Shown piece after piece: positions 1 through 64,000 of a DNA stretch of 64,000 nt. The position numbers were made by a program, and so were the translations under genes. Position 1 is the stretch's first letter. The number at the start of each line of letters is the position of its first letter. The notes under the pieces are model-generated. The model made no database searches and had not been told where the DNA came from. It was given only the letters and a program-made list of their open reading frames with translations. The stretch comes from a virus (lineage: Duplodnaviria; Heunggongvirae; Uroviricota; Caudoviricetes), in IMG/VR virus record IMGVR_UViG_3300020577_007897; one strand, given 5' to 3'.

Positions 1-243
1 GACAGCGCAATCGAGATGATCGAGCGCAAGTACAACGAGGCTGGCTACGCTATGCCTAAGGTTGTATTCTGGTGCTTGAATGCATATGCAAACGCTGCTG
101 TTAAGTTCGATACCAAGGGTACTGCTCTTGTATCAGGCTTCTCACCAGCAATTGCTAAGAGCGTTCTGGCAAACGATCTGGAAGACTTCACTCCAGAGAA
201 CGTAATGTTGAAGACGATTCTCAAGGATCGCTACAACTACTAA
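1..243 (+). CDS. hypothetical protein, C-terminal fragment (frame open to window start)
   Basis: Frame 1 is open from nt 1 to TAA at 241-243. ATG at 16 is probably internal. Confidence 0.45.
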   Translation, partial: DSAIEMIERKYNEAGYAMPKVVFWCLNAYANAAVKFDTKGTALVSGFSPAIAKSVLANDLEDFTPENVMLKTILKDRYNY

Positions 244-460
244 GGAATTGAGGTCAGCACTATCTGTGCTTTGATAAAAGAGGGATATAGAATCCCCTGC
301 CTCTCCAATGTATAGTAATGAGTCAATCGTGTCTAGATGAAGGATACTTGTCTAGCACTAGTACGCAGGGATGGCCATCCTCAGCGGAAACGGTGTGGAA
401 TATGTCGCAATGCCTTCACGAGAGAGTAGCGCTTAAATCTCTCAAGCTCATAACTATAAA

Positions 461-498
461 GAGAACCCCTGCCATGGTTTTTCATGGTTGGGGTTCTC
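461..498. promoter_or_regulatory. perfect 9-bp inverted repeat hairpin in the 275-nt noncoding leader
   Basis: GAGAACCCC(461-469) ... GGGGTTCTC(490-498). The 20-nt loop holds CCATGG...CATGG. It lies just upstream of RBS AAGGAGA(508-514). Confidence 0.3.
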
Positions 499-519
499 GC
501 TTATCTAAAGGAGATTATT

Positions 520-1173
520 ATGTTACTTTATCATGGTACTTCTAATTCAAATGCTTCTCTAATTGAAGTTACGGGTCTAAAGCCTCGCCGTAAACTTAAA
601 ACACGTGGTAATTGGACAAGCACCTACCATACACCTTCCCATCAAGATTTCGTTTATCTAGCTACTCAAGAATCATCAGCTGCTTTTCATGCTATTAGAA
701 CAGCTCTTGTCAAAGGAGAGACTGAAGCTACTATTATCAAAGTAGAAGTACCTGAGGAGAATCTTTATCCTGACGAAAATGCTTTGTGCGCAGAAGAATC
801 GTATGTCAAGACAATTGATGATATGAGAAAAGGAAAGCGGCGCATCAAGAAATCAAAAGATAAGCTTAAATCATCTCTTGAGAACTGGCAAATTTGTACT
901 CATCTGGGTGCTATTCCTGCTAACGCTATTGTCGAGAAGAAGAAATTCGATATCCATAATAATGAGTACTGGCCTATCTATCGCGGTTGCCAGACTGCAC
1001 AAGATTTTGACAAGCGATTGAACATGTTTATCTATGCCCAGCAGTGGCGTTTGATTACTTGGAACAGTCATGAAGAGTTTAAAGCTCTTTTATCGCAAAT
1101 AAAAGTTGAAGGTGATTTCATGCACTTTCCGAACGGCAAGGTCGTAGGATACCTTTTTGAAGCGCGCAACTAA
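520..1173 (+). CDS. hypothetical protein with N-terminal YHGTS motif (possible ADP-ribosyltransferase/Tpt1-like fold)
   Basis: ATG at 520 sits 5 nt after strong RBS AAGGAGA. 217 aa, starting MLLYHGTSNSNASL. Confidence 0.55.
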   Translation: MLLYHGTSNSNASLIEVTGLKPRRKLKTRGNWTSTYHTPSHQDFVYLATQESSAAFHAIRTALVKGETEATIIKVEVPEENLYPDENALCAEESYVKTIDDMRKGKRRIKKSKDKLKSSLENWQICTHLGAIPANAIVEKKKFDIHNNEYWPIYRGCQTAQDFDKRLNMFIYAQQWRLITWNSHEEFKALLSQIKVEGDFMHFPNGKVVGYLFEARN

Positions 1174-1227
1174 TACTGGCCATCAGGCTTAATAGCCGCT
1201 ATGATTAGGTATTGAAGAGGAGATGAT

Positions 1228-1485
1228 ATGTCCAAGTTATACATGCAATGTGTTCTAATGCAGCCATATGAATATGGCCGTCAATTTACGATCGGGTGGG
1301 TTGAGGAAGAGACAGCACGTCGTTCTCTCAAAGAAAACATCAAGGTCAGTTTGAAGGGCGAAGATGGTTGGTGGACTATTCGAGAGGTAGCAGAACCCGC
1401 TCGGTCGATCAAAGAGATTGAAGAAGTCAATGCCAAGTCTCGTCGTTCGTTTAATTCTATTAGTGACAAGGTGTCAACAAGCTAA
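1228..1485 (+). CDS. hypothetical protein
   Basis: RBS AGGAGATGAT before ATG at 1228. 85 aa. Confidence 0.45.
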   Translation: MSKLYMQCVLMQPYEYGRQFTIGWVEEETARRSLKENIKVSLKGEDGWWTIREVAEPARSIKEIEEVNAKSRRSFNSISDKVSTS

Positions 1486-1703
1486 TGCAGCGCGCTGGTA
1501 AAAAGAAACCTATGACAATTCGCGACGATTCGGACCAGCTGTCCAAGATGTCGCTTATCCGTTTTCTTAACGAAGCAATCAAGGAGCTGAACTCTGTTGG
1601 CGATGAAGATGCAGCTCTTCGTTTCGAGAACTTCCGTGACTATATGCTCAACGATTTCAAAGGTTGTTACTTACATTACAATCATAGAATTTTAGGGATT
1701 TAA
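1485..1703 (+). CDS. hypothetical protein
   Basis: ATG overlaps the upstream stop (TAATG). 72 aa. Confidence 0.4.
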   Translation: MQRAGKKKPMTIRDDSDQLSKMSLIRFLNEAIKELNSVGDEDAALRFENFRDYMLNDFKGCYLHYNHRILGI

Positions 1704-2203
1704 TGGGAATTAAAGGGCAAAGAGGCGGCAGTAAACCAGCGTCTATTGAAAAGCGATTTTGGTCAAAAGTCAAAGTTGTAGACAACAGTTGTTGGGAGTG
1801 GCAAGGATCAAAAGATAGAGATGGATATGGTCAAGCATTTCATGATCAAAAATTTATTGCTGCACACCGATTGTCATGGTTAGTTCATAAAGGCAATCTG
1901 CCTAATTTATTTGTATGCCATAAATGCGATAATCCTTCTTGTGTCAATCCGGATCATCTTTTTCTAGGTACTAATTCTGACAACATGTTAGATATGGTCA
2001 AGAAAGGAAGAGCACCTAACAGAAAAGGATCCAACCATGGCATGGCAAAATTAAATGAAGACAAAGTAAAAGAAATAAAAAGGTTACTATCTAACGGTAG
2101 TACAATGTATGCTGTAGCTAAAGCGTATAATGTAACATTTGGTACAATTCGAAATATTAAAATGATAAAACTTGGACACATGTGCAGGTTTAAAACAAAG
2201 TAA
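1703..2203 (+). CDS. HNH homing endonuclease (HNH_3/AP2-type)
   Basis: WEWQGSKDRDGYGQ...HRLSW...CHKCDNPSCVNPDHL, an HNH zinc-finger signature. Freestanding between small ORFs. Confidence 0.8.
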   Translation: MGIKGQRGGSKPASIEKRFWSKVKVVDNSCWEWQGSKDRDGYGQAFHDQKFIAAHRLSWLVHKGNLPNLFVCHKCDNPSCVNPDHLFLGTNSDNMLDMVKKGRAPNRKGSNHGMAKLNEDKVKEIKRLLSNGSTMYAVAKAYNVTFGTIRNIKMIKLGHMCRFKTK

Positions 2204-2214
2204 AGGAATAAAGT

Positions 2215-2415
2215 ATGGAACTTATCGAGCAGTTCAAGAGTGGAATGAAGAAGTCTTGGCTTAATGGCCGATCTGTTGGAGCATATTCCAATATTAACGG
2301 GCTGTGGGCCGCAATTTCAACAACTGGCGAAGTAGATGTTTTTGACACCAAGAAGGAAGCTTCTAAGTGGCTCAAGAATCAATATCGCGCCCTTCCTGAA
2401 GATACGGTGCACTAA
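2215..2415 (+). CDS. hypothetical protein
   Basis: 66-aa ORF with RBS AAGGAATAAAGT before the ATG. Confidence 0.4.
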   Translation: MELIEQFKSGMKKSWLNGRSVGAYSNINGLWAAISTTGEVDVFDTKKEASKWLKNQYRALPEDTVH

Positions 2416-2699
2416 TGCCTATCTCATCAAAGTCTGAAAATAGCAGCTCAGAAAATCTCCTTGAACAAATTAGAGAAGATAATCTCTTTCCAGTTATTCT
2501 CCGCAATAGAGAAGATGGCGTAATTGTTCTCGTCAGTACTTACGATTGGGAAGACCGTGAATATAAGGGTGTAATTATTGGTGAATATCCTGATGAAAAT
2601 AACTTCACAATTGGTGAAAACTATTCTATCTGGGACACTGAAAAAAACATTTATGAGATTTACACCTCTCCAATAACGTTGCAGTATGAACATGAGTAA
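2415..2699 (+). CDS. hypothetical protein
   Basis: 94 aa; TAATG stop-start overlap. Confidence 0.4.
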   Translation: MPISSKSENSSSENLLEQIREDNLFPVILRNREDGVIVLVSTYDWEDREYKGVIIGEYPDENNFTIGENYSIWDTEKNIYEIYTSPITLQYEHE

Positions 2700-3087
2700 T
2701 ATTATTGAAATTGTTCTTTACTTAATCTTCTTGCATTGGGTGGCTGACTTTGTGATTCAAACACATTGGCAGGCATCCAATAAGAGCAAGAATTGGGTAG
2801 CACTTTCTTCCCACGTTCTAACTTATACGATAGCTATCTGCGTTGGCCTGACACTCTATATGGAAAATAGAGTTGGCTTGGAGTTTCGTGAGTTTTGGCC
2901 ATTCTTGGCTACATGGACTCTTGTAAATGGAGCACTACATTTTGTAACAGATGCTATTACTTCACGTATAAATACATATCTATGGAATAAAGGAAGTGTT
3001 CACAACTTCTTTGTATCAGTAGGGTTTGATCAAGTACTTCATTACTTTGCGTTAATTGGTACTTTCTTTTTCCTGCTTGGTGTATAA
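2686..3087 (+). CDS. membrane protein (DUF3307-like HxxxDFxxQ motif)
   Basis: 133 aa with several hydrophobic helices and the motif LHWVADFVIQT. Confidence 0.5.
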   Translation: MNMSNIIEIVLYLIFLHWVADFVIQTHWQASNKSKNWVALSSHVLTYTIAICVGLTLYMENRVGLEFREFWPFLATWTLVNGALHFVTDAITSRINTYLWNKGSVHNFFVSVGFDQVLHYFALIGTFFFLLGV

Positions 3088-3092
3088 TAATT

Positions 3093-3167
3093 GCTGAGTT
3101 GGTATATTGGCTGTTGCCTTAGCCTTCCAAGCTAAAGAAATGGGTTCGATTCCCATACTCAGCTCCA
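3093..3167 (+). tRNA. tRNA-Gly (anticodon UCC), CCA encoded
   Basis: Acceptor GCTGAGT/ACTCAGC. Anticodon stem TTAGC/GCTAA, loop CTTCCAA. T-arm ATGGG-TTCGATT-CCCAT. Discriminator T then CCA. Confidence 0.8.
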
Positions 3168-3182
3168 AATTATAGGTTTGTT

Positions 3183-3503
3183 ATGAAAAACGTCTTGAAT
3201 ATTAATGAATATCCAGAAGAAGTATGGAAGCTTCTTGTAGATGACTATGAAGTTATTGAACAAGAGCACCGTAGAGGCTCTAACTTCTATACCAATGCTG
3301 TTATTCATATTGATGAAGACTTGGTGAATGAGTTTCCTATTCTTGCCCCTTATCCTGAATTGATTGGTAGTTTCCTTACAAACACTTTCATCTGGGATTC
3401 TGACTATGGTAATGATTGGAATGATATTGATACTCTCACACGTGCTGAAGAGCGTAGGATTGAGAGGGTTATAACTGAAACAAAATGGATACCTGTTGAA
3501 TGA
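3183..3503 (+). CDS. hypothetical protein
   Basis: 106-aa acidic ORF. Confidence 0.45.
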   Translation: MKNVLNINEYPEEVWKLLVDDYEVIEQEHRRGSNFYTNAVIHIDEDLVNEFPILAPYPELIGSFLTNTFIWDSDYGNDWNDIDTLTRAEERRIERVITETKWIPVE

Positions 3504-3742
3504 AACCACTTGCTAATTATGTTGTATTAGATGTAGGCCTACCAAATAAAACTGGCCTTTTAATTCCTGATGCAGTAAAGAATATTCGAAATGACCATAC
3601 TGCTATTGTTAAGGCAATTGGTCCTGATGTAACTTGCGTAAAGATTGGTGATGAAGTATTGTTTCGTCCTGGCTCTATGCTAGCGCATCGAAATGAGACA
3701 AATGTGATCGTAGAAGATAAACACATTCTAGCGGTTCTATAA
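3500..3742 (+). CDS. GroES/Cpn10-like co-chaperonin (functional analog of T4 gp31)
   Basis: 80 aa: KPLANYVVLDV...GLLIPD...AIVKAIGPDV...KIGDEVLF...NVIVEDKHILAVL. This matches the GroES pattern KPL-DRV...G-IL...G-V-AVG...GD-V-F...IL. Confidence 0.6.
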   Translation: MKPLANYVVLDVGLPNKTGLLIPDAVKNIRNDHTAIVKAIGPDVTCVKIGDEVLFRPGSMLAHRNETNVIVEDKHILAVL

Positions 3743-4147
3743 ATGTCAAATGGCGTAATGTTAATCCTTAGAGGTATTCAGAATCTACTTCATGAAGCTC
3801 CTGCGATTGAATACGCTAAACAAATGGGATACACTCCAGAGGTACTAGACGCGTCTGGTGAAACTGGAATGTATTCTGCCCAAACTAACCTTGCACTAAA
3901 AAGAATCAGAGATGGAAATGGCGATATTACTGCTCTGTATGGCTTTAGTGGCGGTGGGTATAACGCTTTACATATTTGGGATCGTCTAGAAGAAGACGAA
4001 AAGAAACAAATTAAAAAGATTGTCGTTATTGGTTCACCTGGAGTAAAATATGCTTCATTTGCTGGTATAGAAGATATTATTATCTATAATAATCCAGATG
4101 TTGCCCATATGAATCAAACTGATGATTTCCTAAAAAATATGGTGTAA
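3743..4147 (+). CDS. hypothetical protein (GFSGGG nucleophile-elbow-like motif)
   Basis: 134-aa ORF. Confidence 0.4.
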   Translation: MSNGVMLILRGIQNLLHEAPAIEYAKQMGYTPEVLDASGETGMYSAQTNLALKRIRDGNGDITALYGFSGGGYNALHIWDRLEEDEKKQIKKIVVIGSPGVKYASFAGIEDIIIYNNPDVAHMNQTDDFLKNMV

Positions 4148-4233
4148 CATGCCATTACAAGATGATAATGTTCTAGCGATATTGATTTGTCTTGCGCTTA
4201 TTCCATTAATTATACTAGCGCTTAAAAAGAAAT

Positions 4234-4310
4234 AGGCCTATAGCATAAAGGTTAATGCCACCAGCTCATAACTGGTTTTTATCTCAGTTCAATTCTGAGT
4301 GGGCCTACCA
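4234..4310 (+). tRNA. tRNA-Met-like (anticodon CAT); could be initiator, elongator or Ile-lysidine
   Basis: Acceptor AGGCCTA/TGGGCCT (one G-U). D-arm GCAT-AAAGGTTA-ATGC. Anticodon stem ACCAG/CTGGT, loop CTCATAA. T-arm CTCAG-TTCAATT-CTGAG. CCA encoded. The 6-nt variable loop is unusual. Confidence 0.7.
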
Positions 4311-4345
4311 TTCCTAACCTATTGATCTACATGCTAAGTCCATGC

Positions 4346-4374
4346 TTGATCTACCTGTGAGAACATGCTATATT
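4346..4374 (+). promoter_or_regulatory. sigma70-like early promoter TTGATC-N17-TATATT
   Basis: -35 TTGATC(4346-4351), a 17-nt spacer, -10 TATATT(4369-4374). An ATG lies 8 nt downstream at the predicted +1. Confidence 0.5.
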
Positions 4375-4405
4375 AAGTAATATGATGAACATGGAGAGCA
4401 AAGCT

Positions 4406-4777
4406 ATGGAATTTCTGCACAAGGAAGAAGCAGTAATTGGCGTTTATTATATGCAAAAGCATACGCTTGATCCTCGTGGCGGTATTCAGTTTATGGATTG
4501 CGAAGGTGACATTCAGGTTTGGGTTACTGATTGTACTTCTATGAACGAACTTTATAACGGTGTAATTAAATTAATTATGGAAAAGCATAATCAAACTTAC
4601 GATAATGCTGTTGAAATTTTTAATGAAATTACTATGGATTGGGCATTTTGTGGTTGCCCTGTAGATGAGTTTGACGATAAGCGTACGCCTGAAGACTATA
4701 CTGAAAAGCTGACTAAGGCTGAATATATTGCTCGTTTTTATGACGATCTTGAAATGTATGTTGAGGATTACCTCTAA
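4406..4777 (+). CDS. hypothetical protein
   Basis: The ORF is open from 4382. ATG at 4406 has RBS GGAGAG 7 nt upstream, so it is the preferred start. Confidence 0.5.
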   Translation: MEFLHKEEAVIGVYYMQKHTLDPRGGIQFMDCEGDIQVWVTDCTSMNELYNGVIKLIMEKHNQTYDNAVEIFNEITMDWAFCGCPVDEFDDKRTPEDYTEKLTKAEYIARFYDDLEMYVEDYL

Positions 4778-4786
4778 GGATATAAT

Positions 4787-5650
4787 ATGCGCATTGGTTT
4801 TATGAGCGATTTGCATTTGGAGTTTAGAAATAAGCATCCAAAGCTTTATCAAGACAATCCTGAAAACTATGGCGATGTTCTTATTCTAGCTGGCGATACT
4901 GTGCTGGCTAGATATCTGCCTGATTATATGACAGATGCTAACGCTCGTTCTTTCAAGAAGCTTTTGAACCTCCTGGAAGAAAAGCTGTTCAGTAAGTATA
5001 CGCATGTGTTTATGGTTGCAGGCAATCACGAACATTATAATGGTATCTTTTCACGTACCGTTCCTGAGATGAAGAAGTATTTCGAAGGCCCTGGTAAGAA
5101 CGTCAAGGTTTTTGATAACGACTTTGTCGATATTGGTGATGTTCGATTTGTAGGTTCTACTCTGTGGGCAGATTTCCATAAGGGTAATCCTGTAAGTATG
5201 GATAACTGTCGCCATGGTATGAACGATTTCCGTCTTATCTATCGTCAGAATCCTCTCGAATTGACTTATGTCGATCGAATGGATCCTTTTGCTGGTGCTA
5301 TCACTCCTGATTTTATTCTGTCTGAGCATACTATTGCAAAGCAGTATATTAACGAAGTGATCAAGACTGATAAGGACGTTTTCGTTTTTACGCATCACGC
5401 TCCTACTTACCATGGTTCAGGTCGTGATCGCTATGGTACTGAGTTGGAAGGTGCTTATTGTTCGGATCTTTCTGAGATGATTCTCGATAATCCAAACATT
5501 AAGTACTGGATTCACGGCCATACGCATATTAACACAGACTATATGGTTGGTGATTGTCACGTAATCTCTAACCAGTGTGGTTATGCTAGTATGTTTGCTG
5601 GTGATCAACCTTGGGAAACGTTTGTAGGACCGCGACATGTCGAACTTTAA
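4787..5650 (+). CDS. calcineurin-like metallophosphoesterase
   Basis: Motifs GFMSDLHLE, LAGDTV, VAGNHEHY and HGHTH. 287 aa. Confidence 0.75.
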   Translation: MRIGFMSDLHLEFRNKHPKLYQDNPENYGDVLILAGDTVLARYLPDYMTDANARSFKKLLNLLEEKLFSKYTHVFMVAGNHEHYNGIFSRTVPEMKKYFEGPGKNVKVFDNDFVDIGDVRFVGSTLWADFHKGNPVSMDNCRHGMNDFRLIYRQNPLELTYVDRMDPFAGAITPDFILSEHTIAKQYINEVIKTDKDVFVFTHHAPTYHGSGRDRYGTELEGAYCSDLSEMILDNPNIKYWIHGHTHINTDYMVGDCHVISNQCGYASMFAGDQPWETFVGPRHVEL

Positions 5651-5843
5651 TGAAAAAGAAGGGTATATGTGTCTCACTGATTATGAGTGGCATCTCGAGT
5701 CCTGGCCGCGGGATGAACTTGGTGCGATCGTATACCCTTCAGTAAAGGCACTTGAAGCGGCTCGCTCTTGTGTGCGAGACGAATGTGGTATTGTTAAGGT
5801 AAAGATTCAACTTGTAGAAGTTATTAAAGATGAAGATTTCTGA
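5637..5843 (+). CDS. hypothetical protein
   Basis: 68 aa; overlaps the upstream gene end. Confidence 0.4.
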   Translation: MSNFNEKEGYMCLTDYEWHLESWPRDELGAIVYPSVKALEAARSCVRDECGIVKVKIQLVEVIKDEDF

Positions 5844-5992
5844 ATCAGAGCTGCTCACTATTCTAACTGATAGTGCTCATCAAGTTGAAAGAGCAAAACC
5901 AGTTGAACCTAATTGGGTTGGTCCTGATCCAGAATGGTTTGAAATGTTTATTGAAACTGTACTGCTTCAGTTAGAGGCAAGAGAGGAATAAG

Positions 5993-6097
5993 ATGAAATC
6001 TCCATACGGTAAGATCGCTTTCGTTTTGATTGGTTCGTTTTTGATGGCCATTATTCTTATGGCATCAGTAATTGCAACAGCTCCAGCTGGTACATAA
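5993..6097 (+). CDS. small membrane peptide (34 aa)
   Basis: RBS GAGAGG sits 6 nt before ATG 5993. Sequence MKSPYGKIAFVLIGSFLMAIILMASVIATAPAGT. TAATG couples it to the next gene. Absent from the ORF track (<60 aa). Confidence 0.4.
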   Translation: MKSPYGKIAFVLIGSFLMAIILMASVIATAPAGT

Positions 6098-6498
6098 TGA
6101 AACAAGATCTTAATAAGCTTCGTGAAAAGTATCCCAAAGTCTTTCCTCATGCTATTTCTCTTGATGAAGAAAAAGGCACCAACTTTAAGTGGTGGGGCTT
6201 TGAATGTGGCCCTGGCTGGTACGAGATTCTCGATTCAGCTGGTCTAGCTATTACTGCTCTTATCAAGCAAGCTGAGAACGACAAGAAAAAGCTTAAGTTC
6301 GAGACTCTGCAGATCAAAGAAAAGTTTGGCGATCTTCGCTGGTATTATCGTTGCTCTGATAAAAGAGTAGATGGTATTATCTTAATGGCAGAAGTTATGT
6401 CAAGTAAGACTTGTGAAAAATGTGGCAAGCCTGGTGCTATAGATACTGAAGCTACTTGGTATGCAGTACTTTGCAAACGTTGTAGGAATAAGAAATGA
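6097..6498 (+). CDS. hypothetical protein with C-terminal CxxC...CxxC zinc ribbon
   Basis: 133 aa ending CEKCGKPG...CKRCRNKK. Confidence 0.5.
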   Translation: MKQDLNKLREKYPKVFPHAISLDEEKGTNFKWWGFECGPGWYEILDSAGLAITALIKQAENDKKKLKFETLQIKEKFGDLRWYYRCSDKRVDGIILMAEVMSSKTCEKCGKPGAIDTEATWYAVLCKRCRNKK

Positions 6499-7070
6499 CA
6501 ATCTGGTTTATCAGTGACCCGCATTTTGGTCACGAAAATATCATCAAGTTCACTGGGCTAGATGGCAATAAGATTCGCCCAGGCTTCAATGATATTGATC
6601 ACATGAATACTACTATCATCCAGCATTGGAATAGTATGATCTCACCTTCCGATAAGGTGTACTGCATGGGCGACTTTGGTAACCCAGATATTGCAGCGCA
6701 GCTTAATGGTAAGAAGCGTCTGATTCTAGGTAACCATGACGTTAAGTGGGATAAGCTGCATAAGTACTTTCAGAAGATCAGTCTAATTCGCTGGTTCAAT
6801 GAAGATGGTGTTAACTTTGTAGTATCGCATTGTCCGCTTCGTTTTGATGCAGATTCTCTACCGCATCGTCAGGTACATTTTAATGTACATGGCCATATTC
6901 ATGAGAAGCTTGTTAAGACTGAGCATGGCACTGATGATCTACGTTATGTGAATCTGTGTGTTGAACATACTGATTGGAAGCCGGTCAATATGGATCAACT
7001 AGTTAAGATGATGAAAGATCGTATGGAAGACCCGGCTTATAAAGCTCCAATCTATGGAAAGGTTTTGTAA
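6495..7070 (+). CDS. metallophosphatase (PPP/ApaH-like Ser/Thr or nucleotide phosphoesterase)
   Basis: Motifs ISDPHFGHENIIKF, CMGDFGN, LGNHD and HGHIHE. Confidence 0.7.
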   Translation: MTIWFISDPHFGHENIIKFTGLDGNKIRPGFNDIDHMNTTIIQHWNSMISPSDKVYCMGDFGNPDIAAQLNGKKRLILGNHDVKWDKLHKYFQKISLIRWFNEDGVNFVVSHCPLRFDADSLPHRQVHFNVHGHIHEKLVKTEHGTDDLRYVNLCVEHTDWKPVNMDQLVKMMKDRMEDPAYKAPIYGKVL

Positions 7071-7414
7071 TGAAAGAGCAATACGCGACTGTCTTTAATA
7101 AATTGCTTGAAAATGAATTTGCTGATGCAACAGGTACTGACCTTGTTGATATTGGTATGAGCTTTACTATCCTTGGTCTAGATAATCATGTTAAGGACGA
7201 AGGATATACCAAGGCCATTCAGGAAGCTAAGGTTGTTGCAGATGCTATGCGCTTGCTGGCGCAGGGGCTTGTACAAATGAAAGTAATGGAGGAGATGCTT
7301 GGACGAGAACGATTCCGAGAGCTTATCGAATCACATAAAGATGAAATCGAAGCGCGCTTTGAGGCGCTGCAGCGCCTTCGCGCTCATTGCGAAAAGCGAA
7401 ATACCAGCGGGTAA
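7070..7414 (+). CDS. hypothetical protein
   Basis: 114 aa. Confidence 0.4.
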   Translation: MKEQYATVFNKLLENEFADATGTDLVDIGMSFTILGLDNHVKDEGYTKAIQEAKVVADAMRLLAQGLVQMKVMEEMLGRERFRELIESHKDEIEARFEALQRLRAHCEKRNTSG

Positions 7415-7611
7415 AAAGCCGCATTAAGAATACATGGGGCAAGTACTGGGCAGCTAACAATGAGTTTATTGAACAAGCTACCCAGCGCCATGTAGATAAT
7501 GCTGCTAAGTGTTCATGCTGGATGTGTGGACATAAGCGTAAAATCGAAGGAGCACCAATTCGTGAAAAACGAAAGCTCCAAGAAAAGATTAAGGACCAGC
7601 TAGATGAGTAA
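7387..7611 (+). CDS. hypothetical basic protein (CxxC pair)
   Basis: 74 aa; overlaps the upstream gene. Confidence 0.35.
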   Translation: MRKAKYQRVKSRIKNTWGKYWAANNEFIEQATQRHVDNAAKCSCWMCGHKRKIEGAPIREKRKLQEKIKDQLDE

Positions 7612-8056
7612 AGTAGTAATAGCTGGTTCTCGTGATTTCTTTGACGAAGAGATTGTGTTCAATGGTATTGAGCGCGCTCTTCGTCTTTTTCGTACGTACC
7701 CTACAGAAGTATTTTCTGGTAAAGCTAAAGGTGTTGATAGGCTAGGAGAGCTTTGGGCTTATAAGAATAACGTTCCTATCAAGCCATTTCCTGCTGCTTG
7801 GAAGACACATGGGGCAGCTGCCGGTCCTATCCGCAATGCGCAAATGGCTTTCTTTTGTGATTATGGTATTGTTTTTGTAAATGAAGATTCACCAAATGGC
7901 TCTCCTGGTTCAAGAGGAATGGCCAAATTGCTAGCACAACACAAGAAGAAAAACATTGTGTTCTATATAAAGGACCAGAAAGTACGTGCAGTCTATCTGA
8001 ATGGTGCCTATATTGATAGCAATGATGTTGTAGTTGACACTATATTTTTCTCATAG
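7604..8056 (+). CDS. SLOG/YpsA-like Rossmann-fold protein (DUF2493-like)
   Basis: N-terminal VVIAGSRDFFDEE, cf. YpsA AITGSR. 150 aa. Confidence 0.45.
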   Translation: MSKVVIAGSRDFFDEEIVFNGIERALRLFRTYPTEVFSGKAKGVDRLGELWAYKNNVPIKPFPAAWKTHGAAAGPIRNAQMAFFCDYGIVFVNEDSPNGSPGSRGMAKLLAQHKKKNIVFYIKDQKVRAVYLNGAYIDSNDVVVDTIFFS

Positions 8057-8065
8057 GAGATAATC

Positions 8066-8269
8066 ATGGGTTGGGGTTCAGGCTCTTCCATCGCTGAAGA
8101 AATTATTAACAAGGTAACCAAGAGTAAGAAGTTTACTGACGATCAGTGTGAGTTTATTGCTGCTACTCTGATCAATGCATTTGAAGATGCTGATTGTGAT
8201 ACTCTAGACGAAGTGCGTAATAAGATCTTTCAAAAAGTATGGCAGCAAATGAATGGTGCTGAGCAGTGA
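8066..8269 (+). CDS. hypothetical protein
   Basis: RBS TAGGAGATAATC before the ATG. 67 aa. Confidence 0.45.
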   Translation: MGWGSGSSIAEEIINKVTKSKKFTDDQCEFIAATLINAFEDADCDTLDEVRNKIFQKVWQQMNGAEQ

Positions 8270-8532
8270 GTGAAGATAATCATGAAGAGTTAGAATGGGC
8301 AAAGAACTGCAAGTATGCAGTTATTGCTGTTAACTCCAGGGGTAAAATTCTTCATACTATTTTTCAGGATCATAAGCCTACCGAGAAAGATTTTCTTCAT
8401 TATGAAGAAGAGCTCTCTACAGATGAAGAGCTAGGTATGGTTCATGAAGACGATTGGCATCTTATTGAAGCTAATGAGCCCACTTTAGCATTGTTAAAAC
8501 AAAAGCTGTTTGAAGTTGAAAATGAAAAGTGA
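8266..8532 (+). CDS. hypothetical acidic protein
   Basis: 88 aa. Confidence 0.4.
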   Translation: MSEDNHEELEWAKNCKYAVIAVNSRGKILHTIFQDHKPTEKDFLHYEEELSTDEELGMVHEDDWHLIEANEPTLALLKQKLFEVENEK

Positions 8533-8728
8533 TATTGTAGCTAAGTTGAGAAATAGAGCTCATATTCTGGGCCTAGATGGTTTTTATACCGAAGCCTGGA
8601 TGAATGAAGAAGCGGCTGAAACTATCGAATTCCTTCGCCAGGAAAACCAACGTCTTGAAGAATTAGTTGAAAAAGTCTCTAACGTAAGAATGATGAAACA
8701 TGAGAGAAAATCTGCAGAACGAGATTAA
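8510..8728 (+). CDS. hypothetical protein
   Basis: 72 aa. Confidence 0.35.
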   Translation: MKLKMKSDIVAKLRNRAHILGLDGFYTEAWMNEEAAETIEFLRQENQRLEELVEKVSNVRMMKHERKSAERD

Positions 8729-9122
8729 TGAACAGCTTGCTATAGCACGTAAGCGTTTGCCTCATATGAGCATGACTGAAGTGATTGATTATGTAATTGA
8801 CGAAGCTTATAAGCCTTATGAGAAAGGCAATATGGGCCGCCGCAATGTCGATGTTCATCGCAAGACATCTGATCGCGATCTCTTGAAAGCATTGAAGCGT
8901 TATAATAAAGCGACAGAACCTAAGCCTATTCCTTTCATTACAAATGGAAAGATTATGCTAACGAAAAATGAGATTGAAGCACTCTCTCAGTTTGTGCTTG
9001 AACGTCCTCATGAAGGTCCTTATACTCTTACTATCAGCAATAAGAGCGGAATTGGCCAAGCTACAATTGTAGAAAGCTTGGCTGAAGAAACCAAAGATAT
9101 TACTGACTACGATAAGTGGTAA
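8700..9122 (+). CDS. hypothetical protein
   Basis: 140 aa. Confidence 0.4.
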   Translation: MRENLQNEINEQLAIARKRLPHMSMTEVIDYVIDEAYKPYEKGNMGRRNVDVHRKTSDRDLLKALKRYNKATEPKPIPFITNGKIMLTKNEIEALSQFVLERPHEGPYTLTISNKSGIGQATIVESLAEETKDITDYDKW

Positions 9123-9185
9123 GCTAAATAAATTATGTAAGAGCCAGGGGAGTCCTGGTTCTCAAAGTCAATAGGAGTTATTGAC

Positions 9186-10226
9186 ATGTATGACTATCTC
9201 GTCTTTATTGGGCGATTCGCGCCCTACCATTCAGGCCACCATGCTGTGGTTTCTGAAGCTCTCAAAAGAACAAAGCATTTGATTATAGTGCTTGGCTCCG
9301 CAGGCCAACCTCGTTCTTTTAGAAATCCCCTCTTTACACACGAGCGCCGTGAAATTATACTTTCTACTCTTTTGGCAGAAGGTGTTGATACCGAGCGTGT
9401 CACGTTTGTAGAGGCTATTGATTATCCCTATAATGATGAAAAGTGGATTACCCAGATTCAATCTCTGGTTAATAGCGTTGTCTTTCGTAAGTGGCAAGCC
9501 GGCCCTGTAAAGGTTGGTCTTGTTGGATTTGCAAAGGACCATTCTTCTTACTACCTCAAGATGTTTCCTCAGTGGGATTCAGTTAACGTAGAAACGAAAA
9601 ATAAGTGCAACGCTACTGACTATCGTAATCGCTTCTTCCGTAAGTTTACTCCTGATGAATTGGTTGATCACTTCTATATCAATCCAGTTCATAAGCAGAA
9701 CGTTCTTTACTACTGCCAAAAGGCTGGTAAAGAAGGAATCTTCGAAGAAGCAGAGTATATCCACAATTACAAAATGTCATGGCAAGGCTCTCCTTTTCCT
9801 CCCACGTTTGTTTGCGTAGATGCTCTTGTTACACAATCAGGACATATTCTGGTTGTTGAGCGAGGACATTCTCCCGGCAAAGGCCAGCTAGCTCTTCCTG
9901 GCGGTTTCGTTAATCAGAACGAACGACTGAAAGATGCTGCTGTACGTGAGCTATATGAAGAAACTGGACTTAAGGTTCCCAAGCCTGTTCTATATGGATC
10001 AATTTCAGACTCTAAGGTGTTTGATGATCCACATCGCTCACAGCGCGGAAGAACTATTACACAGTGTTTCCACTTCCAGCTTGCTGATCAAGAAAAGCTA
10101 CCCAAAGTAAAGGGTGGTGATGATGCTGCTCATGCTTTCTGGATGCCTTTTGCTGATTATGTAAAGGGTCGTGAGAAATTCTTTGAAGATCATTTCGCCA
10201 TGATCGAAACAATGCTGGGATTCTAA
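9186..10226 (+). CDS. natV: bifunctional NMN adenylyltransferase / Nudix hydrolase (NadM-Nudix, KVP40 NatV-like)
   Basis: N-terminal nucleotidyltransferase HxGH motif (FAPYHSGHH). C-terminal Nudix box [23 protein letters not shown]. Confidence 0.85.
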
Positions 10227-10237
10227 GGAGAACTACA

Positions 10238-11590
10238 ATGTCTAATATTATTCTAAACACCGACTCTTACAAGATGTCGCACTTCTTGCAGTACCCTCCG
10301 CAGACTGCATTTGTGAATAGCTATATTGCTTCCCGCGGAGTAACTGATGTAACGATTGCAGGTAAGAATCCAGAGATCGTTAATCTGGGTCTGCAGATGT
10401 TCATTATGGAGTATCTGCAGAAACCTATTACAATTGATGATATTGAAGAGGCTCGTTATATTGCTCAGCTTCATGGCGTACCTTTTAATGAAGAAGGATG
10501 GATGAAGGTTCTGAAAAAGCATTCTGGTTTTCTTCCTATCGAGATTGAAGGTCTGCCTGAAGGTACTCCTGTACCTGTTGGAACTACTCAGTATCAGGTT
10601 CGTAATACTGATCCTGAACTTCCTTGGGTAACGAGCTATATTGAGACTGCATTGCTTCGCGCAATTTGGTATCCTTCTACTGTTGCTACTATCTCACGAG
10701 AGATTAAGAAGGACATCAAGTACTGGCTCGATAAGACTGCAATGGATACAGCTTCTGTTCTTCCGTTCCGTCTGCATGACTTCGGAGCTCGTGGTGTTAG
10801 CTCCAAAGAAGGTGCTGGTATTGGTGGTCTAGCTCATATTGTTAACTTTAGCGGTACTGATACTATCGAAGCCCTGCAGTATGCATTCCATTACTACTAT
10901 GCACATGGCATGCCTGCATTCTCTATTCCAGCTGCTGAACACAGCACTATTACAAGCTGGGGTAAGGAAAACGAGGCTGAAGCATATCGCAATATGCTAA
11001 AGCAGTTTGGTAAACCTGGTGCTCTAGTAGCTGTTGTATCTGACTCTTATGACATCTATAATGCTTGTGAAAAGATTTGGGGTGAGACTCTACATGATGA
11101 AGTACTTCGTACTGGCGCTACAGTTGTTGTTCGACCTGACTCTGGTTACCCTGTTACCGTTGTCAATAGGGTACTCGATATCCTGGGTGATAAGTTCGGT
11201 TATGTAGAGAATCAGAAGGGCTATAAGGTACTTAACTCTGCTGTTCGCGTTATTCAGGGTGATGGTGTAGACAAGCAATCTATTACTGGTATCCTAATGA
11301 CAATGGCAGAGAACGGTTGGTCTGCTGAGAACGTTGCATTTGGTATGGGTGGTGCTCTTCTGCAGAAGGTAAATCGCGATACATTCAAGTATGCCATGAA
11401 GGCTTCTGCTATCAAGAAGCAGAATGATATTTACTGGTCCGATGTATACAAGCAACCAGTAACTGATTCTATGAAGGTATCAAAGCGCGGTATTCAAACG
11501 GACGAAAGGTTCTTGACTTTCTATGAGAATGGTAATACAATGAATATTATTAGCTTTGATCAAGTTCGAGCGAATGCAGAAGTCAAATAA
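10238..11590 (+). CDS. nadV: nicotinamide phosphoribosyltransferase (NAMPT/NadV)
   Basis: 450 aa starting MSNIILNTDSYKMSHFLQYPP. Type II PRTase motifs are conserved throughout. Confidence 0.85.
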   Translation: MSNIILNTDSYKMSHFLQYPPQTAFVNSYIASRGVTDVTIAGKNPEIVNLGLQMFIMEYLQKPITIDDIEEARYIAQLHGVPFNEEGWMKVLKKHSGFLPIEIEGLPEGTPVPVGTTQYQVRNTDPELPWVTSYIETALLRAIWYPSTVATISREIKKDIKYWLDKTAMDTASVLPFRLHDFGARGVSSKEGAGIGGLAHIVNFSGTDTIEALQYAFHYYYAHGMPAFSIPAAEHSTITSWGKENEAEAYRNMLKQFGKPGALVAVVSDSYDIYNACEKIWGETLHDEVLRTGATVVVRPDSGYPVTVVNRVLDILGDKFGYVENQKGYKVLNSAVRVIQGDGVDKQSITGILMTMAENGWSAENVAFGMGGALLQKVNRDTFKYAMKASAIKKQNDIYWSDVYKQPVTDSMKVSKRGIQTDERFLTFYENGNTMNIISFDQVRANAEVK

Positions 11591-11753
11591 GGCCCATCAA
11601 ACACATCCAGCAGCAGTACTGTGCGGTAAGTGGTATTGTATCAACTGTGGTTTGATGAGACTTAACAACGAAGCAACAAGGAAAGCCTGGGAGAAAAACT
11701 GCCCAGGCTCTCCTGCTGATCAACCAGCAGATGTGAAAGTGATTAGAAAATGA
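11574..11753 (+). CDS. small Cys-rich (zinc-finger-like) protein
   Basis: CGKWYCINCG...CPGS. ATG at 11574 chosen over the track start at 11556. Confidence 0.35.
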   Translation: MQKSNKAHQTHPAAVLCGKWYCINCGLMRLNNEATRKAWEKNCPGSPADQPADVKVIRK

Positions 11754-12400
11754 AAGTACATTTTGGTAGATATCGCGAACATTGGATCTCTCCCTATAAG
11801 CTTCTTGAGAAGATTGTCTTTTGGAAGGATTGGGAGAAGTATCACGCTGAACATGAAGATGATGTCTGGTGGGTTGAAAAAGCAACTGATATTCTAGGCC
11901 CGCTTTGTCGCGGCTATAATAGCGTAATGGGTACTCTATTTCCTCGCAAGATCAAGGTTCGTATTGACCCCTGGGATACCTGGGGCATGTATAATGATCT
12001 AGCACTAATCATCCTGCCTATGCTTATTCAGCTTCAGAAGACTAAGCATGGTGCACCTTATGTTGATGATGCAGACGTGCCAGATGATCTTAAGAGTACA
12101 GCTGCTCCACCCAAAGAGAACGAATGGGATACAGACGATAATCATTTTAAGCGCTGGGATTGGATTCTCGCTGAAATGATCTGGGCGTTTGATTCTATTG
12201 TCAATGAGGATAAGTATGAAGATACTTTCTGGATCCAGCGCGGTGAAGGAATGCATAGCGAGAAGCGTGAAGACGGAAATTATGAAATTAAGTGGGGGAT
12301 TGAACCCAAGCTAGATCGCGAAAAGCGTGATGCGCATTATGCTCGTCAGGAAAATGGCCTCAAGCTATTTGGTAAGTATTACAGAGGACTATGGGACTAA
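11750..12400 (+). CDS. hypothetical Trp-rich protein
   Basis: 216 aa. Confidence 0.45.
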   Translation: MKVHFGRYREHWISPYKLLEKIVFWKDWEKYHAEHEDDVWWVEKATDILGPLCRGYNSVMGTLFPRKIKVRIDPWDTWGMYNDLALIILPMLIQLQKTKHGAPYVDDADVPDDLKSTAAPPKENEWDTDDNHFKRWDWILAEMIWAFDSIVNEDKYEDTFWIQRGEGMHSEKREDGNYEIKWGIEPKLDREKRDAHYARQENGLKLFGKYYRGLWD

Positions 12401-12906
12401 TGAATATTGAACTAATTACTCGTGACAATTGTGAGTTCTGTGCCAAGGCAAAAGAATTCTTGGCCATTGAGCAGATTGCATACTATGAATACAATCTGAC
12501 AAAAGGCGATATTACTCGCGATGAGGTATATGCCAAGCTAGGAAAGTCTACAGATGAAAAAGTTACTCTTCCTGTTGTTTTTATTGATACTGAGTATATT
12601 GGCGGCTATGTGGAGTTGGCTGAGTATTTTGCCGGGCTTGCTATAGAGCGTCAAGCACTAACAGAAGCACTTAAGAATGGAGTTTTACATCTTGAGTTCA
12701 TTAAAGCTGATGGTTCTCTTCGTAAGATGAACGCCACCCTAAATAAACATAAGATCTTTAATGACGATACGTTCTCTTCTTTCCGTGAGGAAGATGAGAA
12801 TAAAGGTTCACCACACAAGCTGTCTGTTTATGATATCGACAAAAGTGCTTGGCGTTCTTTTCGTTTTGATAGACTTAAGTCATGGAAACAGGTGGAATTG
12901 TCATGA
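12391..12906 (+). CDS. glutaredoxin-like protein with C-terminal extension
   Basis: N-terminal CEFC redox motif within a glutaredoxin/NrdH-like fold. 171 aa. Confidence 0.6.
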   Translation: MGLMNIELITRDNCEFCAKAKEFLAIEQIAYYEYNLTKGDITRDEVYAKLGKSTDEKVTLPVVFIDTEYIGGYVELAEYFAGLAIERQALTEALKNGVLHLEFIKADGSLRKMNATLNKHKIFNDDTFSSFREEDENKGSPHKLSVYDIDKSAWRSFRFDRLKSWKQVELS

Positions 12907-13325
12907 GTACAGGTATTACATTTGGCGCATGGGATCTTCTTCATGCTGGCCATCATCATTTTCTCCGCTCATGTGCAATGGAATGCGATGAATTCATCGT
13001 AGGCCTCCATATCGACCCTTCAATTGAACGACCTGATATTAAAGAAAAACCCGTGCAAGGTGTAATGGAAAGATACTGGCAGCTGCAGAATCTAGATTTT
13101 ATTGCTGCAATTATTCCATATGAAACAGAGAAAGATCTTGCAAATATTCTTGCAATGACTCAGCCTTTAGACTATTATTTCCTTGGTACAGATTATGCTC
13201 AAATTAAACTCCCTGAGCGTATTTATAATATACTTGATCACTTTGACATTGAGATCAAGTATATCCATCGTTTGCATGATTTTTCCTCAACCGATCTTAG
13301 AAAGAGAATTAGAGCTAAGAAATGA
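12903..13325 (+). CDS. sugar-phosphate nucleotidyltransferase, cytidylyltransferase fold (HldE domain II / TagD-like)
   Basis: FGAWDLLHAGHHHFL, i.e. (G)xFDxxHxGH. ATG 12903 overlaps the upstream stop as ATGA. Confidence 0.7.
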   Translation: MSTGITFGAWDLLHAGHHHFLRSCAMECDEFIVGLHIDPSIERPDIKEKPVQGVMERYWQLQNLDFIAAIIPYETEKDLANILAMTQPLDYYFLGTDYAQIKLPERIYNILDHFDIEIKYIHRLHDFSSTDLRKRIRAKK

Positions 13326-13939
13326 TTAAACCAAAGATTGTAACTGAACATCCGATTGCATATGAAAGTCATGATCATCTCGTTCCTAAGGGAACCGTGA
13401 ATGACAACACCAAGAACGAAGCTTATGTAAAGGAGCTCATCTCTCGCTTTGACGAGAATATGAAGTATATGGACCTGGGCTGTGCTGGTGGTGGCTTTGT
13501 AGCTCAGTTCCTAGAAAGAGGCGTATTTGCCGTAGGTGTAGAGGGTTCAGACCTTAACCAGAGAACCAAGAGAGCGGAATGGGCTGTGTGGCCTGATTAT
13601 CTGTTTACTGCAGATATCACTAAGCCATTTCACTTCGTAGATGAGGACGATCGTCAGATTTTATTTGAAGCTCTCAGTGCATTTGACGTACTAGAGCATA
13701 TTCATAAGCACGATCTTCCTAACCTAATCACCAATATCAATCGCAACCTGCGAATTGGTGGTGTGTTTGTAGCTTCTATTGCTACATTTGAAGATAAGGA
13801 CTATCACGTAACACTGGAAGAAAAGCCCTGGTGGAATGAGCAATTTGAAGCTCTTGGCTTCCGTGAGACCTGGACACTTAAGCAGTTTGGTCGCTGGTCT
13901 TCTATTTGCGTTGTATATGAGAAGGTAAGTGATGTATAA
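13322..13939 (+). CDS. class I SAM-dependent methyltransferase
   Basis: Motif I MDLGCAGGGF. 205 aa. Confidence 0.7.
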   Translation: MIKPKIVTEHPIAYESHDHLVPKGTVNDNTKNEAYVKELISRFDENMKYMDLGCAGGGFVAQFLERGVFAVGVEGSDLNQRTKRAEWAVWPDYLFTADITKPFHFVDEDDRQILFEALSAFDVLEHIHKHDLPNLITNINRNLRIGGVFVASIATFEDKDYHVTLEEKPWWNEQFEALGFRETWTLKQFGRWSSICVVYEKVSDV

Positions 13940-15032
13940 AAGCAATCAGAAGAAAGCAATTGTAACTGGTATTTCTGGTTACATTGCTCCTATTCTCTGC
14001 AGAATGTTGAAAGAGCAGGGGTACTTTGTCATTGGATGTGACGTCACTGCAGTTGGTGGTCGACTGGGCGATGCTCATAAGAAGTATGTTGACATTGTCA
14101 AGTACGTAGACTTCTGCAGTGATGAGTTTATTAAACTAATTAGCAATTATAAAGATGCAACAGTATTTCATTTAGCAGCCAGTTCACTGCTGGGGCCTTC
14201 ATTCTATAACCCTGAAGAATATTTCTTTAACAATACTGTCAAGACTTTTAAGCTGCTTGAATTCTTGAATCGTAATAGGTTCGGAAGATTCATTTTTGCT
14301 TCTACAGCAGCTGTATATTCTGAAAAGCAGATTAGAAAGTCTGTATGGAAGGGATTGTTTGGTCAAAATGATCTTGAACAGATGCAATACCCTGTCAAAG
14401 AGACTGATATCATCAACCCTCCCAACAACTATGGCCTATCCAAGTTGATGACAGAGCAGATGATTGATTCAATTACCAAAGCTCAAAATATCAACCATGA
14501 AGTATATGGCAAAACTAACTTGATGGAAGCTTTTTCATTCCGCTTCTTCAATGTCATCGGTGGATATGAAAATATGGGGCATCGTTTTGATACTCCTCAC
14601 ATTATGAGCCAGTTGATTGAGTCGTACCGTCTCTCTAATAGACCTTTCTATATCAATGGTGACAATTATAAAACTAAGGACGGTACTTGCGTAAGAGACT
14701 ATGTACATGTAATGGATGTTTGCCGCGCAATGATTCATGTTGATCTGTGGGCAGATGATCAAAATTTTCGCGAGGCTCGACACCTGAAGTTTAATCTTGG
14801 AACAGGTAAAGGTCATACCAACAAAGAAGTTGTTGATACTTTCTGTAAAATTACAAGCCCGCATATCGATAAGAAACCCTTTGATGTAAAGATGCGTGGT
14901 CCTAGACCCGGCGATCCTCCTTATCTGGTTGCAGACCCTAAACTCTTCATTGACACTACAGGCTTCACCTATAAATATTCAGATAATCTTGAATCAATGA
15001 TTGAAAGTGCATGGAGAGCATATAATGTTTGA
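13929..15032 (+). CDS. NAD(P)-dependent sugar epimerase/dehydratase (extended SDR)
   Basis: Rossmann motif TGISGYIAP; catalytic YGLSK (YxxxK). 367 aa. Confidence 0.75.
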   Translation: MMYKSNQKKAIVTGISGYIAPILCRMLKEQGYFVIGCDVTAVGGRLGDAHKKYVDIVKYVDFCSDEFIKLISNYKDATVFHLAASSLLGPSFYNPEEYFFNNTVKTFKLLEFLNRNRFGRFIFASTAAVYSEKQIRKSVWKGLFGQNDLEQMQYPVKETDIINPPNNYGLSKLMTEQMIDSITKAQNINHEVYGKTNLMEAFSFRFFNVIGGYENMGHRFDTPHIMSQLIESYRLSNRPFYINGDNYKTKDGTCVRDYVHVMDVCRAMIHVDLWADDQNFREARHLKFNLGTGKGHTNKEVVDTFCKITSPHIDKKPFDVKMRGPRPGDPPYLVADPKLFIDTTGFTYKYSDNLESMIESAWRAYNV

Positions 15033-16023
15033 AGAGAATGAAATCTCAGAAAAGTCAATGGGCGGTACAGAGCAATGCAAGCGCTCTATTGCTGCTAGAA
15101 TCCCAGCAGAACTAAACGATAACTTCCAGGTCATTTGCTCACGTGTTCGTGAATTGCAGAATGATAAGATTCGCGTGTATTGGGTGCACGATCTTGCTAC
15201 AGACCCAGAAACTAACCATCTCAAGGATGAAGCTTCAAGAGCTCGATTCCACAAAATTGTATTCTGTGGCAATTGGCAGTACAACCAGTACTTGCAGATT
15301 GGCGTCCCCCCAACCAATCAGGTAGCTGTAATTGATACGCCAATTGTCCCATTTGATATAAAGCCCAAGAAGTTTGATGATGGGAAGATCCGAATCATCT
15401 ATACATCAACTCCCCAGCGCGGTCTTTCGATGCTGGTACCTGTGTTTACCAAGCTGACAGAGAAGTACGAGAATATTCATCTTGATGTATTCTCTTCATT
15501 TGGCATCTATGGGTGGCCAGAGGCTGACAAGCAGTTTGAAGAAATCTATGCAATTTGTCGTTCGCATCCCCAGATTACTTACCATGGTTTCCAGCCTAAC
15601 GAAAAGGTTCGTGAAGCTCTGGAAAATGCGCATATCTTTGCATACCCATCAATTTGGCCAGAATGTAACTCTCGCTCTCTCATCGAAGCAATGAGCGCTG
15701 GTCTTCTTTGCTTGCATCCCAACTTTGCTGGTCTATCTGATACGTCTGGCAATCTAACTGCTATGTACCAGTGGGATGAAGACGGCAACAGACATATCAA
15801 CCTATTCTATCAGCTTCTTGATCAGTCAATTAAGATTGTGCAGGAAGAGCAAACTCAGAATTATCTGGCATTCGTTAAGGCGTACGCCGATACTAGATAT
15901 AGTATTGATAAAATTGCTGGCCAATGGCAGGACATGATGAGTGTATTGAACGCTCAGTATCCTACAGTTGAATCTCGAGCAATTCCTAAGTTTGAACCTA
16001 CCTTTATGTATCGAGCAGGATAA
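15025..16023 (+). CDS. glycosyltransferase (GT-B, GT4-like)
   Basis: C-terminal E..N.RSLIEAMSAGL motif (cf. EGFGLPLLEAMACG). ATG 15025 overlaps the upstream stop as ATGTTTGA. Confidence 0.6.
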   Translation: MFEENEISEKSMGGTEQCKRSIAARIPAELNDNFQVICSRVRELQNDKIRVYWVHDLATDPETNHLKDEASRARFHKIVFCGNWQYNQYLQIGVPPTNQVAVIDTPIVPFDIKPKKFDDGKIRIIYTSTPQRGLSMLVPVFTKLTEKYENIHLDVFSSFGIYGWPEADKQFEEIYAICRSHPQITYHGFQPNEKVREALENAHIFAYPSIWPECNSRSLIEAMSAGLLCLHPNFAGLSDTSGNLTAMYQWDEDGNRHINLFYQLLDQSIKIVQEEQTQNYLAFVKAYADTRYSIDKIAGQWQDMMSVLNAQYPTVESRAIPKFEPTFMYRAG

Positions 16024-17000
16024 TGATCGTCACTAAGACACCTCTGAGAATTAGTTTCTTTGGAGGCGGGTCTGACATTCCACAATTCTATAACAAGAAA
16101 CCTGGATTAGTCATTTCTACCTCTATTAACCGTTCTATCAAAATTGCTCTAAACCGATGTGAGACGGATCATGTCCGTCTCTCTTATTCAACGTTTGAGC
16201 AAGTGACCACAGCTGATAAGCTGAAGCACGATAGAGTACGTGAAGCTCTTCTTTCAAATGGCATTCAGTCCAATATTGAGATCACGTCGTTCTCAGACGT
16301 TCCTACTAAGGGAACTGGCCTGGGGTCATCTTCAACATTTACAGTTGGTCTTCTCAAGGCCATTCTTGAGCATAGAGCGTACACCTATAATAAGACCGAT
16401 CTTGCCGAACTGGCATGCGAAATAGAGATTGATAAGCTAAATGAGCCAATTGGAAAACAAGATCAGTATGCTGCTGCTTTTGGCGGCTTTAATATCATTG
16501 AGTTTGATAGCTCTGGTGTAGAGATTCGTCCTCTCAATCTCGGCCGTGATAAGATTAGAGAGCTTGAGAAGAACTTATACTGCTACTCAACTGGCATTAC
16601 TCGAGCTGCATCAGATGTGCTGAAGACACAAGTCAAATCGTTAGGCAAGAGCTCATCCACAACGTTTGAGAATACTTCCATCATGGTTGATATTGCCAAG
16701 CTAGCACATGTTCACCTGATGAAGGGGCGACTATCTGATTTTGGTGGCTTGCTTAATGAGACTTGGAATCTGAAGAAGAAGCTTTCGCCTGGCATGAGCA
16801 ATGCTACGATTGATGAAATGTACAAGACAGCTATAATGAATGGTGCGTTGGGAGGCAAGCTGCTGGGGGCAGGAGGAGGCGGCTATATGCTGTTCTATGT
16901 TCCTGAGAGCAACGAATTCAAATTCCGTGATGCTATGCGTCACTACAAAGAGTTCTATTTCAGGTTCACTGAAGAGGGGTCACAGTCATGGGTAATATGA
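16023..17000 (+). CDS. GHMP-family sugar kinase (HddA-like heptose-7-phosphate kinase candidate)
   Basis: GHMP motif PTKGTGLGSSST; C-terminal GxGGGG in KLLGAGGGGYMLFYV. Confidence 0.75.
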   Translation: MIVTKTPLRISFFGGGSDIPQFYNKKPGLVISTSINRSIKIALNRCETDHVRLSYSTFEQVTTADKLKHDRVREALLSNGIQSNIEITSFSDVPTKGTGLGSSSTFTVGLLKAILEHRAYTYNKTDLAELACEIEIDKLNEPIGKQDQYAAAFGGFNIIEFDSSGVEIRPLNLGRDKIRELEKNLYCYSTGITRAASDVLKTQVKSLGKSSSTTFENTSIMVDIAKLAHVHLMKGRLSDFGGLLNETWNLKKKLSPGMSNATIDEMYKTAIMNGALGGKLLGAGGGGYMLFYVPESNEFKFRDAMRHYKEFYFRFTEEGSQSWVI

Positions 17001-17581
17001 CCGATTATCTTGACTTTTATACAACAAATATTATATCAGCTCTTTCTAGAGTAGATACGCAAAAGGTTGAAGAAGCCTGCGATTTAATTCGTAGTAACTT
17101 ATATGCGCCTGTATTCGTATTTGGTAATGGTGGTTCTGCTGCCATTGCTGAACATTTCACAGTTGATTATAATAAAGGCATTTGGCAAGATACTAAAATC
17201 AATACTAGAGCGATAAGCTTAGTTTCAAATGTTTCTCTATTAACTGCATTAGCTAACGATACTAATTACGCATTTGTTTTCTCGAAACAAATCGATTCAT
17301 ATAATCCAAATGGTAATGGATTAGCTATTGCCATTTCATCTTCTGGCAATTCTCCTAATATATTAAACGGATTAGAAGCAGCTAAACGCAATAATATTAA
17401 GTCAATAGCTTTAGTTGGTTTTGATGGTGGTAACGTTAAAAGCAACAATTTAGCTGACGTTATTATACATGTAAAGAAGTATAATTATGGTATTGTTGAA
17501 GATACTCATATGGTTATACTTCATTCTATTATACAAAAACTTCGTTTAGAATATTCATTAGTTGGAGAACCTAAACTCTAA
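16988..17581 (+). CDS. gmhA: SIS-domain sedoheptulose-7-phosphate isomerase (GmhA-like)
   Basis: VFGNGGSAAIAEHF, ISSSGNSPN, VGFDGG and THMVILHSI align with E. coli GmhA (CGNGGS...HF, ISTSGNS, GKDGG). Confidence 0.85.
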   Translation: MGNMTDYLDFYTTNIISALSRVDTQKVEEACDLIRSNLYAPVFVFGNGGSAAIAEHFTVDYNKGIWQDTKINTRAISLVSNVSLLTALANDTNYAFVFSKQIDSYNPNGNGLAIAISSSGNSPNILNGLEAAKRNNIKSIALVGFDGGNVKSNNLADVIIHVKKYNYGIVEDTHMVILHSIIQKLRLEYSLVGEPKL

Positions 17582-17609
17582 CTCATTGATGTACAACAAT
17601 AGTACCCGC

Positions 17610-17638
17610 TTGATCAGCCTTGCAGGATAGTCTATATT
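17610..17638 (+). promoter_or_regulatory. sigma70-like early promoter TTGATC-N17-TATATT
   Basis: Same architecture as at 4346. ATG at 17646 (8 nt past the -10) opens a 5-codon mini-ORF ending at TAG 17661-17663. Confidence 0.45.
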
Positions 17639-17663
17639 ATAGATAATGAAGAGGAGACTATAG

Positions 17664-18734
17664 ATGGCTAGAACTAAGCGAATTGATAAGTCTGAATTTG
17701 TTGTAATGGGTGATGAGCCTAATCTCAAAGGCAAGATTACCCGTATGCAGCTTTGTAATGCGCTTAACTGGTATAACCATTTCTATTCTGCTACAGTAAC
17801 CAAGCCTCGTAATCCCGATTGTGTAGGCTGGATTATTGAGTATATGAAGTCCAAGAAGTATACGCCTGCACAAATCAAAGCGTTTTCGTCTCTTTCTGAT
17901 AAAGAGATTCCGACTACTCTTTGTTCAATGGCACGTATGCTGAATCGTGGTGCTATTTTTGAGAACTCTCTTGATGAACGTATTCATCAGCTTCTCGAAA
18001 ACCTTAAGTACAAGAAGCCTGAGGCTAAAGTTGTTAAGGTTGAAGTAAAGCGTCCTAACCCTATCGTTATTCTGTTTGACAGCATTCTCGATAAGTTCTA
18101 TGATTCGAACTATCGCGTTATGCCTGATTTGACGAATGTCGAAATCTTTGGCAATAAGGAAGAGCATGCTTTTGCTAGCCAGCTCTATTCTGATTTGGCC
18201 GAAGAAGTAAAGGGTAAGGATCCTGAAGGCTATACTCATATTAGTGCTTTGGGTCTGAAGCGTTATCGTGAACTTCTCAATAACCTTAACGCTCTTCTGA
18301 ATAAGAAGAAGGTTCGTACTAAGTCTGGCAAACCTCGCAAGGTTCGTACTCCCAAAAAGAAATCTGCACAGCAGCTTACTGCTCTGCTTAAGTATAAGCA
18401 GGCTGAGAAGATTGGTAAAGATACGTTTGAAAGCGTTGATCCTGCGAAGATTCTCGAATCTACTGTGGTTTGGGTTTACAACAGCAAGAAGCGTTTGTTG
18501 ACTAAATACGTAAGCAATACTAGCCCGCTTACTGTTAAGCGCACCACGCTTGGTAACTTTGATCCCAAGCAATCTATGGCCAAGAAGATTCGTAAACCCG
18601 AAATTGTTATTGCACAAGTTGCAACTGAGGGTAAAGCTTCCGTAGCACGTCTGTTCAATAACATTAAAGCCAAGCCCCAGAAGGTTAAGGGCCGGATGAA
18701 CGATGATTCTCTAATCGTCAGGACGTTTCGTTAA
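17664..18734 (+). CDS. hypothetical basic protein
   Basis: RBS GAGGAG before the ATG. 356 aa, Lys-rich. Confidence 0.55.
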   Translation: MARTKRIDKSEFVVMGDEPNLKGKITRMQLCNALNWYNHFYSATVTKPRNPDCVGWIIEYMKSKKYTPAQIKAFSSLSDKEIPTTLCSMARMLNRGAIFENSLDERIHQLLENLKYKKPEAKVVKVEVKRPNPIVILFDSILDKFYDSNYRVMPDLTNVEIFGNKEEHAFASQLYSDLAEEVKGKDPEGYTHISALGLKRYRELLNNLNALLNKKKVRTKSGKPRKVRTPKKKSAQQLTALLKYKQAEKIGKDTFESVDPAKILESTVVWVYNSKKRLLTKYVSNTSPLTVKRTTLGNFDPKQSMAKKIRKPEIVIAQVATEGKASVARLFNNIKAKPQKVKGRMNDDSLIVRTFR

Positions 18735-18737
18735 GAG

Positions 18738-19232
18738 TTGATATACTACGTTTACGCTTATTTAAGAAAAAAGAACGGTGTCCCTTATTATATTGGTAAA
18801 GGTAAGGGACACCGTGCATATGCTAAGCATCCAGGAATAACAGTTCCTAAAGACAAGAACATGATTGTTTTTGTCGAAACGAACCTTACTGAGATGGGTG
18901 CTATAGCTATTGAACGTAGATTGATAAGATGGTATGGCAGAAAGAATATTAACACAGGTGTACTCTTAAACAAGACAGAAGGCGGCGAAGGCAATTCTGG
19001 TTTTACACATTCACAATACACCAAACAAAAAATTAGCCGCTCTAAAAAAGGTCAATCACCTTGGAATAAAGGCAAAAAGCTAACTGCAGAGCATATTAAA
19101 AAACTATCGATCTCTTCTACTGGTATGAAGCACTCAGAGGCTACCAAACTAAAAATTAGCGAATCAAATAAAGGTAGAGTTGCTTGGAACAAAGGTAAGA
19201 AGTGGTTCAAGAAGCAAAAGGCGCTAATATGA
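18738..19232 (+). CDS. GIY-YIG homing endonuclease with NUMOD3 DNA-binding repeats
   Basis: [21 protein letters not shown] (GIY...YIG). The C-terminus has repeated S/T-x-x-x-K-G-x-x-W-N-K-G-K-K. Confidence 0.8.
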
Positions 19233-19630
19233 CCGATAACGTAATTAAGTTCCCAAAGACAAATAAAAGAATTCCGGAACTTCCTACAGTAGAAGATCTC
19301 AAGACTGATAAAGGTTTTAGTCCTACTGACGAGGCAGTTGATACGGCAACTGAAATAATTTCATCCGTAATGCTAGAACATATGTTAGCCCTGGGGTACA
19401 TCCCCAGGGAGAATACTGGCAAAGAAATATGTTTTGTAATTGAATCAGTCCGTGCTCTAATGAAGAAATATTACGGACAAACACATCCATTCCATCCTCT
19501 AGCTGAGCTCTCATTTGAACCGCACGAATCAGGTGCGATGGAATTCATTGAGCCAGAATCTATCTCTACTACCACCAAAAGAAAACGACCCAAGAAGAAA
19601 ACTTCCAATACGGATATTGTGACGACATGA
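19229..19630 (+). CDS. hypothetical protein
   Basis: ATGA overlap with the GIY-YIG stop. 133 aa. Confidence 0.45.
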
Positions 19631-19887
19631 GCAATTTTGAACATGTAGATGTGAAACAAGAATTAGTTGGCACTCGCATTTTGAGAACGGTTTATAATTG
19701 GCCTGAAAAGATCAAAGTAAGAAAAGCTGGGCAGACATACTTTACAGGTATCTCTGATCGCGATAACAACATTATTGATTTTGTAGTGGATAACGGGCGC
19801 GCTAGGTACTATATTATACATGGCCTGGAGGATGAGCTCTGGGTCTATGCCAAGAAATTTTATCATATAACCTATGAAGTGAAGTGA
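19627..19887 (+). CDS. hypothetical protein
   Basis: 86 aa. Confidence 0.4.
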   Translation: MSNFEHVDVKQELVGTRILRTVYNWPEKIKVRKAGQTYFTGISDRDNNIIDFVVDNGRARYYIIHGLEDELWVYAKKFYHITYEVK

Positions 19888-19888
19888 C

Positions 19889-20101
19889 ATGACAACAGTA
19901 TTAGTTTATTCTGGCGTTGCAGCTTATTTGGCAATTGCTTTTCTAGTTGCAATGATGGCTCTTTTTGGTCTCAGCTTTAAGTATGCAGATGGCCCGCAGC
20001 CTAGCCCTCTTTATATTCCAACCACAGCAATTGCTATTGGCATGACTTGGCCGGTTTCTGTTCCTGTTCTTAAGCTTACCAATGCTGGCAGCAAGCTATG
20101 A
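19889..20101 (+). CDS. small membrane protein
   Basis: Two hydrophobic helices. 70 aa. Confidence 0.4.
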   Translation: MTTVLVYSGVAAYLAIAFLVAMMALFGLSFKYADGPQPSPLYIPTTAIAIGMTWPVSVPVLKLTNAGSKL

Positions 20102-20931
20102 TCTTAGTTGATTTTAACCAGATTATGTATTCTAACTTGCTTGGATCTCTGGGCAAGCATACCAATACAGAGATTGAACTTCCGCTTCTGAGACACATGG
20201 TATTCAATGTGCTCAGAGCTAATAATGTGAAGTTCCGCGAACAGTATGGTCAGATGATTATTATCTCTGACTCTCGCAAGTACTGGCGCAAAGAATATTT
20301 CCCGTTCTATAAAGCTAATCGCAAGAAAGCTCGCGAGAAGTCTGAGATTGATTGGCCTGCACTATATAAGTGTATGGATGCTATCAAGTCTGACTTACAA
20401 GAGTGGTCTCCATATAAATACATTTGCGTTGAAGGGGCTGAAGCAGATGATATTATCGCTACTTTAGCTGGGGAATCTACATCACCTACTCTAATCTTAT
20501 CTGGTGATAAGGATTTCGTTCAATTGCATAACCATAACGTTAAACAATACGATCCTGTGCATAAGAAATATTTGTCTACCAAAGACCCAAAGCAGACATT
20601 GCACGAACACATTCTCAAAGGAGATATGGGTGATGGAATTCCTAATATCGCTTCTCCAGACAATGTGTTTGTACTTGGGCAACGACAAAAGAAAGTAACT
20701 AAGAAGCTACAAGCGCTTCTTACAAACATTGCTAATGAACCTGCGAACTCTTACTATAGAAATTACGTGCGCAACAAGACACTAATCGACCTATCTATGA
20801 TTCCTGATGACTTGAAAGAGAAAATCCGTAAGGAGTATCTCTCGCAGGTGGAGCGCGATCGTTCCAAGCTGATGACATATTTCATGCACAATAGAATGAA
20901 ACAACATCTGGAAAATATTTCAGACTTTTAA
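20098..20931 (+). CDS. rnh: RNase H / flap endonuclease (T4 rnh homolog)
   Basis: ILVDFNQIMYSNLLG resembles T4 RNase H ICLIDFSQIALSTAL. 277 aa. Acidic PIN/FEN-type motifs are present. Confidence 0.8.
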   Translation: MILVDFNQIMYSNLLGSLGKHTNTEIELPLLRHMVFNVLRANNVKFREQYGQMIIISDSRKYWRKEYFPFYKANRKKAREKSEIDWPALYKCMDAIKSDLQEWSPYKYICVEGAEADDIIATLAGESTSPTLILSGDKDFVQLHNHNVKQYDPVHKKYLSTKDPKQTLHEHILKGDMGDGIPNIASPDNVFVLGQRQKKVTKKLQALLTNIANEPANSYYRNYVRNKTLIDLSMIPDDLKEKIRKEYLSQVERDRSKLMTYFMHNRMKQHLENISDF

Positions 20932-20941
20932 GGAACATAAA

Positions 20942-21490
20942 ATGGGAAGACTCTCAATTGCTGAGATTGTCGAAAAGACATCTGAATTAACAGATCGTCA
21001 GGCACAAATTGATTTTCTGCGTCAGCATGACAATAATACACTCCGTACTCTACTATCCTATATTCTTGACCCAAACGTAAAGTGGGCATTGCCTGCTGGA
21101 GCTCCTCCATATACTCCAACGCAGACATTTGAATCTCACGGTCAGCTCTATAATCAAGCACGCAAATTGTACTTGTTTATAGAGGGCGGAAATCCTAATA
21201 TACATAAGATGAAGCGTGAATCGCTATTCATCCAGTTGCTGGAATCAATCGATCCAGATGATGCTCGTTTTATGGTTGCAGCAAAGGATAAGCAAATGCT
21301 TTATCCAATCGCAACAGACGTCATCAATGAAGCATTTGGTTTTAATTTCCCTGTTGCAGCTAATGTGGCTCCATCGCCTGGCGTAACAGTAATTGAAAAG
21401 CCAAAGAAAGTTACCAAGGCCAAAAAGGAAAAGGTAGCTAAAGTAGCAAAGAAGCCTAAGAAGGCTAAATCGGAGGTAGTACAGGTATAA
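20942..21490 (+). CDS. hypothetical protein with Lys-rich C-terminal tail (occupies the T4 dsbA position)
   Basis: 182 aa ending KPKKVTKAKKEKVAKVAKKPKKAKSE. Confidence 0.45.
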   Translation: MGRLSIAEIVEKTSELTDRQAQIDFLRQHDNNTLRTLLSYILDPNVKWALPAGAPPYTPTQTFESHGQLYNQARKLYLFIEGGNPNIHKMKRESLFIQLLESIDPDDARFMVAAKDKQMLYPIATDVINEAFGFNFPVAANVAPSPGVTVIEKPKKVTKAKKEKVAKVAKKPKKAKSEVVQV

Positions 21491-21494
21491 TACC

Positions 21495-21674
21495 ATGAGC
21501 AAATCTTTTAAGAAGCAGCGTCAGTTTAACGAATATGATGATGAAGGCTATTTTGACAAGCGTCGCACCAAGGATTTTAAAAACCGTCGACGTGAGAAGC
21601 AAATGAAGAACGATCTACGCTCATTTAAGAATGTATCGACAAGAGATTTGCACAACTACCATGAAGAAGATTAA
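21495..21674 (+). CDS. small basic protein (59 aa)
   Basis: Absent from the ORF track. ATG at 21495; TAA overlaps the next ATG. Confidence 0.35.
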   Translation: MSKSFKKQRQFNEYDDEGYFDKRRTKDFKNRRREKQMKNDLRSFKNVSTRDLHNYHEED

Positions 21675-21916
21675 TGCCAACATATAAATTCAAAGATAAG
21701 GTAACTGGTAAAGAGACTGAAGAGTTTATGTCTATCTCAGCTCTTGATCCTTATCTTGCAGATAATCCAAACCTGGAACAGCTGGTAAACGGCTTTCCAG
21801 GTATTGGCTATAACACCGTAACCACAAAACCCGCAGATGGTTTTCGTGACATTCTGCGATCAATCAAAAAGGCAAACTCAAAAGGGATTACGAAGAGTAC
21901 AATAAACACATTTTAA
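21674..21916 (+). CDS. hypothetical protein
   Basis: 80 aa. Confidence 0.4.
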   Translation: MPTYKFKDKVTGKETEEFMSISALDPYLADNPNLEQLVNGFPGIGYNTVTTKPADGFRDILRSIKKANSKGITKSTINTF

Positions 21917-21930
21917 CTAAAAGAGGACCT

Positions 21931-22719
21931 ATGACCGAGCCCAAATTAACTAAACAAGAAAGAAGAGCTCAACGTCGTCAAATGAAGGCTGAACGCCGTC
22001 AATTAAAGGCACAAGGACATCAACTACAGCCTGGCCTAGGAATGAATATTAAATCATTCCAACCTCTAACACAAACACAGAAGAGAGTGTTTGATTCATA
22101 TTATAATGGAAAACATCTCTTCTTGCATGGTAGTGCCGGTACAGGCAAAACATTTCTATCGATGTTTTTGTCGCTTCAAGAAATTCTTGATTCTGACATC
22201 TATCAAAAGTTGATTATTGTACGATCAGCGCAACCCTCTAAGAACCAAGGTTTCCTTCCTGGTTCACTAAAAGAGAAGACAAAGGTATATGAGTCGCCCT
22301 ATTACGCTATTTGCAGCGAACTATTTGGACGTGGGGATGCATACGATAAGCTCAAGTCTAGCGGTAAGATTGAGTTCTATTCTACATCCTACAACCGCGG
22401 AATTACTTTTAGCAACTGCATTATTCTTGTTGATGAGATTCAAAATCTAACTGCACCAGAGTGTGATACAATCATTACTCGTTGTGGTGAACATTGCAAG
22501 ATTATATTTGCAGGTGATATTAGACAGACCGATTTGGTTCGCCAACATGAGATGTCTGGTATGAGCGACTTCCTCAAGATTCTAAAGCGCATTAATGACT
22601 TTGATGTACATGAATTTGGCGCTGATGATATTGTGAGATCTAGATTAGTAAAGAAGTATATTATGATGCGTAATGATCTGGAAGATCGCCGCGAGATTAA
22701 ATCACTAGCAACTCTATAA
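21931..22719 (+). CDS. phoH: PhoH-like P-loop ATPase
   Basis: Walker A HGSAGTGKTFLS; Walker B ILVDEIQN. 262 aa. Confidence 0.85.
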   Translation: MTEPKLTKQERRAQRRQMKAERRQLKAQGHQLQPGLGMNIKSFQPLTQTQKRVFDSYYNGKHLFLHGSAGTGKTFLSMFLSLQEILDSDIYQKLIIVRSAQPSKNQGFLPGSLKEKTKVYESPYYAICSELFGRGDAYDKLKSSGKIEFYSTSYNRGITFSNCIILVDEIQNLTAPECDTIITRCGEHCKIIFAGDIRQTDLVRQHEMSGMSDFLKILKRINDFDVHEFGADDIVRSRLVKKYIMMRNDLEDRREIKSLATL

Positions 22720-22827
22720 GGAGATATATTATGTTGCCTGGAGCATGGACTGCGATTGCGCAGATGGGTGGATTGATTGTCCTTTTTGCCTTTATTGGCG
22801 CGCTAGGAGCGATCGCAATTTCAAAGA

Positions 22828-23511
22828 GTGACGATGTCGTTCGAACATCAGCTTTTTGAGCCAATTACAGACTTAGAAAGAGTAGATAGGCCAGAAGGTC
22901 GTATTTACAAGCGTGGTGATAAGGAATATAATTCTGTTACCACGCTTCTTTCTAGGTTTGGACAAGCTAAATTAGAAGCCTGGAAGAATGCTGTTGGAGC
23001 TGAAAAAGCTGCAGCAATATCTCGCCAGGCTGCTAATCGTGGTACAACAGTACATGGTTTGTGTGAAGATTACTTAATGAATCGAGAAATCGATCTCAAG
23101 AAGGTAATGCCTGTTTTTCTTGATGACTTTAACAAAGCCAAACGCATACTTGACCAGAAGGTTGGTAAAGTGTTTGGTGTAGAAATGAAACTATACTCTG
23201 ATAAAATTCGCGCTGCCGGGACAACAGATTTGGCAGGTGAATGGGGCAAAACACCCTCAGTTATTGATTTTAAAAACACTAGAGGACAAATTAAACCAGA
23301 TGTCCTTAAAAAGTATTTTATTCAGCTAACTGCATATCAAATTATGATTCAGGAACGTTATAATGTTTTCTTACCAAAATTGGTAATTGTTAACATTCAA
23401 CCTGAAATGCCTGTACCGGTTATTATTGAGGCTAAAGCGGCCGATTATGTGGAGAAAACGATACAGATATTTGATGCAATCAACAAACAGTTGAGTGCCC
23501 AGCAGTTATAA
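22828..23511 (+). CDS. putative PD-(D/E)xK family nuclease
   Basis: TTDLAGEW...VIDFKNT, a D...E.K pattern. 227 aa. Confidence 0.4.
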   Translation: MTMSFEHQLFEPITDLERVDRPEGRIYKRGDKEYNSVTTLLSRFGQAKLEAWKNAVGAEKAAAISRQAANRGTTVHGLCEDYLMNREIDLKKVMPVFLDDFNKAKRILDQKVGKVFGVEMKLYSDKIRAAGTTDLAGEWGKTPSVIDFKNTRGQIKPDVLKKYFIQLTAYQIMIQERYNVFLPKLVIVNIQPEMPVPVIIEAKAADYVEKTIQIFDAINKQLSAQQL

Positions 23512-23546
23512 GCTACAATAACAATTATAACTAGCAGAGGGTTTTC

Positions 23547-24014
23547 ATGCAATTAAAAGTAATAGGGGAAAATCCTAATATCACTCACGCAGAAATGAAA
23601 TATGCAGCAGAGTGGATGTCCAATCTGATTATGTCCCCTCAACTACGCAAATATCTTAAAGTAACAATTTCATTTAAGAAAGAAAAAGACGCACTAGGTA
23701 CTACTGAAGTTCGTGATTATGACGATGAGAATTTTCGAATGCCTAGAAAGTTTCTAGTTCGAATTAATCCAAAAGAACGAAGAAATAGTGTACTTAAGAT
23801 CCTGGCACACGAACTAGTACATGTAAAGCAATTTGCAAGAGGTGAGCTGAAAGATAATGGCCACCCTATGTACATGAAATGGAATAAAGAAGACGTTAAT
23901 TCTGAGAAAACAGATTATTGGGACCTACCTTGGGAAATTGAAGCGTATGGTCGAGAGTATGGAATGTTTAGACGTTATAATGAGCACGTGAAAAATGATA
24001 AGATCAAATTTTAA
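23547..24014 (+). CDS. putative zinc metallopeptidase (HExxH, SprT/WLM-like)
   Basis: ILAHELVHVKQF. Confidence 0.45.
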   Translation: MQLKVIGENPNITHAEMKYAAEWMSNLIMSPQLRKYLKVTISFKKEKDALGTTEVRDYDDENFRMPRKFLVRINPKERRNSVLKILAHELVHVKQFARGELKDNGHPMYMKWNKEDVNSEKTDYWDLPWEIEAYGREYGMFRRYNEHVKNDKIKF

Positions 24015-24255
24015 TGATGTGTACAAGAGCTTGTGGCTCGAATATGCTGAAATAGAAGCAAGAGAGAATAAGCGCGATATGATTATCTTCGCGCTTATTG
24101 TGATTATAGATTTTGCTTTCCTACTCTTTACAAAGAATTCTGGTCATGGTGTATTTTGGTTTATTGCTAACATAGCTGTATTTTACTGGCTTATGTGGGT
24201 TGCAATTAAAGATTACGTAAAAGCAAAAGAGGTGATTGAAAGCTATGAGCGCTGA
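23995..24255 (+). CDS. small membrane protein
   Basis: Two TM helices. 86 aa. Confidence 0.4.
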   Translation: MIRSNFNDVYKSLWLEYAEIEARENKRDMIIFALIVIIDFAFLLFTKNSGHGVFWFIANIAVFYWLMWVAIKDYVKAKEVIESYER

Positions 24256-24856
24256 TTATAGAGACACAATTGGTTATCGCGATTTGATTGTTGCAATGAA
24301 AGCAACAATTCGAGCTAATCTCTTCAAGATTCTTAAAATGAGTGAGCTTGAACGCAAGAACTATTTTGAAGTTATTGTTGCTGGTACGACTGGTAATGCA
24401 GCATGGGCCGATAATTGGATTTCAGTTAACGTTTCTGATATTGCACAAGATGCAGCTAGAGCTCAAATTGTTAATGAAGTAAAAGCTCAAATAATTGAGT
24501 ACTTTGTAACTCAGGTTAAGGCTCTTCTTGAAACGTATCTTACTATTAAATCCGAACCAGTAAAGTTTGAAGGTACCCTTCCTTCATTTGAAGGGCTAAA
24601 CGATATTCGTTTAATGTATCCAGATGCAGTAAAGAGTGATAAGCGATATATGAGTGAAGCTAATTCTCCTCATGAAGCTTATGGGTTACATTTTCAACCT
24701 TATGGTTACAGCCCCAAAGCTAAAGCCTATGAATATAATAGCAAGCAACCTATAAATAATAGTGATTGGATTTCGCATTGTGCTCCTGCTTATTCAGTAG
24801 ATACTAGTAGCCCCGATTGTTCTAGTTCTTCTGACGGTGGTTGTAGCTCTACTTAA
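24236..24856 (+). CDS. hypothetical protein
   Basis: 206 aa; Cys/Ser-rich C-terminus. Confidence 0.45.
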   Translation: MKAMSADYRDTIGYRDLIVAMKATIRANLFKILKMSELERKNYFEVIVAGTTGNAAWADNWISVNVSDIAQDAARAQIVNEVKAQIIEYFVTQVKALLETYLTIKSEPVKFEGTLPSFEGLNDIRLMYPDAVKSDKRYMSEANSPHEAYGLHFQPYGYSPKAKAYEYNSKQPINNSDWISHCAPAYSVDTSSPDCSSSSDGGCSST

Positions 24857-24867
24857 GAAAGAAACAA

Positions 24868-25161
24868 ATGGTCAAGTCTAAAGATTTGAAAAAGCTATCA
24901 GCTGATGTAAGAGAGTTTTTAAATAAAACGAGTGTTGAATCTCGCTTTGGAACAATGGCCACTTTAACATTAGAATTTCCTTCAATACAATCACTTCACG
25001 AATTTATGATTGATCTTTCCGCTGCTTTAACGCCATCAATGAAATATAGTAATGATGGCCCTCCATGGAAAGAATTACAAAACGGTATATATGAATTAAC
25101 ATTTGGTGGTATGAGAATAATGTTAATTCACCTAGACGGTTATAGGGCCTCCACGTACTGA
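24868..25161 (+). CDS. hypothetical protein
   Basis: 97 aa. Confidence 0.4.
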   Translation: MVKSKDLKKLSADVREFLNKTSVESRFGTMATLTLEFPSIQSLHEFMIDLSAALTPSMKYSNDGPPWKELQNGIYELTFGGMRIMLIHLDGYRASTY

Positions 25162-25177
25162 TAACCCGTTGAACTTC

Positions 25178-25221
25178 ATGCTAACTTCCAGCTTGATGTT
25201 CGTTGGAAGTTAGCATATTAT
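25178..25221. promoter_or_regulatory. 13-bp perfect inverted repeat overlapping a TTGATG-N17-TATTAT promoter (operator-like)
   Basis: ATGCTAACTTCCA(25178-25190) ... TGGAAGTTAGCAT(25204-25216). -35 TTGATG(25193-25198) lies in the loop and -10 TATTAT(25216-25221) abuts the right arm. A second hairpin GTTGTG/CACAAC plus a T-rich run follows. Confidence 0.4.
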
Positions 25222-25267
25222 ATGGTTGTGAGAGATGCACAACGTTGTTTTGTTATGAAAAGGAAAT

Positions 25268-26317
25268 GTGAATATGGCTGCTACTGCTAAGAAGACTGCT
25301 AAGAACGTTAAGTCTGTTAAGAAGGCTTCTAACGTCGTTTCTATTAAGAAGGGTAAGATTAAGGTCGAAACGGAAAAGGTTAAGGCTGAGCCTGCTCGTC
25401 TTATCTCCCCTTGGGGTCGTAACTCCACCGAATTTAAGACTGATATGTCTGTAAAGGATATGTTGGTTGAATCTGGTCTTGATTGGACTGTTGAACGTTA
25501 TCCTCTTCAGGTTAATGTCGATGGTGAAATGATTAATGTTGGCGAAGATGCTCTTCTTCGTTCTGACAATAACCATATTCTTTCGACTGCTTCCACTCAG
25601 TGGAACCATTTCGATAACGAAGTGGCTGTAGAGTTTATGGATAAGTTTGCTCGTTCTATTGGTAATCGAGTTAACTTCCTTGGCCAGGTTCGTGGTGGTC
25701 GATTGGTATTCGGCCTTTCGGAGCTTAAGGGCGAGAAGTTCGCTCTCTTTAAGGGTAAGGACGAAGTTTCGTCTTATCTGCTTCTTTCGAATCCTCATGT
25801 GTATGGTCAGAAGTTCGACGTTCGCTTTACTGCAATTCGCGATCGTTGTTACAATACTCTTACTCAGGGTCTTTCGCGAAACGGTGATCTCGAAGTTCGT
25901 ATTTCGCATCGCAAGAAGTTTGATCCGGCTTTTGCCGAGCAGGCGCTTATTGCTGCTCGCGGTAATATGAAGAAGTATCAGGAGATGTCGGAGCTTCTCG
26001 CTTCGAAGCGTTTCTCCGAAGATACTCTGATTGAGTATTACCATACCGTTTTCCCGACTCTTTCGAATAAGAAGGGTCGCGATCCCAAGAAGCTTTCGCG
26101 TCCTGGTCAGATGGCTTTTGACGTACTGGAAACTCAGCCTGGTGCTGAGCTTGGTGAGGGTACTTGGTGGCAGGTTTATAACTCTGCTACTTATGCTCTT
26201 GACCATCTTGTGGGTCGTTCGCCTGATAATCGTCTTTACGCTTCTTGGTACGGTTTGAACCGTGCGAAGAAGAATCAGGCTCTGCGTATCGCTTGTGAGT
26301 TTGCACAAGCTGCGTAA
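25268..26317 (+). CDS. Lys-rich N-terminus protein, possibly DUF932-like (phage/plasmid-like protein); strongly codon-biased
   Basis: 349-aa ORF with RBS AAAGGAAA. Third-position choice is extremely biased (GCT/CGT/AAG/GGT/TCT), which creates the mirror ORF on the opposite strand. Confidence 0.6.
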   Translation: MNMAATAKKTAKNVKSVKKASNVVSIKKGKIKVETEKVKAEPARLISPWGRNSTEFKTDMSVKDMLVESGLDWTVERYPLQVNVDGEMINVGEDALLRSDNNHILSTASTQWNHFDNEVAVEFMDKFARSIGNRVNFLGQVRGGRLVFGLSELKGEKFALFKGKDEVSSYLLLSNPHVYGQKFDVRFTAIRDRCYNTLTQGLSRNGDLEVRISHRKKFDPAFAEQALIAARGNMKKYQEMSELLASKRFSEDTLIEYYHTVFPTLSNKKGRDPKKLSRPGQMAFDVLETQPGAELGEGTWWQVYNSATYALDHLVGRSPDNRLYASWYGLNRAKKNQALRIACEFAQAA

Positions 26318-26427
26318 ATAGAATTGGCAGTTAGAGACCGCTGGGGAAGAGTTACCTCCCGATGAAGAAGATGGGTCTCTTATAATGGTGATACTACCGC
26401 TGCCATCTCATTACCTTTGAGGATAAA

Positions 26428-26631
26428 ATGGCTGATATTGTCTTTACTGATAAAGAACGTGAGCTTCCGGATGATTATCCAATGTATAATGGATACATTT
26501 ACATGATTGACGGAGAACCTCTCCGTGTAACGGAAGACATCTCTGTTGGACAGCTGAAAAAGCTTTGTGGTGTTGAATCAGTTCGTAATTGCGATATTAA
26601 GAGCCGTAATCTCTGGGATTATACGTTCTAA
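26428..26631 (+). CDS. hypothetical protein
   Basis: 67 aa; RBS GAGGATAAA. Confidence 0.4.
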   Translation: MADIVFTDKERELPDDYPMYNGYIYMIDGEPLRVTEDISVGQLKKLCGVESVRNCDIKSRNLWDYTF

Positions 26632-26733
26632 TGCAGTATACGATCGAGCTTTACAAATCTGATAAGCGTTAGTGCAAGGACTTCAATGACTTAGGGAATC
26701 CCTATCTTGTTGGAGTCCTTCGCTATTTCGAGC

Positions 26734-26762
26734 TTGAACTACCACCTGGTCCATGCTATATT
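26734..26762 (+). promoter_or_regulatory. sigma70-like early promoter TTGAAC-N17-TATATT
   Basis: Shares the block CATGCTATATTAAG with the 4364 promoter. An ATG lies 7 nt after the -10. Confidence 0.45.
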
Positions 26763-26768
26763 AAGACT

Positions 26769-27125
26769 ATGAGAGATGGAGATGGACACATGGACAAGGT
26801 TGATATGAAGCTTGAAATGCATAAGGTTTCGCCGAAAGAGTTTCACGTTAAGGTTGGCGAAAACCTTGTCGGTTTTATCGTTAAGGATTTTAATAACTGG
26901 TACGGTTATTTCGATAAGGACGAGCCGATTCGTGCGAAGCACGAAGCTATTGTTTTCGTCGAAATGAATCGTATTTTCAACCGCTTTAAGCTGGTTGGTT
27001 CTAACGATAAGGCTGCTGCTGAAAAGGTTTTGGAAAACCTTATGGTGGAAGCTCGCAAGCTTGCTAAGGAGCTTAATGCTCTTGGCGAAACCGAAACGTT
27101 TGCCCTTAATAAGGTGCTCATCTAA
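26769..27125 (+). CDS. hypothetical protein
   Basis: 118 aa. The internal ATG at 26790 with RBS GGAG may be the true start. Confidence 0.45.
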   Translation: MRDGDGHMDKVDMKLEMHKVSPKEFHVKVGENLVGFIVKDFNNWYGYFDKDEPIRAKHEAIVFVEMNRIFNRFKLVGSNDKAAAEKVLENLMVEARKLAKELNALGETETFALNKVLI

Positions 27126-27317
27126 ATGGGTAAGACTAAGATCAAACCTATCGATATTATGCAAAACACTCTGCATAATATCGCTCGTTGTTTGGTCGAT
27201 ATTCATATTGACGATTTAAAGGATGCTGAAAAGGCTATTCTATTCCATCTCAAACGAGCTGGGTTCGTCACATATAATACCGACAAAAGCTGCTACGAAA
27301 TGACAGGATGGCATTAA
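27126..27317 (+). CDS. hypothetical protein
   Basis: 63 aa. Confidence 0.4.
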   Translation: MGKTKIKPIDIMQNTLHNIARCLVDIHIDDLKDAEKAILFHLKRAGFVTYNTDKSCYEMTGWH

Positions 27318-27619
27318 TGTTTTTCTTTCAAGACGAACTTTGCGAACAGTATGGCATTACCGATCGCCATCTTGATTATGGAATGGATAATGCTCTCCAT
27401 TTCCAGGAGGAACATACGCATCTTTTTAATGCAGCTTCTCATCTCTTTTTTGAATGGTGCGATTCGCCTTCGGAAAAGAATTACTATGCTACAAAAGAGA
27501 TGATCGAAAAGATTCGTGAGCTTATGATTCAGGGCACTAAGAGTAAGGCTCTTCTTAAGAAGCTCCAAAACGATAAGATTTGGTATTCTGCACTTTTGGC
27601 AAGTGAGGATTTGGGTTAA
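27308..27619 (+). CDS. hypothetical protein
   Basis: 103 aa. Confidence 0.4.
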   Translation: MALMFFFQDELCEQYGITDRHLDYGMDNALHFQEEHTHLFNAASHLFFEWCDSPSEKNYYATKEMIEKIRELMIQGTKSKALLKKLQNDKIWYSALLASEDLG

Positions 27620-27858
27620 TGTTTCTACGTCTAGATGTAGCGCAGCTTTCACGAGATGAAATGCTGCAAATGATTCGAGATTATCAATATCTAGAACAAT
27701 ATGATGACTCTATCGACGAATCTAGCCTTCGAACGTTCGCGCGAGAAATCCGTAAACGGAATGGTTACGGATCAATCGGTATCACGGTACTCATGCGAGA
27801 CATCATTTTCGAAGTTTACCGTCGATTGGCAATGGAAAACATTCGAGATGAAATCTGA
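27619..27858 (+). CDS. hypothetical protein
   Basis: 79 aa. Confidence 0.4.
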   Translation: MFLRLDVAQLSRDEMLQMIRDYQYLEQYDDSIDESSLRTFAREIRKRNGYGSIGITVLMRDIIFEVYRRLAMENIRDEI

Positions 27859-27871
27859 ACAGGAAGCTAAA

Positions 27872-28048
27872 ATGACTATTAATCTCAACTATCTGCATAT
27901 CCTTACCATCATCTTTGTTATCGCGAAGCTGATGGATAAGATCGACTGGGACTGGTTTACTGTTTTCATCCCTTCGATGGTTTCAGTAGGCCTGGGTATT
28001 CTGGTGTTTATCTTCGCTTTTCTAATCATCCTTATCTCGCAGCGCTAA
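27872..28048 (+). CDS. small membrane protein (58 aa)
   Basis: RBS AGGAAG before ATG 27872. Two TM helices. Confidence 0.4.
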   Translation: MTINLNYLHILTIIFVIAKLMDKIDWDWFTVFIPSMVSVGLGILVFIFAFLIILISQR

Positions 28049-28056
28049 GAGGTAAC

Positions 28057-28233
28057 ATGCTTAGCAATCGCCACCGTAATATCAGAGAAGAGATCGAAAA
28101 CGATGCAAAGTGGATTAGGCGAGCAACAATCGCCTTCTTTATCTTTGCTGCCGTAATTGGCACTGCAGTATTGAGTATCTGGTTTGCAGTTGCCTATTCG
28201 ATCGTCAAAGTCGCTAATCATATCGTCCCGTAA
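28057..28233 (+). CDS. small membrane protein (58 aa)
   Basis: ATG 28057 with a hydrophobic core. The antisense ORF in the track is probably spurious. Confidence 0.35.
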   Translation: MLSNRHRNIREEIENDAKWIRRATIAFFIFAAVIGTAVLSIWFAVAYSIVKVANHIVP

Positions 28234-28243
28234 GGAGAACAAA

Positions 28244-28474
28244 ATGAGCTTGTATCGTCCTGGTGAATGGAATAAGTTCGATCGTAGGTGTCATGGTTCT
28301 CTTTATGATCGTGGCGCTGCTGATTCGTATTATGGTCGAGGTATTCGGCCGCATTACTGGCGTAACGGCGACCATTCTGATGAAGTTATGGTTGTTGAGC
28401 AGCGTGAGGTTGAAGAGTATCTTCAGGGATTTGAGGACAATACCAAAGCTGGCGATTTTAAGGACTGGGGTTAA
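28244..28474 (+). CDS. hypothetical protein
   Basis: RBS TAAGGAGAAC before ATG 28244. 76 aa. Confidence 0.45.
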   Translation: MSLYRPGEWNKFDRRCHGSLYDRGAADSYYGRGIRPHYWRNGDHSDEVMVVEQREVEEYLQGFEDNTKAGDFKDWG

Positions 28475-28597
28475 TGGACCTTAACTTAAAGGAAATAGAA
28501 TCGCTTGATAGAGGAGACTACAAGTTTCTTGCATTCTTCGCTATAGGGCTTATACTGTACGTTACATTGTTCATCTTTCTAGGACTGGGGATAAAAC

Positions 28598-28834
28598 ATG
28601 CTTTCGCTATTTTCGGCTATTCCTTCTGAGAATCAATGTCATATTGCTAATCCTGAACTGTGGGAAGTATTCCATAACGTCTATAAGTCTAAGTTCAATG
28701 TACGACCCAAAGGTTTTTGGAGTGAAGCAGAGGTAGTTCAGTTTCTCGATTTGGAGAGTGATAAATACTCTTCTGAATCAGTCTATCTGAATGAGGCTGC
28801 TTCTGAATCTGAATATTACGCGCAATTCGGTTAA
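28598..28834 (+). CDS. hypothetical protein
   Basis: 78 aa. An alternative 51-aa membrane ORF at 28474-28629 overlaps it. Confidence 0.35.
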   Translation: MLSLFSAIPSENQCHIANPELWEVFHNVYKSKFNVRPKGFWSEAEVVQFLDLESDKYSSESVYLNEAASESEYYAQFG

Positions 28835-28844
28835 GGAGATTCTC

Positions 28845-29057
28845 ATGGGTGGTTTGGTTGACTATTATGTTGCATGTTCAAAAGACAATCAAAAGCAATA
28901 CGAAACGTATCAAACTACTGTGCAGAATTTAACGAGTGATATTGAACTGATTCAGGGATATGCCGAAGGTAAGGTTATTCTAGAGCTGTTCGTTCATAAT
29001 GATAATGGACGTCTAACAGTTTCGAACGACCCTGGAAAGAAATATGTATCACAATAA
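28845..29057 (+). CDS. hypothetical protein
   Basis: RBS AAGGAG before ATG 28845. 70 aa. Confidence 0.45.
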   Translation: MGGLVDYYVACSKDNQKQYETYQTTVQNLTSDIELIQGYAEGKVILELFVHNDNGRLTVSNDPGKKYVSQ

Positions 29058-29241
29058 CTTTAACACTCAAGTAGAAATTCAAGTTCAAACTAGCTCTGGT
29101 TTTTGGCAAACGACCCGTACTGTGCCTTATGGCAATGCACAATACATTATTAGACAAATGGAACTCGTGAAACATGTTCACCCCAAAAATCGCGTTAGGG
29201 CCGTTTCGTCAGACGGCCATCTTATCGACATGCTTCCTTAA
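29044..29241 (+). CDS. hypothetical protein
   Basis: 65 aa. Confidence 0.35.
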   Translation: MYHNNFNTQVEIQVQTSSGFWQTTRTVPYGNAQYIIRQMELVKHVHPKNRVRAVSSDGHLIDMLP

Positions 29242-29254
29242 TGAGGTTAATAAT

Positions 29255-29485
29255 ATGTACTCTGTGGTTTACTTCCTTGATCATGATCCTTCTGCTCGCG
29301 TAACGCTTTTCCGTTCTATGGTTGAGCGTGATTGTTGGGATTTTATCCGTCGTCGTATGGAGAGCACTAACAAGTATACGCGTAAGCACGCTCCCAACCT
29401 TTATGTAATTGACTCTGCAGAGGCTTTTTGTGAGCCTCCTGAGGATGTTCGTGCGTTGAATCGAGCTGTTAAGATCGCGTCATGA
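29255..29485 (+). CDS. hypothetical protein
   Basis: 76 aa; RBS GAGG. Confidence 0.4.
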   Translation: MYSVVYFLDHDPSARVTLFRSMVERDCWDFIRRRMESTNKYTRKHAPNLYVIDSAEAFCEPPEDVRALNRAVKIAS

Positions 29486-29964
29486 AACTTAACAGACGAG
29501 GTTTTTTTGGCTTTGGGGCGGGAGCTGTGGCTGCTGCCCCACAAGCCCTTAAGAACAAACCGTTTTGGGCTGAAAACGGGCCAGTTCCTACAAATTCAAC
29601 TCCGCTTGGAATGTCTGTATCAGAGCTCATTCAGATTGAAGCTGAAAGAGAAGCTGTAAGAAAACAAATTGATGCTCAGTATCTCCAGAAGCTACATCGA
29701 ATTGCTTCCGGTGATATCACAGATGAAGAAACTGGCTGGAATACCGCCAAGGGAGACGATGTATATCGTCGATACCTACCTCTCAAGTCTGTTTCAGAAG
29801 CTAGTAGAGATTTTATGCAAGATCGTCGCCGCGTCGCAAATGACAAGCGCGATATGATTAAACAGGCCAAAGAAGCTCTCGAGCGCTATGATCGCACTGG
29901 CATGCTTAAGCAAGTACTTGGCTGGTATAATCAGATTGAACGTGAGGTACATGGATATGACTGA
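29482..29964 (+). CDS. hypothetical protein with twin-arginine-like signal (NRRGFFGFGAGAVAAAP)
   Basis: N-terminal RR-x-FF followed by an Ala/Gly-rich h-region. 160 aa. Confidence 0.45.
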   Translation: MKLNRRGFFGFGAGAVAAAPQALKNKPFWAENGPVPTNSTPLGMSVSELIQIEAEREAVRKQIDAQYLQKLHRIASGDITDEETGWNTAKGDDVYRRYLPLKSVSEASRDFMQDRRRVANDKRDMIKQAKEALERYDRTGMLKQVLGWYNQIEREVHGYD

Positions 29965-30310
29965 GATATTTGTATTTGGATCAAACTTAGCAGGACGTCA
30001 TGGCGCTGGAGCTGCTCTTACTGCACGTAACTATTATGGCGCCAAGTATGGTTGTGGCTTTGGTCCTATGGGGAATTGTTACGCTATCCCGACCAAAGAC
30101 CGTGAACTCAATTCACTGCCGCTTGATGATATCAGGAAGAATGTGGAACTCTTCCTCACATATGCAGAGAATAGTCCTGATCTCACCTTTAAGGTAACAG
30201 CTATTGGAACAGGACTAGCTGGTTATTCTCACGACCAAATTGGACCTATGTTTGCAAAGGCACCTGAAAATTGTAAGCTGCCTGCTCAATGGGAAAAGTA
30301 TAGAACATGA
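29957..30310 (+). CDS. small protein with FGSN..GxHGxGAA motif (macro-domain-like or SLOG-like; function unknown)
   Basis: RBS GAGGT sits 8 nt before ATG 29957. FVFGSNLAGRHGAGAAL ... FKVTAIGTGLAGYS resembles the macro-domain GGGV..AI and P-AISTGIYG motifs. Confidence 0.4.
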   Translation: MTEIFVFGSNLAGRHGAGAALTARNYYGAKYGCGFGPMGNCYAIPTKDRELNSLPLDDIRKNVELFLTYAENSPDLTFKVTAIGTGLAGYSHDQIGPMFAKAPENCKLPAQWEKYRT

Positions 30311-30540
30311 AAATTGTGGCTATTATCTACCTACTAGGCTTTATCACAGCTTGGTTTCCAGTACTAGCTCTTGTGCTGGTTAACATGACTCCCCTCACCA
30401 AAATTGCTCTAGAAAAGAAGATTGATCTATTTGGTTATGCAGCCAGAGCAACCCTAACAGGCTTTTGGGTTATGATTTTCTCTGGCCTTGCACTTGTAAG
30501 TATTGCTGTTACAGAAGCTGTTAAATATTTTATTCAGTAG
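30307..30540 (+). CDS. small membrane protein
   Basis: Three TM segments. 77 aa. Confidence 0.4.
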   Translation: MKIVAIIYLLGFITAWFPVLALVLVNMTPLTKIALEKKIDLFGYAARATLTGFWVMIFSGLALVSIAVTEAVKYFIQ

Positions 30541-31021
30541 ACCCGCCTCTAGCTTTGCTGCCCTGATATACTGGACCATCAACAAGAAGATCTAGTTTAT
30601 CAGTTGGCCAGCATGCTCTCTTCAAATTACCTTTTGGTATTCTCGTCACATTAACAGTGTTAGATTGATTTCCACCTAGAACATAGTAATAATTATCGTC
30701 TTCTGAGACATAGAATGCAATATGATAGCCAAAGTTCATGATGCAACCAAACACTGGCTTACATCTAGTACCATACTTCATATAGCTAGGGCACCATAGT
30801 GGATTATCTACAGCTGATAGATCGCAGTTAGATGGTTCTGCTGTTAGGCAATGAGAAACGAACAATGCGCACCACGGAATATCGTCATTGTTATAGTAGC
30901 GCGCTGTACTCCCGCCAAGAGCTTTTGCCCATTCTATGATCAGGGGATTCGATTGAGGGCCTGGAATCTCATGAGTTCCTAGAAGCGATTCAGCAACGTC
31001 TAGCCATGGAAGATTAGTCAT
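30530..31021 (-). CDS. CHAP/NlpC-P60-like peptidoglycan hydrolase (TIGR02594-like)
   Basis: Cys in IPWCALFVSHC and His in GYHIAFYV, followed by GGNQSN. A lone minus-strand gene among plus-strand genes. Confidence 0.55.
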   Translation of the reverse strand: MTNLPWLDVAESLLGTHEIPGPQSNPLIIEWAKALGGSTARYYNNDDIPWCALFVSHCLTAEPSNCDLSAVDNPLWCPSYMKYGTRCKPVFGCIMNFGYHIAFYVSEDDNYYYVLGGNQSNTVNVTRIPKGNLKRACWPTDKLDLLVDGPVYQGSKARGGSTE

Positions 31022-31214
31022 TTGTGTCCTCTTATTAATCTTGACTTGATCTTACAATGAAGATCGTCTATTCTGTATTTAGATAGGAGAGAAGAATGTA
31101 TCGAGCTATTATCATGCCAATGCTTGCGCTAATTAGCCTGCTGGCTCTTGGCACATTTGTAATGTTTTATCATCCAGAGAGTAATGTAGGAGCCGTTAGG
31201 GTAGAGAGAATGAA

Positions 31215-31430
31215 ATGAAAGACATAGCGTGGGAATTAGTACTTGCTATTTTAGCTGCAGCAAGCATTTTAGGCTTCTTGATTTATTCAATGGCCGCGTA
31301 TAATATGCAGAACAATAGGTATGAATTTGAGATTCAGAAAGTATGTATTGAGGGCGGGGGTACTTACATTCGTCATAATCAGCAGTGCTTGTTCCCCGCG
31401 ATGCCAGCTGGGAAGGTTACAGCACAATGA
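31215..31430 (+). CDS. small membrane protein
   Basis: 71 aa with one TM helix. Confidence 0.4.
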   Translation: MKDIAWELVLAILAAASILGFLIYSMAAYNMQNNRYEFEIQKVCIEGGGTYIRHNQQCLFPAMPAGKVTAQ

Positions 31431-31591
31431 TTCTATTAGGACTGATTTTCGCAATATTAGTGTTGGTGTTTCTTGCAGTTATTATCTTCCGGGGCTACCT
31501 GAACGATGAAGCTATGCGAAAGCAAGAAGTTGAGAATGAAGTGAAGAAAGCCTTGAAGGCAATTAAGGAGAATGAAAATGGGAAGTCGTAA
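31427..31591 (+). CDS. small membrane protein (NfeD-like partner candidate for the SPFH protein)
   Basis: ATGA overlap; MILLGLIFAILVLVFLAVIIF. Confidence 0.35.
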   Translation: MILLGLIFAILVLVFLAVIIFRGYLNDEAMRKQEVENEVKKALKAIKENENGKS

Positions 31592-32447
31592 TGGTGTGTT
31601 TGCTCCTATCTTTGGTGCAATCGCAGTAGTAGCTACTATTATGTTGTTTTTTGGTACCTACTTCACAGTAAGTGAGAATGAGCGAGCAGTTCTGACTCGA
31701 TTTGGTCAGATTCAGTCAGTTCGCGACCCTGGTCTGCATTTCAAGTTGCCTTTCGTTAATAGCACTGCATTCTATCGCATTGACATTCAGGCAACTGGTC
31801 CTAAGCAGCCAGTGAATACGTATACGATTGATAACCAGGAAGTAGACGTTCTGTTTACTATCCACTATCGAATCGATCCTAAGAGCATTGAATTCATCTA
31901 TCGTAATGCTCAGGATTATCAGCCCCGTCTAGAAGCAATGGCTATTGACCGCTTGAAGGCTGAAATGGGTAAGATTAACGTAGCTCACGTTGCTGAAAAG
32001 CGCGGATTGCTTCGCGATTCAATCAAGAATGCAATTGCAGTTGATGCTCTTGAGAAGTATGGTGTAACGGTTGTTGACTTCCAGCTGACGAATCTTGAAT
32101 ATACCAAGTCGTTTAAGGCCGCCGTTGAAGCTGCAGCTGCTGCCAAAGCAAACGTTGAAACTCGTGAACAGGAACGTGTTCAAGCTCTCTTGACTGCAGA
32201 GCGTATGCGAGTTGAAGCAAAGGGTAAGGCTGACTCTTATCTCTTCGAACGTGAAGCTGAAGCTAAGGGTATTAAGTTGAAGGGTGAAGCTGAAGCTGCT
32301 GCTATTAAGGCACGTGCTGATGCTCTTGCTTCTAACGCCCAGCTTGTTGAACTTGAAAAGGCTCAGAAGTGGGATGGTCAGTTGCCCAAGCAGATTTTTG
32401 CTGGTGCACCTGTGCCCTTTATGCCAATTGATCAGGTGAAGAAGTAA
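31572..32447 (+). CDS. SPFH/band-7 (stomatin/prohibitin/HflC-like) membrane protein
   Basis: N-terminal TM, an SPFH core, and a C-terminal Ala/Glu/Lys-rich coiled coil. 291 aa. Confidence 0.7.
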   Translation: MKMGSRNGVFAPIFGAIAVVATIMLFFGTYFTVSENERAVLTRFGQIQSVRDPGLHFKLPFVNSTAFYRIDIQATGPKQPVNTYTIDNQEVDVLFTIHYRIDPKSIEFIYRNAQDYQPRLEAMAIDRLKAEMGKINVAHVAEKRGLLRDSIKNAIAVDALEKYGVTVVDFQLTNLEYTKSFKAAVEAAAAAKANVETREQERVQALLTAERMRVEAKGKADSYLFEREAEAKGIKLKGEAEAAAIKARADALASNAQLVELEKAQKWDGQLPKQIFAGAPVPFMPIDQVKK

Positions 32448-32596
32448 TGTCACGAAAGCATAAGGGAATGAATTATCGGCTCAAGGCACTTCGCCTTGAG
32501 CTTGATATCTCGCGAAAAGACCTTGATTGGTATCGCCGTAATAACAAGGATGTCGAGCTTGATCAGATCAAGCAGACTATAGTGGATGATGAATAA
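32447..32596 (+). CDS. small basic protein (49 aa)
   Basis: TAATG coupling with the SPFH stop. Absent from the ORF track. Confidence 0.3.
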   Translation: MSRKHKGMNYRLKALRLELDISRKDLDWYRRNNKDVELDQIKQTIVDDE

Positions 32597-33050
32597 GAAA
32601 AAGGCTATTCTGGTTGATGTGGATGGTACTCTACTCAACAACAAGCACCGCGAAGGATTCCTGAGAAGGCATCCTAAGCAGTGGAAGGATTACAACTACA
32701 ATATGAAGTTTGATACTCCTTACGATGATATCGTTTGGCTTGTTAAGACCCTTCATAAGGCTGGTTGTACAATTCTAATCTGTACTGCACGTCAAGATCA
32801 AGCCGATATTATCGAGACTACTCGTTGGCAGCTTGATGAAGTTTGTGGTCTAGAGGGCGTATACGAAAAGATCTACCATCGTGCTGCTGAAGACTATCGC
32901 GATGATACGGTTGTTAAGATCGATCTACTTGAGCAAATCAAGCTAGATGGATATGAGCCGTACATGGTACTTGATGATCGTAATAAGGTAGTTAAGGCTT
33001 GGCGCGATGCTGGCCTTCGTTGTCTTCAAGTTCAGGATGGAGATTTCTAA
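32586..33050 (+). CDS. HAD-superfamily phosphatase (T4 Pnk phosphatase-domain-like)
   Basis: ILVDVDGTLLNN (DxDGT motif I) ... LDDRNKVVKAW. Confidence 0.65.
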   Translation: MMNKKKAILVDVDGTLLNNKHREGFLRRHPKQWKDYNYNMKFDTPYDDIVWLVKTLHKAGCTILICTARQDQADIIETTRWQLDEVCGLEGVYEKIYHRAAEDYRDDTVVKIDLLEQIKLDGYEPYMVLDDRNKVVKAWRDAGLRCLQVQDGDF

Positions 33051-33229
33051 TGTCTAAAGAATATTGGGCAGGGTTGTTTATTATGGGCGCAGGCGGTGCT
33101 TTAATCGGAGTTGCCCTTAAACCAGACGCTTGGGCGGCCATTTCCGCCATACTTGGTTTGTTTGTAATTGATGTTGGCCATGCCATCTATAAGGATGCAA
33201 AGGACAAAGCGAAAAATGACCCTGCTTGA
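33050..33229 (+). CDS. small membrane protein
   Basis: ATG 33050 overlaps TAA. Sequence MSKEYWAGLFIMGAGGALIGV. Confidence 0.35.
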   Translation: MSKEYWAGLFIMGAGGALIGVALKPDAWAAISAILGLFVIDVGHAIYKDAKDKAKNDPA

Positions 33230-33443
33230 TTTCTTTGGTAAAGTAATGGCAACAGGTGGCTTTTTTACTGGTGTTTCATTCTTTCTTCTGCTAATCTTTG
33301 GCCAAGCTATTGTTGAAGCAGGTGATAAGAATGAAACAAACAAGAAGATTTCTAGCCAAGTTCTCGGCGGGCTTTGCTTTGCTTTAATTGGCGGTCTTGC
33401 ATTAATTACTGTAGGTAGTTTAGGATATATTTGGGCACGATAA
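33216..33443 (+). CDS. small membrane protein
   Basis: 75 aa with two TM helices. Confidence 0.35.
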   Translation: MTLLDFFGKVMATGGFFTGVSFFLLLIFGQAIVEAGDKNETNKKISSQVLGGLCFALIGGLALITVGSLGYIWAR

Positions 33444-33943
33444 TGAAAAAGACTCCTGTGTTTATTATGCTGTGTGGCTTGCCTGGTACTGGTAAGTCTA
33501 CCTGGGTCAATACCGAAGCAACTCTTCTGGACGATGAATTTGAGAACACCTATATCGTTTCATCAGACAATTTGCTGGAAATGGTTGGTCGTGAATACGA
33601 CCTGTCGTATAATCAGCTGTTTGGTGATGTGAGCTATATGGCTATTGAGCGCATGATGTATAAGGTGGCCAATAAGCTGTTTGAGCGACGCAATAACGTT
33701 ATTTGGGACCAAACTAACCTTTCGGTCAAGTCTCGTAAGCGCAAGATTGATATGGTTCCAGAAGGATACTATAAAGTGGCTGTAGTGTTCAACGAGCCTG
33801 CTGACCATATGGAGCGTCTCAATAAGCGCGCTCTTGCTGAAGAGAAAGTCATTCCAGAGTTTGTTATTGATAATATGAAGCGTATGTTCGTCAAGCCTAC
33901 GAAAGAAGAAGGCTTTGATGACGTGATTGAAGTGACAATGTGA
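33431..33943 (+). CDS. P-loop kinase (polynucleotide kinase-like)
   Basis: Walker A CGLPGTGKSTW, cf. T4 Pnk GCPGSGKST. 170 aa. Confidence 0.6.
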   Translation: MGTIMKKTPVFIMLCGLPGTGKSTWVNTEATLLDDEFENTYIVSSDNLLEMVGREYDLSYNQLFGDVSYMAIERMMYKVANKLFERRNNVIWDQTNLSVKSRKRKIDMVPEGYYKVAVVFNEPADHMERLNKRALAEEKVIPEFVIDNMKRMFVKPTKEEGFDDVIEVTM

Positions 33944-34383
33944 TGAAAATCTTTAGCTGGCATTGGTGGCTTGGTCTTCCAGAGCCAGTAAAGGAAGACA
34001 AGCAAGCTAAAATCTATGAATATTGGCGCAAGAAAGAACATCAGAAAGACGAGCAAGAGAAGACCAAAATGACCAAAAAGAAAGTTGCAACTCATAAGAT
34101 TGATGATATTTTTAAGTTCTCTGTCAAAGAGATTGATGGAAAGGTCAGAGTTGAGATTGCATCCAACATTCATGACGATCGATACGGTTATATGGAAGCA
34201 TCTTCTTGGTACTTCAACACTAGCGCCGTGCAAACTGTGATTGATAAGCTAGTCGCATATCGCGATATGGCTATCGAGCTTGAGAAGAGGCTAACACCTC
34301 CTGAGCCAGAACCTACCAAGCCCGATAAGCCTGATTTTAAACTTCTCAATTTTGAACAAAAAGAGCCTGACAATGTTTCTTGA
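33940..34383 (+). CDS. hypothetical protein
   Basis: 147 aa. Confidence 0.45.
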   Translation: MMKIFSWHWWLGLPEPVKEDKQAKIYEYWRKKEHQKDEQEKTKMTKKKVATHKIDDIFKFSVKEIDGKVRVEIASNIHDDRYGYMEASSWYFNTSAVQTVIDKLVAYRDMAIELEKRLTPPEPEPTKPDKPDFKLLNFEQKEPDNVS

Positions 34384-34711
34384 TTGGTGGATGATTGTAG
34401 TTGTTTGGATTGTAGCTTTCTTTTGGGGCGAATGGCGCTATAAGAAAGGCATGGTTGATGGCTGCGAATTGGGTCTCGATCATGCTGAAAGAGAGCGTAT
34501 GGAAGATAACGGCCGTCGAATGGAAGCTTTCATTGAAGAGCTGAAGTTGCAGCCAGATGAACTGCAAAAGCAATCCATTGCTCTATATCTATACACTGCA
34601 AAACTTAAAGTTCTTGGTCTTCTGAAGTTTCATTCTGACGGAACTATGGAAGGCTATAACGGCAAGCGCGTTAAGCTTGTTGAAACTGTAGAAGGTCAGA
34701 AAGATAAATAA
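34352..34711 (+). CDS. membrane-anchored hypothetical protein
   Basis: N-terminal TM FLDWWMIVVVWIVAFFW. 119 aa. Confidence 0.45.
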   Translation: MNKKSLTMFLDWWMIVVVWIVAFFWGEWRYKKGMVDGCELGLDHAERERMEDNGRRMEAFIEELKLQPDELQKQSIALYLYTAKLKVLGLLKFHSDGTMEGYNGKRVKLVETVEGQKDK

Positions 34712-35080
34712 AGTTTGTATCGTTGAAGTTAACAACGACTGGATGTGACTGCGGGGCAGTACCGCACAGGTCCACCAGAAGTATATTACTTGAGTGATAA
34801 GTTGGTGAAAGAGTCCAACGTAAAAGCCCCTCTTAATCGAACGAGTATGATAGCCCAGGCTAGATGGCTAAGAAAGTTTGAAGTAATATATTTCTGATGG
34901 GCCTGAAATAGGATCGAGCAACAGAATCCGAGTTGATGGAGATACCCCGAGCAAGCTGGGTCAACGCAAGACAAAAGTAAATGCAAACGATAATGTTGCA
35001 TCTGAAGAAGGCACTGGCGGATTCCGCCTAGCGGCCTAAACTTCTGGGTATGGGCACCGCCTCGAAACAGAATGGGCCCA
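34712..35080 (+). ncRNA. ssrA: candidate two-piece (circularly permuted) tmRNA gene: acceptor piece ~34712-34777, intervening segment, coding piece ~34899-35080
   Basis: T-arm-like hairpin TGCGG-GGCAGTA-CCGCA, then CAGGTCC-A-CCA ending at 34777. Downstream GGGCCTG(34899-34905) pairs with CAGGTCC in 7 bp (one G-U). It is followed by AAATAGGATCGAG (cf. E. coli AUUCUGGAUUCGAC). The tag ORF GCA AAC GAT AAT ... CTA GCG GCC TAA (34983-35039) encodes ANDNVASEEGTGGFRLAA-stop. The 420-bp gap has no credible protein ORF. Confidence 0.55.
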
Positions 35081-35084
35081 CTCA

Positions 35085-35108
35085 CCCCTTTACTGGGGTG
35101 TTTTTATT
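35085..35108 (+). terminator. rho-independent terminator after the tmRNA-like locus
   Basis: CCCC-tttact-GGGG followed by TGTTTTTATTT. Confidence 0.5.
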
Positions 35109-35130
35109 TCAACAACAATGATGAGGCATA

Positions 35131-35574
35131 ATGTCATCAAAGAAGAAGAATCCAGTCGTCTATGAGCGATCACAGACGATAAATAATACTGATTTGCTTA
35201 TCTATGTTGAACAACTTGGACCTGTGAGTGAAGATATTGATCGAAAGGAATTTATCTTTTCGATAGATGGAACCACTAAACGAGAAGACCACGACCTCAC
35301 AATTAGCGAGATGTACGAAATTCTCACTACTGTGATCGAAAGTCTTTACGAGTACATTGATAAGCACATCGAGAATATTCTAGAGACCTCCAAAAAGTGT
35401 CTTATAGAATTTGAAGCTGACGGAAAGACTCAGGAAGAAAGAGACCTTAAGAATAAGTGTTACTCAGTTTTCTTGAAGCGACTGCAAAAGAAGATCGACG
35501 ACCAGTTTGATAATATCTCTGTAGAGTATTCAAGAGAAAAATATCTTCACTGGTTAAAGTTTTCAACGACCTAA
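35131..35574 (+). CDS. hypothetical protein
   Basis: RBS TGAGG before the ATG. 147 aa. Confidence 0.5.
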   Translation: MSSKKKNPVVYERSQTINNTDLLIYVEQLGPVSEDIDRKEFIFSIDGTTKREDHDLTISEMYEILTTVIESLYEYIDKHIENILETSKKCLIEFEADGKTQEERDLKNKCYSVFLKRLQKKIDDQFDNISVEYSREKYLHWLKFSTT

Positions 35575-35594
35575 TTGGAGGCATATGAAAGAAA

Positions 35595-36062
35595 TTGCTC
35601 AAGCACCAACACGTAATCATCCGCGCCGAGGTAAACCAACCACCTGGTGCTAACGATATCGATTCAACTCAACTGTGGTTCAAGAACCTTATTGAAGCGA
35701 TCGGTATGAAGATTCTTTTAGGACCATTTGTTGTATATTGCGACATGCCTGGTAATCGTGGGATGACCGGCATTAGTGCTATTGAGACAAGTTCTATTAC
35801 ATTGCATGCCTGGGACGAAGATTCGCCCGGTGTTGTCCAGCTAGATGTTTATACTTGCGCTGACCTCGATTTGAGTATAGTATTAGATCATCTGAAGGTG
35901 TTTGCACCAACAGAAGTAGAATATCACTTTATTGATCGAGATGCAGACAAGTGGGAGGACTGTTGTGGTTCTGTTACTTGCGGTTGTGCAAACACTCCTT
36001 CCAAGATCAAGGTGATTGATCAGGGAAAGGTTTCATATATGCAAGCCCAAGCAGCGGAATAA
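35595..36062 (+). CDS. speD: S-adenosylmethionine decarboxylase proenzyme (class 1a, SpeH/SpeD-like), probable TTG start
   Basis: ETSSITLHAWDED...LDVYTCA aligns with [23 protein letters not shown] (the self-processing Ser). HQHVIIRAE resembles GRHLVAEF. No in-frame ATG exists; TTG 35595 lies 14 nt after GGAGG. Confidence 0.7.
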   Translation: MLKHQHVIIRAEVNQPPGANDIDSTQLWFKNLIEAIGMKILLGPFVVYCDMPGNRGMTGISAIETSSITLHAWDEDSPGVVQLDVYTCADLDLSIVLDHLKVFAPTEVEYHFIDRDADKWEDCCGSVTCGCANTPSKIKVIDQGKVSYMQAQAAE

Positions 36063-36301
36063 TGGCTGAACTTATTTACATCGAGAATTTGGTTAACATT
36101 TCTCAAAAGATCGAAAAGCTAGTTGAAAAGCATGGCATTGATTATATCGATGCCTGCTTGCTTTATTGTGAAAAGAATGGTGTTGAAATTGAACAGCTAG
36201 CCGATATTATTAAAAAGAATCCAAACATCAAAGGTAAGTTGCAAGGCGAAGCTGAAGCTCTTAACTTTATGAAGGAGAAAAGAACAAGGATAGTGCTATG
36301 A
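36062..36301 (+). CDS. hypothetical protein
   Basis: 79 aa. Confidence 0.4.
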   Translation: MAELIYIENLVNISQKIEKLVEKHGIDYIDACLLYCEKNGVEIEQLADIIKKNPNIKGKLQGEAEALNFMKEKRTRIVL

Positions 36302-36513
36302 AAGATGTTATTGTGGAGATGCGCTGCCCGGCTGTTCAAATGAACTCGCGCATTACAATTACTCTAGATACTATGGAGCCAGCAGATGTAAAGGTATTGC
36401 TTGATCATCTGCAAGGCGAAATAAACTACCTGCTTAATGTGTATAAGCATGGTCAAAACTGGCCTCAGAAGCTTGAAGCAGGCGAAATTAAACCAGAGGA
36501 GATTTACGTATGA
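36298..36513 (+). CDS. hypothetical protein
   Basis: 71 aa. Confidence 0.4.
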   Translation: MKDVIVEMRCPAVQMNSRITITLDTMEPADVKVLLDHLQGEINYLLNVYKHGQNWPQKLEAGEIKPEEIYV

Positions 36514-36692
36514 ACGAGAAAGACAATAAGGACATTACTGATAAGTCACTTGATTGGGCTAAGCAGAATCCTACATTGACTGGCGCGGCAGCCGGTGCAG
36601 TTGTAGGTTCAGTTGTTCCTGTTATTGGAACAGCAGCTGGCGCAATTGTAGGCGCTATTATCGGACATTTGTCAGGTAAAGACGGAAAGTAA
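36510..36692 (+). CDS. glycine-zipper membrane protein
   Basis: GAAAGAVVGSVVPVIGTAAGAIVGAIIGHLSG. Confidence 0.45.
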   Translation: MNEKDNKDITDKSLDWAKQNPTLTGAAAGAVVGSVVPVIGTAAGAIVGAIIGHLSGKDGK

Positions 36693-36696
36693 TGCA

Positions 36697-36722
36697 GGGC
36701 CCGGCTGCGGGCCCTTTTGTTA
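36697..36722 (+). terminator. strong rho-independent terminator
   Basis: GGGCCCG-GCTG-CGGGCCC followed by TTTTGTTATT. Confidence 0.7.
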
Positions 36723-36735
36723 TTAGGAGATTAAT

Positions 36736-36927
36736 ATGACTGTAAGTGAACTTATTATTGAACTAGCACGTGTTGAAGATCAGAATGCTAAGATTGTATT
36801 CTATTACAATGATTTGGATGGTACAGAATGTGCCTTTAATGTAGTAGGGCAGGCAAAGCCTGACGCAGAAGAAGTGCAGTGGATTAAAGATGAATTGAAG
36901 AACGTAGCAGTCTTTGTATTGAGTTAA
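36736..36927 (+). CDS. hypothetical protein
   Basis: RBS AGGAG before the ATG. 63 aa. Confidence 0.45.
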   Translation: MTVSELIIELARVEDQNAKIVFYYNDLDGTECAFNVVGQAKPDAEEVQWIKDELKNVAVFVLS

Positions 36928-36929
36928 TC

Positions 36930-37796
36930 ATGACATTTCGACCTATCCTAGCTGAAACTCTGGACGATCCTTCCGTAATTAATTATCCAGTAGTTGCATC
37001 TCCCAAGCTCGACGGTATTCGCTGTCTTATTATTGATGGCGTAGCTGTCTCGCGATCTCTTAAGCCAATTCCCAACAAGTTTATCCAGCGAATTCTATCT
37101 GGCATGCCCGCCTTTGACGGTGAGCTAATGCTTGATGGTGCTAACTTTGACTCTGTTCAAAGTGCTGTAATGAGTGAAGATGGAGAACCAGCTTTTACGT
37201 ATTGGGTATTTGATATCCATAACCTAGGTGCTGGTTTTCTAGAACGTTATAACATGCTTGTCCGTACTGTCAGAGAACTTAACAACCCATATGTCAAAGT
37301 TTTAGAGCATGCGATTGCTGATTCTGTATTTGGATTAGCCAATTACGTTGCTAAGAATGCTGGTGATGGGTTTGAAGGTACTATGGTTCGCGATCCAAAT
37401 GGTCGCTATAAGCATGGTAGATCTACTCTCAAGGAAGCACTACTTCTCAAGATTAAAGCTTGGTATGATCTAGAAGGCAAGGTAATTGGCTTCAAAGAAC
37501 AGCTTAAAAATACAAATGAGAAAGAGAAGGACAAGAGAGGTCTTTCTAAGCGATCGAGCAAGAAAGAAGGTAAGGTGCCTGCTGATACGCTCGGTTCGTT
37601 AGTATGTGTAATGGAAAATGGTAATGAGTTCGATGTGGGCTCTGGACTTACAGCTGCACAAAGAAAGCATATTTGGAAGAATCAAGACAAGTTCCTTGGT
37701 AAATATGTGACTGTAACGTACCAAGAACTTACAAAGGACGGAGTACCTAGATTCCCTGTATATAAGGGATTTAGAGATGAGAAAGATATGTCATGA
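36930..37796 (+). CDS. ATP-dependent DNA (or RNA) ligase, minimal Chlorella-virus-like size
   Basis: Motif I SPKLDGIR, motif III AFDGELMLDG, motif IV FEGTMVRD, motif V LLLKIKAW. 288 aa. Confidence 0.85.
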   Translation: MTFRPILAETLDDPSVINYPVVASPKLDGIRCLIIDGVAVSRSLKPIPNKFIQRILSGMPAFDGELMLDGANFDSVQSAVMSEDGEPAFTYWVFDIHNLGAGFLERYNMLVRTVRELNNPYVKVLEHAIADSVFGLANYVAKNAGDGFEGTMVRDPNGRYKHGRSTLKEALLLKIKAWYDLEGKVIGFKEQLKNTNEKEKDKRGLSKRSSKKEGKVPADTLGSLVCVMENGNEFDVGSGLTAAQRKHIWKNQDKFLGKYVTVTYQELTKDGVPRFPVYKGFRDEKDMS

Positions 37797-38128
37797 CAAA
37801 AGTATTTGCAAAACATCCTCCATATGAGAATGGTCATTTAGGCGAGGTGATGGAAGATATGAAGCTAGCTGGCCCTCCTACTGTTCGTGTTATGCGATTT
37901 AATGGAGAGCTATTTGCCACAGAAGCTTCACATCGTCTTGCTTCTGCTGCTCTGATGGGACTTATTCCCAAAGTTGTAATTGAAGTTGAGCAATCTGACA
38001 CTCTTCCTAATGAACATTGGCAAAAGGTAGCCACGACTCTTCCTTCATATGATTATGACCATGTGTTGAAACTAGATCTCGAAGTGTTTAATTCTGATAA
38101 GTACAAGCATCTAGATGAGCCCGTTTGA
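37793..38128 (+). CDS. hypothetical protein
   Basis: 111 aa. Confidence 0.45.
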   Translation: MTKVFAKHPPYENGHLGEVMEDMKLAGPPTVRVMRFNGELFATEASHRLASAALMGLIPKVVIEVEQSDTLPNEHWQKVATTLPSYDYDHVLKLDLEVFNSDKYKHLDEPV

Positions 38129-38696
38129 AGCCTATAAGCTGTACGTAGCTATTCGCAATCACTTTAGACAGAAGAGCTACGACTACTTTAAGTACAAAGG
38201 TAAACTGACATTTACTATTGCTGCTTATCACAAGCGCAATGATAAATGGCTGTTTGAAAGACTTGCATCGCGATCAGATCCGTTAGGTTGGCTGGTCGCT
38301 AATTTTGTCACAAATGACAGCTTTTGGTTGGGTGATGCTGGTGAGCTTGATCTTACCTATCGCGATCGAAAGAAGGTATGGGATGCACAAACCCATTTCT
38401 TTACACAAGATATTAAGAAGCTCAAAAAGCCAATTAAAGAGCTGATTGAAGTAAAAGATGGCATGCCAGAAATTATTCTGCGCTATCTGAATAAAGACAT
38501 CTCAATTGAGACTATTACAATCTTTGCCGATGTAGTTGGTTGTTACAGCTACTGGAACAAAGAACTCAAGAATGATATCATTTGGGATCATATAGGACTT
38601 AAGCTCAAGAAGTACAAACCGTTTCTTTCCTACGACAAGAAAAAGTATCTTGACATAGTGAAAAAGCATTGCACTCTGGTCAACGAGTCTGTATAA
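38115..38696 (+). CDS. 59: helicase loader gp59 homolog
   Basis: YKLYVAIRNHFRQKSYDYFKY resembles T4 gp59 YKLYLMIKQHMNGKYDVIKY. It sits immediately upstream of gp32. Confidence 0.7.
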   Translation: MSPFEAYKLYVAIRNHFRQKSYDYFKYKGKLTFTIAAYHKRNDKWLFERLASRSDPLGWLVANFVTNDSFWLGDAGELDLTYRDRKKVWDAQTHFFTQDIKKLKKPIKELIEVKDGMPEIILRYLNKDISIETITIFADVVGCYSYWNKELKNDIIWDHIGLKLKKYKPFLSYDKKKYLDIVKKHCTLVNESV

Positions 38697-38773
38697 TAGC
38701 TAAATATTGACGGTGCTGGTCACCACAATATTAAAAATACGAACAATACACACAATATAAGGAATATACTAAT

Positions 38774-39670
38774 ATGGCTAATACATCATTTGCACAACTT
38801 AAGAAGTCCCGCCAGGCACAGCTTGATAAGCTAACCGAAGCAATTAACGCTCAGAGTGCCAAAGCAAATCCCAAAGACGATTCTGATATGTACTGGAAGC
38901 CAACTGTAGACAAGGCTGGTAACGGCATGGCTACGATTCGTTTTCTTCCTGCTCCTATGGGTGAAGATCTTCCATTTGTTCGCGTATTCTCTCATGCATT
39001 CCAGGGCCCAACTGGCTCATGGTACATTAATAACTCCCTAACCACTATCGGTCTTAAGGACCCTGTTGGTGAGTTGAATGCAAAGCTGTGGAATAGCGGC
39101 GTTGAGTCTGATAAGGAAATTGCTCGTAAGCAGAAGCGTACTCTTAAGTACTATGCAAACGTATACATCGAAAAGGATTCTGGCAATCCTGAAAACGAAG
39201 GTAAGGTTAAGATCTTTACTTTTGGTAAGAAGATTTTCGATAAGCTTAATGAGGCTATGAACCCTCAGTTTGAGGACGAGCAGCCTATGAATCCATTTGA
39301 TCTATGGAGCGGTGCATCGTTTAAGCTCAAGATTCGTGAGGTAGAAGGCTACCGTAACTATGACAAGTCTGAGTTTAACTCTCCTGCTCCGTTGTTTGAA
39401 GACGAAGATAAGATGGAAGCTGTCTGGAAGCAGTGTCATTCACTCCAGCAGTTTGTTGATCCTAAGAACTTTAAGACTTGGGATGAATTGAAGAGTAAGC
39501 TTGATAGCGTATTGGGGCTTGATGCTCCAGTTAAGCGCAAGGCAGTAGAAGAGGACGATGAGTCTCCTTTTATTGATACTCCAAAGGCAAAGTCTAAGCC
39601 TTCTAAGGTTGAAGCAGCAGATGAATCAGATGATCTTGATGCATTGCTGTCTAAGCTAAATGCAGACTAA
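38774..39670 (+). CDS. 32: single-stranded DNA-binding protein gp32 homolog
   Basis: AGNGMATIRFLP (T4 AGNGQAVIRFLP); ENEGKVKIFTFGKKIFDK (T4 ENEGKVFKYRFGKKIWDK); acidic C-terminus. Confidence 0.9.
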   Translation: MANTSFAQLKKSRQAQLDKLTEAINAQSAKANPKDDSDMYWKPTVDKAGNGMATIRFLPAPMGEDLPFVRVFSHAFQGPTGSWYINNSLTTIGLKDPVGELNAKLWNSGVESDKEIARKQKRTLKYYANVYIEKDSGNPENEGKVKIFTFGKKIFDKLNEAMNPQFEDEQPMNPFDLWSGASFKLKIREVEGYRNYDKSEFNSPAPLFEDEDKMEAVWKQCHSLQQFVDPKNFKTWDELKSKLDSVLGLDAPVKRKAVEEDDESPFIDTPKAKSKPSKVEAADESDDLDALLSKLNAD

Positions 39671-39691
39671 ACCCTAACTTTCGTGAGAGCA

Positions 39692-39726
39692 AAAGAGCGG
39701 CCATTACAGCCGCTCTTTTTTTATTT
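39692..39726. terminator. bidirectional rho-independent terminator between convergent genes
   Basis: AAAGAGCGGC-cattaca-GCCGCTCTTT flanked by an A-run and TTTTTTTATTT. It overlaps the stop of the minus-strand gene. Confidence 0.7.
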
Positions 39727-40566
39727 GTTCATAACCTCAAATGGTGCAAAGACCAACCTGATAGGTAATGTGACGATCTCAAGCATGTTGAGATCTTTTT
39801 CTTTCTTTAATGGTGATTTCCAATGAGCTACATTGCCCATCGGAACTGATGGCATAGCATTATGCTTTTTCAACCATCCTTGCACAAATGGATTAGCGCC
39901 AGTATAGATTCTACCCAACCCTTGACCCTCTCCCAATGACATGTGCATATTATCTACACCCAACCCGCCTTTTCTTTTCCCCTGAATAGCAGTAAAATAA
40001 AGGCCACTTGATAGCTGATTAGCTACATTGAGTCCATATTTGGTATGCAGATACTTGTATGATCCTTGTGCTAGCACTTCATATGTTCTATACGTATGAG
40101 GATTATCGTACGCATTGTCCATAATATCGCGAGTGCCTCCTACAAACTGGCCAAGAAAGCGATCGAAGATCTGCAGATCAACTGCTCTCCCAACTGAATG
40201 TAGCATTGCTGCTGGTCTCATTCCTCCTTGAGGCTGTACGACATATCTTGTATTGGGGTCATTTGGATCGCCAAAAGCAATCTTTGCCCCTTCAAATATA
40301 GCCTCGACAAGTTGTCTATTAACACCCTGTCTAATCAGATTGTCGAATGATAGGTTTGGACCAGGTCCATATAATACCTTAGGCATTTTTGGCTTTTGCT
40401 TTAATGCTTCTGGTATTACTACTGGATACACCAGATGCGGCAGCTCAATTGCTGGCATGGGTGTATAACTTCCCTCTGTTTTACTTGATGTACTATTATA
40501 GATGACCACAGAAAGAACAATTACGTTTACGCAAGCCAGAAGCCTGCGCAACCTTAACGGTTTCAT
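39721..40566 (-). CDS. M15-family zinc peptidase with N-terminal signal anchor (endolysin or cell-wall peptidase candidate)
   Basis: MLHSVGRAVDL (HxxGxAxD) and GVDNMHMS (DxxH). N-terminus MKPLRLRRLLACVNVIVLSVVIY. RBS AAGGAA. Confidence 0.55.
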   Translation of the reverse strand: MKPLRLRRLLACVNVIVLSVVIYNSTSSKTEGSYTPMPAIELPHLVYPVVIPEALKQKPKMPKVLYGPGPNLSFDNLIRQGVNRQLVEAIFEGAKIAFGDPNDPNTRYVVQPQGGMRPAAMLHSVGRAVDLQIFDRFLGQFVGGTRDIMDNAYDNPHTYRTYEVLAQGSYKYLHTKYGLNVANQLSSGLYFTAIQGKRKGGLGVDNMHMSLGEGQGLGRIYTGANPFVQGWLKKHNAMPSVPMGNVAHWKSPLKKEKDLNMLEIVTLPIRLVFAPFEVMNK

Positions 40567-40586
40567 ATGTGTTTCCTTTTAGTTGT

Positions 40587-41135
40587 TTACGATAGGAATT
40601 TTCTGCAATTATTAAAATGATACCTACGCATGTTTGCAGAATATTTTTGAGTATGACCACAATGAGGACATGATATAATAGGGGCACTTGCATCTCTAGT
40701 TTGAGCTGCTTTTTTAATAGCCTGTCTACCTGCTGCAGACTTTTTAACCCCTATATTTGCTTTACCTGCTTTTACTTTATTAGCAATTTCTTTATCAGTA
40801 AACCCTTCTTTTTGTTTACGTTCATTGTATAACGCAAACCCCGGAGATGCGGCTTTTGCAACAGCATACATTCTTGCAGTAAAAATCCTATGCTGTTGTG
40901 GTCTTCCACACGCCATGCGCCAAAATGCATGAGCTATTTTAGGATTATTTGGATGTATTTTCCATAATAAATGATGTGCAACATAGTGTGCTTTAATAGG
41001 TAATAATACTAAATTTTCAGTACTATCATCACCGCCCATGCATTTAGGAAGTATATGATGTTTTTCTGCATATCCTTGTATTATAGAAAAACGATAGTGT
41101 TCAATTAGCTGTTTGTACTTTTTAACATAGTTCAT
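40587..41135 (-). CDS. HNH homing endonuclease
   Basis: EKHHILPKCMGGDDSTENLVLLPIKAHYVAHH. It is inserted between two genes of a minus-strand operon. Confidence 0.75.
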   Translation of the reverse strand: MNYVKKYKQLIEHYRFSIIQGYAEKHHILPKCMGGDDSTENLVLLPIKAHYVAHHLLWKIHPNNPKIAHAFWRMACGRPQQHRIFTARMYAVAKAASPGFALYNERKQKEGFTDKEIANKVKAGKANIGVKKSAAGRQAIKKAAQTRDASAPIISCPHCGHTQKYSANMRRYHFNNCRKFLS

Positions 41136-41176
41136 AATAGGTCTCCTCTTACCTATTATTTATACAAAACAGCCTC

Positions 41177-44100
41177 TTATACAAAGCATCTCCCGTAAGA
41201 ACCCTGTCCGCCACTACCAGGTGATTCTGGTGCACTTTCAGGATTATTTCTGAAGTTTGGTGCTTCAGCCGGTCCTTCAGTACCAGGAGATACTGCTGGA
41301 CCTTGAACTGGCTGTTCTGCAGGCGCAGTGCCAGGATCATTATTTTCAGGTGCTACGAAACCTTTTTCAGGAGCATAGCCTTTATCTGTATCAGGTGCCA
41401 TTGGCGCGATTGATTGCGGTAATTCAGCTGGTGATGGTTCAAAGCCAGGAACTGTTGGTTGAGGCTCTGGTCCTGTTGGTGTAGCTGCATTAGGCTTATC
41501 ACCGCCATAGAATCTTTCAATCCAATTTAATGGGTTGTAAGCACTTCCTTTTAATGGCTGGCCAAATACTTTCTTAGTTGCAGGCGGAACCTGTACTCCA
41601 TCTGGTGGGGGTGGTACAGGCCCTTCACCGGTTGATGGCCCGGGGCCTGTTGGTTTTTGAATAGGTTGAGCAACAGGCTTATCAAATGCAGGATCGTTAC
41701 CGTCGTTAGGTGCATTTGGATCATCACCTGGACGAGGCGGGCTTACATCGCCGTTCTTTTTGAAATTAGTAGCAGCTTCTTCAGGTGTAAGAACTTTTAC
41801 ATTACCAGCTCTCTTTTCTATTTCTGCTTGTTCTTTTGTAAGAATTCTAAACTCATGAGGTTGACCTTTAGGCGAGGGCAAGAAAGCCAACGTAGCAGTT
41901 GGATTTTCTTTTACATATTGAAGAATATGGGCTCGTGCCCCATTTGGTCCGCCCCATTTATCATATGGAATAGCCAAACAACCTTCTGAATATAACTTAT
42001 CTAGTTTCGCTGCTGTTAATGCTCCACCATGAATCTGAATTTGTGATCTTGCATTATTGCCGCCATATTTTGGGTCATCAAGATCGATCGGTCTTCCTTC
42101 TTTTCCTACATTAAATACTTGTGCTTTGTCTTGCTTAGAAAGAGGAGTGCCTGAAAGATACCCTTCAATACGCGATGCTCCATATTGAGGAGATAGCTTA
42201 TGATATCCATACGGCATTGATCCTTTACCCCACCCGCCTGTTACAGCTGGGTAGGATTGCTGTCCAAACTGACCAACAGGAGGTACAGTTAACTGGCCTC
42301 TAATAACCCCTGCGCGGCTTCTATTTGCTGCATTTAAATCTACCGGGCTACCCAGTATTGATGGTTTAGCAACTGATTGGGGCTGTTGCGGAGCGTCGCC
42401 ATCAGCTGATACAGCTGGCTTTGACTCTGATAATTTTTTAATATAATCAGAAATACCAGGAGCAGATTGTTCTAATGGCTTAAGAGAATCTGAAGCCTGT
42501 GGTCCACCAGGTACAGCTGTATTAGGCGAACCTTTAAGCGCATCGGCTTGCTTTAAAATATCATTCCAATTTTCATTAAGAAATTTACTTGCAGCGCCGC
42601 CTTCTGGCAATCCTTTGTCTAGAGTTTGTCTCTGGAAAGGCCCGGGCGCGTCTTTTTGAATTTCTCCATGTCCATAAGTTGGTCTTGCATCTTTACCATA
42701 ACCACTATAATCACGGGGCAAAATGCCGCGAGCCACTAAACTTGCAAAATGTTGTTTAAGAGCTGCAGAACTTTTTTCATTTAACTGGCCATCACCAGTT
42801 AGAACTACACCATATGCATTTTTATTCTCAAGATATTGAGCCCCAGGTCTATGACCTCCTGAAATGCTTTCTATTTGATTAGGTCTAGCATCATATGGTC
42901 TTAATTCATGAACCTGGCCATCAGGAGTAATAGCAGTATGATATCCATATGCTCTCGGGCTTGAACCTGGTCTTGTCTCGCCTTCTTTTAATTTTTCAAG
43001 AGTAAGAGGTGACATATGTAATACTGAACCAGCAAATGATGATCTATTCTTCATCGCATCGTCGCCTGAACCGCCAGGGTTTGCATTAGGGACGCGATCG
43101 TCCTTTAAATCTACTGGCTTTGGTCCGCCAAGTTTCATCATTCCTGGTGGATTATCACGCAATGATTTATCAATAGCAGCTTTATCAAGAGCTCTTTCTT
43201 TTTCTTCTTGCTCTTTTGTTAAAGGTTGGGGGCCCCCAGGCGTTGCTTTGCCCGTTGGCACCTCAATAACACCGTCCATTTTCTTAGGTTTAGCAGCTTC
43301 TTCGCGCGCTCTTTGTTCTGCAGCTTCAAATTCACGCTGTTGTTTTAAGCGCCACTGTTTTGTACCAGGTAGGCCCCAATCGTTAAAACGCTCGCCATTA
43401 ATATTAACACCGATACCACCTTGATGATAATTTGGATCACCTGCTGAGCCTTGATCAGTATGACCTTTAATAACATTACTTGTGTAGGCCTGCTCAATTA
43501 GTGCATGCATTCTAGCCGCAAATTTAGGATCGTCCATCTTACGGAGATGAGAATTAATTGATCCTCTATTAATAGGACCATAAAAGCTACGACCCGGTTG
43601 ACCTACAATCATCTGTTCAATTGAAAGAGGCGCTTTACCTTGCTTTGCTCTCATTTCATTCATATATGCAGTACGATTAAACAAAGATTCTGCCACTGCA
43701 GGACCTGCGCCAGGATTTTCTGAACTTATAACTGCTCCAAGCAACCTCTTAAGCTGAGGATTGCTTTCAATTTGACGTTTAAAATCAGCGCGTTGTGCTG
43801 CAAGATATGCTGCCCCGCCAACAACTGGTTGCCCAGGCACTTGCGGTGCCTGAGGTTGATTAGGCTGACCGGGCTGTGGTGGCTGTGCCTGCTGCCCAGG
43901 TTGAGGAACAACTGGTGCAGGTTGCTGCGGCTCCGTAGGTGTAGTATATGATGGAGTATAGCTGCTTCCACCATTATAGCTAGGTCTACCAGGATTATAT
44001 CCACCAGAAAGTGGCTGTGCACCTCTAGCAGCAACAGCCCCGGGGCTGCCCAAACGACCCATATGGCCCTGAAGGAATTCAAAACCAGGAGGCAGCTGGC

Positions 44101-45271
44101 CAAACTTCATAAACTGAGCGTTCTGATCATCTACCTGCGCACGATGATACATAGCACCAAATGATTGCTGACTAAACTGGCCAGGCATATTTCTTTGAAG
44201 ATTTGGCGGTGATATCTTAGCTTTATCTTTTGCTGCTTTACGAGCAAAAATCTCATCCCAATTAGCGCTAGTCTTTTTATTAATGTAATGAGCTGCTAAT
44301 CCACCACCTACAATAGCGGCGCCACCAACTACCCATGGAGATGCGAGAAGTGCACCTGCGCCTCTTGCCAGCATTCCACCTACACCAGATGTTACTTTAC
44401 CTAATAATGAACCACTATTAGACGCGCCAGGAGTTGGGGCCATAGGCTCAGGTGTGGCGCCAGGTATTTGAGGCATAGCACCAGGATTAGAGAACGGAAC
44501 TCTAGGCACAGGTGCAGGAGCTTTAGGAGACGGGCCTCCTTTTAACCAATTATTAAAACCAGAAGCGCCAGACTTAACAGCAGAGCCTGCATTGCGGGCT
44601 CCTCTATAGGTCTGATACATAGCGCCGCGGCGATAGTTTTTACCTATTTCGCGCTTTGTTCTGCTCCACCAATCTTGCGGAAGATTCTCTTCTTCTTCTG
44701 ATGGATGGTTGCTTCCGTTACCATGTCCCATAGGCAGACCAACAGGACGGCTTTTAATCTTAGCAATTTCTCTGCTTGCACCTTCAATCTTACCAGAAAG
44801 ATCATTATAACCTTTCTGCAAACGGGTGATCTGCTTATTGATTTCACCGACAGCTTTTTGAACAGCTTTGAAATCGTTAACACGGTTTTCACGTAGCTGT
44901 ACAATAGCCTCGTTTTGCTTTTTAAGCTGTTTGGTAATGTCTTTAATATCAGTCTTTACAGCATCACGAATGCGCTGGACGTCCTGATTATCAGTAGATA
45001 TTTTCTTTACTGAATCACCTAGACGTTCAATATCTGAATTTTGAGGAAGAGGCTTTTGATCTTCACGCTTAGACTTAGCTGCATCAGCTAGTTTTACTTC
45101 ATTAATTTTTTGCTTTTTAACTTTATCAGAAGCATCCACAGGCCCAGGGCTGGACGTTCCTGTTGGTTCGTCCATCTGTTTAAACATAGCACCATAGTCA
45201 TCAGTATTTTTATCTACTTCAGCTTTGGGAGGTGTTTTTGGGCCTTTAGGAGTTTTTGGTGTCTTTGCCAA
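41177..45271 (-). CDS. large virion-associated protein with amidase_2/PGRP-like peptidoglycan hydrolase domain and Pro/Gln/Gly-rich low-complexity regions (tape-measure or ejection protein candidate); start uncertain (TTG)
   Basis: GYHTAITPDGQVHELRPYDARPNQIESISGGHRPGAQYLENKNAYGVVLTGDG resembles T7 lysozyme GYHFIIKRDGTVEAGR...GSHAKGYNHNSIGVCLVGG. Coiled-coil N-terminus and PGQPNQPQAPQVPGQP repeats. Confidence 0.6.
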   Translation of the reverse strand: MAKTPKTPKGPKTPPKAEVDKNTDDYGAMFKQMDEPTGTSSPGPVDASDKVKKQKINEVKLADAAKSKREDQKPLPQNSDIERLGDSVKKISTDNQDVQRIRDAVKTDIKDITKQLKKQNEAIVQLRENRVNDFKAVQKAVGEINKQITRLQKGYNDLSGKIEGASREIAKIKSRPVGLPMGHGNGSNHPSEEEENLPQDWWSRTKREIGKNYRRGAMYQTYRGARNAGSAVKSGASGFNNWLKGGPSPKAPAPVPRVPFSNPGAMPQIPGATPEPMAPTPGASNSGSLLGKVTSGVGGMLARGAGALLASPWVVGGAAIVGGGLAAHYINKKTSANWDEIFARKAAKDKAKISPPNLQRNMPGQFSQQSFGAMYHRAQVDDQNAQFMKFGQLPPGFEFLQGHMGRLGSPGAVAARGAQPLSGGYNPGRPSYNGGSSYTPSYTTPTEPQQPAPVVPQPGQQAQPPQPGQPNQPQAPQVPGQPVVGGAAYLAAQRADFKRQIESNPQLKRLLGAVISSENPGAGPAVAESLFNRTAYMNEMRAKQGKAPLSIEQMIVGQPGRSFYGPINRGSINSHLRKMDDPKFAARMHALIEQAYTSNVIKGHTDQGSAGDPNYHQGGIGVNINGERFNDWGLPGTKQWRLKQQREFEAAEQRAREEAAKPKKMDGVIEVPTGKATPGGPQPLTKEQEEKERALDKAAIDKSLRDNPPGMMKLGGPKPVDLKDDRVPNANPGGSGDDAMKNRSSFAGSVLHMSPLTLEKLKEGETRPGSSPRAYGYHTAITPDGQVHELRPYDARPNQIESISGGHRPGAQYLENKNAYGVVLTGDGQLNEKSSAALKQHFASLVARGILPRDYSGYGKDARPTYGHGEIQKDAPGPFQRQTLDKGLPEGGAASKFLNENWNDILKQADALKGSPNTAVPGGPQASDSLKPLEQSAPGISDYIKKLSESKPAVSADGDAPQQPQSVAKPSILGSPVDLNAANRSRAGVIRGQLTVPPVGQFGQQSYPAVTGGWGKGSMPYGYHKLSPQYGASRIEGYLSGTPLSKQDKAQVFNVGKEGRPIDLDDPKYGGNNARSQIQIHGGALTAAKLDKLYSEGCLAIPYDKWGGPNGARAHILQYVKENPTATLAFLPSPKGQPHEFRILTKEQAEIEKRAGNVKVLTPEEAATNFKKNGDVSPPRPGDDPNAPNDGNDPAFDKPVAQPIQKPTGPGPSTGEGPVPPPPDGVQVPPATKKVFGQPLKGSAYNPLNWIERFYGGDKPNAATPTGPEPQPTVPGFEPSPAELPQSIAPMAPDTDKGYAPEKGFVAPENNDPGTAPAEQPVQGPAVSPGTEGPAEAPNFRNNPESAPESPGSGGQGSYGRCFV

Positions 45272-45478
45272 TTAGAATCTTCTTCTTGATAGTGCTTCTT
45301 GTTCTTGGCGAGCTCTCTCAAGCTGCGCTGCATGCTGGGCATGCTGATCTTTTAATAGCGAGATGTAAATATCAAGTTCATAGCTAATAATTCCTTCAAG
45401 ATCTGATATTGTGTAATTGTTCTGTGATGTCAGAGCAAATATCGTCTTGTAGTAATTCTCTAGCGTATTATGGTTCAT
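45272..45478 (-). CDS. hypothetical protein
   Basis: 68 aa directly upstream of the large gene. Confidence 0.35.
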   Translation of the reverse strand: MNHNTLENYYKTIFALTSQNNYTISDLEGIISYELDIYISLLKDQHAQHAAQLERARQEQEALSRRRF

Positions 45479-46182
45479 CCAAATGTAAAAAAATCTTCTA
45501 ACGATCTCAGAGGAATTGTACGCTCTGTTCCCTTGCTATTGGTGTATTTAATATCATAGAATAGTGTTGGAGTTGCAGCAAAGAACTTCTGCAGATCTTC
45601 AAATGCCTTGGCTGGAATAGAGTCAATAAATTCCTTAAGTTCTTCTTTTGATGAATCTGCACAATTGTGTATTTTGTCACCTTCAAAGATCTTGTCTAGA
45701 CATGCAATCATTGTAGCTTCAAACGCTTCATCTTCTTGCAAATTAAGCATATCAGAGTTTGTAAACAATGTTACAGGAGGGTAGCGAAGCGAAATATAAA
45801 TGCCAGGTGCTATCTCAAACTTGTTTGTCTCTGGAAGAGGTGTGATTTCAACCTTATTCAAATCAATTTCAAAATCATAATCTTTCTCATCTTCAAGATC
45901 CTTATAGCTAACCTTGACAACGTTGCCAATCGAGTTTGCGCGGATCTTGGTGAATAGATATTCAATATCAGCCAATGTAAGCTGGTCAATATTGATGCTG
46001 TCTGTAACACAATTATTAACAACTTGCTTAATAGCATTAAGATAGTCAGCGCGATCTGCAGCCTGCTTTGCAATAAGAAGAATCTTCTCTTCTTTTACAA
46101 GCATTGGGCGAACTTTAACTTTCTTCTTGGTAGTTGGGATAGTGCAATCAAACAAAGGCTGTTGAATCTTAGGTAGTGCCAT
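45475..46182 (-). CDS. putative baseplate/tail assembly protein
   Basis: 235 aa. Called only from its position in the late minus-strand operon. Confidence 0.4.
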   Translation of the reverse strand: MALPKIQQPLFDCTIPTTKKKVKVRPMLVKEEKILLIAKQAADRADYLNAIKQVVNNCVTDSINIDQLTLADIEYLFTKIRANSIGNVVKVSYKDLEDEKDYDFEIDLNKVEITPLPETNKFEIAPGIYISLRYPPVTLFTNSDMLNLQEDEAFEATMIACLDKIFEGDKIHNCADSSKEELKEFIDSIPAKAFEDLQKFFAATPTLFYDIKYTNSKGTERTIPLRSLEDFFTFG

Positions 46183-46195
46183 AATTTACTCCAAA

Positions 46196-46921
46196 TTAAT
46201 TGCCAGTAGGCGGAAGAACTTCTGCATCTCTCAATTGTTCTGCAGGTGTAGGTGGTTCATTTGATCTTATAGGGGCGGTAGGTTCAGGTGTATCAACACC
46301 TGTTGATTGAACAGCAGGTTGAACTGTTGTAGTTGTCCAATCAAGATATTCAAAGTTAACTTGAAACTTCGCGTTGCCGTTCTGTGAATATGACATAGGT
46401 ACATCAGCCACAACAGAAGGAAAAGCTTCTTTGATGTAATATACTTCAACAACATCTCCAGCTGTATTAAGCACAGCTATTGTAATATCAGTAGCATATT
46501 CAGACTTGTATTCTAGCTCATATTGACGACCGCCAAAGTTAGAAATCTGATTGATGCCACCGTTATACCAATCATGAGGCATAATGTACTGCATCCAGCT
46601 ATTAAAAAAGTGCATATAATCGCCATTAGCATCTGAATTAAACGTGCATTGAATAGGCATAAACACAGGCATATACGGGCGTTTCTCGTCTGGACCATAT
46701 GTCCAACGCTTTGCAACGTTGAGAGCTAACTGATAGCCAGGAATGTTAACACTATCAACCCAAAATTCCATATCTTTAGTAATATCAAACGCATCGGTCA
46801 TGCGCGTTGTACCTGTTACCATGCAGCGCGGCGGTACAAGAGTCATAACATATCTATTATCACGCATCATTCCGCCACGCTTGCCAATAGCGGATTTAAA
46901 TTCTTCGATGCTGAATGCCAT
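46196..46921 (-). CDS. tail-tube-family protein (gp54/gp48/gp19-like)
   Basis: The N-terminus MAFSIEEFKSAI resembles T4 gp54 MYSLEEFNNQAI. Confidence 0.45.
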   Translation of the reverse strand: MAFSIEEFKSAIGKRGGMMRDNRYVMTLVPPRCMVTGTTRMTDAFDITKDMEFWVDSVNIPGYQLALNVAKRWTYGPDEKRPYMPVFMPIQCTFNSDANGDYMHFFNSWMQYIMPHDWYNGGINQISNFGGRQYELEYKSEYATDITIAVLNTAGDVVEVYYIKEAFPSVVADVPMSYSQNGNAKFQVNFEYLDWTTTTVQPAVQSTGVDTPEPTAPIRSNEPPTPAEQLRDAEVLPPTGN

Positions 46922-47566
46922 TTACTTGTATACTTTCTCTAGTGATTCGCGCCATACATTGGCTGCTGTTTGCTTTTCAAAGCGCTCAAGAGGAAGAGGT
47001 AATAGCGTTACCCAGTCTTGAGGATCAACCAAATAGAAACGAGACTTAACATGTGACCAAAGATATTTCTTAACACATGGTTTAAAAAGCTCTGATTGAC
47101 ATAGGCCCTGAAGCTTATTGTATGTCATATTTAGTTGGCGTTTTGCAAACGCATTGTATTGAGCTTTTTCTGGGTTCTTGAGAAATTGATAATCAGAATC
47201 TTGCATAATCATATCAAGAAGCTGTGCTCTCAATAGAGGATGTAGATAGTGAAAATTAATACCAACAAAACCTTCTGTGCTAATTGATATAGGCATGATA
47301 AGAGGAGCTCTATCAAAGTACGGAAGAGTGTCAGCATGCTTTGGATCGTAAAAGAATAGCATCAGCTTACCAATATGCACTGGTGCAATGATGTTTCTTA
47401 GCTTGTCTTTTTCTTCAGACATAAGAGCATTAGCATTGGATGGCTTTCCAGCCAATGATCTACCTATCTGAACATAGGTCTGAACAGCTTTATTAACGAA
47501 TGTTGACTCGTTAATGCGCTGTAGCTTATCACCAAATTTTGTTCTTATTTCGTGAATAATACTCAT
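46922..47566 (-). CDS. hypothetical structural protein (gp2 position by synteny)
   Basis: 214 aa between the gp4 homolog and the tail-tube-like gene. Confidence 0.35.
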   Translation of the reverse strand: MSIIHEIRTKFGDKLQRINESTFVNKAVQTYVQIGRSLAGKPSNANALMSEEKDKLRNIIAPVHIGKLMLFFYDPKHADTLPYFDRAPLIMPISISTEGFVGINFHYLHPLLRAQLLDMIMQDSDYQFLKNPEKAQYNAFAKRQLNMTYNKLQGLCQSELFKPCVKKYLWSHVKSRFYLVDPQDWVTLLPLPLERFEKQTAANVWRESLEKVYK

Positions 47567-48008
47567 TATTGATTCCTAGTTCTGCTTCAGTGAGCACTTT
47601 AAACTCTAGCCCCACTTTCTCGCAGTATGCTCGTGCAGCTGCCCATTTAGCTTGATTAATTTCGTACGTCTCAGCTTCTTCCAAGAACTTTTTTGTTATC
47701 TTCTTGGGCATTTTGGGCGGTTGAGTCTGCACATGTGGCTTAATCTCTACCATCCAATTGACAGTCTTACCTGTTTTCTCTCTAAACTGCACTACAAAAT
47801 CAGGATAATAACGTCTTACTAGCCCGTCAGGGGCCCTGTAAGGAATAATCATCTCTTCTGAACCCCACTTTAATACATCTGGGTGGTCATCCAAAAATCT
47901 CATATATTTCCATTCATATGATGAACGATAAATGATCTTGGTAGGATCGCCTAAATATTTTTGTGGATTGCGTGGCGTAAAAATGCCTTTATATGTTCTA
48001 ACTGCCAT
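47529..48008 (-). CDS. 4: head completion protein gp4 homolog
   Basis: MAVRTYKGIFTPRNPQKYLGD resembles T4 gp4 MAGYKSKGVYTPKNPEKYLGD. MVEIKPHVQTQPPKMPKK resembles LIEVKPKKQTLPPKEPKK. ATG 48008 preferred over the track GTG at 48077. Confidence 0.8.
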   Translation of the reverse strand: MAVRTYKGIFTPRNPQKYLGDPTKIIYRSSYEWKYMRFLDDHPDVLKWGSEEMIIPYRAPDGLVRRYYPDFVVQFREKTGKTVNWMVEIKPHVQTQPPKMPKKITKKFLEEAETYEINQAKWAAARAYCEKVGLEFKVLTEAELGINNEYYSRNKNKIW

Positions 48009-48025
48009 AGTTGCTCGCAATAGTT

Positions 48026-48033
48026 TATAAATA
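48026..48033 (+). promoter_or_regulatory. T4-type late promoter TATAAATA in the divergent intergenic region
   Basis: TATAAATA lies ~30 nt upstream of GTG 48064, which has RBS AAAGG 8 nt upstream. The surrounding TTTATAAATATTTA is palindromic and AT-rich. Confidence 0.45.
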
Positions 48034-48063
48034 TTTAGCCCCAAAATTAACAAAGGTACTATT

Positions 48064-49002
48064 GTGGTTGATATCACTTCTACTCTTCAAGCATTGTCCC
48101 GTCAAGGCACTTTCAACACCATTGATCAGCTAAGCCAGATTGTAAGACCATCTGATGCTATAGCTCAAGCTATCGACGGTCAAAATCTTAAATTTTACCA
48201 ATTTCCAAACGACCCTGCGCCGCACAGATTTAGTATTTTGCAAGGTACTATTAGACCGTGGACAGCTGTATCAGGAACCGGAAGTGTAAATTTTGACCCA
48301 ACTGGTGCAAGTTCAGTAACACCATATTTCTTTAATAAAGCATATGTTCTTCCTCTCCCTACTCTTATTCAAGATAGCAAGAGCGTACAATATAATAGAA
48401 ATTTTAACTGGGCCAAAGCATTAGGCGGCGCATTGTCAGCCGTAGTCGGTGCTGGTAATCTTAGCTATCTTGAAAAAATTGCAGGCGCAGCAACAGGTCT
48501 AGGTGAAGGTTTAGGATATGCTGTTAACAATTTTAAAGCATTAACAATTACTCAACCTGAATTTAGAACATTCAATCTAGAATTTAGACTATTTCCCAAG
48601 ACTCTTGAAGAGTCAAGAGCTATTCAAAAGATTATTACCACAATTCAAACAGGTATGCATCCCGAACTGGATGGTTTTGGTATTGCTCAAGCGTTCAAGT
48701 TTCCTGATATCTTTATGTGCTTCTTCTCAACAGGTCAAACAGGCGCCGATGGCGCTGCATATTTGTACAAGTTTAAGCCAGCTGTTATTGCTGGCATGAG
48801 TGTTAACTATCAGGGCGACGCGCCAGTTCCTGCATTTTATCGTGATCCGACTGGCCAAGCTATTCCAGAATCAGTTATTATTCGAATGGGCTTTATTGAA
48901 CTTGAAGTGTGGACGCGTCAAAACTATCTCGATTCAGTTGATCAGAACTCTGGTCTTTATGATACTAATCCACTTAGTGCACTAAATCGCTCGGTAAAAT
49001 AA
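48064..49002 (+). CDS. baseplate structural protein (GTG start)
   Basis: 312-aa ORF with no in-frame ATG near its start. The GTG start has a good RBS. First gene of the plus-strand late block. Confidence 0.5.
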   Translation: MVDITSTLQALSRQGTFNTIDQLSQIVRPSDAIAQAIDGQNLKFYQFPNDPAPHRFSILQGTIRPWTAVSGTGSVNFDPTGASSVTPYFFNKAYVLPLPTLIQDSKSVQYNRNFNWAKALGGALSAVVGAGNLSYLEKIAGAATGLGEGLGYAVNNFKALTITQPEFRTFNLEFRLFPKTLEESRAIQKIITTIQTGMHPELDGFGIAQAFKFPDIFMCFFSTGQTGADGAAYLYKFKPAVIAGMSVNYQGDAPVPAFYRDPTGQAIPESVIIRMGFIELEVWTRQNYLDSVDQNSGLYDTNPLSALNRSVK

Positions 49003-49919
49003 TGGACAAGTATTTTCAAAAATTTCCGTATATCTATTACAGCAATACAATCTGTGTTGATATTGCTCGTCGAGTTCGTTTGGACGATTATCAATCAGCT
49101 CAAGGCGATTTGAATCAATATTATCCATATGAGTTGGTGCACCACCTTCGTCCAGATCATGTATCAGAATATTATTATAAAGACGCTGAGCAAGACTGGC
49201 TTATCTATCTGACCAACAAAGTCATCGATCCTTATTATGGCTGGTATTTGAGAGATGATCAACTAGATTCTATGATTGTTGACAAATATGGTTCAATTGA
49301 AGTGGCTCAGAGAACTGTAGCCTACTATGTTAATAATTGGTATAAAGACCCGGGCAATATATCTGTTGATCATTACAACAACGTAATTGATATGGATTGG
49401 CGCAAGTACTATGAACCGGCCTGGGGTGCTGCACAACAGATTGTTGGATATAAGCGTAAGCAATTAGATCTCAACTTTAATACCAATCAGATTCTCAAGT
49501 ACACAATTGCTACGTCTAATGGTACTTTCTCTAACGGAGAACCAGTTAACTTTACTGCATTCTCAGGCGGGCCTCTTTTGGGTACTGGCATGCTTACTTG
49601 TGCTAATGCGACGCATCTAGTAATTCAATCTGTATCTAATGATTTTGTAGCCAACTCTTCTGTTACAAAAACCATCACAGGTTTTACTTCCGGTGCTGTT
49701 GCAACAAGCAATCTATATGCAAACGTGATTATTAATATTGCAGATGATGAAATGGTATTTTATGATCAGATAACAATGTATGATCTTGAAGTAGAAAATA
49801 ATGAACAAAAGAAAAATATTAATCTAATCGGTGCAGGCGTGCAAGGTATTGTCTCACAGACAATTTCCAAAAAGCTTAGAACCAATGTAGATAAATCAAC
49901 CAACTTGACAATTGAATAA
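49002..49919 (+). CDS. structural protein
   Basis: 305 aa; ATG overlaps the upstream TAA. Confidence 0.5.
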   Translation: MDKYFQKFPYIYYSNTICVDIARRVRLDDYQSAQGDLNQYYPYELVHHLRPDHVSEYYYKDAEQDWLIYLTNKVIDPYYGWYLRDDQLDSMIVDKYGSIEVAQRTVAYYVNNWYKDPGNISVDHYNNVIDMDWRKYYEPAWGAAQQIVGYKRKQLDLNFNTNQILKYTIATSNGTFSNGEPVNFTAFSGGPLLGTGMLTCANATHLVIQSVSNDFVANSSVTKTITGFTSGAVATSNLYANVIINIADDEMVFYDQITMYDLEVENNEQKKNINLIGAGVQGIVSQTISKKLRTNVDKSTNLTIE

Positions 49920-51193
49920 TGACAGATATCATTCAGCCTGGTAAAGCGCGCTTATTGCAATGTACAATTTCTGGTGTTCCGGATACAGACGGAAGAACAA
50001 ACTTCTTCCATGTGCAAGAACTTCGCATATATGAAGATCATTGCAAAGCGTATTTTACAGGACAGCTTATTGTAGAATTTCATCAGAACGTCTGGGAAAA
50101 TATTGTTAACCCAGGCGCTGAAGTTGTTATATCATTTGATTCACCAAGATCAGATGGCGGGCCTACCAAGACTTATACAGAGAATTTTAAGATCTATTCA
50201 TATGAATCTAAGCCTCGTGAAGGTGATATTCACAATGCTATAGTAATTACACTATCTCTAATTGGTGAAGAATATTATCGCGATCGTTTTAATACTGTCA
50301 TGATGCCATTCTCTAATGTACCTGGTACAGCTGCTGCAGCTACTGTTCACGGAATGTATATGAGTGTTAATGGTGGTCTTGATATTCTAGATGGTTCTAT
50401 GGGCCCAATTGGGTCAACTCAAGTACCTCATGAGGTAAGAAATTTAAAGCCAATTAAAGCTATTCATGATCTATTAGACAAGTCTGTTTTTGCTAGATAT
50501 CCAAGCTGCGCGCCCATGTATTTTAGAAACAAGCCTGGTTATGCTATGGGGCCTCTACAAGGCTTTTTAGAAACAACACCAGTAGTTCAAACATTTGTTC
50601 ATACACCCGCTCAAACAGCTTCTGCTCAAGCAGCATTATATGGATATGATAAAATCTTGCATTTGAGACCTATGTCTCCTCCTGGCGAACAAACAGCAGG
50701 TGGTGGCCAGTCTGCAAATATGATGGACGGCCTATTTAAATCACTATCGTTCTTTGATATATCTCAGGGCGATATTATGAATAATGATGCTTTCTCTTCA
50801 TTGGCCGGTGCTGCGGGTATTGCTTCTCAGTTTAAATCAGCTGTTAAGAGTAAAGCTGGTGGGCGCCAAATCTTTTCAGTACTTGATTCATTGCACCAGG
50901 CGCTGCCTATTCAAAAGAATGGACCAGGCGGGTTTGCACAGAATGAAGATGCATTCTTAACTGCATTGTCGTTTACCCCCAAGTTTTGGGTATCTGCTCC
51001 TCTGCAGACAGGTGTAAATGTAACATGTGGTCAACGTATTAATGTGTTGTATCCTTTCAGTGGTCAACAGCTAATTGCAAAGACTCTTTATGTAGCAAGA
51101 TTAATTCATGAACTTAAATTTACAGAAGGCAATGAAAGAGAACCTGTTAACATTATTGGTACAACTCAGCTTTTTGGAGTACATTGGCAATGA
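49919..51193 (+). CDS. baseplate hub protein candidate (gp27-like by size and position)
   Basis: 424 aa. Confidence 0.4.
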   Translation: MTDIIQPGKARLLQCTISGVPDTDGRTNFFHVQELRIYEDHCKAYFTGQLIVEFHQNVWENIVNPGAEVVISFDSPRSDGGPTKTYTENFKIYSYESKPREGDIHNAIVITLSLIGEEYYRDRFNTVMMPFSNVPGTAAAATVHGMYMSVNGGLDILDGSMGPIGSTQVPHEVRNLKPIKAIHDLLDKSVFARYPSCAPMYFRNKPGYAMGPLQGFLETTPVVQTFVHTPAQTASAQAALYGYDKILHLRPMSPPGEQTAGGGQSANMMDGLFKSLSFFDISQGDIMNNDAFSSLAGAAGIASQFKSAVKSKAGGRQIFSVLDSLHQALPIQKNGPGGFAQNEDAFLTALSFTPKFWVSAPLQTGVNVTCGQRINVLYPFSGQQLIAKTLYVARLIHELKFTEGNEREPVNIIGTTQLFGVHWQ

Positions 51194-52185
51194 GTAATCC
51201 TGTAAATCCTAGTGATCGTAATGGCCCAATACAGACCGGCCAAAAAGGCAAAGGTATTATTCTCAATAGACAAGACCCTCTAAAGCAGAATAGATATCTA
51301 GTCGCTATGCAGGGTATGGATGGTGAATTAGGACAGCCTCAATGGATGGTTGTAAAATCACAAGGCATGGCTACTAGAATGCTTGGTGGTACAACTCGCT
51401 ATATGGTTGGTGATTGGGTATCATTGGAACAAAATGGTAATTCTGGTCAAATTTATGAAATTACTGGTGCGCATAAAAATGAAAAGACTGATGAGAATAC
51501 TAAGGACAAGCACCTTGATGAAACATCAGATGAACCTTATAAAGTAGCAGATTCAATGGGCCCTGTCCAGCCTCGAGTGTTTGCTGGGTGGGGCACCCCT
51601 GGCTTTACATTTGGAGATGTTAACGCTGCAAAGAGCTATGTTAATGGACTAGTTCCAACTCAGTATACACCTTATAAAGATGATCCAGTTAAAGCAGCTG
51701 CAGACGAAGCGCCACCTCCTGCCAAATATGCTGGCACCAAAGGAGCGAAACTTGGTGAAAAAGCGAGAGGAAAAAGTCTCGGTACCAAAAAATATCCGTT
51801 AGCTTCTACCGACAAAGCAGACAAAGATTTAGACGCGGCAGGTGTTAAAGAGACAGTTGAGAAAGCTAGAGCGATGGTTGATAACCTTCGCAAAACTATT
51901 GAAGGTGGACTTAACCCCAAAATGCCTGATTCAGTTGGTGGAATGGGTAATATCATGAGTGCATTATCATCAATTGCATCTCTATTTTCTAGCGCTAGCA
52001 ATTCGTCTCAGAATAAGCAGCAGCAAAGAACAATTATGGAATCTACATTACGTTCAATATATAAGAACGAAACAGGCAAAGAAGCTCTCGATGTATTTGG
52101 CAAAGAGACACAAGATTATAAGACATGGAGAACGGCTTATCTAGCGTTGCACAATCTTACTGATGTATATGATACGACAGCTTAA
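51184..52185 (+). CDS. baseplate central spike, gp5 N-terminal OB-fold-like (no lysozyme domain)
   Basis: RYMVGDWVSLEQNG resembles T4 gp5 GLRVGSWVVGFFRDG. C-terminal Ala/Lys-rich region. Confidence 0.45.
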   Translation: MAMSNPVNPSDRNGPIQTGQKGKGIILNRQDPLKQNRYLVAMQGMDGELGQPQWMVVKSQGMATRMLGGTTRYMVGDWVSLEQNGNSGQIYEITGAHKNEKTDENTKDKHLDETSDEPYKVADSMGPVQPRVFAGWGTPGFTFGDVNAAKSYVNGLVPTQYTPYKDDPVKAAADEAPPPAKYAGTKGAKLGEKARGKSLGTKKYPLASTDKADKDLDAAGVKETVEKARAMVDNLRKTIEGGLNPKMPDSVGGMGNIMSALSSIASLFSSASNSSQNKQQQRTIMESTLRSIYKNETGKEALDVFGKETQDYKTWRTAYLALHNLTDVYDTTA

Positions 52186-52194
52186 AGGAATAAC

Positions 52195-52839
52195 ATGGCA
52201 CAAGTAACACCAAAAGATGATGAACAAAAAGCATCAACTCAGCACCCAGAAAAGAATGAATATCCTTTACAGGAAGTATATCAGCATGAAGGCGGATATC
52301 GCTTTGTAATTGGTAATGAAAAAGGTAAGCAGTTTGTAGCTGAATGGCATCCTTCTGGTTCTCACACTATTCATCACCCTGATGGTTCAGTAACTAGCTG
52401 GACTGTAGGCGATCATAAAGTTGCTCATAAAGGTGGCAAGTCCGTTATTATTGGAAATAATGGAGATGTTCTTATTGCTGGTCATAGCAGCAATGCAGTT
52501 GAAGGTGGAGAACATAAAGAAGTGGCTGGTGATTCATCAAGCGTTGTGGGCGGAAAGACCAACATCGTTGCATTGGGCGGAATGGGGATGGCAGTACAGG
52601 GTAATATGTACATGGGTACTACTGGAGCCATCTCAATGAACCCTGGCGGCGGCCTTAAGATTGTTGGTAATGTAGAACTTGAAGGTAATTTGACTATGAA
52701 AGGTAATATTGCTTTGACAGGTGATATTGATCAAAAGGGTACTCACACTGATAGTAAGGGCGGCCATATTGGCGCAAGCCCAAGTCCAAACCCTGCACTT
52801 CCAAATATTAATCAGAGCTCACCTGCTCTAACCTCGTAA
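52195..52839 (+). CDS. Gly-rich beta-helical spike/needle protein (gpV or gp5 C-terminal-like)
   Basis: Repeats VIIGNNGDVLIAG, VVGGKTNIVALGG, KIVGNVELEGNLTMKGNIALTGDI. Confidence 0.5.
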   Translation: MAQVTPKDDEQKASTQHPEKNEYPLQEVYQHEGGYRFVIGNEKGKQFVAEWHPSGSHTIHHPDGSVTSWTVGDHKVAHKGGKSVIIGNNGDVLIAGHSSNAVEGGEHKEVAGDSSSVVGGKTNIVALGGMGMAVQGNMYMGTTGAISMNPGGGLKIVGNVELEGNLTMKGNIALTGDIDQKGTHTDSKGGHIGASPSPNPALPNINQSSPALTS

Positions 52840-52848
52840 GGAATTTAA

Positions 52849-53277
52849 ATGGTAGTTCGCGCGGATAAGTTCACACTCAAGCAAAAAGAGATCGAGCGCT
52901 ACTCTGATTTTGCTACGTCTTTTGATATGAATCCGTTTACAGGAATGCTAGCGCGTGTTACTAATGAAGATGCTGTTAAACAGTCTCTTAAGAATATTGT
53001 CTTGACTGAATGCGGAGAGCGCTTTTATGATTCAAACAAAGGTAGCAAGGTAAAGCAGTCTTTGTTTGAATTGTTTGATTATTCAATGTTTGATGTTGTT
53101 AAATTACAGCTTAGAGCAGCACTTTCTGCATATGAGCCTAGAGCAACGATTGTTGACATACAAGCTGATGCCGATCCTCTTGACTTCAATACAATGAGGG
53201 TCAAGATAATTTTCTCTGTGATAAATATTCCAAACTCACAATTTTCATTAGATCTTAACGTATCTCGAGTGCGATAA
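52849..53277 (+). CDS. 25: baseplate wedge protein gp25 homolog (GPW/gp25 lysozyme-like fold)
   Basis: 142 aa with the ...SLKNIVLTECGERFYDSNKGSKV... pattern of T4 gp25 (IKNSLLGIITTRKGSRPFDPEFGC). Confidence 0.7.
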   Translation: MVVRADKFTLKQKEIERYSDFATSFDMNPFTGMLARVTNEDAVKQSLKNIVLTECGERFYDSNKGSKVKQSLFELFDYSMFDVVKLQLRAALSAYEPRATIVDIQADADPLDFNTMRVKIIFSVINIPNSQFSLDLNVSRVR

Positions 53278-55104
53278 ATGGCAGCAAATACATCACAGAC
53301 ACTATTGACGCTAGACTTTGCAACCTATAAGGCGTCTCTCAAAACATACTTGAAGAACAATCCAGTCTTCAAGGACTATGAATTTGAGGGACCGAATCTT
53401 TCAGTGTTGCTTGATATTCTAGCGTATAATACGTTTCAGACAGGCTTCTATACCAATATGGCTCTATCAGAGTCGTTTTTGGATAGCGCCCAGCTGCGTT
53501 CATCAGTTGTATCGCATGCAAAAGATCTAAACTATCTTCCAGTATCTGCTAAGTCACCTAAAGCACAAGTTAATGTTGTGTTTACAGCTACTGGTGCTTC
53601 TGCTCCTTATACAATTCCAAAGGGAAGTTCTTTTTCAACTATTATTAAAAACAAGTCATATGTATTCAACACAGACCAGAATATCATTGCTACTTACACT
53701 GGTTCTGGTAACACATTTTATTTTACCGCAGACATCTATGAAGGTCTCTATGCCAACGACCCCTTCGTTTTCCAGACGTCTAGTGATCCACAGAAGTTCA
53801 AATTAACAAACCAAAACATTGATACAGATTCTTTGGTCGTAACTGTATTTGAAAACGGTTCGCAATATGGTGATGAATATATCAAGACTGATACGTTGCT
53901 GGGCCTAGATGAAAATAGCAAGATCTATTTTATTCAGGCTACTGCAGATGGTTACTATGAAATCCTATTTGGTGATAATATCTTTGGTCACAAGCCGCTT
54001 GATCAATCACTAATTAACGTTAATTATCGCGTTACTGATGGTGCAGCTGCTAACGGTTCAAAGCTATTCAGCGTAGACTTTGATCCAACTGGTGTAGGTG
54101 AGCTAACTTCTACACCTACAGCAACAACACTTAAGAATGCGCAAGACGGTACTGATAAAGAATCAATTGAATCAGTAAGAGTATATGCGCCTCGCTATTT
54201 TGCTACTCAGCAGCGTGCAGTATCTTCTGATGACTATGCTTCTATTATTCTAGCTAAGTTCCCTAGCGCTATTGACGACGTAAACGTTTATGGTGGCGAG
54301 ACTCTTAACCCCAAGCAGTATGGTCGAGTTGTTATTGCGCTTAAGCCCAAGACACAAGATGGTTCAATCGTACCTGATTCAACAAAGCAGCAAATTTCAA
54401 ATATGTTGCTTAACTATATTGCTATCCCATCAAAAGCAATTCTTACTGACCCTGATTACTTCTATATTTCAGTTGAGTCAACAGTGCAATATGATGCAGC
54501 CAAGACAACAAAACTATCAGTTGAATTGCAGACTGTTATTCAAACAGCTATGACTACATTTGCAGCTGCAAACCTAGAAAAATTTGGTAAGGACTTCCGC
54601 TATTCTCGTTTTGTAAGCACTATTGATAGTTCAGACGATTCAATTGTATCAAACGATACAACTGTTCAGATGATTAAAAGACTGACACCTGTACTTAATA
54701 CAAGCACCAACTATGTTATTCAGTTTAATAATGCAGCTGGTATTGGTACAATTGGTGATACTGCATTTTCAGAAGAAGCAGTTCTTACATCTTCATTTTT
54801 TACATATGTAGATATGGCATCGCAACAGGTTTATGAATCTTGCTATATTCAGGACGATTCACTTGGTAAGCTTGCAATCTTCTCTTCTGCATCTGATACA
54901 CCTGTTCTAATTAATCCTGACACGGGTTCTATCAATTACACGACAGGTGAAGTGCAAATTGATAACTTTATTTCATCCGACTATACAAATCATATTTCAC
55001 TATACTTAAAGCTAGCAACCAAAGACATTATTGTGCAGCAAAAGAACATCTTGATGCTTGATCTGGCTGACGTAGCTATTAATCTAATTCCAATGGTTGA
55101 TTAA
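53278..55104 (+). CDS. 6: baseplate wedge protein gp6 homolog (Baseplate_J)
   Basis: YEFEGPNLSVLLDILAYNTF resembles T4 gp6 YDFEGSRLNVLCDLLAYNTL. LRSSVVSHAKDLNYLP resembles LRSSVVQAAQDNGYLP. Confidence 0.85.
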   Translation: MAANTSQTLLTLDFATYKASLKTYLKNNPVFKDYEFEGPNLSVLLDILAYNTFQTGFYTNMALSESFLDSAQLRSSVVSHAKDLNYLPVSAKSPKAQVNVVFTATGASAPYTIPKGSSFSTIIKNKSYVFNTDQNIIATYTGSGNTFYFTADIYEGLYANDPFVFQTSSDPQKFKLTNQNIDTDSLVVTVFENGSQYGDEYIKTDTLLGLDENSKIYFIQATADGYYEILFGDNIFGHKPLDQSLINVNYRVTDGAAANGSKLFSVDFDPTGVGELTSTPTATTLKNAQDGTDKESIESVRVYAPRYFATQQRAVSSDDYASIILAKFPSAIDDVNVYGGETLNPKQYGRVVIALKPKTQDGSIVPDSTKQQISNMLLNYIAIPSKAILTDPDYFYISVESTVQYDAAKTTKLSVELQTVIQTAMTTFAAANLEKFGKDFRYSRFVSTIDSSDDSIVSNDTTVQMIKRLTPVLNTSTNYVIQFNNAAGIGTIGDTAFSEEAVLTSSFFTYVDMASQQVYESCYIQDDSLGKLAIFSSASDTPVLINPDTGSINYTTGEVQIDNFISSDYTNHISLYLKLATKDIIVQQKNILMLDLADVAINLIPMVD

Positions 55105-57251
55105 TGGACAATCCTATCGAGAAGCATATATCGAACCTGGTTCAATTCCAGTTTCCATCATTCTACAATGAACACGGGCCTGTATTCATTCAGTTCGTGC
55201 AAGCGTATTATGAATGGCTAGAAGAGACAGGCAACCCACTCTACTACAATCGCCGTCTTCTAGAAACGTTTGATATTGACGAGACGCTAGATGAATTTCT
55301 TGAACATTTTCAGCGCAAGTATCTTTATGGTATTCCTTTTGACGTAATTATCAACAAGCGTTCTTTGATTAAGCACGTACTTGATGCTTATCGTTCTAAG
55401 GGCTCTGTACAGTGCTTTAAACTTCTATTCCGTCTAATCTACAACGAAAACGTAGAAGTATATCTTCCCGGTAATGATATGCTTCGTCCTTCTGATGCTA
55501 CATGGGTGCACCCTATGTACATTGAAGCTTCTGAATCTGATTATCTATCTCAGATGGTTGGTAAGAAAATCCAAGGAACAATTTCTGGGACATCAGCTGT
55601 TGTTGAAGGTATTGTAAGATTGCCTGTAAAAGGCTCTATTGTTAATATGGTATTCATTACCAACGTTAACCCACGAGAAGGCAACTTCACACCTGGTGAA
55701 TCATTTGTTATTGCTGAATTGATAGGCACAACTGACTTCCAGACGCTTCTTAATGACTCTCCTACTGTCATTGGATCGCTTGATTCAATTGACATGCTTA
55801 ATGGCGGTCAGAACTTTAAAGTTGGCGATCAGCTAGCTATTGCTCGTTATGATCTCTCAACTGGCGCGCTCCTTACAAACGGTATTGGCGGAAAGTTATC
55901 TGTACGCGAAGTTGGTTCTGCAAATGGACAGCTAAGTTTTGTTATTACCAACTATGGTTTCGGTATCAGCAACACAGCCAATGTGTTCTTATATGCTAAT
56001 ACTCTTGATACTGTAACTGTGAATGCAAGCTTTACTGTTGGTACTCTTGCATCTCCTCAGACTGTACAGTATAATACAGACGTAATTGCTTCAATCGCAA
56101 ACTTAACGTTAAATGCTGCATCATTTGGTTTTGCAGCTGATCCAACTGCAAATGCAACAAGCAATACTCTTAATAATATGCTAGCATTTACGAACGGCAC
56201 ATTTGGTTCGTTGTCTGTTCTAGGAAATATTAATACAGGTACTGGCTATACCAGACCACTCAACATTTTTATTCGTAATTCATTAACATCAAATGCGCTA
56301 GGCGGAACAATTAGCTACAATACTGCTTCTGCCAATATTACAGGCACAAGCACATCGTTTACCAGCTATTTTTCTAACAATGATTCAATTGTAATCCAGG
56401 CCAACACATCGCTTGCCAATACAATTGAATACCATGTTATTCAGCAGGTTGTTAATAACACTGTGCTAGTTCTATATGATAAGCCTCTTAATAACTCTAC
56501 AGCATCAGCAATCTATAGAGTTGCTCCTATCATTTTCCCTGCAAACTTTACATCTGATTCTATCTATATGCAGAATAATGACGGTACTCTGAATGGTAAT
56601 AACTCAATTGTATCAGGACGTCCAAGTTCCGGTTCTGGTGTTATTTCAAAGATGAAAGCTATCGATTCAGGCCGCGCATATTACGACGGTGAAATTGTAA
56701 CATTGTATCCAGCAGATTCTCTAGCATCTCCAACAATTGTTGTTGCAGGAAACAACTATGTTAATGGTGATAATCTAGTTGTTGTAGGTGGAAATCCATA
56801 CCAGACTGCATCTGGTACAGTTCTTACAAACGGTAATGGTAATATTACATCGATCGTTTGGGATGCCGGGTCTGGGTATCAAGATGTGCCTAGAATTACT
56901 ATTTCATCAAGAACAGGTAGCAATGCAAGCTTAACAACATCAATTATCCCTTATGATAATTCTATTACCGTAACAGGTCAGGTACGTAAGAAAGGTATTG
57001 GTGTGCGTAGAGGATACTGGTCAACAACCAGATCGTTTATAAGTTCAGATAAATATATTCAGGACTCATATTTCTATCAAGAATTCTCATACCAGCTTAA
57101 AGCTGCAGTAACTCTCGATAAATATAGAGAAATCCTTTATAAGACTTTCCATCCAACAGGAACTGAAATGTTTGGTGCTTACCACAAGTCACAAGTTGTT
57201 GGTGACGATGCAGAAGTTCTATATTCTAACACAACTCCAATAATCTCGTAA
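55104..57251 (+). CDS. baseplate wedge / tail fibre structural protein
   Basis: 715 aa, Asn/Thr/Ser/Gly-rich, following gp6. Confidence 0.5.
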   Translation: MDNPIEKHISNLVQFQFPSFYNEHGPVFIQFVQAYYEWLEETGNPLYYNRRLLETFDIDETLDEFLEHFQRKYLYGIPFDVIINKRSLIKHVLDAYRSKGSVQCFKLLFRLIYNENVEVYLPGNDMLRPSDATWVHPMYIEASESDYLSQMVGKKIQGTISGTSAVVEGIVRLPVKGSIVNMVFITNVNPREGNFTPGESFVIAELIGTTDFQTLLNDSPTVIGSLDSIDMLNGGQNFKVGDQLAIARYDLSTGALLTNGIGGKLSVREVGSANGQLSFVITNYGFGISNTANVFLYANTLDTVTVNASFTVGTLASPQTVQYNTDVIASIANLTLNAASFGFAADPTANATSNTLNNMLAFTNGTFGSLSVLGNINTGTGYTRPLNIFIRNSLTSNALGGTISYNTASANITGTSTSFTSYFSNNDSIVIQANTSLANTIEYHVIQQVVNNTVLVLYDKPLNNSTASAIYRVAPIIFPANFTSDSIYMQNNDGTLNGNNSIVSGRPSSGSGVISKMKAIDSGRAYYDGEIVTLYPADSLASPTIVVAGNNYVNGDNLVVVGGNPYQTASGTVLTNGNGNITSIVWDAGSGYQDVPRITISSRTGSNASLTTSIIPYDNSITVTGQVRKKGIGVRRGYWSTTRSFISSDKYIQDSYFYQEFSYQLKAAVTLDKYREILYKTFHPTGTEMFGAYHKSQVVGDDAEVLYSNTTPIIS

Positions 57252-57260
57252 GGAATTATA

Positions 57261-58796
57261 ATGGCTGTACTTTTGCCTAATTTCAAAAAGGCTATTATAG
57301 ACGACATCATCAATGACATTACCAGCAATTCAGCATATTACTATGCATTTGCTGCTAATCCTGTTGCTCATGGCGCTAGTATTCCAGATGACGATTTGGG
57401 TGACAAGACTACATCTGCATATGCAAATTGGACAATGTTGTTTGGTAAAAAGATATCAAACTCAGATGTTATTCCTGTAATTAATAACTCTCCATGGGTA
57501 ACCAATACAACATATGCAATGTATGATGATCAAAACGATCTATCAAACTCTAAATTTTATGCTGTTGTAACTGCAGGCGGTGGTGCAGATTATCTTGTTT
57601 ATAAGTGCATCTACAATGCTGGAAATACTCCATCAACAGTAACACCACCTACATCTTCACCTCTTTACTCTACTGTCACATTGAATGACGGGTATATGTG
57701 GAGATATCTATATTCAATCTCTGCTACAACGTTCAACAAGTTTGTTCCAGCATCAAATTCTCATATTCCGGTTGTACCTAACAACTCGATTATCGCAAAC
57801 GCTGGTTTCAACTCTACACTTGATGTTATTGCCATTGACTATGGTGGAAACGGTTATATTACCTATCACACAGGCAATGTTTCAACCGTATCAAATAGCA
57901 CATATATTCAGATTGCAAACACTGCAGATGGTACACCGAATTTTTATGCTAACTGCTCAGTTTACATCTATAATACTACCGGTACTCCTTTTGGCCAGCT
58001 TCTTGATGTAACTGGATCAACTGCTATTGGTGGACAGCGCTGGATTACTACAAGTGTTGCAAACGTTTCAGCTATTAACGTAGCTTCCGCTGCCTATATT
58101 CTTTGCCCCAAAGTTGTAATTGACTCTGATGGTAAAGAAAATCCAACTGCATATTGCACAGTTAATTCAATTTTCAAGAATATTAACTCTGTAGTTGTTG
58201 TAGACCCAGGTTCATATATTTCAAGAGCTAATGCCTCTATTGTAGTTGCTAATAACTTTGGTTCAGGCGCGATTATTCGTCCTATTGTCCCTTCACCTGG
58301 TGGCCACGGTTCAAACCCTGCAGCAGAGCTATTTTGCAGAGGTTTGGGTGTTCAATTTAAATTTGCGAACTCGGAAAGCAATACTATTCCTACTAATGTG
58401 CTTTACAACAAAGTAGGTATTATTAAGAACCCATATGCTCTTAATGCAAATAACACCAAAGGATCTGCATTTACAAGCAATACGTTCTCACAGGTATTGA
58501 AAGCTAATGTTTCGCCAGCAACTACATTTGTTAATGCGGCTGTAATTTCCGGCTCTTCTTCTGGAGCCAATGGTGTTGTAGCGTTTTCAAATAGCACAAT
58601 ACTTTATATTGTGGGTGATAAAGATTTCTCAAACGGAGAAACTGTTACATCAAGTAACCTATCATCTTCAATTAGCATCACAACACTTGGCGATCTTTAT
58701 GCCAAAGAACTTAATGCGCTCTATGTCCAGAACATTGATGATATTACTCGCACATCAAGTCAAACTGAGACATACAAAGTAATCATCAAGATATAA
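57261..58796 (+). CDS. baseplate / tail fibre structural protein
   Basis: 511 aa; RBS AAGGAA. Confidence 0.5.
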   Translation: MAVLLPNFKKAIIDDIINDITSNSAYYYAFAANPVAHGASIPDDDLGDKTTSAYANWTMLFGKKISNSDVIPVINNSPWVTNTTYAMYDDQNDLSNSKFYAVVTAGGGADYLVYKCIYNAGNTPSTVTPPTSSPLYSTVTLNDGYMWRYLYSISATTFNKFVPASNSHIPVVPNNSIIANAGFNSTLDVIAIDYGGNGYITYHTGNVSTVSNSTYIQIANTADGTPNFYANCSVYIYNTTGTPFGQLLDVTGSTAIGGQRWITTSVANVSAINVASAAYILCPKVVIDSDGKENPTAYCTVNSIFKNINSVVVVDPGSYISRANASIVVANNFGSGAIIRPIVPSPGGHGSNPAAELFCRGLGVQFKFANSESNTIPTNVLYNKVGIIKNPYALNANNTKGSAFTSNTFSQVLKANVSPATTFVNAAVISGSSSGANGVVAFSNSTILYIVGDKDFSNGETVTSSNLSSSISITTLGDLYAKELNALYVQNIDDITRTSSQTETYKVIIKI

Positions 58797-58825
58797 ATAG
58801 ATCGAAACAACCGGATTCCTACTAG

Positions 58826-61800
58826 ATGACATCAGAGCTTTATACTACAAATCTTGGCCTTGCGCCCTACTACAGCAATTTCGATCAAGCTAAACAGCAA
58901 TATCGCTATCTGTTTAAAGCTTCAATCCCCCTTCAGGTACAAGAACTGCAGGGCATTCAAGCTATGTTGCAAGACCAGATTTCAAAGTTTGGTCGCAACG
59001 TATACAAAGAAGGTTCAATTGTTGAAGGATGTCGCTTTAGCTTTGATGTAAACAACCTATACTACATCAAGATTAACGATAATTATACAAACGGCTCTGC
59101 AATCGCAACTGCATCTCTCGCAGCTCTTGCTAACAATCGAGTATACAATGCAAATGGCCTATATGCACAAATTATTACTAGCATCTCTGGTTCTACTACC
59201 GCTGCTCCTAATACCAATACACTATACATTAAGTATCAGAATGCTGCTAACACACAATCAGAGTTTGCAGCAAACGATGTGCTAACCGTTACTAACTCTA
59301 TTAGCAACGCGACAATTTGTACAATTCAGGTTTGCACAAATACTGTCATTGCAAATATTGGTGCGCCATCTGGAAAATCATACGCGCTTGGCGTATCAGA
59401 AGGCGTAATTTTCCATAAAGGTACATTTGTTTACGTACTTCCTCAGTACGTGATTGTATCACTATATTCAGGCTATCCTAATAATCTATCAGTAGGCTTC
59501 TCATCTGTTGAAACAATTGTTACAGCAGATATGGATGAGACTCTATATGATAATGCAGACGGTTCGCCTAACTATGCTGCTCCAGGTGCAGATCGCCTAC
59601 AGATCGTTCCATATCTAAATGTAATTAATACCAATGCTATCACCAACACTTCTACATTCTTCTCGCTTGTAGACTTTGTTGATGGTGCGGCTGCAACAAT
59701 TCGTCAGCGTGAAGAACTGTCTTCATTGGGTGATTATATTGCAACACGTGTTTATGAAGCGCATGGTGATTTCGTAGTTCGTCCATTTAAGCTTTCTACT
59801 ATCCCTCTTGATAGCTCAAACAGCATTTCTAATACTTACGTAGCACTGCAAACAGATGCAGGTATTGGTTATGTAGAAGGTTATCGCGTTGAGCATACCG
59901 CTCCTATCCCAACACTTCTTAGAAAAGCTAACGACTTTGCCAATGTAACAGCACAGCAGGTAACTGCTAACTTTGGTTATTATGCGTTTGTTAAAGAATT
60001 AGCAGGAACATTCCTATCTGGAACAGGCGCTGTTCAGGTTGAATTGCATAATGTAGCTAAGACAGCTGTGTCTGGCGGATCATTACTGGGTGTTGGCTAT
60101 TCAACAGCTACTAAGATTGGTACTGCATATGTAAGAGGTATTACTCTCGATACAATTGCAAACTATCTTCCAAGCACAACCTATAAAGTATACCTGTTTA
60201 ATATTCAGATGTCACCTGGTTTTAACTTCGGTGATGTGAAGTCTATTATCAACTACTCTGGTTCGGTGCTAGGTGTTTCTGACGTTGTTCTTACATATAA
60301 CGCTTCAACTGGTACGAATACAGCTGTTCTTCAGGACACATATCTAAATGGTATGGTGTATAACTTCGGTGCAACTGCTCTTAAGCCAGATGGTTTTGGT
60401 AATACAGCTGCATTTAATTATAAGGCTAAAGTATCAACAACTGTTCAAACAAACGGTTATGCCTCTGTATCGGTTGGTGCAGCTGCAGGAACGGGTGTTG
60501 CAGGTTTTGCCTATACTGGCACAATGTCTGGTGACACTGAAAAGAAATTTATCATTGTTCCAACAGCGAACGGTATTGCATCTAACAGCTCTGCCAACGT
60601 TGTAATTGTAGCTGGTGCAAATACAGTTATTGCAAACGGTTCAACTTCATTCTTAACCGACTATGCAATTGGTGATTATGTTGCTGTGTATACAACAGCT
60701 ACACCAGAAATTAAGCTAATTACCAACATTGCAAATAACACATATATGAACGTTGCATCTAACTTTGCAACTTCAAATGGTACTACGCGTCATGCTACCG
60801 CATTCCCTGCAGGTATACCAATTAATTTCTCTGGCAAAGCTACCAGAACTATTACAACAACATCAAATACAACTGGTGGCTTCCAGCTTGAAAAGACTAT
60901 GCAGGGCACATTTGGTGCAGATGTATACTTTGATATCAAGAGATCTTCTACTGTTCCAACCTCAAAGGTTGTTAAGAAGCTAACCTATGTTAAAATTGAC
61001 TGCTCTAACAACGCAGCAAATAGCACTGGCCCGTGGTGTCTAGGTCTCCCAGACGTACTTAATGTTTCACGAGTATTTCTTGGTTCAGGCGGTACATATA
61101 GCAATAGCGGTACTGATTATTCAGCAAACTTCTTCTTGGATAACGGGCAGCGCGATTGCCATTATGGCCTAGCTTATCTATATCCCAAGACAAACATTGT
61201 ACCTGCAAATGGCACAATCCTTGTTGAACTAACTCACTTTACGCATAATGCTTCTCAGGGTGTTGGCTTCTTTACTGCTAACTCATACCCAATTGATGCA
61301 AATACTGCTAATACAAATGCTATTCAGATTAGCGATATTCCGCTATACACTACTCAGAAAGGTACTGTATTCGATCTAAGAGATTGTGTTGATTTCCGTG
61401 TTCGTGCTTCTAACACTGCTGTTTCTTCAAATACAGTAGCTGGCGCAACAATTAATCCATCATCAACAGTATCATTCTCTAGCTCTTCATATCTAGTAGC
61501 ACCTGACTCTAACTTCCAGTCAGATCTGCAATATTATATGCCTCGTGTTGATCGCGCGGTTATTGATATTAACGGAACACTATCAATTGTAGAAGGTAAC
61601 CCTCAAGTTATTAATCCGCAGCCTCCAGAAGAGCCTGCAATGACAATGACTTTGGGTATCATTTCTGTTCCACCATATCCATCACTATCAACACCCGAAG
61701 CTAAAGCAGAAGGTCGTTATGACTATGCTATTCAGTGTAAGCTGCAGCAAAATCGCCGCTATACAATGCGTGATATTGGTGTACTAGATTCTCGTATTAC

Positions 61801-63067
61801 TAATATTGAGTACTACACATCGCTTAATCTTCTAGAGCAATCCGCTCAGTCATTGCTTGTTCGTTCAAGCACAACTGGTCAGAATCGCTTTAGAAATGGT
61901 ATCTTTGTTGATCCGTTCAATGGTTTTGATATTTCAAATACCAATGATCCTAACTTTAAGATTGCTATTGACTCTGATCGTTCTGAGATAAGACCTCGTT
62001 TTGCTCAGCGTCGTACTGATATGAGCTTTGATGCTAACAACTCTACCAACACTGTTCTGCATGGTGAGCTGGTAATGTTGCAGCACTCATCAAATAACCT
62101 TTATATCACACAGCCATACGCTTCAAAGTATCGTAACTGTATTGAAGGTAACGTGTTTGAGTGGCTTGGAACTATGACACTTAATCCACCAGCGACGCTT
62201 GATCCAGACCTTTCAACATCTCCAGATGTTATTAACAATCTTGATCTTGCAGCTAACTGGATTAATCTTGGTCAGTCTGCATGGGGTACACATTGGGGTA
62301 ATTGGGTTGACGTTGCAACAAACGTAACTGTTAATACTGCTTCTTCAACAAGCGGCTCAACAACTACAACTACAACTCAGACAACCACAACCACAACACA
62401 GCAAAAGACTGGTCAGCAGCTTAATGTAACTACTCAGCAAAACCAGTATAACCTAGGTACGTTTGTAACTAATATCTCGTTGCTTCCTTACTTAAAGCCT
62501 GCAGTTATTAGATTTACAGCGCATGGTCTGAAGCCTAATACACGTGTTTATGCATTCTTTAATAACGTGGCTGTATCAAACTACTGTGCACCTCGTTTCT
62601 CTGACTTTACATTCAACAGCATTTCGGGTGATAAGCATTCGGGATTCTATGGCGATCCACTATGGACAGATAGCACTGGTTCTATCTATGGTACATTTGT
62701 AATTCCGGCTAATACGTTCCGTTCACAGGAACTAATATTCATGCTTACAGACGTAAGTGATATTGTTGCTGGTGCTTTGGCTATGAAGACAAAAGCAACT
62801 GCTACCTTCTATGGTTCAAGACTAGCGTTTTCAACTGCATCGTCTATTCTAAATACACGTGAAGCAGTTGTTAACTTGAATGAAATTACAGAATCAAAAG
62901 TTATTACTGGAACAAACGTAACTACATCAATTGTGACTACGCCAACAATTCCATACACACCATACACACCATATAATCCTGCTGGTGGAGGTGGCGGTGG
63001 AGAGGGCCCAGGCACCTCAGCCGATTCTGATGGTGATGGTTGTGCATGTGGCGATGGCGCAGAATAA
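58826..63067 (+). CDS. giant tail-fibre-like structural protein with poly-Thr tract and YTPYTPY/poly-Gly/Cys-rich C-terminus
   Basis: 1413 aa, Asn/Thr/Ser/Ala/Gly-rich. It ends TTTTTTQTTTTTTQQ...PYTPYTPYNPAGGGGGGEGPGTSADSDGDGCACGDGAE. Confidence 0.6.
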   Translation: MTSELYTTNLGLAPYYSNFDQAKQQYRYLFKASIPLQVQELQGIQAMLQDQISKFGRNVYKEGSIVEGCRFSFDVNNLYYIKINDNYTNGSAIATASLAALANNRVYNANGLYAQIITSISGSTTAAPNTNTLYIKYQNAANTQSEFAANDVLTVTNSISNATICTIQVCTNTVIANIGAPSGKSYALGVSEGVIFHKGTFVYVLPQYVIVSLYSGYPNNLSVGFSSVETIVTADMDETLYDNADGSPNYAAPGADRLQIVPYLNVINTNAITNTSTFFSLVDFVDGAAATIRQREELSSLGDYIATRVYEAHGDFVVRPFKLSTIPLDSSNSISNTYVALQTDAGIGYVEGYRVEHTAPIPTLLRKANDFANVTAQQVTANFGYYAFVKELAGTFLSGTGAVQVELHNVAKTAVSGGSLLGVGYSTATKIGTAYVRGITLDTIANYLPSTTYKVYLFNIQMSPGFNFGDVKSIINYSGSVLGVSDVVLTYNASTGTNTAVLQDTYLNGMVYNFGATALKPDGFGNTAAFNYKAKVSTTVQTNGYASVSVGAAAGTGVAGFAYTGTMSGDTEKKFIIVPTANGIASNSSANVVIVAGANTVIANGSTSFLTDYAIGDYVAVYTTATPEIKLITNIANNTYMNVASNFATSNGTTRHATAFPAGIPINFSGKATRTITTTSNTTGGFQLEKTMQGTFGADVYFDIKRSSTVPTSKVVKKLTYVKIDCSNNAANSTGPWCLGLPDVLNVSRVFLGSGGTYSNSGTDYSANFFLDNGQRDCHYGLAYLYPKTNIVPANGTILVELTHFTHNASQGVGFFTANSYPIDANTANTNAIQISDIPLYTTQKGTVFDLRDCVDFRVRASNTAVSSNTVAGATINPSSTVSFSSSSYLVAPDSNFQSDLQYYMPRVDRAVIDINGTLSIVEGNPQVINPQPPEEPAMTMTLGIISVPPYPSLSTPEAKAEGRYDYAIQCKLQQNRRYTMRDIGVLDSRITNIEYYTSLNLLEQSAQSLLVRSSTTGQNRFRNGIFVDPFNGFDISNTNDPNFKIAIDSDRSEIRPRFAQRRTDMSFDANNSTNTVLHGELVMLQHSSNNLYITQPYASKYRNCIEGNVFEWLGTMTLNPPATLDPDLSTSPDVINNLDLAANWINLGQSAWGTHWGNWVDVATNVTVNTASSTSGSTTTTTTQTTTTTTQQKTGQQLNVTTQQNQYNLGTFVTNISLLPYLKPAVIRFTAHGLKPNTRVYAFFNNVAVSNYCAPRFSDFTFNSISGDKHSGFYGDPLWTDSTGSIYGTFVIPANTFRSQELIFMLTDVSDIVAGALAMKTKATATFYGSRLAFSTASSILNTREAVVNLNEITESKVITGTNVTTSIVTTPTIPYTPYTPYNPAGGGGGGEGPGTSADSDGDGCACGDGAE

Positions 63068-63078
63068 GGAAAATTTAA

Positions 63079-64000
63079 ATGGGTAAGCCAATAGGTCAAA
63101 CTTTTTATGTTAATGAACCCCCACCACCGCTGGGTGCTGCAGGTGTGTTCTTGACCAAGGTTGACATTTTCTTTAAAGAAGTATCAGATACATATGGTAT
63201 TGAGTTGCAGATTCGTAAGACTGAAAACGGTCTGCCAACTGCATCTCGACTACCATTTGCTACAAAAGTACTGCCAGCTGCTAATTGTGTTGCAAGCAAC
63301 ACTGCTGCACTCGCGACTACGTTTGAATTTGATACTCCTGTGTTTCTTCCATCTAATGATCTTTATGCACTGGTACTAATGCCTGTTGGAGGTAACCCTG
63401 ACTATCTAGCATGGACAGGTACTATCAGTGAAACAGATATCTCAACAAACACACCAATCTTTGTTAACAACTCGACTGGCGATCTATTCATTTCGTCAAA
63501 CGATCTAAGCTGGCAGCCAGTTTATAATGAAGACTTAAAGTTTAATCTTTATATTGCTAACTTTACTTCTACAACCGGTAAGGCATACTTCCGCTCGCCA
63601 AATGAAGAGTGGTTTGTATATCGTAATCTTGTTGGTAACTTTATTCCACGTGAAACAATCTACTTTGGTAATACACCAGCAACAGCTGTAGTGTTTAATA
63701 TTTCAAGCTTGTCTGGTACATTTACTGCAGGTGACACTGCATATCAAGGCAACAGCTCATATATTGTAAAGGGTATTGTTACTTCAGCAAACAGCACGGT
63801 AATCAAGCTTAAGAACACTACAGGTGCGTTCTCTAATACCACTTTGTTTAATGCTAATGCTGCGGCTAACTGTGTAGCCAACGTTGTACTTCAGTATAAC
63901 TCTACAACAGCTACATCAAATGTAATTAGTGTTCCCGATTCATCGCTATTTGCGGCTGGTAATTCATACATATATGTACAGACAAACAATCGTTCGAACA
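63079..64000 (+). CDS. structural protein, N-terminal fragment (open to window end)
   Basis: RBS AAGGAAAA sits 5 nt before ATG 63079. No in-frame stop through nt 64000 (>=307 codons). It is absent from the ORF track only because it is unterminated. Confidence 0.55.
   Translation, partial: MGKPIGQTFYVNEPPPPLGAAGVFLTKVDIFFKEVSDTYGIELQIRKTENGLPTASRLPFATKVLPAANCVASNTAALATTFEFDTPVFLPSNDLYALVLMPVGGNPDYLAWTGTISETDISTNTPIFVNNSTGDLFISSNDLSWQPVYNEDLKFNLYIANFTSTTGKAYFRSPNEEWFVYRNLVGNFIPRETIYFGNTPATAVVFNISSLSGTFTAGDTAYQGNSSYIVKGIVTSANSTVIKLKNTTGAFSNTTLFNANAAANCVANVVLQYNSTTATSNVISVPDSSLFAAGNSYIYVQTNNRSN

Follow-up and report, generated by a model that had tools for sequence, protein, structure and literature searches.

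What does a T4-like phage do with a row of sugar-nucleotide genes, and to which acceptor is the sugar passed? The question is raised by positions 12391-17581 of the window, i.e., the whole stretch of 64,000 nucleotides that was analysed. The phage genome is T4-like, as a sequence-only reading had stated; gp59, gp32, T4 baseplate proteins, gp53, RNase H, PhoH and DNA ligase are encoded in the window. The same reading had described seven contiguous, translationally coupled genes in this region, and seven ORFs were indeed found:

12391-12906, plus strand: g1, fusion of glutaredoxin and WYL_2/DUF2693 (Pfam)
12903-13325, plus strand: g2, cytidylyltransferase-fold sugar-phosphate nucleotidyltransferase (PF01467, PHROG)
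13322-13939, plus strand: g3, class I SAM methyltransferase, Methyltransf_23 (PF13489)
13932-15032, plus strand: g4, extended SDR, GalE-like (PF01370, TIGR01179)
15025-16023, plus strand: g5, GT4-family GT-B glycosyltransferase (PF00534)
16023-17000, plus strand: g6, putative GHMP kinase of the HddA type (NF049969)
16988-17581, plus strand: g7, SIS-domain protein, GmhA-like, i.e., resembling sedoheptulose-7-phosphate isomerase (GmhA models)

Neighbouring genes overlap by 1-13 nt: g1/g2 and g2/g3 are joined at ATGA, 8 nt are shared at both g3/g4 and g4/g5, the g5/g6 junction is TAATG, and that of g6/g7 is either 13 nt or, with the alternative g7 start at 16997, ATGA. The close packing continues 5′ of the cluster, where an ORF at 11750-12400 overlaps g1 by 10 nt. 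The recorded gene calls begin g2 at 12903 (140 aa; the ORF is open from 12882) and g5 at 15025 (332 aa). The fold assignments of all seven genes were concordant across Pfam, NCBIfam and PHROG, and agree with those that had been called from motifs. The motifs CEFC, YGLSK (YxxxK), PTKGTGLGSSST, GNGGS, SSSGNS and DGG were all found; GxFDxxHxGH is present as GAWDLLHAGH, but with W instead of F, and the SDR motif TGxxGxxG as TGISGYIA, but with A as its third G. The observation is thus confirmed, and its interpretation as a heptose pathway partly supported. The six sugar enzymes (g2-g7) gave clear family matches, all below the NCBIfam equivalog cut-offs, so that their substrates are those that we infer from the families.

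On this basis, the region very probably makes a nucleotide-activated, tailored glycero-manno-heptose that feeds a phage-specific glycosyltransferase (GT). In such a route g7 would convert sedoheptulose-7-P to heptose-7-P, g6 would phosphorylate the latter at C1, the 7-phosphate would be removed by an enzyme for which the window has no gene (host GmhB is assumed), and g2 would then form ADP- or CDP-heptose. The activated sugar would be tailored by g4 and g3, in whichever order, and passed by g5 to an acceptor that phages of very different hosts would have in common. By both family and structure, g7, g6 and g2 come closest to heptose enzymes (GmhA, HddA and the RfaE-II cytidylyltransferase), which favours a heptose donor. 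The GmhA models matched g7 at 1.5e-28 and 2.3e-28 (about 100 bits; cut-offs 209-276), and its best 13 PDB matches were all phosphoheptose isomerases; in the alignment GNGGS, SSSGNS and the C-terminal His are kept, and Asp stands at the Glu65 position. NF049969 (HddA) matched g6 over its full length (5.6e-53, 180.6 bits; cut-off 600), and the best four PDB sequences were the heptose kinases 3k85, 4n3o, 4usk and 4usm (1e-39 to 1e-45), of which 4usk is WcbL, with an identical sequence in 4ut4 and 4utg. It carries the motif PTKGTGLGSSST and is a putative D-glycero-D-manno-heptose 7-phosphate anomeric kinase; the subject here is g6.

The same genes occur in the same order, with 35-70% protein identity, in dozens of independent viral contigs, and Caulobacter phage Cr30 shares the cluster in matching order, which places this arrangement far beyond chance. 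Among 36 well-flanked GT loci, a GHMP kinase is present in 30, an SIS gene of some kind in 31 and a g4-type SDR in 23. A HAD-IIIA phosphatase, nearest to GmhB, was found in 8/36 loci and a transaldolase, which makes sedoheptulose-7-P, in 5/36. Five loci (L052, L053, L059, L061 and L065) have the order nucleotidyltransferase-SIS-HAD-transaldolase-GT-GHMP, and in L016 (nucleotidyltransferase-HAD-SDR-GT-GHMP-SIS) the GmhB-like HAD occupies the position of g3. These relatives thereby complete the route from sedoheptulose-7-P to NDP-heptose within the cassette, which further favours a heptose donor and bears out the pathway logic first proposed. Unlike them, the window has no GmhB-type HAD at the matching position, and no GmhB was found anywhere in its 64 kb, which weakens the case for the donor. 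The HAD protein at 32586-33050, which had been suggested as the missing supplier, was rejected: it sits close to an AAA_33 kinase and is a PNKP-type phosphatase (PF25109, 1.8e-30) with no GmhB signal in NCBIfam.

The GTs of the phiM12 group and of DLP6 occur without any heptose genes. The heptose genes are a plastic donor-supply cassette inserted around a conserved GT. The claim that a heptose modification in a T4-like phage would be new proved too strong, since similar clusters had already been annotated in Cr30 and in cyanophages. In cyanophage SynMITS9220M01 such a cluster was called LPS AMGs, viral heptose enzymes have been noted earlier, and heptosyl-5hmC has been produced from an unrelated metagenomic phage gene cluster through a cytidylyltransferase and a GT-B enzyme.

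The nucleotidyltransferase g2 carries the HxGH motif as HAGH and FSST at its C-terminus, matches PF01467 (1.3e-9) and phrog_7878, which is named 'heptose ... adenyltransferase' (7.9e-25), and scores 57.5 bits with rfaE_dom_II (cut-off 181.5) versus 29 bits with TagD. Its family profile, searched against the PDB, is at least as near to TagD/ECT (ECT 106, TagD 66/59 bits) as to HldC (5x9q, 55 bits), and the L016 orthologue prefers TagD (70 bits) to RfaE-II (56 bits). The cytidylyltransferase fold of the suggested HldE-II/TagD-like enzyme therefore stands, but a preference for HldC over TagD does not. As to whether GDP or ADP is used, g2 is certainly not a GDP-type HddC, and its product may be either ADP- or CDP-heptose. 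The scores of g2 weaken the donor route, as do two further points: we know of no characterised precedent for an alpha-pathway-type GHMP kinase paired with a cytidylyltransferase-fold enzyme, and in Cr30, L007 and L046 heptose genes are present with no g2-type nucleotidyltransferase nearby.

These scores also feed a different account, in which independent auxiliary genes are merely co-located: g2 would be TagD/ECT-like and make CDP-glycerol or CDP-ethanolamine (JGI labels its homologues 'glycerol-3-phosphate cytidylyltransferase'), g4 would be a UDP-Glc/Gal 4-epimerase supplying the GT, and g6 and g7 would merely raise host LPS-heptose synthesis. The clearly GalE-like character of g4 and the GTs of DLP6 and the phiM12 group, which function with no heptose genes, agree with it. 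We consider it quite improbable. The g2-type nucleotidyltransferase was confined to loci with heptose genes (28/0/3/5, Fisher p = 1.5e-4) and absent from every GT-only locus, which favours the heptose donor; the genes follow a compact, conserved order in which stops overlap starts, and a GmhB-type phosphatase and a transaldolase have been recruited to the same cassette. Furthermore, the product of an HddA-type GHMP kinase would not enter the host HldE/ADP-heptose route (alpha versus beta pathway). We retain g2 as the proposed heptose-1-P nucleotidyltransferase.

The epimerase/dehydratase assigned to the pathway is an extended SDR (PF01370, 1.7e-33; motif YGLSK), but is GalE-like (TIGR01179, 190 bits; cut-off 262) rather than HldD-like (75 bits). 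Its top PDB matches are all UDP-glucose 4-epimerases (best 5e-33), and g4, of the NDP-sugar 4-epimerase type, may act on NDP-heptose or as a separate UDP-hexose epimerase. The methyltransferase g3 (PF13489, 1.1e-11) would be an accessory tailoring enzyme, possibly for sugar O-methylation. Its type is present in just 7/36 loci and is replaced elsewhere by TylF, a sugar O-methyltransferase family, or Methyltransf_24; that three unrelated methyltransferase families fill the cassette in different lineages also favours the heptose donor.

The glutaredoxin had probably been wrongly counted in the pathway. In g1 a glutaredoxin domain (residues 6-70, CEFC; Pfam Glutaredoxin, 3.6e-11) is followed by a WYL_2/DUF2693 Sm-like beta-barrel (residues 88-162; Pfam WYL_2, 1.4e-13). 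In phiM12, and in many IMG/VR loci, nrdC and DUF2693 are two separate genes that adjoin the GT, and in DLP6 the glutaredoxin adjoins the GT. The pair persists in GT-only loci without heptose genes, and g1 thus belongs to a backbone linked to the GT across the clade and is probably not a sugar-pathway enzyme. The backbone nrdC-DUF2693-GT-...-rnh-phoH is common to phiM12 and the window, and in "cyanophage-like" T4 phages (e.g., phiM12, Cr30 and DLP6) the GT lies between nrdC/DUF2693 and rnh.

The anchor of the module is g5, a phage-specific backbone gene. It scores 41.9 bits with PF00534, which exceeds the cut-off of 26.4, has an EX7E motif (E213..E221) and is a soluble, retaining-type GT4 with no predicted TM segment. 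There are 2,535 homologues, among them those of Cr30, DLP6 (46% identical) and the phiM12 group, in phages of Caulobacter, Sinorhizobium, Stenotrophomonas, Ochrobactrum and many uncultured hosts. A survey of 185,579 species genomes gave just 9 loci, 6/9 on phage-like contigs and never in an LPS or capsule locus. An alignment of 63 sequences has 74 invariant columns, with a highly conserved N-terminal (acceptor) domain. That this GT and its acceptor domain are so conserved although host envelope glycans differ, and that it is almost missing from bacteria, speaks against a transfer of NDP-heptose to an LPS-core, capsule or EPS intermediate on the cytoplasmic face of the infected cell's envelope, which would change the cell surface and block superinfection or virion re-adsorption. 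The absence of a TM segment from the GT, and of genes for a flippase, polymerase, ligase or membrane anchor from the cassette, also counts against it, and the phages concerned are lytic and T4-like. To our knowledge, LPS-core heptosyltransferases are GT9 and not GT4. Such envelope remodelling by an auxiliary metabolic module is nevertheless how the literature usually reads the heptose and GT genes of cyanophages and pelagimyophages: LPS-core enzymes are found among GT4 (JGI names the g5 homologues 'UDP-glucose:(glucosyl)LPS alpha-1,2-glucosyltransferase'), the HddA/GmhA/SDR/methyltransferase logic is that of modified capsular heptoses, and in SynMITS9220M01 GT-HddA-GmhA is embedded in a larger polysaccharide-like cluster. 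We regard it as possible, but doubtful.

The AF2 model of g5 (pLDDT 90.4) gave predicted structural similarity, by Foldseek, to BshA, TarM, SdgB, HepE, SenB and PimA. SdgB and TarM, with GtfA and a weak NCBIfam match to SdgA, suggest heptosylation of a conserved phage (virion or internal) or host protein, after the model of SdgB/GtfA-type GT4 protein O-glycosyltransferases or of chloroviruses and mycobacteriophages, which encode the glycosylation of their own capsids. A conserved phage acceptor protein would account for both the conservation of the GT and its phage-restricted distribution, and O-methylated rare sugars are frequent in surface-protein glycans. In Paraburkholderia a true homologue adjoins two TPR proteins that carry GT9 (heptosyltransferase)-like domains, a layout that is typical for protein glycosyltransferases, but this is a single case, not syntenic with Caballeronia. 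A protein acceptor is rather unlikely, because the cassette lies in the replication/nucleotide-metabolism region away from structural genes, no conserved late promoter was found upstream of the GT, and no Ser/Thr-rich candidate acceptor was identified.

BshA and SenB, top or near-top matches, make thiol- or selenium-sugar metabolites, as does MshA, and g5 might likewise make a soluble heptoside, possibly glutaredoxin-linked. In a variant, NDP-heptose itself would be the product, as a metabolic sink, signal or anti-defence molecule; the literature concedes that the roles of viral NDP-heptose enzymes are unknown. The linkage of Grx/DUF2693 to the GT has outlasted genome rearrangement in DLP6, and Cr30 also encodes an inositol-1-phosphate synthase. 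Such a small molecule seems improbable: other thiol-cofactor genes, such as those for a deacetylase or a Cys ligase, are missing from the cassette, annotation and position both mark the glutaredoxin as NrdC, which reduces ribonucleotide reductase, and GT-only loci without donor genes indicate that the conserved function is the GT step and not NDP-heptose.

Our leading guess, and a tentative one, is that the acceptor is phage DNA, which would be hypermodified after replication against restriction. The search for base-hydroxylating genes covered hydroxymethylases of the thymidylate-synthase family and homologues of the DLP6 Fe(II)/2OG oxygenases. The former were absent both from the 64-kb window and from the 10 kb around the GT at about 80 loci, and the latter occur in only 2 loci. 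Moreover, the ThyA of Cr30 is canonical and DLP6 has ThyX, and all of this weakens the proposal. DLP6 is listed with restriction-enzyme-resistant DNA, which favours a DNA acceptor, but it has no heptose genes and its resistance has no assigned cause. The proposed chemistry parallels DNA arabinosylation in RB69-type phages (isomerase, kinase, phosphatase, nucleotidyltransferase and GT4), although g5 and the RB69 arabinosyltransferase are not similar in sequence, which counts against it. In favour of DNA are the GT4-type structural matches (BshA/MshA/PimA) that g5 shares with known phage DNA glycosyltransferases, the replication and nucleotide-metabolism genes around the GT (RNase H, DNA ligase and, in 19 loci, dCMP deaminase), the varied sugars around a fixed GT, which would suit a restriction arms race, and the heptosyl-5hmC precedent.

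Seven genes occupy positions 12391-17581 of the plus strand, as the sequence-only reading had described and as our reading of the ORFs in the window bore out. In order, these are:

g1 (+), first gene of 12391-17581, glutaredoxin fused to a WYL_2/DUF2693 domain
g2 (+), start at 12903 in the gene calls on the record, nucleotidyltransferase
g3 (+), Methyltransf_23 enzyme
g4 (+), extended SDR
g5 (+), start at 15025 in the gene calls on the record, glycosyltransferase (GT)
g6 (+), GHMP kinase
g7 (+), last gene of 12391-17581, SIS protein

The stops and starts of successive genes overlap by 1-13 nt, with ATGA at g1/g2 and g2/g3, 8 nt at g3/g4 and g4/g5, TAATG at the g5/g6 junction, and ATGA or 13 nt at g6/g7. 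Since this close packing runs on upstream into an ORF at 11750-12400, the seven genes do not make up an operon with sharp limits. The gene content of the window is T4-like (gp59, gp32, DNA ligase, RNase H, PhoH, T4 baseplate and gp53). Near- and distant-identity DNA searches of 50,697 phage genomes found no close relative, only a short match to phage Cr30, and the phage itself is hence new. Sigma-70 and terminator scans of the window gave no informative signal. A T4-type late promoter, TATAAATA, located 48 nt upstream of the GT, was discarded as a candidate, given that the 8 such sites present window-wide are no more than chance would give (5.2 expected) and that it was kept in only 4/55 relatives.

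The GT was found to be the constant element. g5 matches only GT4 families (PF00534, Glycos_transf_1, 41.9 bits, above the threshold of 26.4), and neither a Glyco_transf_9 domain (GT9, as in the WaaC/WaaF LPS-core heptosyltransferases) nor a TM segment was detected in it. All of its 2,535 homologues at E <= 1e-5 are phage-like or metagenomic in source. An alignment of 63 sequences with 60-77% identity to g5 has 74 invariant columns, among them the EX7E pair E213/E221 and a large part of the N-terminal (acceptor) half. Cultured phages that carry a homologue are Caulobacter phage Cr30 (47% identity), Stenotrophomonas phage DLP6 (46%), the phiM12/M7/M19/N3 group (35%), Ochrobactrum vB_OspM_OC and Rhizobium RHph_I1_18. 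When one genome per species was scanned for 185,579 prokaryotic species, only nine g5 loci were recovered, six of them on phage-like contigs with the order Grx-WYL_2-GT-rnh and three as genuine bacterial genes. That the GT originated in polysaccharide loci of bacteria was also considered and rejected, the three true bacterial homologues having no context in common. The default reading in the literature is that the sugar is placed on the host envelope. This we consider doubtful, because the transferase is conserved across unrelated hosts, is missing from bacterial glycan loci, is soluble, and is of the GT4 instead of the GT9 type.

The AlphaFold (AF2) model of g5 (pLDDT 90.4) has a GT-B fold with alternating beta/alpha halves, and the nearest solved structures in Foldseek were BshA, TarM, SdgB, HepE, SenB and PimA, with probability 1.0 to BshA, TarM and PimA. 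A structural search of BFVD returned generic viral GT1/GT4 matches only, and at the sequence level g5 showed no similarity to the RB69 arabinosyltransferase or to the GT of Synechococcus phage SynMITS9220M01. That the GT product is a small molecule appears very unlikely to us. One of the bacterial homologues, in Paraburkholderia sp. BCC1885 (L088:9505-14379), is 39% identical to g5 and adjoins two large TPR-repeat proteins with C-terminal GT9-like domains, a locus that is possibly a protein-heptosylation system; a Caballeronia homologue is 73% identical to the Paraburkholderia one and lies in a different context. Together with the SdgB- and GtfA-like structural matches of g5, the Paraburkholderia arrangement speaks for a protein as the acceptor. 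Against this stand the lack of any visible acceptor protein or tie to structural genes and of a conserved late promoter; we hold a protein acceptor to be unlikely.

The surroundings of the GT are equally constant. In Sinorhizobium phage phiM12 the gene order is nrdC-DUF2693-GT-hyp-hyp-rnh-...-phoH, the window has the identical backbone, and a survey of alphaproteobacterial phages lists the GT, GrxA, NAMPT and SAM decarboxylase as genes common to the phiM12 cluster. From this GT-linked backbone in phiM12 and in the Grx-WYL_2-GT-rnh contigs it follows that g1, which had been counted as a member of the pathway, is the backbone NrdC/DUF2693 pair and no pathway enzyme. What stays fixed among these phages is a phage-specific GT embedded in a replication-module backbone. 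Directly downstream of the cassette, 17664-18734 encodes a basic (pI 9.9), Lys-rich protein of 356 aa (phrog_11903) that has no Pfam match; its homologues hold the matching post-GT position in Cr30, L046 and L086, and phiM12 has a hypothetical gene of like size there. The protein belongs to the conserved backbone beside the GT. Next comes a putative mobile or homing endonuclease gene, a GIY-YIG-like ORF (18738-19232) inserted between two backbone genes. Immediately upstream of the seven genes lies an NAD+ salvage pair, formed by a NadR-like NMN adenylyltransferase-Nudix fusion (9186-10226) and a nicotinamide phosphoribosyltransferase (10238-11590), and DLP6 has the same pair.

The genes around the GT vary, in contrast to the fixed transferase. 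Most of the 66 IMG/VR loci with the GT are syntenic with the window, and the composition of the cassette was counted in the 36 with enough flanking sequence.

Cassette genes and cassette types among the relatives (counts from 36 loci)
SIS gene: 31/36 loci
GHMP kinase: 30/36 loci
Nucleotidyltransferase (NT): 28/36 loci
SDR: 23/36 loci
Any methyltransferase (MT): 13/36 loci
HAD: 8/36 loci
Transaldolase: 5/36 loci
Type A (window, Cr30): NT-(MT or HAD)-SDR-GT-GHMP-SIS
Type B (L052, L053, L059, L061, L065): NT-SIS-HAD-transaldolase-GT-GHMP
Type C: lone GT, among dCMP deaminase, ligase and RNA-repair genes

The heptose genes are thus an interchangeable donor-supply cassette around the GT. The nucleotidyltransferase occurs only alongside heptose genes (28/0/3/5; Fisher p = 1.5e-4 over the 36 loci, with no phylogeny correction), and the heptose-bearing loci with no g2-type enzyme nearby are three (Cr30, L007 and L046). 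A 268-aa cytidylyltransferase-fold protein of Cr30 (L080:19556-20362, minus strand of the locus) is far from the heptose cluster and was rejected as a g2 orthologue. That an NDP-heptose supply line feeds g5 is, in our judgement, quite probable, and the rival view that the cassette genes do not form one pathway is highly improbable.

Because both a GmhB-like HAD-IIIA protein and a transaldolase are present, Type B encodes every step from central metabolism to NDP-heptose. The cassette transaldolase scored 278.8 bits with TIGR02134, just under the equivalog cut-off of 281.95. It lies between the GmhB-like HAD and the GT at L052:9192-10001, and was also seen in L053, L059, L061, L065 and L082. 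This arrangement suggests that the transaldolase AMG of cyanophage type supplies sedoheptulose-7-P for heptose in these phages, rather than a general pentose-phosphate boost. In 20/36 relatives a SAM decarboxylase (PF02675), absent from the window, is placed between DUF2693 (WYL_2) and the cassette (e.g., L047:7907-8278). DLP6 (L073:4061-7957) has no heptose genes; on the upstream side, its Grx-GT pair is accompanied by a Methyltransf_23 gene, a GT29-like ORF and a gene with the annotation "nucleotide-diphospho-sugar transferase", a set that suggests a multi-sugar, methylated glycan. The similarity of its methyltransferase beside the GT to g3 is marginal, and it was not retained as the g3 counterpart.

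We then considered the individual enzymes. g7 is a SIS protein (SIS_2, PF13580, 1.7e-13) with GmhA as its best models and as all of its 13 best PDB matches; its GNGGS and SSSGNS loops align with those of GmhA structures, and it has the SIS fold with the S-x-S-G-x-S phosphate loop. The catalytic pair of GmhA given in the literature is Glu65/His180 (E. coli numbering). Aligned with 1x94, g7 keeps the C-terminal His and the His of the H61 position and has Asp in place of Glu65; the same position is Gln in 5by2, the best PDB match of g7. The GmhA scores of g7 (99.9 and 99.2 bits) are below the NCBIfam equivalog cut-offs (276 and 209.45). g6 has both GHMP domains (PF00288, 4.5e-13; PF08544, 1.1e-5) and carries the GHMP motif (P-x-G-S/T-G-L-G-S-S pattern) as PTKGTGLGSSST. 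Its best model was HddA (5.6e-53, 180.6 bits vs 94 for the fucokinase model; equivalog cut-off 600), and its four top PDB matches were all heptose kinases, including 3k85 (9e-45), 4n3o (1e-43) and WcbL (1.7e-39), against 1e-17 for fucokinase and 8e-7 for galactokinase. g6 is hence best matched as a putative HddA-type GHMP kinase of D-glycero-D-manno-heptose 7-P. The earlier assignments of g6 as HddA-like and of g7 as GmhA-like accordingly stood, at scores below the cut-offs. Every equivalog-level score of the cassette enzymes was under the curated NCBIfam cut-off; they are divergent relatives of the named enzymes and no certified family members.

The nucleotidyltransferase g2 has a cytidylyltransferase-like fold (PF01467, 38.8 bits; cut-off 21), also matches PHROG 7878, and in its family H14, G16 and H17 (HxGH) are invariant or nearly so. 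The best NCBIfam match was RfaE domain II (57.5 bits vs 29 for TagD), although below its cut-off of 181.5. When a family profile of 34 sequences was run against PDB, the order was ECT (106 bits), TagD (66 and 59), HldC (5x9q, 55) and 3glv (46). In the L016 orthologue TagD scored above RfaE-II, and g2 homologues carry the JGI label glycerol-3-P cytidylyltransferase. The STTR5 motif, (F/L)xxGRSTT, of NTP-promiscuous heptose nucleotidyltransferases was absent from the g2 family, which sets g2 apart from the CDP-/UDP-heptose-forming enzymes (Tang et al.; commentary PMC11573728); in the consensus of the g2 family, R-x-H-x-(F/Y)-S-S-T-x-L-R, the Arg position of STTR5 is taken by an aromatic residue, and g2 itself has FSST. 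The proposed fold and HxGH signature were therefore retained, and the HldC placement was not. Since that placement fails in the profile, in L016, in the JGI names and in the motif, g2 could use ATP or CTP; of the GDP and ADP specificities that had been put forward, the GDP route does not apply. With an HddA-type kinase beside a cytidylyltransferase-fold enzyme, the module joins parts of the two textbook heptose pathways, and this combination is new.

g4 is an extended SDR (PF01370, 116 bits) that resembles GalE (189.9 bits; cut-off 262.3) more than HldD (75 bits), and its top PDB matches were all GalE. The motifs quoted in the sequence-only reading were present with small deviations: g4 has YGLSK (YxxxK) and, at the Rossmann site, TGISGYIA, in which the third G of TGxxGxxG is replaced by A, and g2 has GAWDLLHAGH in place of the GxFD form. 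The methyltransferases of the relatives come from three families, Methyltransf_23 (as g3), Methyltransf_24 and TylF (a sugar O-methyltransferase family), which would fit sugar O-methylation as an optional tailoring step. No GmhB-type HAD-IIIA phosphatase was found in the cluster. The sole HAD of the window, at 32586-33050, had been offered as a source of this activity, and it was rejected since it is a PNKP phosphatase domain (1.8e-30) near an AAA_33 kinase, with no GmhB signal. The HAD of the relatives (L007, L016, L052 and others) is of another kind: it is a HAD-IIIA protein that passes TIGR01662 and for which GmhB ranks first or nearly first among the equivalog-level models, with 63-68 bits (cut-off 178). 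In L016, whose GT is 63% identical to that of the window, the GmhB-like HAD occupies the exact position of g3.

We compared the module with known systems. In the GDP-D-glycero-alpha-D-manno-heptose pathway (GmhA-HddA-GmhB-HddC; Aneurinibacillus, Campylobacter, and Burkholderia WcbL/N/M; S-layer and capsule glycans), GmhA and HddA are the best matches of g7 and g6, a GmhB-type HAD is found in cassette relatives, and SDR and O-methyltransferase tailoring genes lie alongside. However, the cassette has a cytidylyltransferase-fold enzyme instead of an HddC-type guanylyltransferase (NTP_transferase fold), its SDR is GalE-like and not of the Cj1427/1428 type, the window has no GmhB, and the genes are carried by a lytic phage with a phage-specific transferase. 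The ADP-L-glycero-beta-D-manno-heptose pathway (GmhA-HldE/HldA+HldC-GmhB-HldD) shares the nucleotidyltransferase fold and HxGH with g2, but its kinase is PfkB/HldA and not GHMP, and its SDR, HldD, is unlike that of the cassette (75 vs 190 bits for GalE). Arabinosylation of cytosine derivatives in the DNA of RB69/DLP3/HY126-type phages, carried out by a SIS isomerase, a kinase, a HAD phosphatase, a nucleotidyltransferase and GT4-like transferases (PMC13326640), follows the same five-step logic (isomerase, anomeric kinase, phosphatase, nucleotidyltransferase and GT-B enzyme), with MshA/PimA/BshA-like GT-B neighbours, a T4-like carrier and genes placed among nucleotide metabolism, as in the cassette. 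It differs in that the sugar predicted for the cassette is a heptose and not a pentose, the kinase and nucleotidyltransferase come from other families, and no TS-like dCMP-hydroxylating enzyme was found with the cassette. The module would work like the GmhA-HddA-GmhB-NT heptose pathways and the phage arabinosylation pathway, yet its enzymes fall outside strict membership of each named family.

A heptose-type DNA or virion modification in a T4-like phage had been presented as one that would be new, and this claim proved too strong. Cr30 and SynMITS9220M01 have comparable clusters that are annotated but uncharacterised, viral heptose enzymes have been noted and reported as widespread (PMC11573728), and 5hmC with one or two heptoses (mono- and di-heptosyl-5hmC) is the product of "contig 53", a phage gene cluster from a metagenome (bioRxiv 10.1101/2023.12.21.572611). 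Compared by description, contig 53 also combines a cytidylyltransferase with a GT-B enzyme with BshA/MshA/PglH-like neighbours and transfers a heptose. However, it uses a HAD/APH bifunctional enzyme and host heptose-phosphate, whereas a GmhA and a GHMP kinase are encoded in the cassette itself, and it lies beside cytosine-methyltransferase/TET-type 5hmC genes, whereas a ThyA-family and Fe(II)/2OG search found no 5hmC-generating genes near the cassette. The Cr30 cluster (glutaredoxin, UDP-glucose 4-epimerase, GT, D,D-heptose 7-P kinase and phosphoheptose isomerase) has the gene order of the window, with identities of 47% (GT), 37% (kinase), 46% (isomerase) and 32% (SDR), but lacks the nucleotidyltransferase and the methyltransferase. 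SynMITS9220M01 has the GT-HddA-GmhA order of the window and a kinase that is 31% identical, but its GT is of another family and the genes are part of a far bigger cluster. An inositol-1-phosphate synthase is also encoded by Cr30 (L080:41709-42890, minus strand of the locus; record 54208-55389, AGS81006.1), far from its heptose cluster.

With respect to the acceptor, DNA is a possibility that we favour tentatively. The GT has genes of replication and nucleotide metabolism as neighbours, a transferase that stays constant while its sugar diversifies is in keeping with an arms race against restriction systems, and phage GTs known to act on DNA have GT4-type structural matches as g5 does. The parallel with the RB69/DLP3/HY126 arabinosylation route also counts for DNA, as does the heptosyl-5hmC made by the cytidylyltransferase and GT-B enzyme of contig 53. 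In addition, a review table lists DLP6 with the entry "DNA is restriction enzyme resistant". The GT is acidic (pI 5.5), and this was dropped as an argument against DNA binding, because the pI of the RB69 DNA arabinosyltransferase is 6.3. Other results count against DNA. Phage DNA hypermodification systems (T4 alpha/beta-GT, RB69 Aat, MT/TET-GT clusters) have a linked enzyme that makes the acceptor base, either a dCMP/dUMP hydroxymethylase or hydroxylase or a C5-MT together with TET/JBP. The direct search covered ThyA-family genes and homologues of the DLP6 Fe(II)/2OG oxygenases. The hydroxymethylase that had been proposed as a check did not appear in it, as no ThyA-family gene was found in the 64-kb window or <=10 kb from the GT in ~80 loci, and the oxygenase homologues were present in only 2 loci. 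The ThyA of Cr30 is canonical (GIPYN), DLP6 has ThyX and generic Fe/2OG oxygenases only, and the GT has no sequence similarity to the RB69 arabinosyltransferase. The most far-reaching form of the DNA reading is that a very large, mostly uncultured T4-like clade (~2,500 GT homologues) puts heptose or O-methyl-heptose on its own DNA by means of a phage-specific GT4 and a self-encoded ADP-/CDP-heptose route, with no thymidylate-synthase-type hydroxymethylase; we regard it as improbable, if conceivable.

Heptose and GT genes found in T4-like phages are, as a matter of routine, given the label "LPS auxiliary metabolic genes" without test. The present analysis shifts this view towards a constant, phage-specific GT in the replication-module backbone, with the heptose genes as a swappable supply cassette. 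The question is tractable in cultured phages, since the full cassette is found in Cr30 and the GT alone in DLP6 and phiM12. With DNA as the acceptor, the system would be a hypermodification that is new and abundant in the environment, and it would matter for restriction evasion, metagenome sequencing bias and enzyme tools; with a protein or the envelope in that role, it would be a new and widespread instance of heptosylation directed by phages. Heptosylation of the phage's own DNA with no TS-type hydroxymethylase would imply a new way to make the acceptor base, or a wholly new glycosylated base; it would also be the first physiological use of cytidylyltransferase-made NDP-heptose, and would tie the cyanophage-type transaldolase AMG to the sugar supply for DNA modification. 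That an alpha-pathway kinase is combined with a cytidylyltransferase-fold enzyme is of interest to NDP-heptose biochemistry as well.

Other genes of the window were also recorded. The PNKP-type HAD at 32586-33050 and an AAA_33/zeta-toxin-like kinase at 33443-33943, with a 90-aa ORF between them, are seemingly a split polynucleotide kinase/phosphatase; the pair is followed by an ATP-dependent DNA ligase (36930-37796), and the group resembles a set for nucleic-acid repair. Besides the GIY-YIG-like ORF, the putative mobile or homing endonuclease genes comprise an HNH_3 gene at 1703-2203, a TnsA-like endonuclease gene at 47529-48008 (minus strand) and, with a weak match, an HNH_4 gene at 40587-41135 (minus strand). 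Accessory genes of the early region encode a YspA/cpYpsA-related SLOG-family protein (7604-8056), a DUF932 protein (25274-26317) and an SPFH/Band 7 protein (31572-32447).

Follow-up and report, generated by a model that had tools for sequence, protein, structure and literature searches.

The gene described here lies at positions 34714-35110, on the plus strand, of a stretch of 64,000 nucleotides from a virus of the class Caudoviricetes (IMG/VR record IMGVR_UViG_3300020577_007897; "the window" hereafter denotes this whole stretch of DNA, which was the subject of the analysis). It occupies a gap upstream of the genes for gp33 (PF16805, 36062-36301) and gp32 (38774-39670), with gp59 between these two, and the sequence of the locus is the same in three independent sequencing runs. 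The phage is a distant one: its gp6 is about 35% identical to the best matches, and among the 25 matches listed, Melnitz (a T4-like phage compared with the window below) and the pelagimyophages are absent. In this divergent T4-like phage, the gap is the site of a genuine tmRNA gene, intact and circularly permuted (two-piece), that belongs to the alphaproteobacterial type. The locus contains the following features, where L214 refers to a related phage (L214/L215) with a tmRNA at the same spot:

34680-34710, plus strand: promoter-like region, read from the sequence (TTGAAA at 34680-34685, a 17-nt spacer, GATAAA(TA) at 34703-34710)
34714-34777, plus strand: acceptor piece, from the Rfam alignment and the consensus fold of 41 viral genes; 64/64 nt identical to L214
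34717-34721, 34733-34734, 34739-34741 and 34744-34746, plus strand: P2c (5' strand), P2b, P2a' and P2a of the acceptor piece, respectively
34750-34766, plus strand: T-arm TGCGG-GGCAGTA-CCGCA, with a 5-bp stem, all five pairs standard, and the 7-nt loop GGCAGUA
34767-34777, plus strand: acceptor 3' strand CAGGTCC (34767-34773), discriminator A34774 and encoded CCA (34775-34777)
34778-34898, plus strand: intervening segment of 121 nt, predicted to be removed on maturation
34778-34791 with 34881-34894, plus strand: closing stem of the intervening segment, an inverted repeat of 14 bp with one G-U
34895-34898, plus strand: unpaired leader UGAU, immediately 5' of G1
34899-34982, plus strand: 5' part of the coding piece, from the Rfam alignment and the consensus fold; 84/84 nt identical to L214
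34899-34905, plus strand: acceptor 5' strand GGGCCUG, with G3 at 34901
34906-34917, plus strand: D-loop analogue AAAUAGGAUCGA of the coding piece
34918-34920, 34922-34924, 34931-34932 and 34941-34945, plus strand: P2 3' strands of the coding piece
34946-34948 with 34958-34960, plus strand: hairpin of the coding piece, followed by an A-rich run up to the resume codon
34983-35039, plus strand: tag frame, by translation, with resume codon GCA, product ANDNVASEEGTGGFRLAA and stop codon TAA at 35037-35039
35040-35082, plus strand: 3' domain of the coding piece, an H-type pseudoknot matching the 3' end of alpha_tmRNA with high posterior probability
35046-35049 with 35059-35062, plus strand: pseudoknot stem A, also in the consensus fold
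35051-35055 with 35076-35080, plus strand: pseudoknot stem B
35066-35072, plus strand: conserved AACAGAA of the 3' domain
35083-35110, plus strand: intrinsic terminator CACCCC-TTTACT-GGGGTG with a T-tract, from a terminator scan
34745-34897, plus strand: open reading frame of 50 aa in the gap
34786-35085, minus strand: open reading frame of 99 aa in the gap

The assignment to alpha-type permuted tmRNA with an ANDN...LAA tag is supported by covariance models, structure and comparative evidence. Two Rfam models match the gap over their full length, each covering 34676-35082: tmRNA_permuted (RF04321) with 86.5 bits (gathering score 47, E=3.5e-15) and alpha_tmRNA (RF01849) with 63.2 bits (gathering score 50, E=5.3e-15). 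Both scores lie above the curated thresholds, which bears out the preliminary description of this DNA, where a permuted tmRNA had been proposed and a covariance-model search suggested as a check. The modest RF01849 score (63 bits) is due to outer P2 helices that are shorter and AU-rich; the scores are below those of Melnitz or of the Sinorhizobium phage Phosso (about 113 bits). The order is permuted, with the CCA end at 34777 preceding G1 at 34899 and 121 nt separating them. All five hallmarks that had been read from the sequence alone are in place: the T-arm (34750-34766) followed by CAGGTCC (34767-34773), A34774 and CCA (34775-34777); GGGCCTG 121 nt downstream (34899-34905), complementary to CAGGTCC over 7 bp with one G-U; AAATAGGATCGAG at 34906-34918, directly after this 5' acceptor strand; a tag read from GCA at 34983 to the stop at 35037-35039; and a terminator, consisting of a hairpin at 35083-35100 and the T-tract.

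The single G-U pair of the acceptor stem GGGCCUG/CAGGUCC, G34901-U34771, is the G3-U70 pair of alanine identity, which is invariant in 41/41 viral genes, and the T-loop GGCAGUA fits the alpha type (GGCRGUA). Folding of the two pieces together, another check that had been suggested, recovered the acceptor stem and the T-arm in an unconstrained two-strand minimum free energy structure. In the window, 24/25 consensus pairs of the tRNA-like domain and P2 are formed, the consensus being that of the 41 viral genes, in which these pairs co-vary strongly; within P2 (P2a, P2a', P2b and P2c), the count is 12/13, the exception being A34734-A34931 in P2b. The first hairpin of PK1 (34946-34948/34958-34960) is present and co-varies with the relatives (CCG/CGG vs CCC/GGG); for its second stem, no single assignment stands out among several candidates, such as 34722-34726 paired with 34961-34965.

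The tag of 18 aa opens with ANDN, ends in a hydrophobic xLAA and is closed by an in-frame stop. In L214, the tag reads ANDNFASEVRLAA and differs by an in-frame indel of 15 nt (13 vs 18 aa), outside of which two substitutions are synonymous and one is a V-to-F change. Among 38 viral genes, the tag is 13-14 aa long in 33, and seven have the RLAA end. The pseudoknot of the 3' domain shows compensatory change between the two phages, C35055-G35076 being replaced by U-A in L214; furthermore, U35049-G35059 becomes U-A, and the change of A35056 to U adds a U-G pair. The stem of the terminator is the same in L214, with the differences confined to the loop and the T-tract.

Upstream of the acceptor piece, GATAAA(TA) also fits the T4-type late box [T/G]ATAAATA. 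Each of the 14 ATAAATA sites in the window follows a T or a G, and six of them lie 22-51 nt upstream of ORF starts, including those of baseplate genes; the motif is not enriched in the window (14 found vs 20.6 expected). The distance between the box and the conserved block is 17 nt in L214 vs 4 nt in the window, so that its position is not conserved. Given the lack of enrichment and the different position in L214, we make no claim of late expression via this box.

The ends of the intervening segment are complementary to each other and adjoin the acceptor stem. The segment folds with z=-2.8 on its own and with z=-5.5 together with the acceptor stem, and 0/200 shuffles fold as well as the resulting precursor helix. 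Although the segment shares only 48% identity with that of L214, the stem persists: at three of its pairs, both partners have changed. In a set of 66 viral genes, this stem register is 82% paired, compared with 36-55% when the register is shifted, and 49 of the 66 have the TGAT leader. A co-varying stem formed by the ends of the intervening segment, followed by the UGAU leader, recurs across the family.

Comparison with L214/L215, in which a neighboring ORF has 86% protein identity and the tmRNA at the same locus scores 88.3 and 74.5 bits with the covariance models, shows how unevenly the region has diverged. The mature tRNA-like and P2 segments are identical in 148/148 nt, whereas the flanking genes are 65-91%, the intervening segment 48% and the upstream flank 52% identical, and the identity sets in abruptly at 34714. 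It is the RNA, not a protein frame, that is constrained, given the contrast between the invariant mature segments and the 48-91% identity elsewhere. The 148/148 identity against flanks at 65-91% and an intervening segment at 48%, together with the compensatory changes and the maintained tag frame, implies strong purifying selection on the RNA. These observations establish what the gene is, that its structure is intact, that this selection acts on it and that its genome position is conserved.

ARAGORN, the program that the preliminary description had proposed for checking the call, returned no tmRNA at the locus under default or relaxed thresholds, in linear or circular mode. The outcome was traced to one base, G34918: the D-loop analogue ends with GAG instead of GAC, which breaks a hard-coded motif of the program. 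Changing G34918 to C alone restores the call, with the same tag reported, whereas ARAGORN remained silent after shortening of the intervening segment, restoration of GGGG or introduction of a canonical T-loop. Taken naively, the ARAGORN negative would have led to an erroneous rejection of the gene. The D-loop analogue matches GAAAUAGGAUCGAC, the SmpB-binding region, save for this last base, where the consensus is C; its partner is U34746 (consensus G), so the pair is kept as U-G. A consensus G-C occupies this position in 81/85 loci, and G34918, accordingly, is a departure from a near-invariant C in the SmpB-proximal region. A scan of 185,579 species genomes for the GAG-variant pattern produced six matches, all apparently due to chance and none in a tRNA-like context; in none of the six did the G34918/U34746 variant have a real tmRNA context.

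Similarity searches with the locus yielded little. Against a phage collection, megablast gave no match, and blastn gave only a 55-nt match to Phosso; an exact 21-mer had no match in the JGI metagenomes. Relatives sought in IMG/VR via orf147 were not found, and those sought via the DNA ligase comprised two distant loci, both without tmRNA. Nevertheless, the gene is one of a kind already on record. About 87 distinct permuted tmRNA copies were found in IMG/VR. A two-piece ssrA occurs in the T4-like OM43 myophage Melnitz and in 17/47 Melnitz-like or pelagimyophage contigs, and tmRNA is encoded by 402/18,146 phage genomes (PMC9004378); a 2025 tmRNA database lists 79 phage sequences (PMC11915505). 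The earlier opinion that T4-like genomes would not be expected to include a tmRNA therefore does not hold: two-piece tmRNA genes are already known in marine T4-like phages, and the gap gene is a further example. The suggestion that the element hints at the host range is weak as well, because Melnitz infects a gammaproteobacterial host and yet carries an alpha-type tmRNA.

The ssrA of Melnitz (Kyanoviridae; Buchholz et al. 2022, PMC9004378; MZ577097, 45984-46436), likewise from a T4-like myovirus, is a close parallel. It is of the alpha-type permuted kind, matches both Rfam models, encodes a tag of the ANDN...LAA type, has an intervening segment closed by a stem with a TGAT leader and occupies the same site, upstream of the gp33 coactivator, gp59 and gp32; the position of the gap tmRNA relative to gp33-gp59-gp32 is that of Melnitz ssrA. 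The promoter-like elements are comparable, too: TTGACA, 17 nt and TATAAATA, ending 6 nt before the tmRNA, in Melnitz, and a -35-like hexamer, 17 nt and a [T/G]ATAAATA box in the window. The shared location suggests that T4-like phages of marine or aquatic habitats have either retained the gene over a long time or captured it repeatedly at a hotspot. There are also differences. The identity of the window gene to any other viral copy is no more than about 65-75%, and the gene is not linked to that of Melnitz by blastn at E<=0.01; its D-loop analogue ends with GAG, not GAC, and its tag has 18 aa; two extra genes, orf147 and AdoMetDC, lie between the tmRNA and gp33, unlike in Melnitz. A glutamine riboswitch (RF01739, 52.8 bits) directly follows the tmRNA in Melnitz, where the window has the intrinsic terminator, and no riboswitch was detected in 33000-37000 at E<=1; tmRNA and riboswitch rarely occur together (PMC9004378).

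Another viral counterpart is an unannotated alpha-type permuted tmRNA (113 and 108 bits) in the Sinorhizobium jumbo phage Phosso (PV764938, about 349,553-350,242), which has an ANDN...LAA tag and a 3' domain 83.6% identical to that of the window over 55 nt. Phosso is a jumbo phage of a soil rhizobium, unlike the T4-like phage of the window, and its intervening segment is 410 nt long, compared with 121 nt, with the end stem not detected by the criterion used; it has the consensus GAC, yet ARAGORN misses its tmRNA too. The two-piece tmRNA of alphaproteobacteria (RF01849), of which that of Caulobacter crescentus is reportedly the prototype (the work of Keiler, Shapiro and Williams in 2000), has the same order of acceptor piece, CCA, intervening segment and coding piece and shares with the window gene the T-loop GGCAGUA, the GAAAUAGGAUCGA motif, the ANDN...LAA tag and the 3' AACAGAA. 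It is presumed to be processed by tRNA-processing enzymes, as we assume for the window gene, but is located on a bacterial chromosome rather than in a virulent phage; the G34918/U34746 pair variant of the window gene, for its part, had no real tmRNA context among the six pattern matches in the 185,579 species genomes. Parts of the trans-translation system are also borne by mycobacteriophages of the Bxz1 group, Bacillus phage G and DS6A, with no phage smpB reported and with a presumed role, as for the window gene, in supporting or manipulating host ribosome rescue (PMC4131195). These are, however, non-permuted forms, one-piece tmRNAs in the Bxz1 group and phage G and a tRNA-like domain only in DS6A, found in unrelated phage groups with Gram-positive or actinobacterial hosts (PMC4131195).

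We consider it highly probable that 34714-35110 is a functional circularly permuted alpha-type ssrA of a divergent T4-like myovirus that adds ribosome-rescue capacity. From what is known of the tmRNA family, we infer the transcription, processing, charging, SmpB dependence and tagging of this RNA as well as its benefit to the phage. A single precursor would extend from the promoter just upstream to the intrinsic terminator and would form a helix of about 24 bp, in which the acceptor stem is continued by pairing between the two ends of the intervening segment (121 nt). Host RNase P would cut 5' of G34899, and the 3' end would be trimmed to CCA at 34777, with the loss of the intervening segment; the two resulting molecules, the acceptor piece (about 61-64 nt) and the coding piece (about 184-210 nt), would stay joined through the acceptor stem and a P2 helix of three parts. 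After charging by the host AlaRS through G3-U70, the RNA, with host SmpB and EF-Tu, would enter stalled ribosomes; translation would resume at GCA 34983, ANDNVASEEGTGGFRLAA would be appended to the nascent chain, and, following termination at UAA, the LAA end would direct the product to host proteases. SmpB is taken to come from the host; a tblastn search of the 64-kb window with a sequence of E. coli SmpB as the query, which is a weak test, gave no significant match to smpB. The likely function, then, is additional trans-translation capacity that employs the SmpB, AlaRS and RNase P of the host, and the phage might benefit from increased ribosome rescue when mRNAs of both host and phage are cleaved in the course of infection.

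The same molecule could, conversely, hinder host trans-translation, by titrating SmpB or by outcompeting the host tmRNA such that a phage-specified tag alters the fate of the tagged products; we consider this unlikely. The tag evolves fast (13 vs 18 aa and the V/F change), in contrast to the frozen remainder of the RNA, and the SmpB-proximal G34918 is a lineage-specific departure, with no real tmRNA context among the six matches in 185,579 species genomes. DS6A has the tRNA-like domain only, and a similar molecule inhibits tmRNA, perhaps by titrating SmpB (PMC4131195); selective tagging of host proteins has also been suggested by Buchholz et al. (PMC9004378). However, the gene is complete, with an intact tag and a canonical LAA end; for a pure decoy, the tag and the 3' pseudoknot would be superfluous, but compensatory change preserves both. 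No sequence feature tells interference from supplementation.

That the gene was taken from an alphaproteobacterium and persists as a neutral or decaying passenger, without any role in the phage, is strongly disfavored, with a very small probability in our estimation. The covariance model scores are below those of other phage copies, ARAGORN rejects the gene, and the description of tmRNA as "common but not defining" in related phage groups implies that it is dispensable (PMC9004378). A passenger, however, would not be expected to combine mature segments identical in 148/148 nt with neighboring genes at 65-91% and an intervening segment at 48%, or to show compensatory substitutions in two separate helices; the deviating base G34918 is itself compensated, and the tag frame and terminator stem are preserved.

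There is hardly any likelihood that the region codes for protein, with the resemblance to RNA being secondary. The preliminary description had noted one ORF in the gap, an antisense artefact; two are in fact present, the antisense ORF of 99 aa and the plus-strand ORF of 50 aa, and the view that there is no credible coding sequence stands, as neither behaves as one. Neither is interrupted in L214 (78 aa and 34 aa), the two indels, of 15 and 48 nt, are divisible by three, and a purine-rich stretch precedes the antisense GTG. However, 8/10 substitutions outside the indel change the amino acid in the antisense frame, the parts of both ORFs in the intervening segment are without protein similarity, and the central 84 nt are without any synonymous change, which is not a product of coding constraint; moreover, the plus-strand ORF would start inside the T-arm, and no gene caller called a CDS here in any of five contigs. 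The notion that the locus is a tmRNA fragment serving as attP for integration into host ssrA is just as improbable: integration into tmRNA genes is common, and fragments of ssrA are frequent at prophage ends (PMC4383910), but an attP normally copies the 3' end only, whereas both pieces are complete here and come with a promoter-like region and a terminator, the genome is of the T4-like virulent type, with gp33/gp59/gp32 and baseplate modules, and no integrase is among the genes examined, which represent part of the 64-kb window.

Two bolder propositions can be attached to the reading of the gene as a functional ssrA, although we give them little credence. One is that the phage tmRNA has been tuned to serve as an effector and is more than a spare part, in which case G34918/U34746, near the SmpB-binding region, and the fast-evolving tag would redirect which proteins are tagged, or their fate. 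The other, separate from the first, is that the intervening stem and the UGAU leader reflect an unrecognized processing pathway of all permuted tmRNAs, in which case the helix of about 24 bp would bury the CCA end and could be a substrate of the RNase III type.

With regard to annotation, the gene is invisible to ARAGORN through one compensated base and the tmRNA of Phosso is unannotated too, and hence ARAGORN-based surveys of phage tmRNAs undercount them; covariance models are preferable for such surveys. The general understanding of phage tmRNAs is unchanged by these points of annotation, biology and mechanism. Within that understanding, the relative with 86% identity provides unusually clean evidence of a virulent T4-like phage keeping a complete two-piece tmRNA under strong selection, and the conserved stem with the UGAU leader offers a testable handle on how the precursors of permuted tmRNAs are cut.

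The gene-free gap contains, at 34714–35110 (+), a genuine circularly permuted (two-piece) tmRNA gene, correctly identified in the preliminary description; its T-arm, acceptor strands, CCA end, tag ORF and terminator were each confirmed by slicing the exact coordinates. The covariance-model search suggested there, run with Rfam cmscan over the whole window at gathering thresholds, returned two full-length matches: tmRNA_permuted (RF04321; 34718–35039, 86.5 bits, threshold 47, E=3.5e-15) and alpha_tmRNA (RF01849; 34676–35082, 63.2 bits, threshold 50).

Features of the tmRNA locus
34680–34685 and 34703–34710, +, promoter-like TTGAAA, 17 nt, then GATAAATA, upstream of the conserved block
34750–34766, +, T-arm TGCGG-GGCAGTA-CCGCA (sequence reading)
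34767–34773, +, acceptor 3' strand CAGGTCC (sequence reading)
34774 and 34775–34777, +, discriminator A, then CCA (sequence reading)
34899–34905, +, acceptor 5' strand GGGCCTG, 121 nt downstream of CCA
directly after GGGCCTG, +, AAATAGGATCGAG (sequence reading)
34983–35039, +, tag ORF ANDNVASEEGTGGFRLAA, from GCA at 34983 to stop TAA at 35037–35039 (translation)
35083–35100, +, terminator hairpin, with T-tract (terminator scan)

The acceptor stem has a sole G-U, at position 3, which corresponds to the alanine identity pair G3-U70. Of PK1, only the first hairpin was identified, and downstream of the tag lies a conserved 3' H-type pseudoknot (stems 35046–35049/35059–35062 and 35051–35055/35076–35080) with AACAGAA in the loop. 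The tag comprises 18 aa, against 13–14 aa in 33 of the 38 viral genes compared, among which seven tags end in RLAA.

ARAGORN, also suggested as a check, did not detect the gene at default or relaxed thresholds, reporting from the window only two tRNAs elsewhere (tRNA-Gly(TCC), 3093–3167, and tRNA-Met(CAT), 4234–4310, the first alone being found by Rfam at gathering threshold). The failure was traced to one base: the gene is missed because G34918 replaces a consensus C. Once this base was edited in silico to C, the program called a permuted tmRNA whose tag was just the one predicted; it still found nothing after edits that shortened the intervening segment, gave back a GGGG start or introduced a canonical T-loop. 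The consensus C is half of the G-C pair closing P2 beside the tRNA-like domain, a pair seen in 81 of 85 viral loci among the matches listed; the partner base, 34746, is likewise changed, from G to U, so the pair is kept as U-G. The GAG variant produced six pattern matches in 185,579 species-representative genomes, none in a tRNA-like context.

Viral permuted tmRNA genes were collected from IMG/VR by a 14-mer scan (at least 120 stretches) and through loci anchored on the neighbouring gene; at least 87 distinct alpha-type genes passed a structural filter. Folding 41 spliced sequences to a consensus, without reference to Rfam, recovered the acceptor stem, the T-arm and a three-part P2 helix, with abundant covariation and the acceptor-stem U-G invariant (41/41). 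The window sequence makes 24 of the 25 consensus pairs. Some viral genes encode very long tags (L013, L028, L050, L076 and L110), for example, the 29-aa ANDNVSNVFSFVDFGSLKNYVNEDYALAA. The 469-kb jumbo Sinorhizobium phage Phosso carries an unannotated permuted tmRNA (L001 910–1555; PV764938, about 349,553–350,242; 113 and 108 bits) with tag ANDNVSTKVALAA and a 410-nt intervening segment, which ARAGORN also misses despite the consensus GAC there.

The ends of the intervening segment in the window pair over 14 bp (34778–34791 with 34881–34894), leaving four bases, UGAU, unpaired ahead of G1; with the acceptor stem included, the pairing ends make up a 25-nt inverted repeat. Folding the segment jointly with the acceptor stem gives z=-5.5, an equally good fold being reached by 0 of 200 shuffles. 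In a related phage (L214), a 12-bp stem is formed from different sequence, with three pairs altered on both sides. Across 66 viral genes, this register is 82% paired compared to 36–55% when shifted, with several pair types at each position, and a TGAT leader precedes G1 in 49. Nearly all of the at least 87 distinct genes have one arm right after CCA and a complementary, co-varying arm plus TGAT before G1, with intervening segments of 2–410 nt; Melnitz (MZ577097), a T4-like OM43 myophage, follows the same rule (L213 11069–11218). This stem would bring the CCA end and G1 together for processing. Permuted tmRNA transcripts are cut by tRNA-processing enzymes and pre-tmRNA is processed by RNase P; hence RNase P would be expected to cut at 34898/34899. 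A role for additional nucleases on the ~24-bp helix, RNase III for instance, is speculative.

Three independent sequencing runs give the locus without a single base difference, and no CDS was called within the gap. The lineage-specific ORF next to the gap led to the relative, which encodes a homologue with 86% protein identity; on the relative's contig, gene order is unchanged and the corresponding position is again a gap free of genes, which scores 88.3 and 74.5 bits with the two Rfam models. Between the two phages, the acceptor piece (64/64 nt) and the coding piece up to the resume codon (84/84 nt) are identical, compared to 65–91% identity for five flanking protein genes, 48% for the intervening segment (121 vs 73 nt) and 52% for the upstream flank. 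In the relative's 3' pseudoknot, C35055-G35076 and U35049-G35059 each become U-A, and replacement of A35056 by U adds a U-G pair; in the terminator, changes are confined to the loop and T-tract. The relative's tag, ANDNFASEVRLAA, is distinguished by a 15-nt indel that keeps the frame, one V-to-F replacement and two synonymous changes. The antisense ORF, previously dismissed as an artefact, is also uninterrupted in the relative (78 aa, against 99 aa in the window) because both indels are multiples of three; nevertheless, it is rejected as a protein gene, given that 8 of 10 substitutions alter the amino acid, its intervening-segment parts show no similarity and the central 84 nt contain no synonymous change. 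Judging from these substitutions, the constraint acts on RNA, not protein, and a functional tmRNA gene is well supported at the sequence level.

The conserved block begins at 34714, and a promoter of some class likely lies upstream. At the equivalent position, Melnitz carries TTGACA-17-TATAAATA; the ATAAATA-type box of the relative is 13 nt further upstream than that of the window. At all 14 ATAAATA sites in the window (2968, 14971, 28761, 41163(-), 48027, 53221, 58793 and others), the base before the motif is T or G; six are located 22–51 nt ahead of ORF starts, among them those of gp6 and further baseplate genes. These [T/G]ATAAATA sites are probably the late promoters of the phage. ATAAATA is not enriched across the window as a whole.

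The window phage is a T4-like myovirus encoding the baseplate wedge proteins gp6, gp7 and gp8, with the gene order tmRNA, orf147 (the gene just downstream), AdoMetDC, gp33-type coactivator (PF16805, 36062–36301), ..., ligase, gp59, gp32, compared to tmRNA, gp33, gp59, ..., gp32 in Melnitz. It is only remotely related to cultured phages: gp6 shares ~35% identity with its best matches (Stenotrophomonas DLP_6, Caulobacter Cr30, the Sinorhizobium phiM12 group and cyanomyoviruses), and megablast of the tmRNA locus against the phage collection gave no match. Just upstream of the tmRNA, separate ORFs encode a PNKP-type phosphatase (PF25109, 32586–33050) and an AAA_33 kinase (33431–33943); an ATP-dependent ligase lies between them in the relative (region L214 4534–6793) and 2 kb downstream in the window (36930–37796), which looks like an end-healing and sealing cassette beside a ribosome-rescue RNA. 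Among cultured phages, the nearest homologues of the AdoMetDC-like gene (PF02675, 35595–36062) come from Pelagibacter phages whose genomes measure 40–55 kb (~44–53% identity); a permuted tmRNA directly adjoins such a homologue, on either strand, in 16 of 80 IMG/VR loci (L122–L201), and in locus L209 the gene is called as 118 rather than 155 aa. The window also encodes an NAD salvage pair (9186–11590), an NMNAT/Nudix fusion (phrog_395) and a nicotinamide phosphoribosyltransferase 58% identical to a Mesorhizobium phage homologue. Two ~350-aa candidate ORFs overlap almost fully on opposite strands (25253–26308(-), 25268–26317(+)).

The tmRNA had been considered unexpected in a T4-like genome; this does not hold because such genes are already reported in Melnitz, whose two-piece ssrA was described by Buchholz et al. 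2022, in 17 of 47 Melnitz-related contigs, and in other phages (402 of 18,146 genomes, 53 of them two-piece by ARAGORN, with 50 of the 53 from marine or aquatic samples; PMC9004378). The tmRNA database of 2025 contains 79 sequences from phages and 11,946 permuted forms (PMC11915505), and one-piece tmRNAs of mycobacteriophages were on record by 2014 at the latest (PMC4131195). Compared to Melnitz, the window carries the GAG variant, a longer tag and, with no riboswitch found at E<=1 across 33000–37000, an intrinsic terminator in place of the glutamine riboswitch, and its tmRNA is only ~65–75% identical to that of Melnitz and every other viral copy. The Melnitz riboswitch (L213 11399–11447; MZ577097, about 46,398–46,446), said to 'control' the tmRNA, lies immediately downstream of it (the alpha model ends at 11391) and more plausibly regulates what follows, or read-through. 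The suggested hint at host range is undercut as well: Melnitz infects a gammaproteobacterium (PMC9004378) yet has an alpha-type tmRNA, so host inference from this type is unsafe.

The window tmRNA joins an already known class of phage permuted tmRNAs, the useful by-products being the ARAGORN blind spot, the clean signature of selection and the stem conserved in the intervening segment. It is possible that the phage tmRNA interferes or re-tags instead of supplementing, given that the tag evolves fast on an otherwise frozen RNA and the base change adjoins the SmpB-binding region. No smpB was found in the 64-kb window by tblastn, a weak test with an E. coli SmpB query. Most likely, the role is canonical trans-translation with host SmpB, AlaRS, EF-Tu and proteases, whereby the phage tmRNA would add to ribosome-rescue capacity as mRNAs are broken down in the course of infection.
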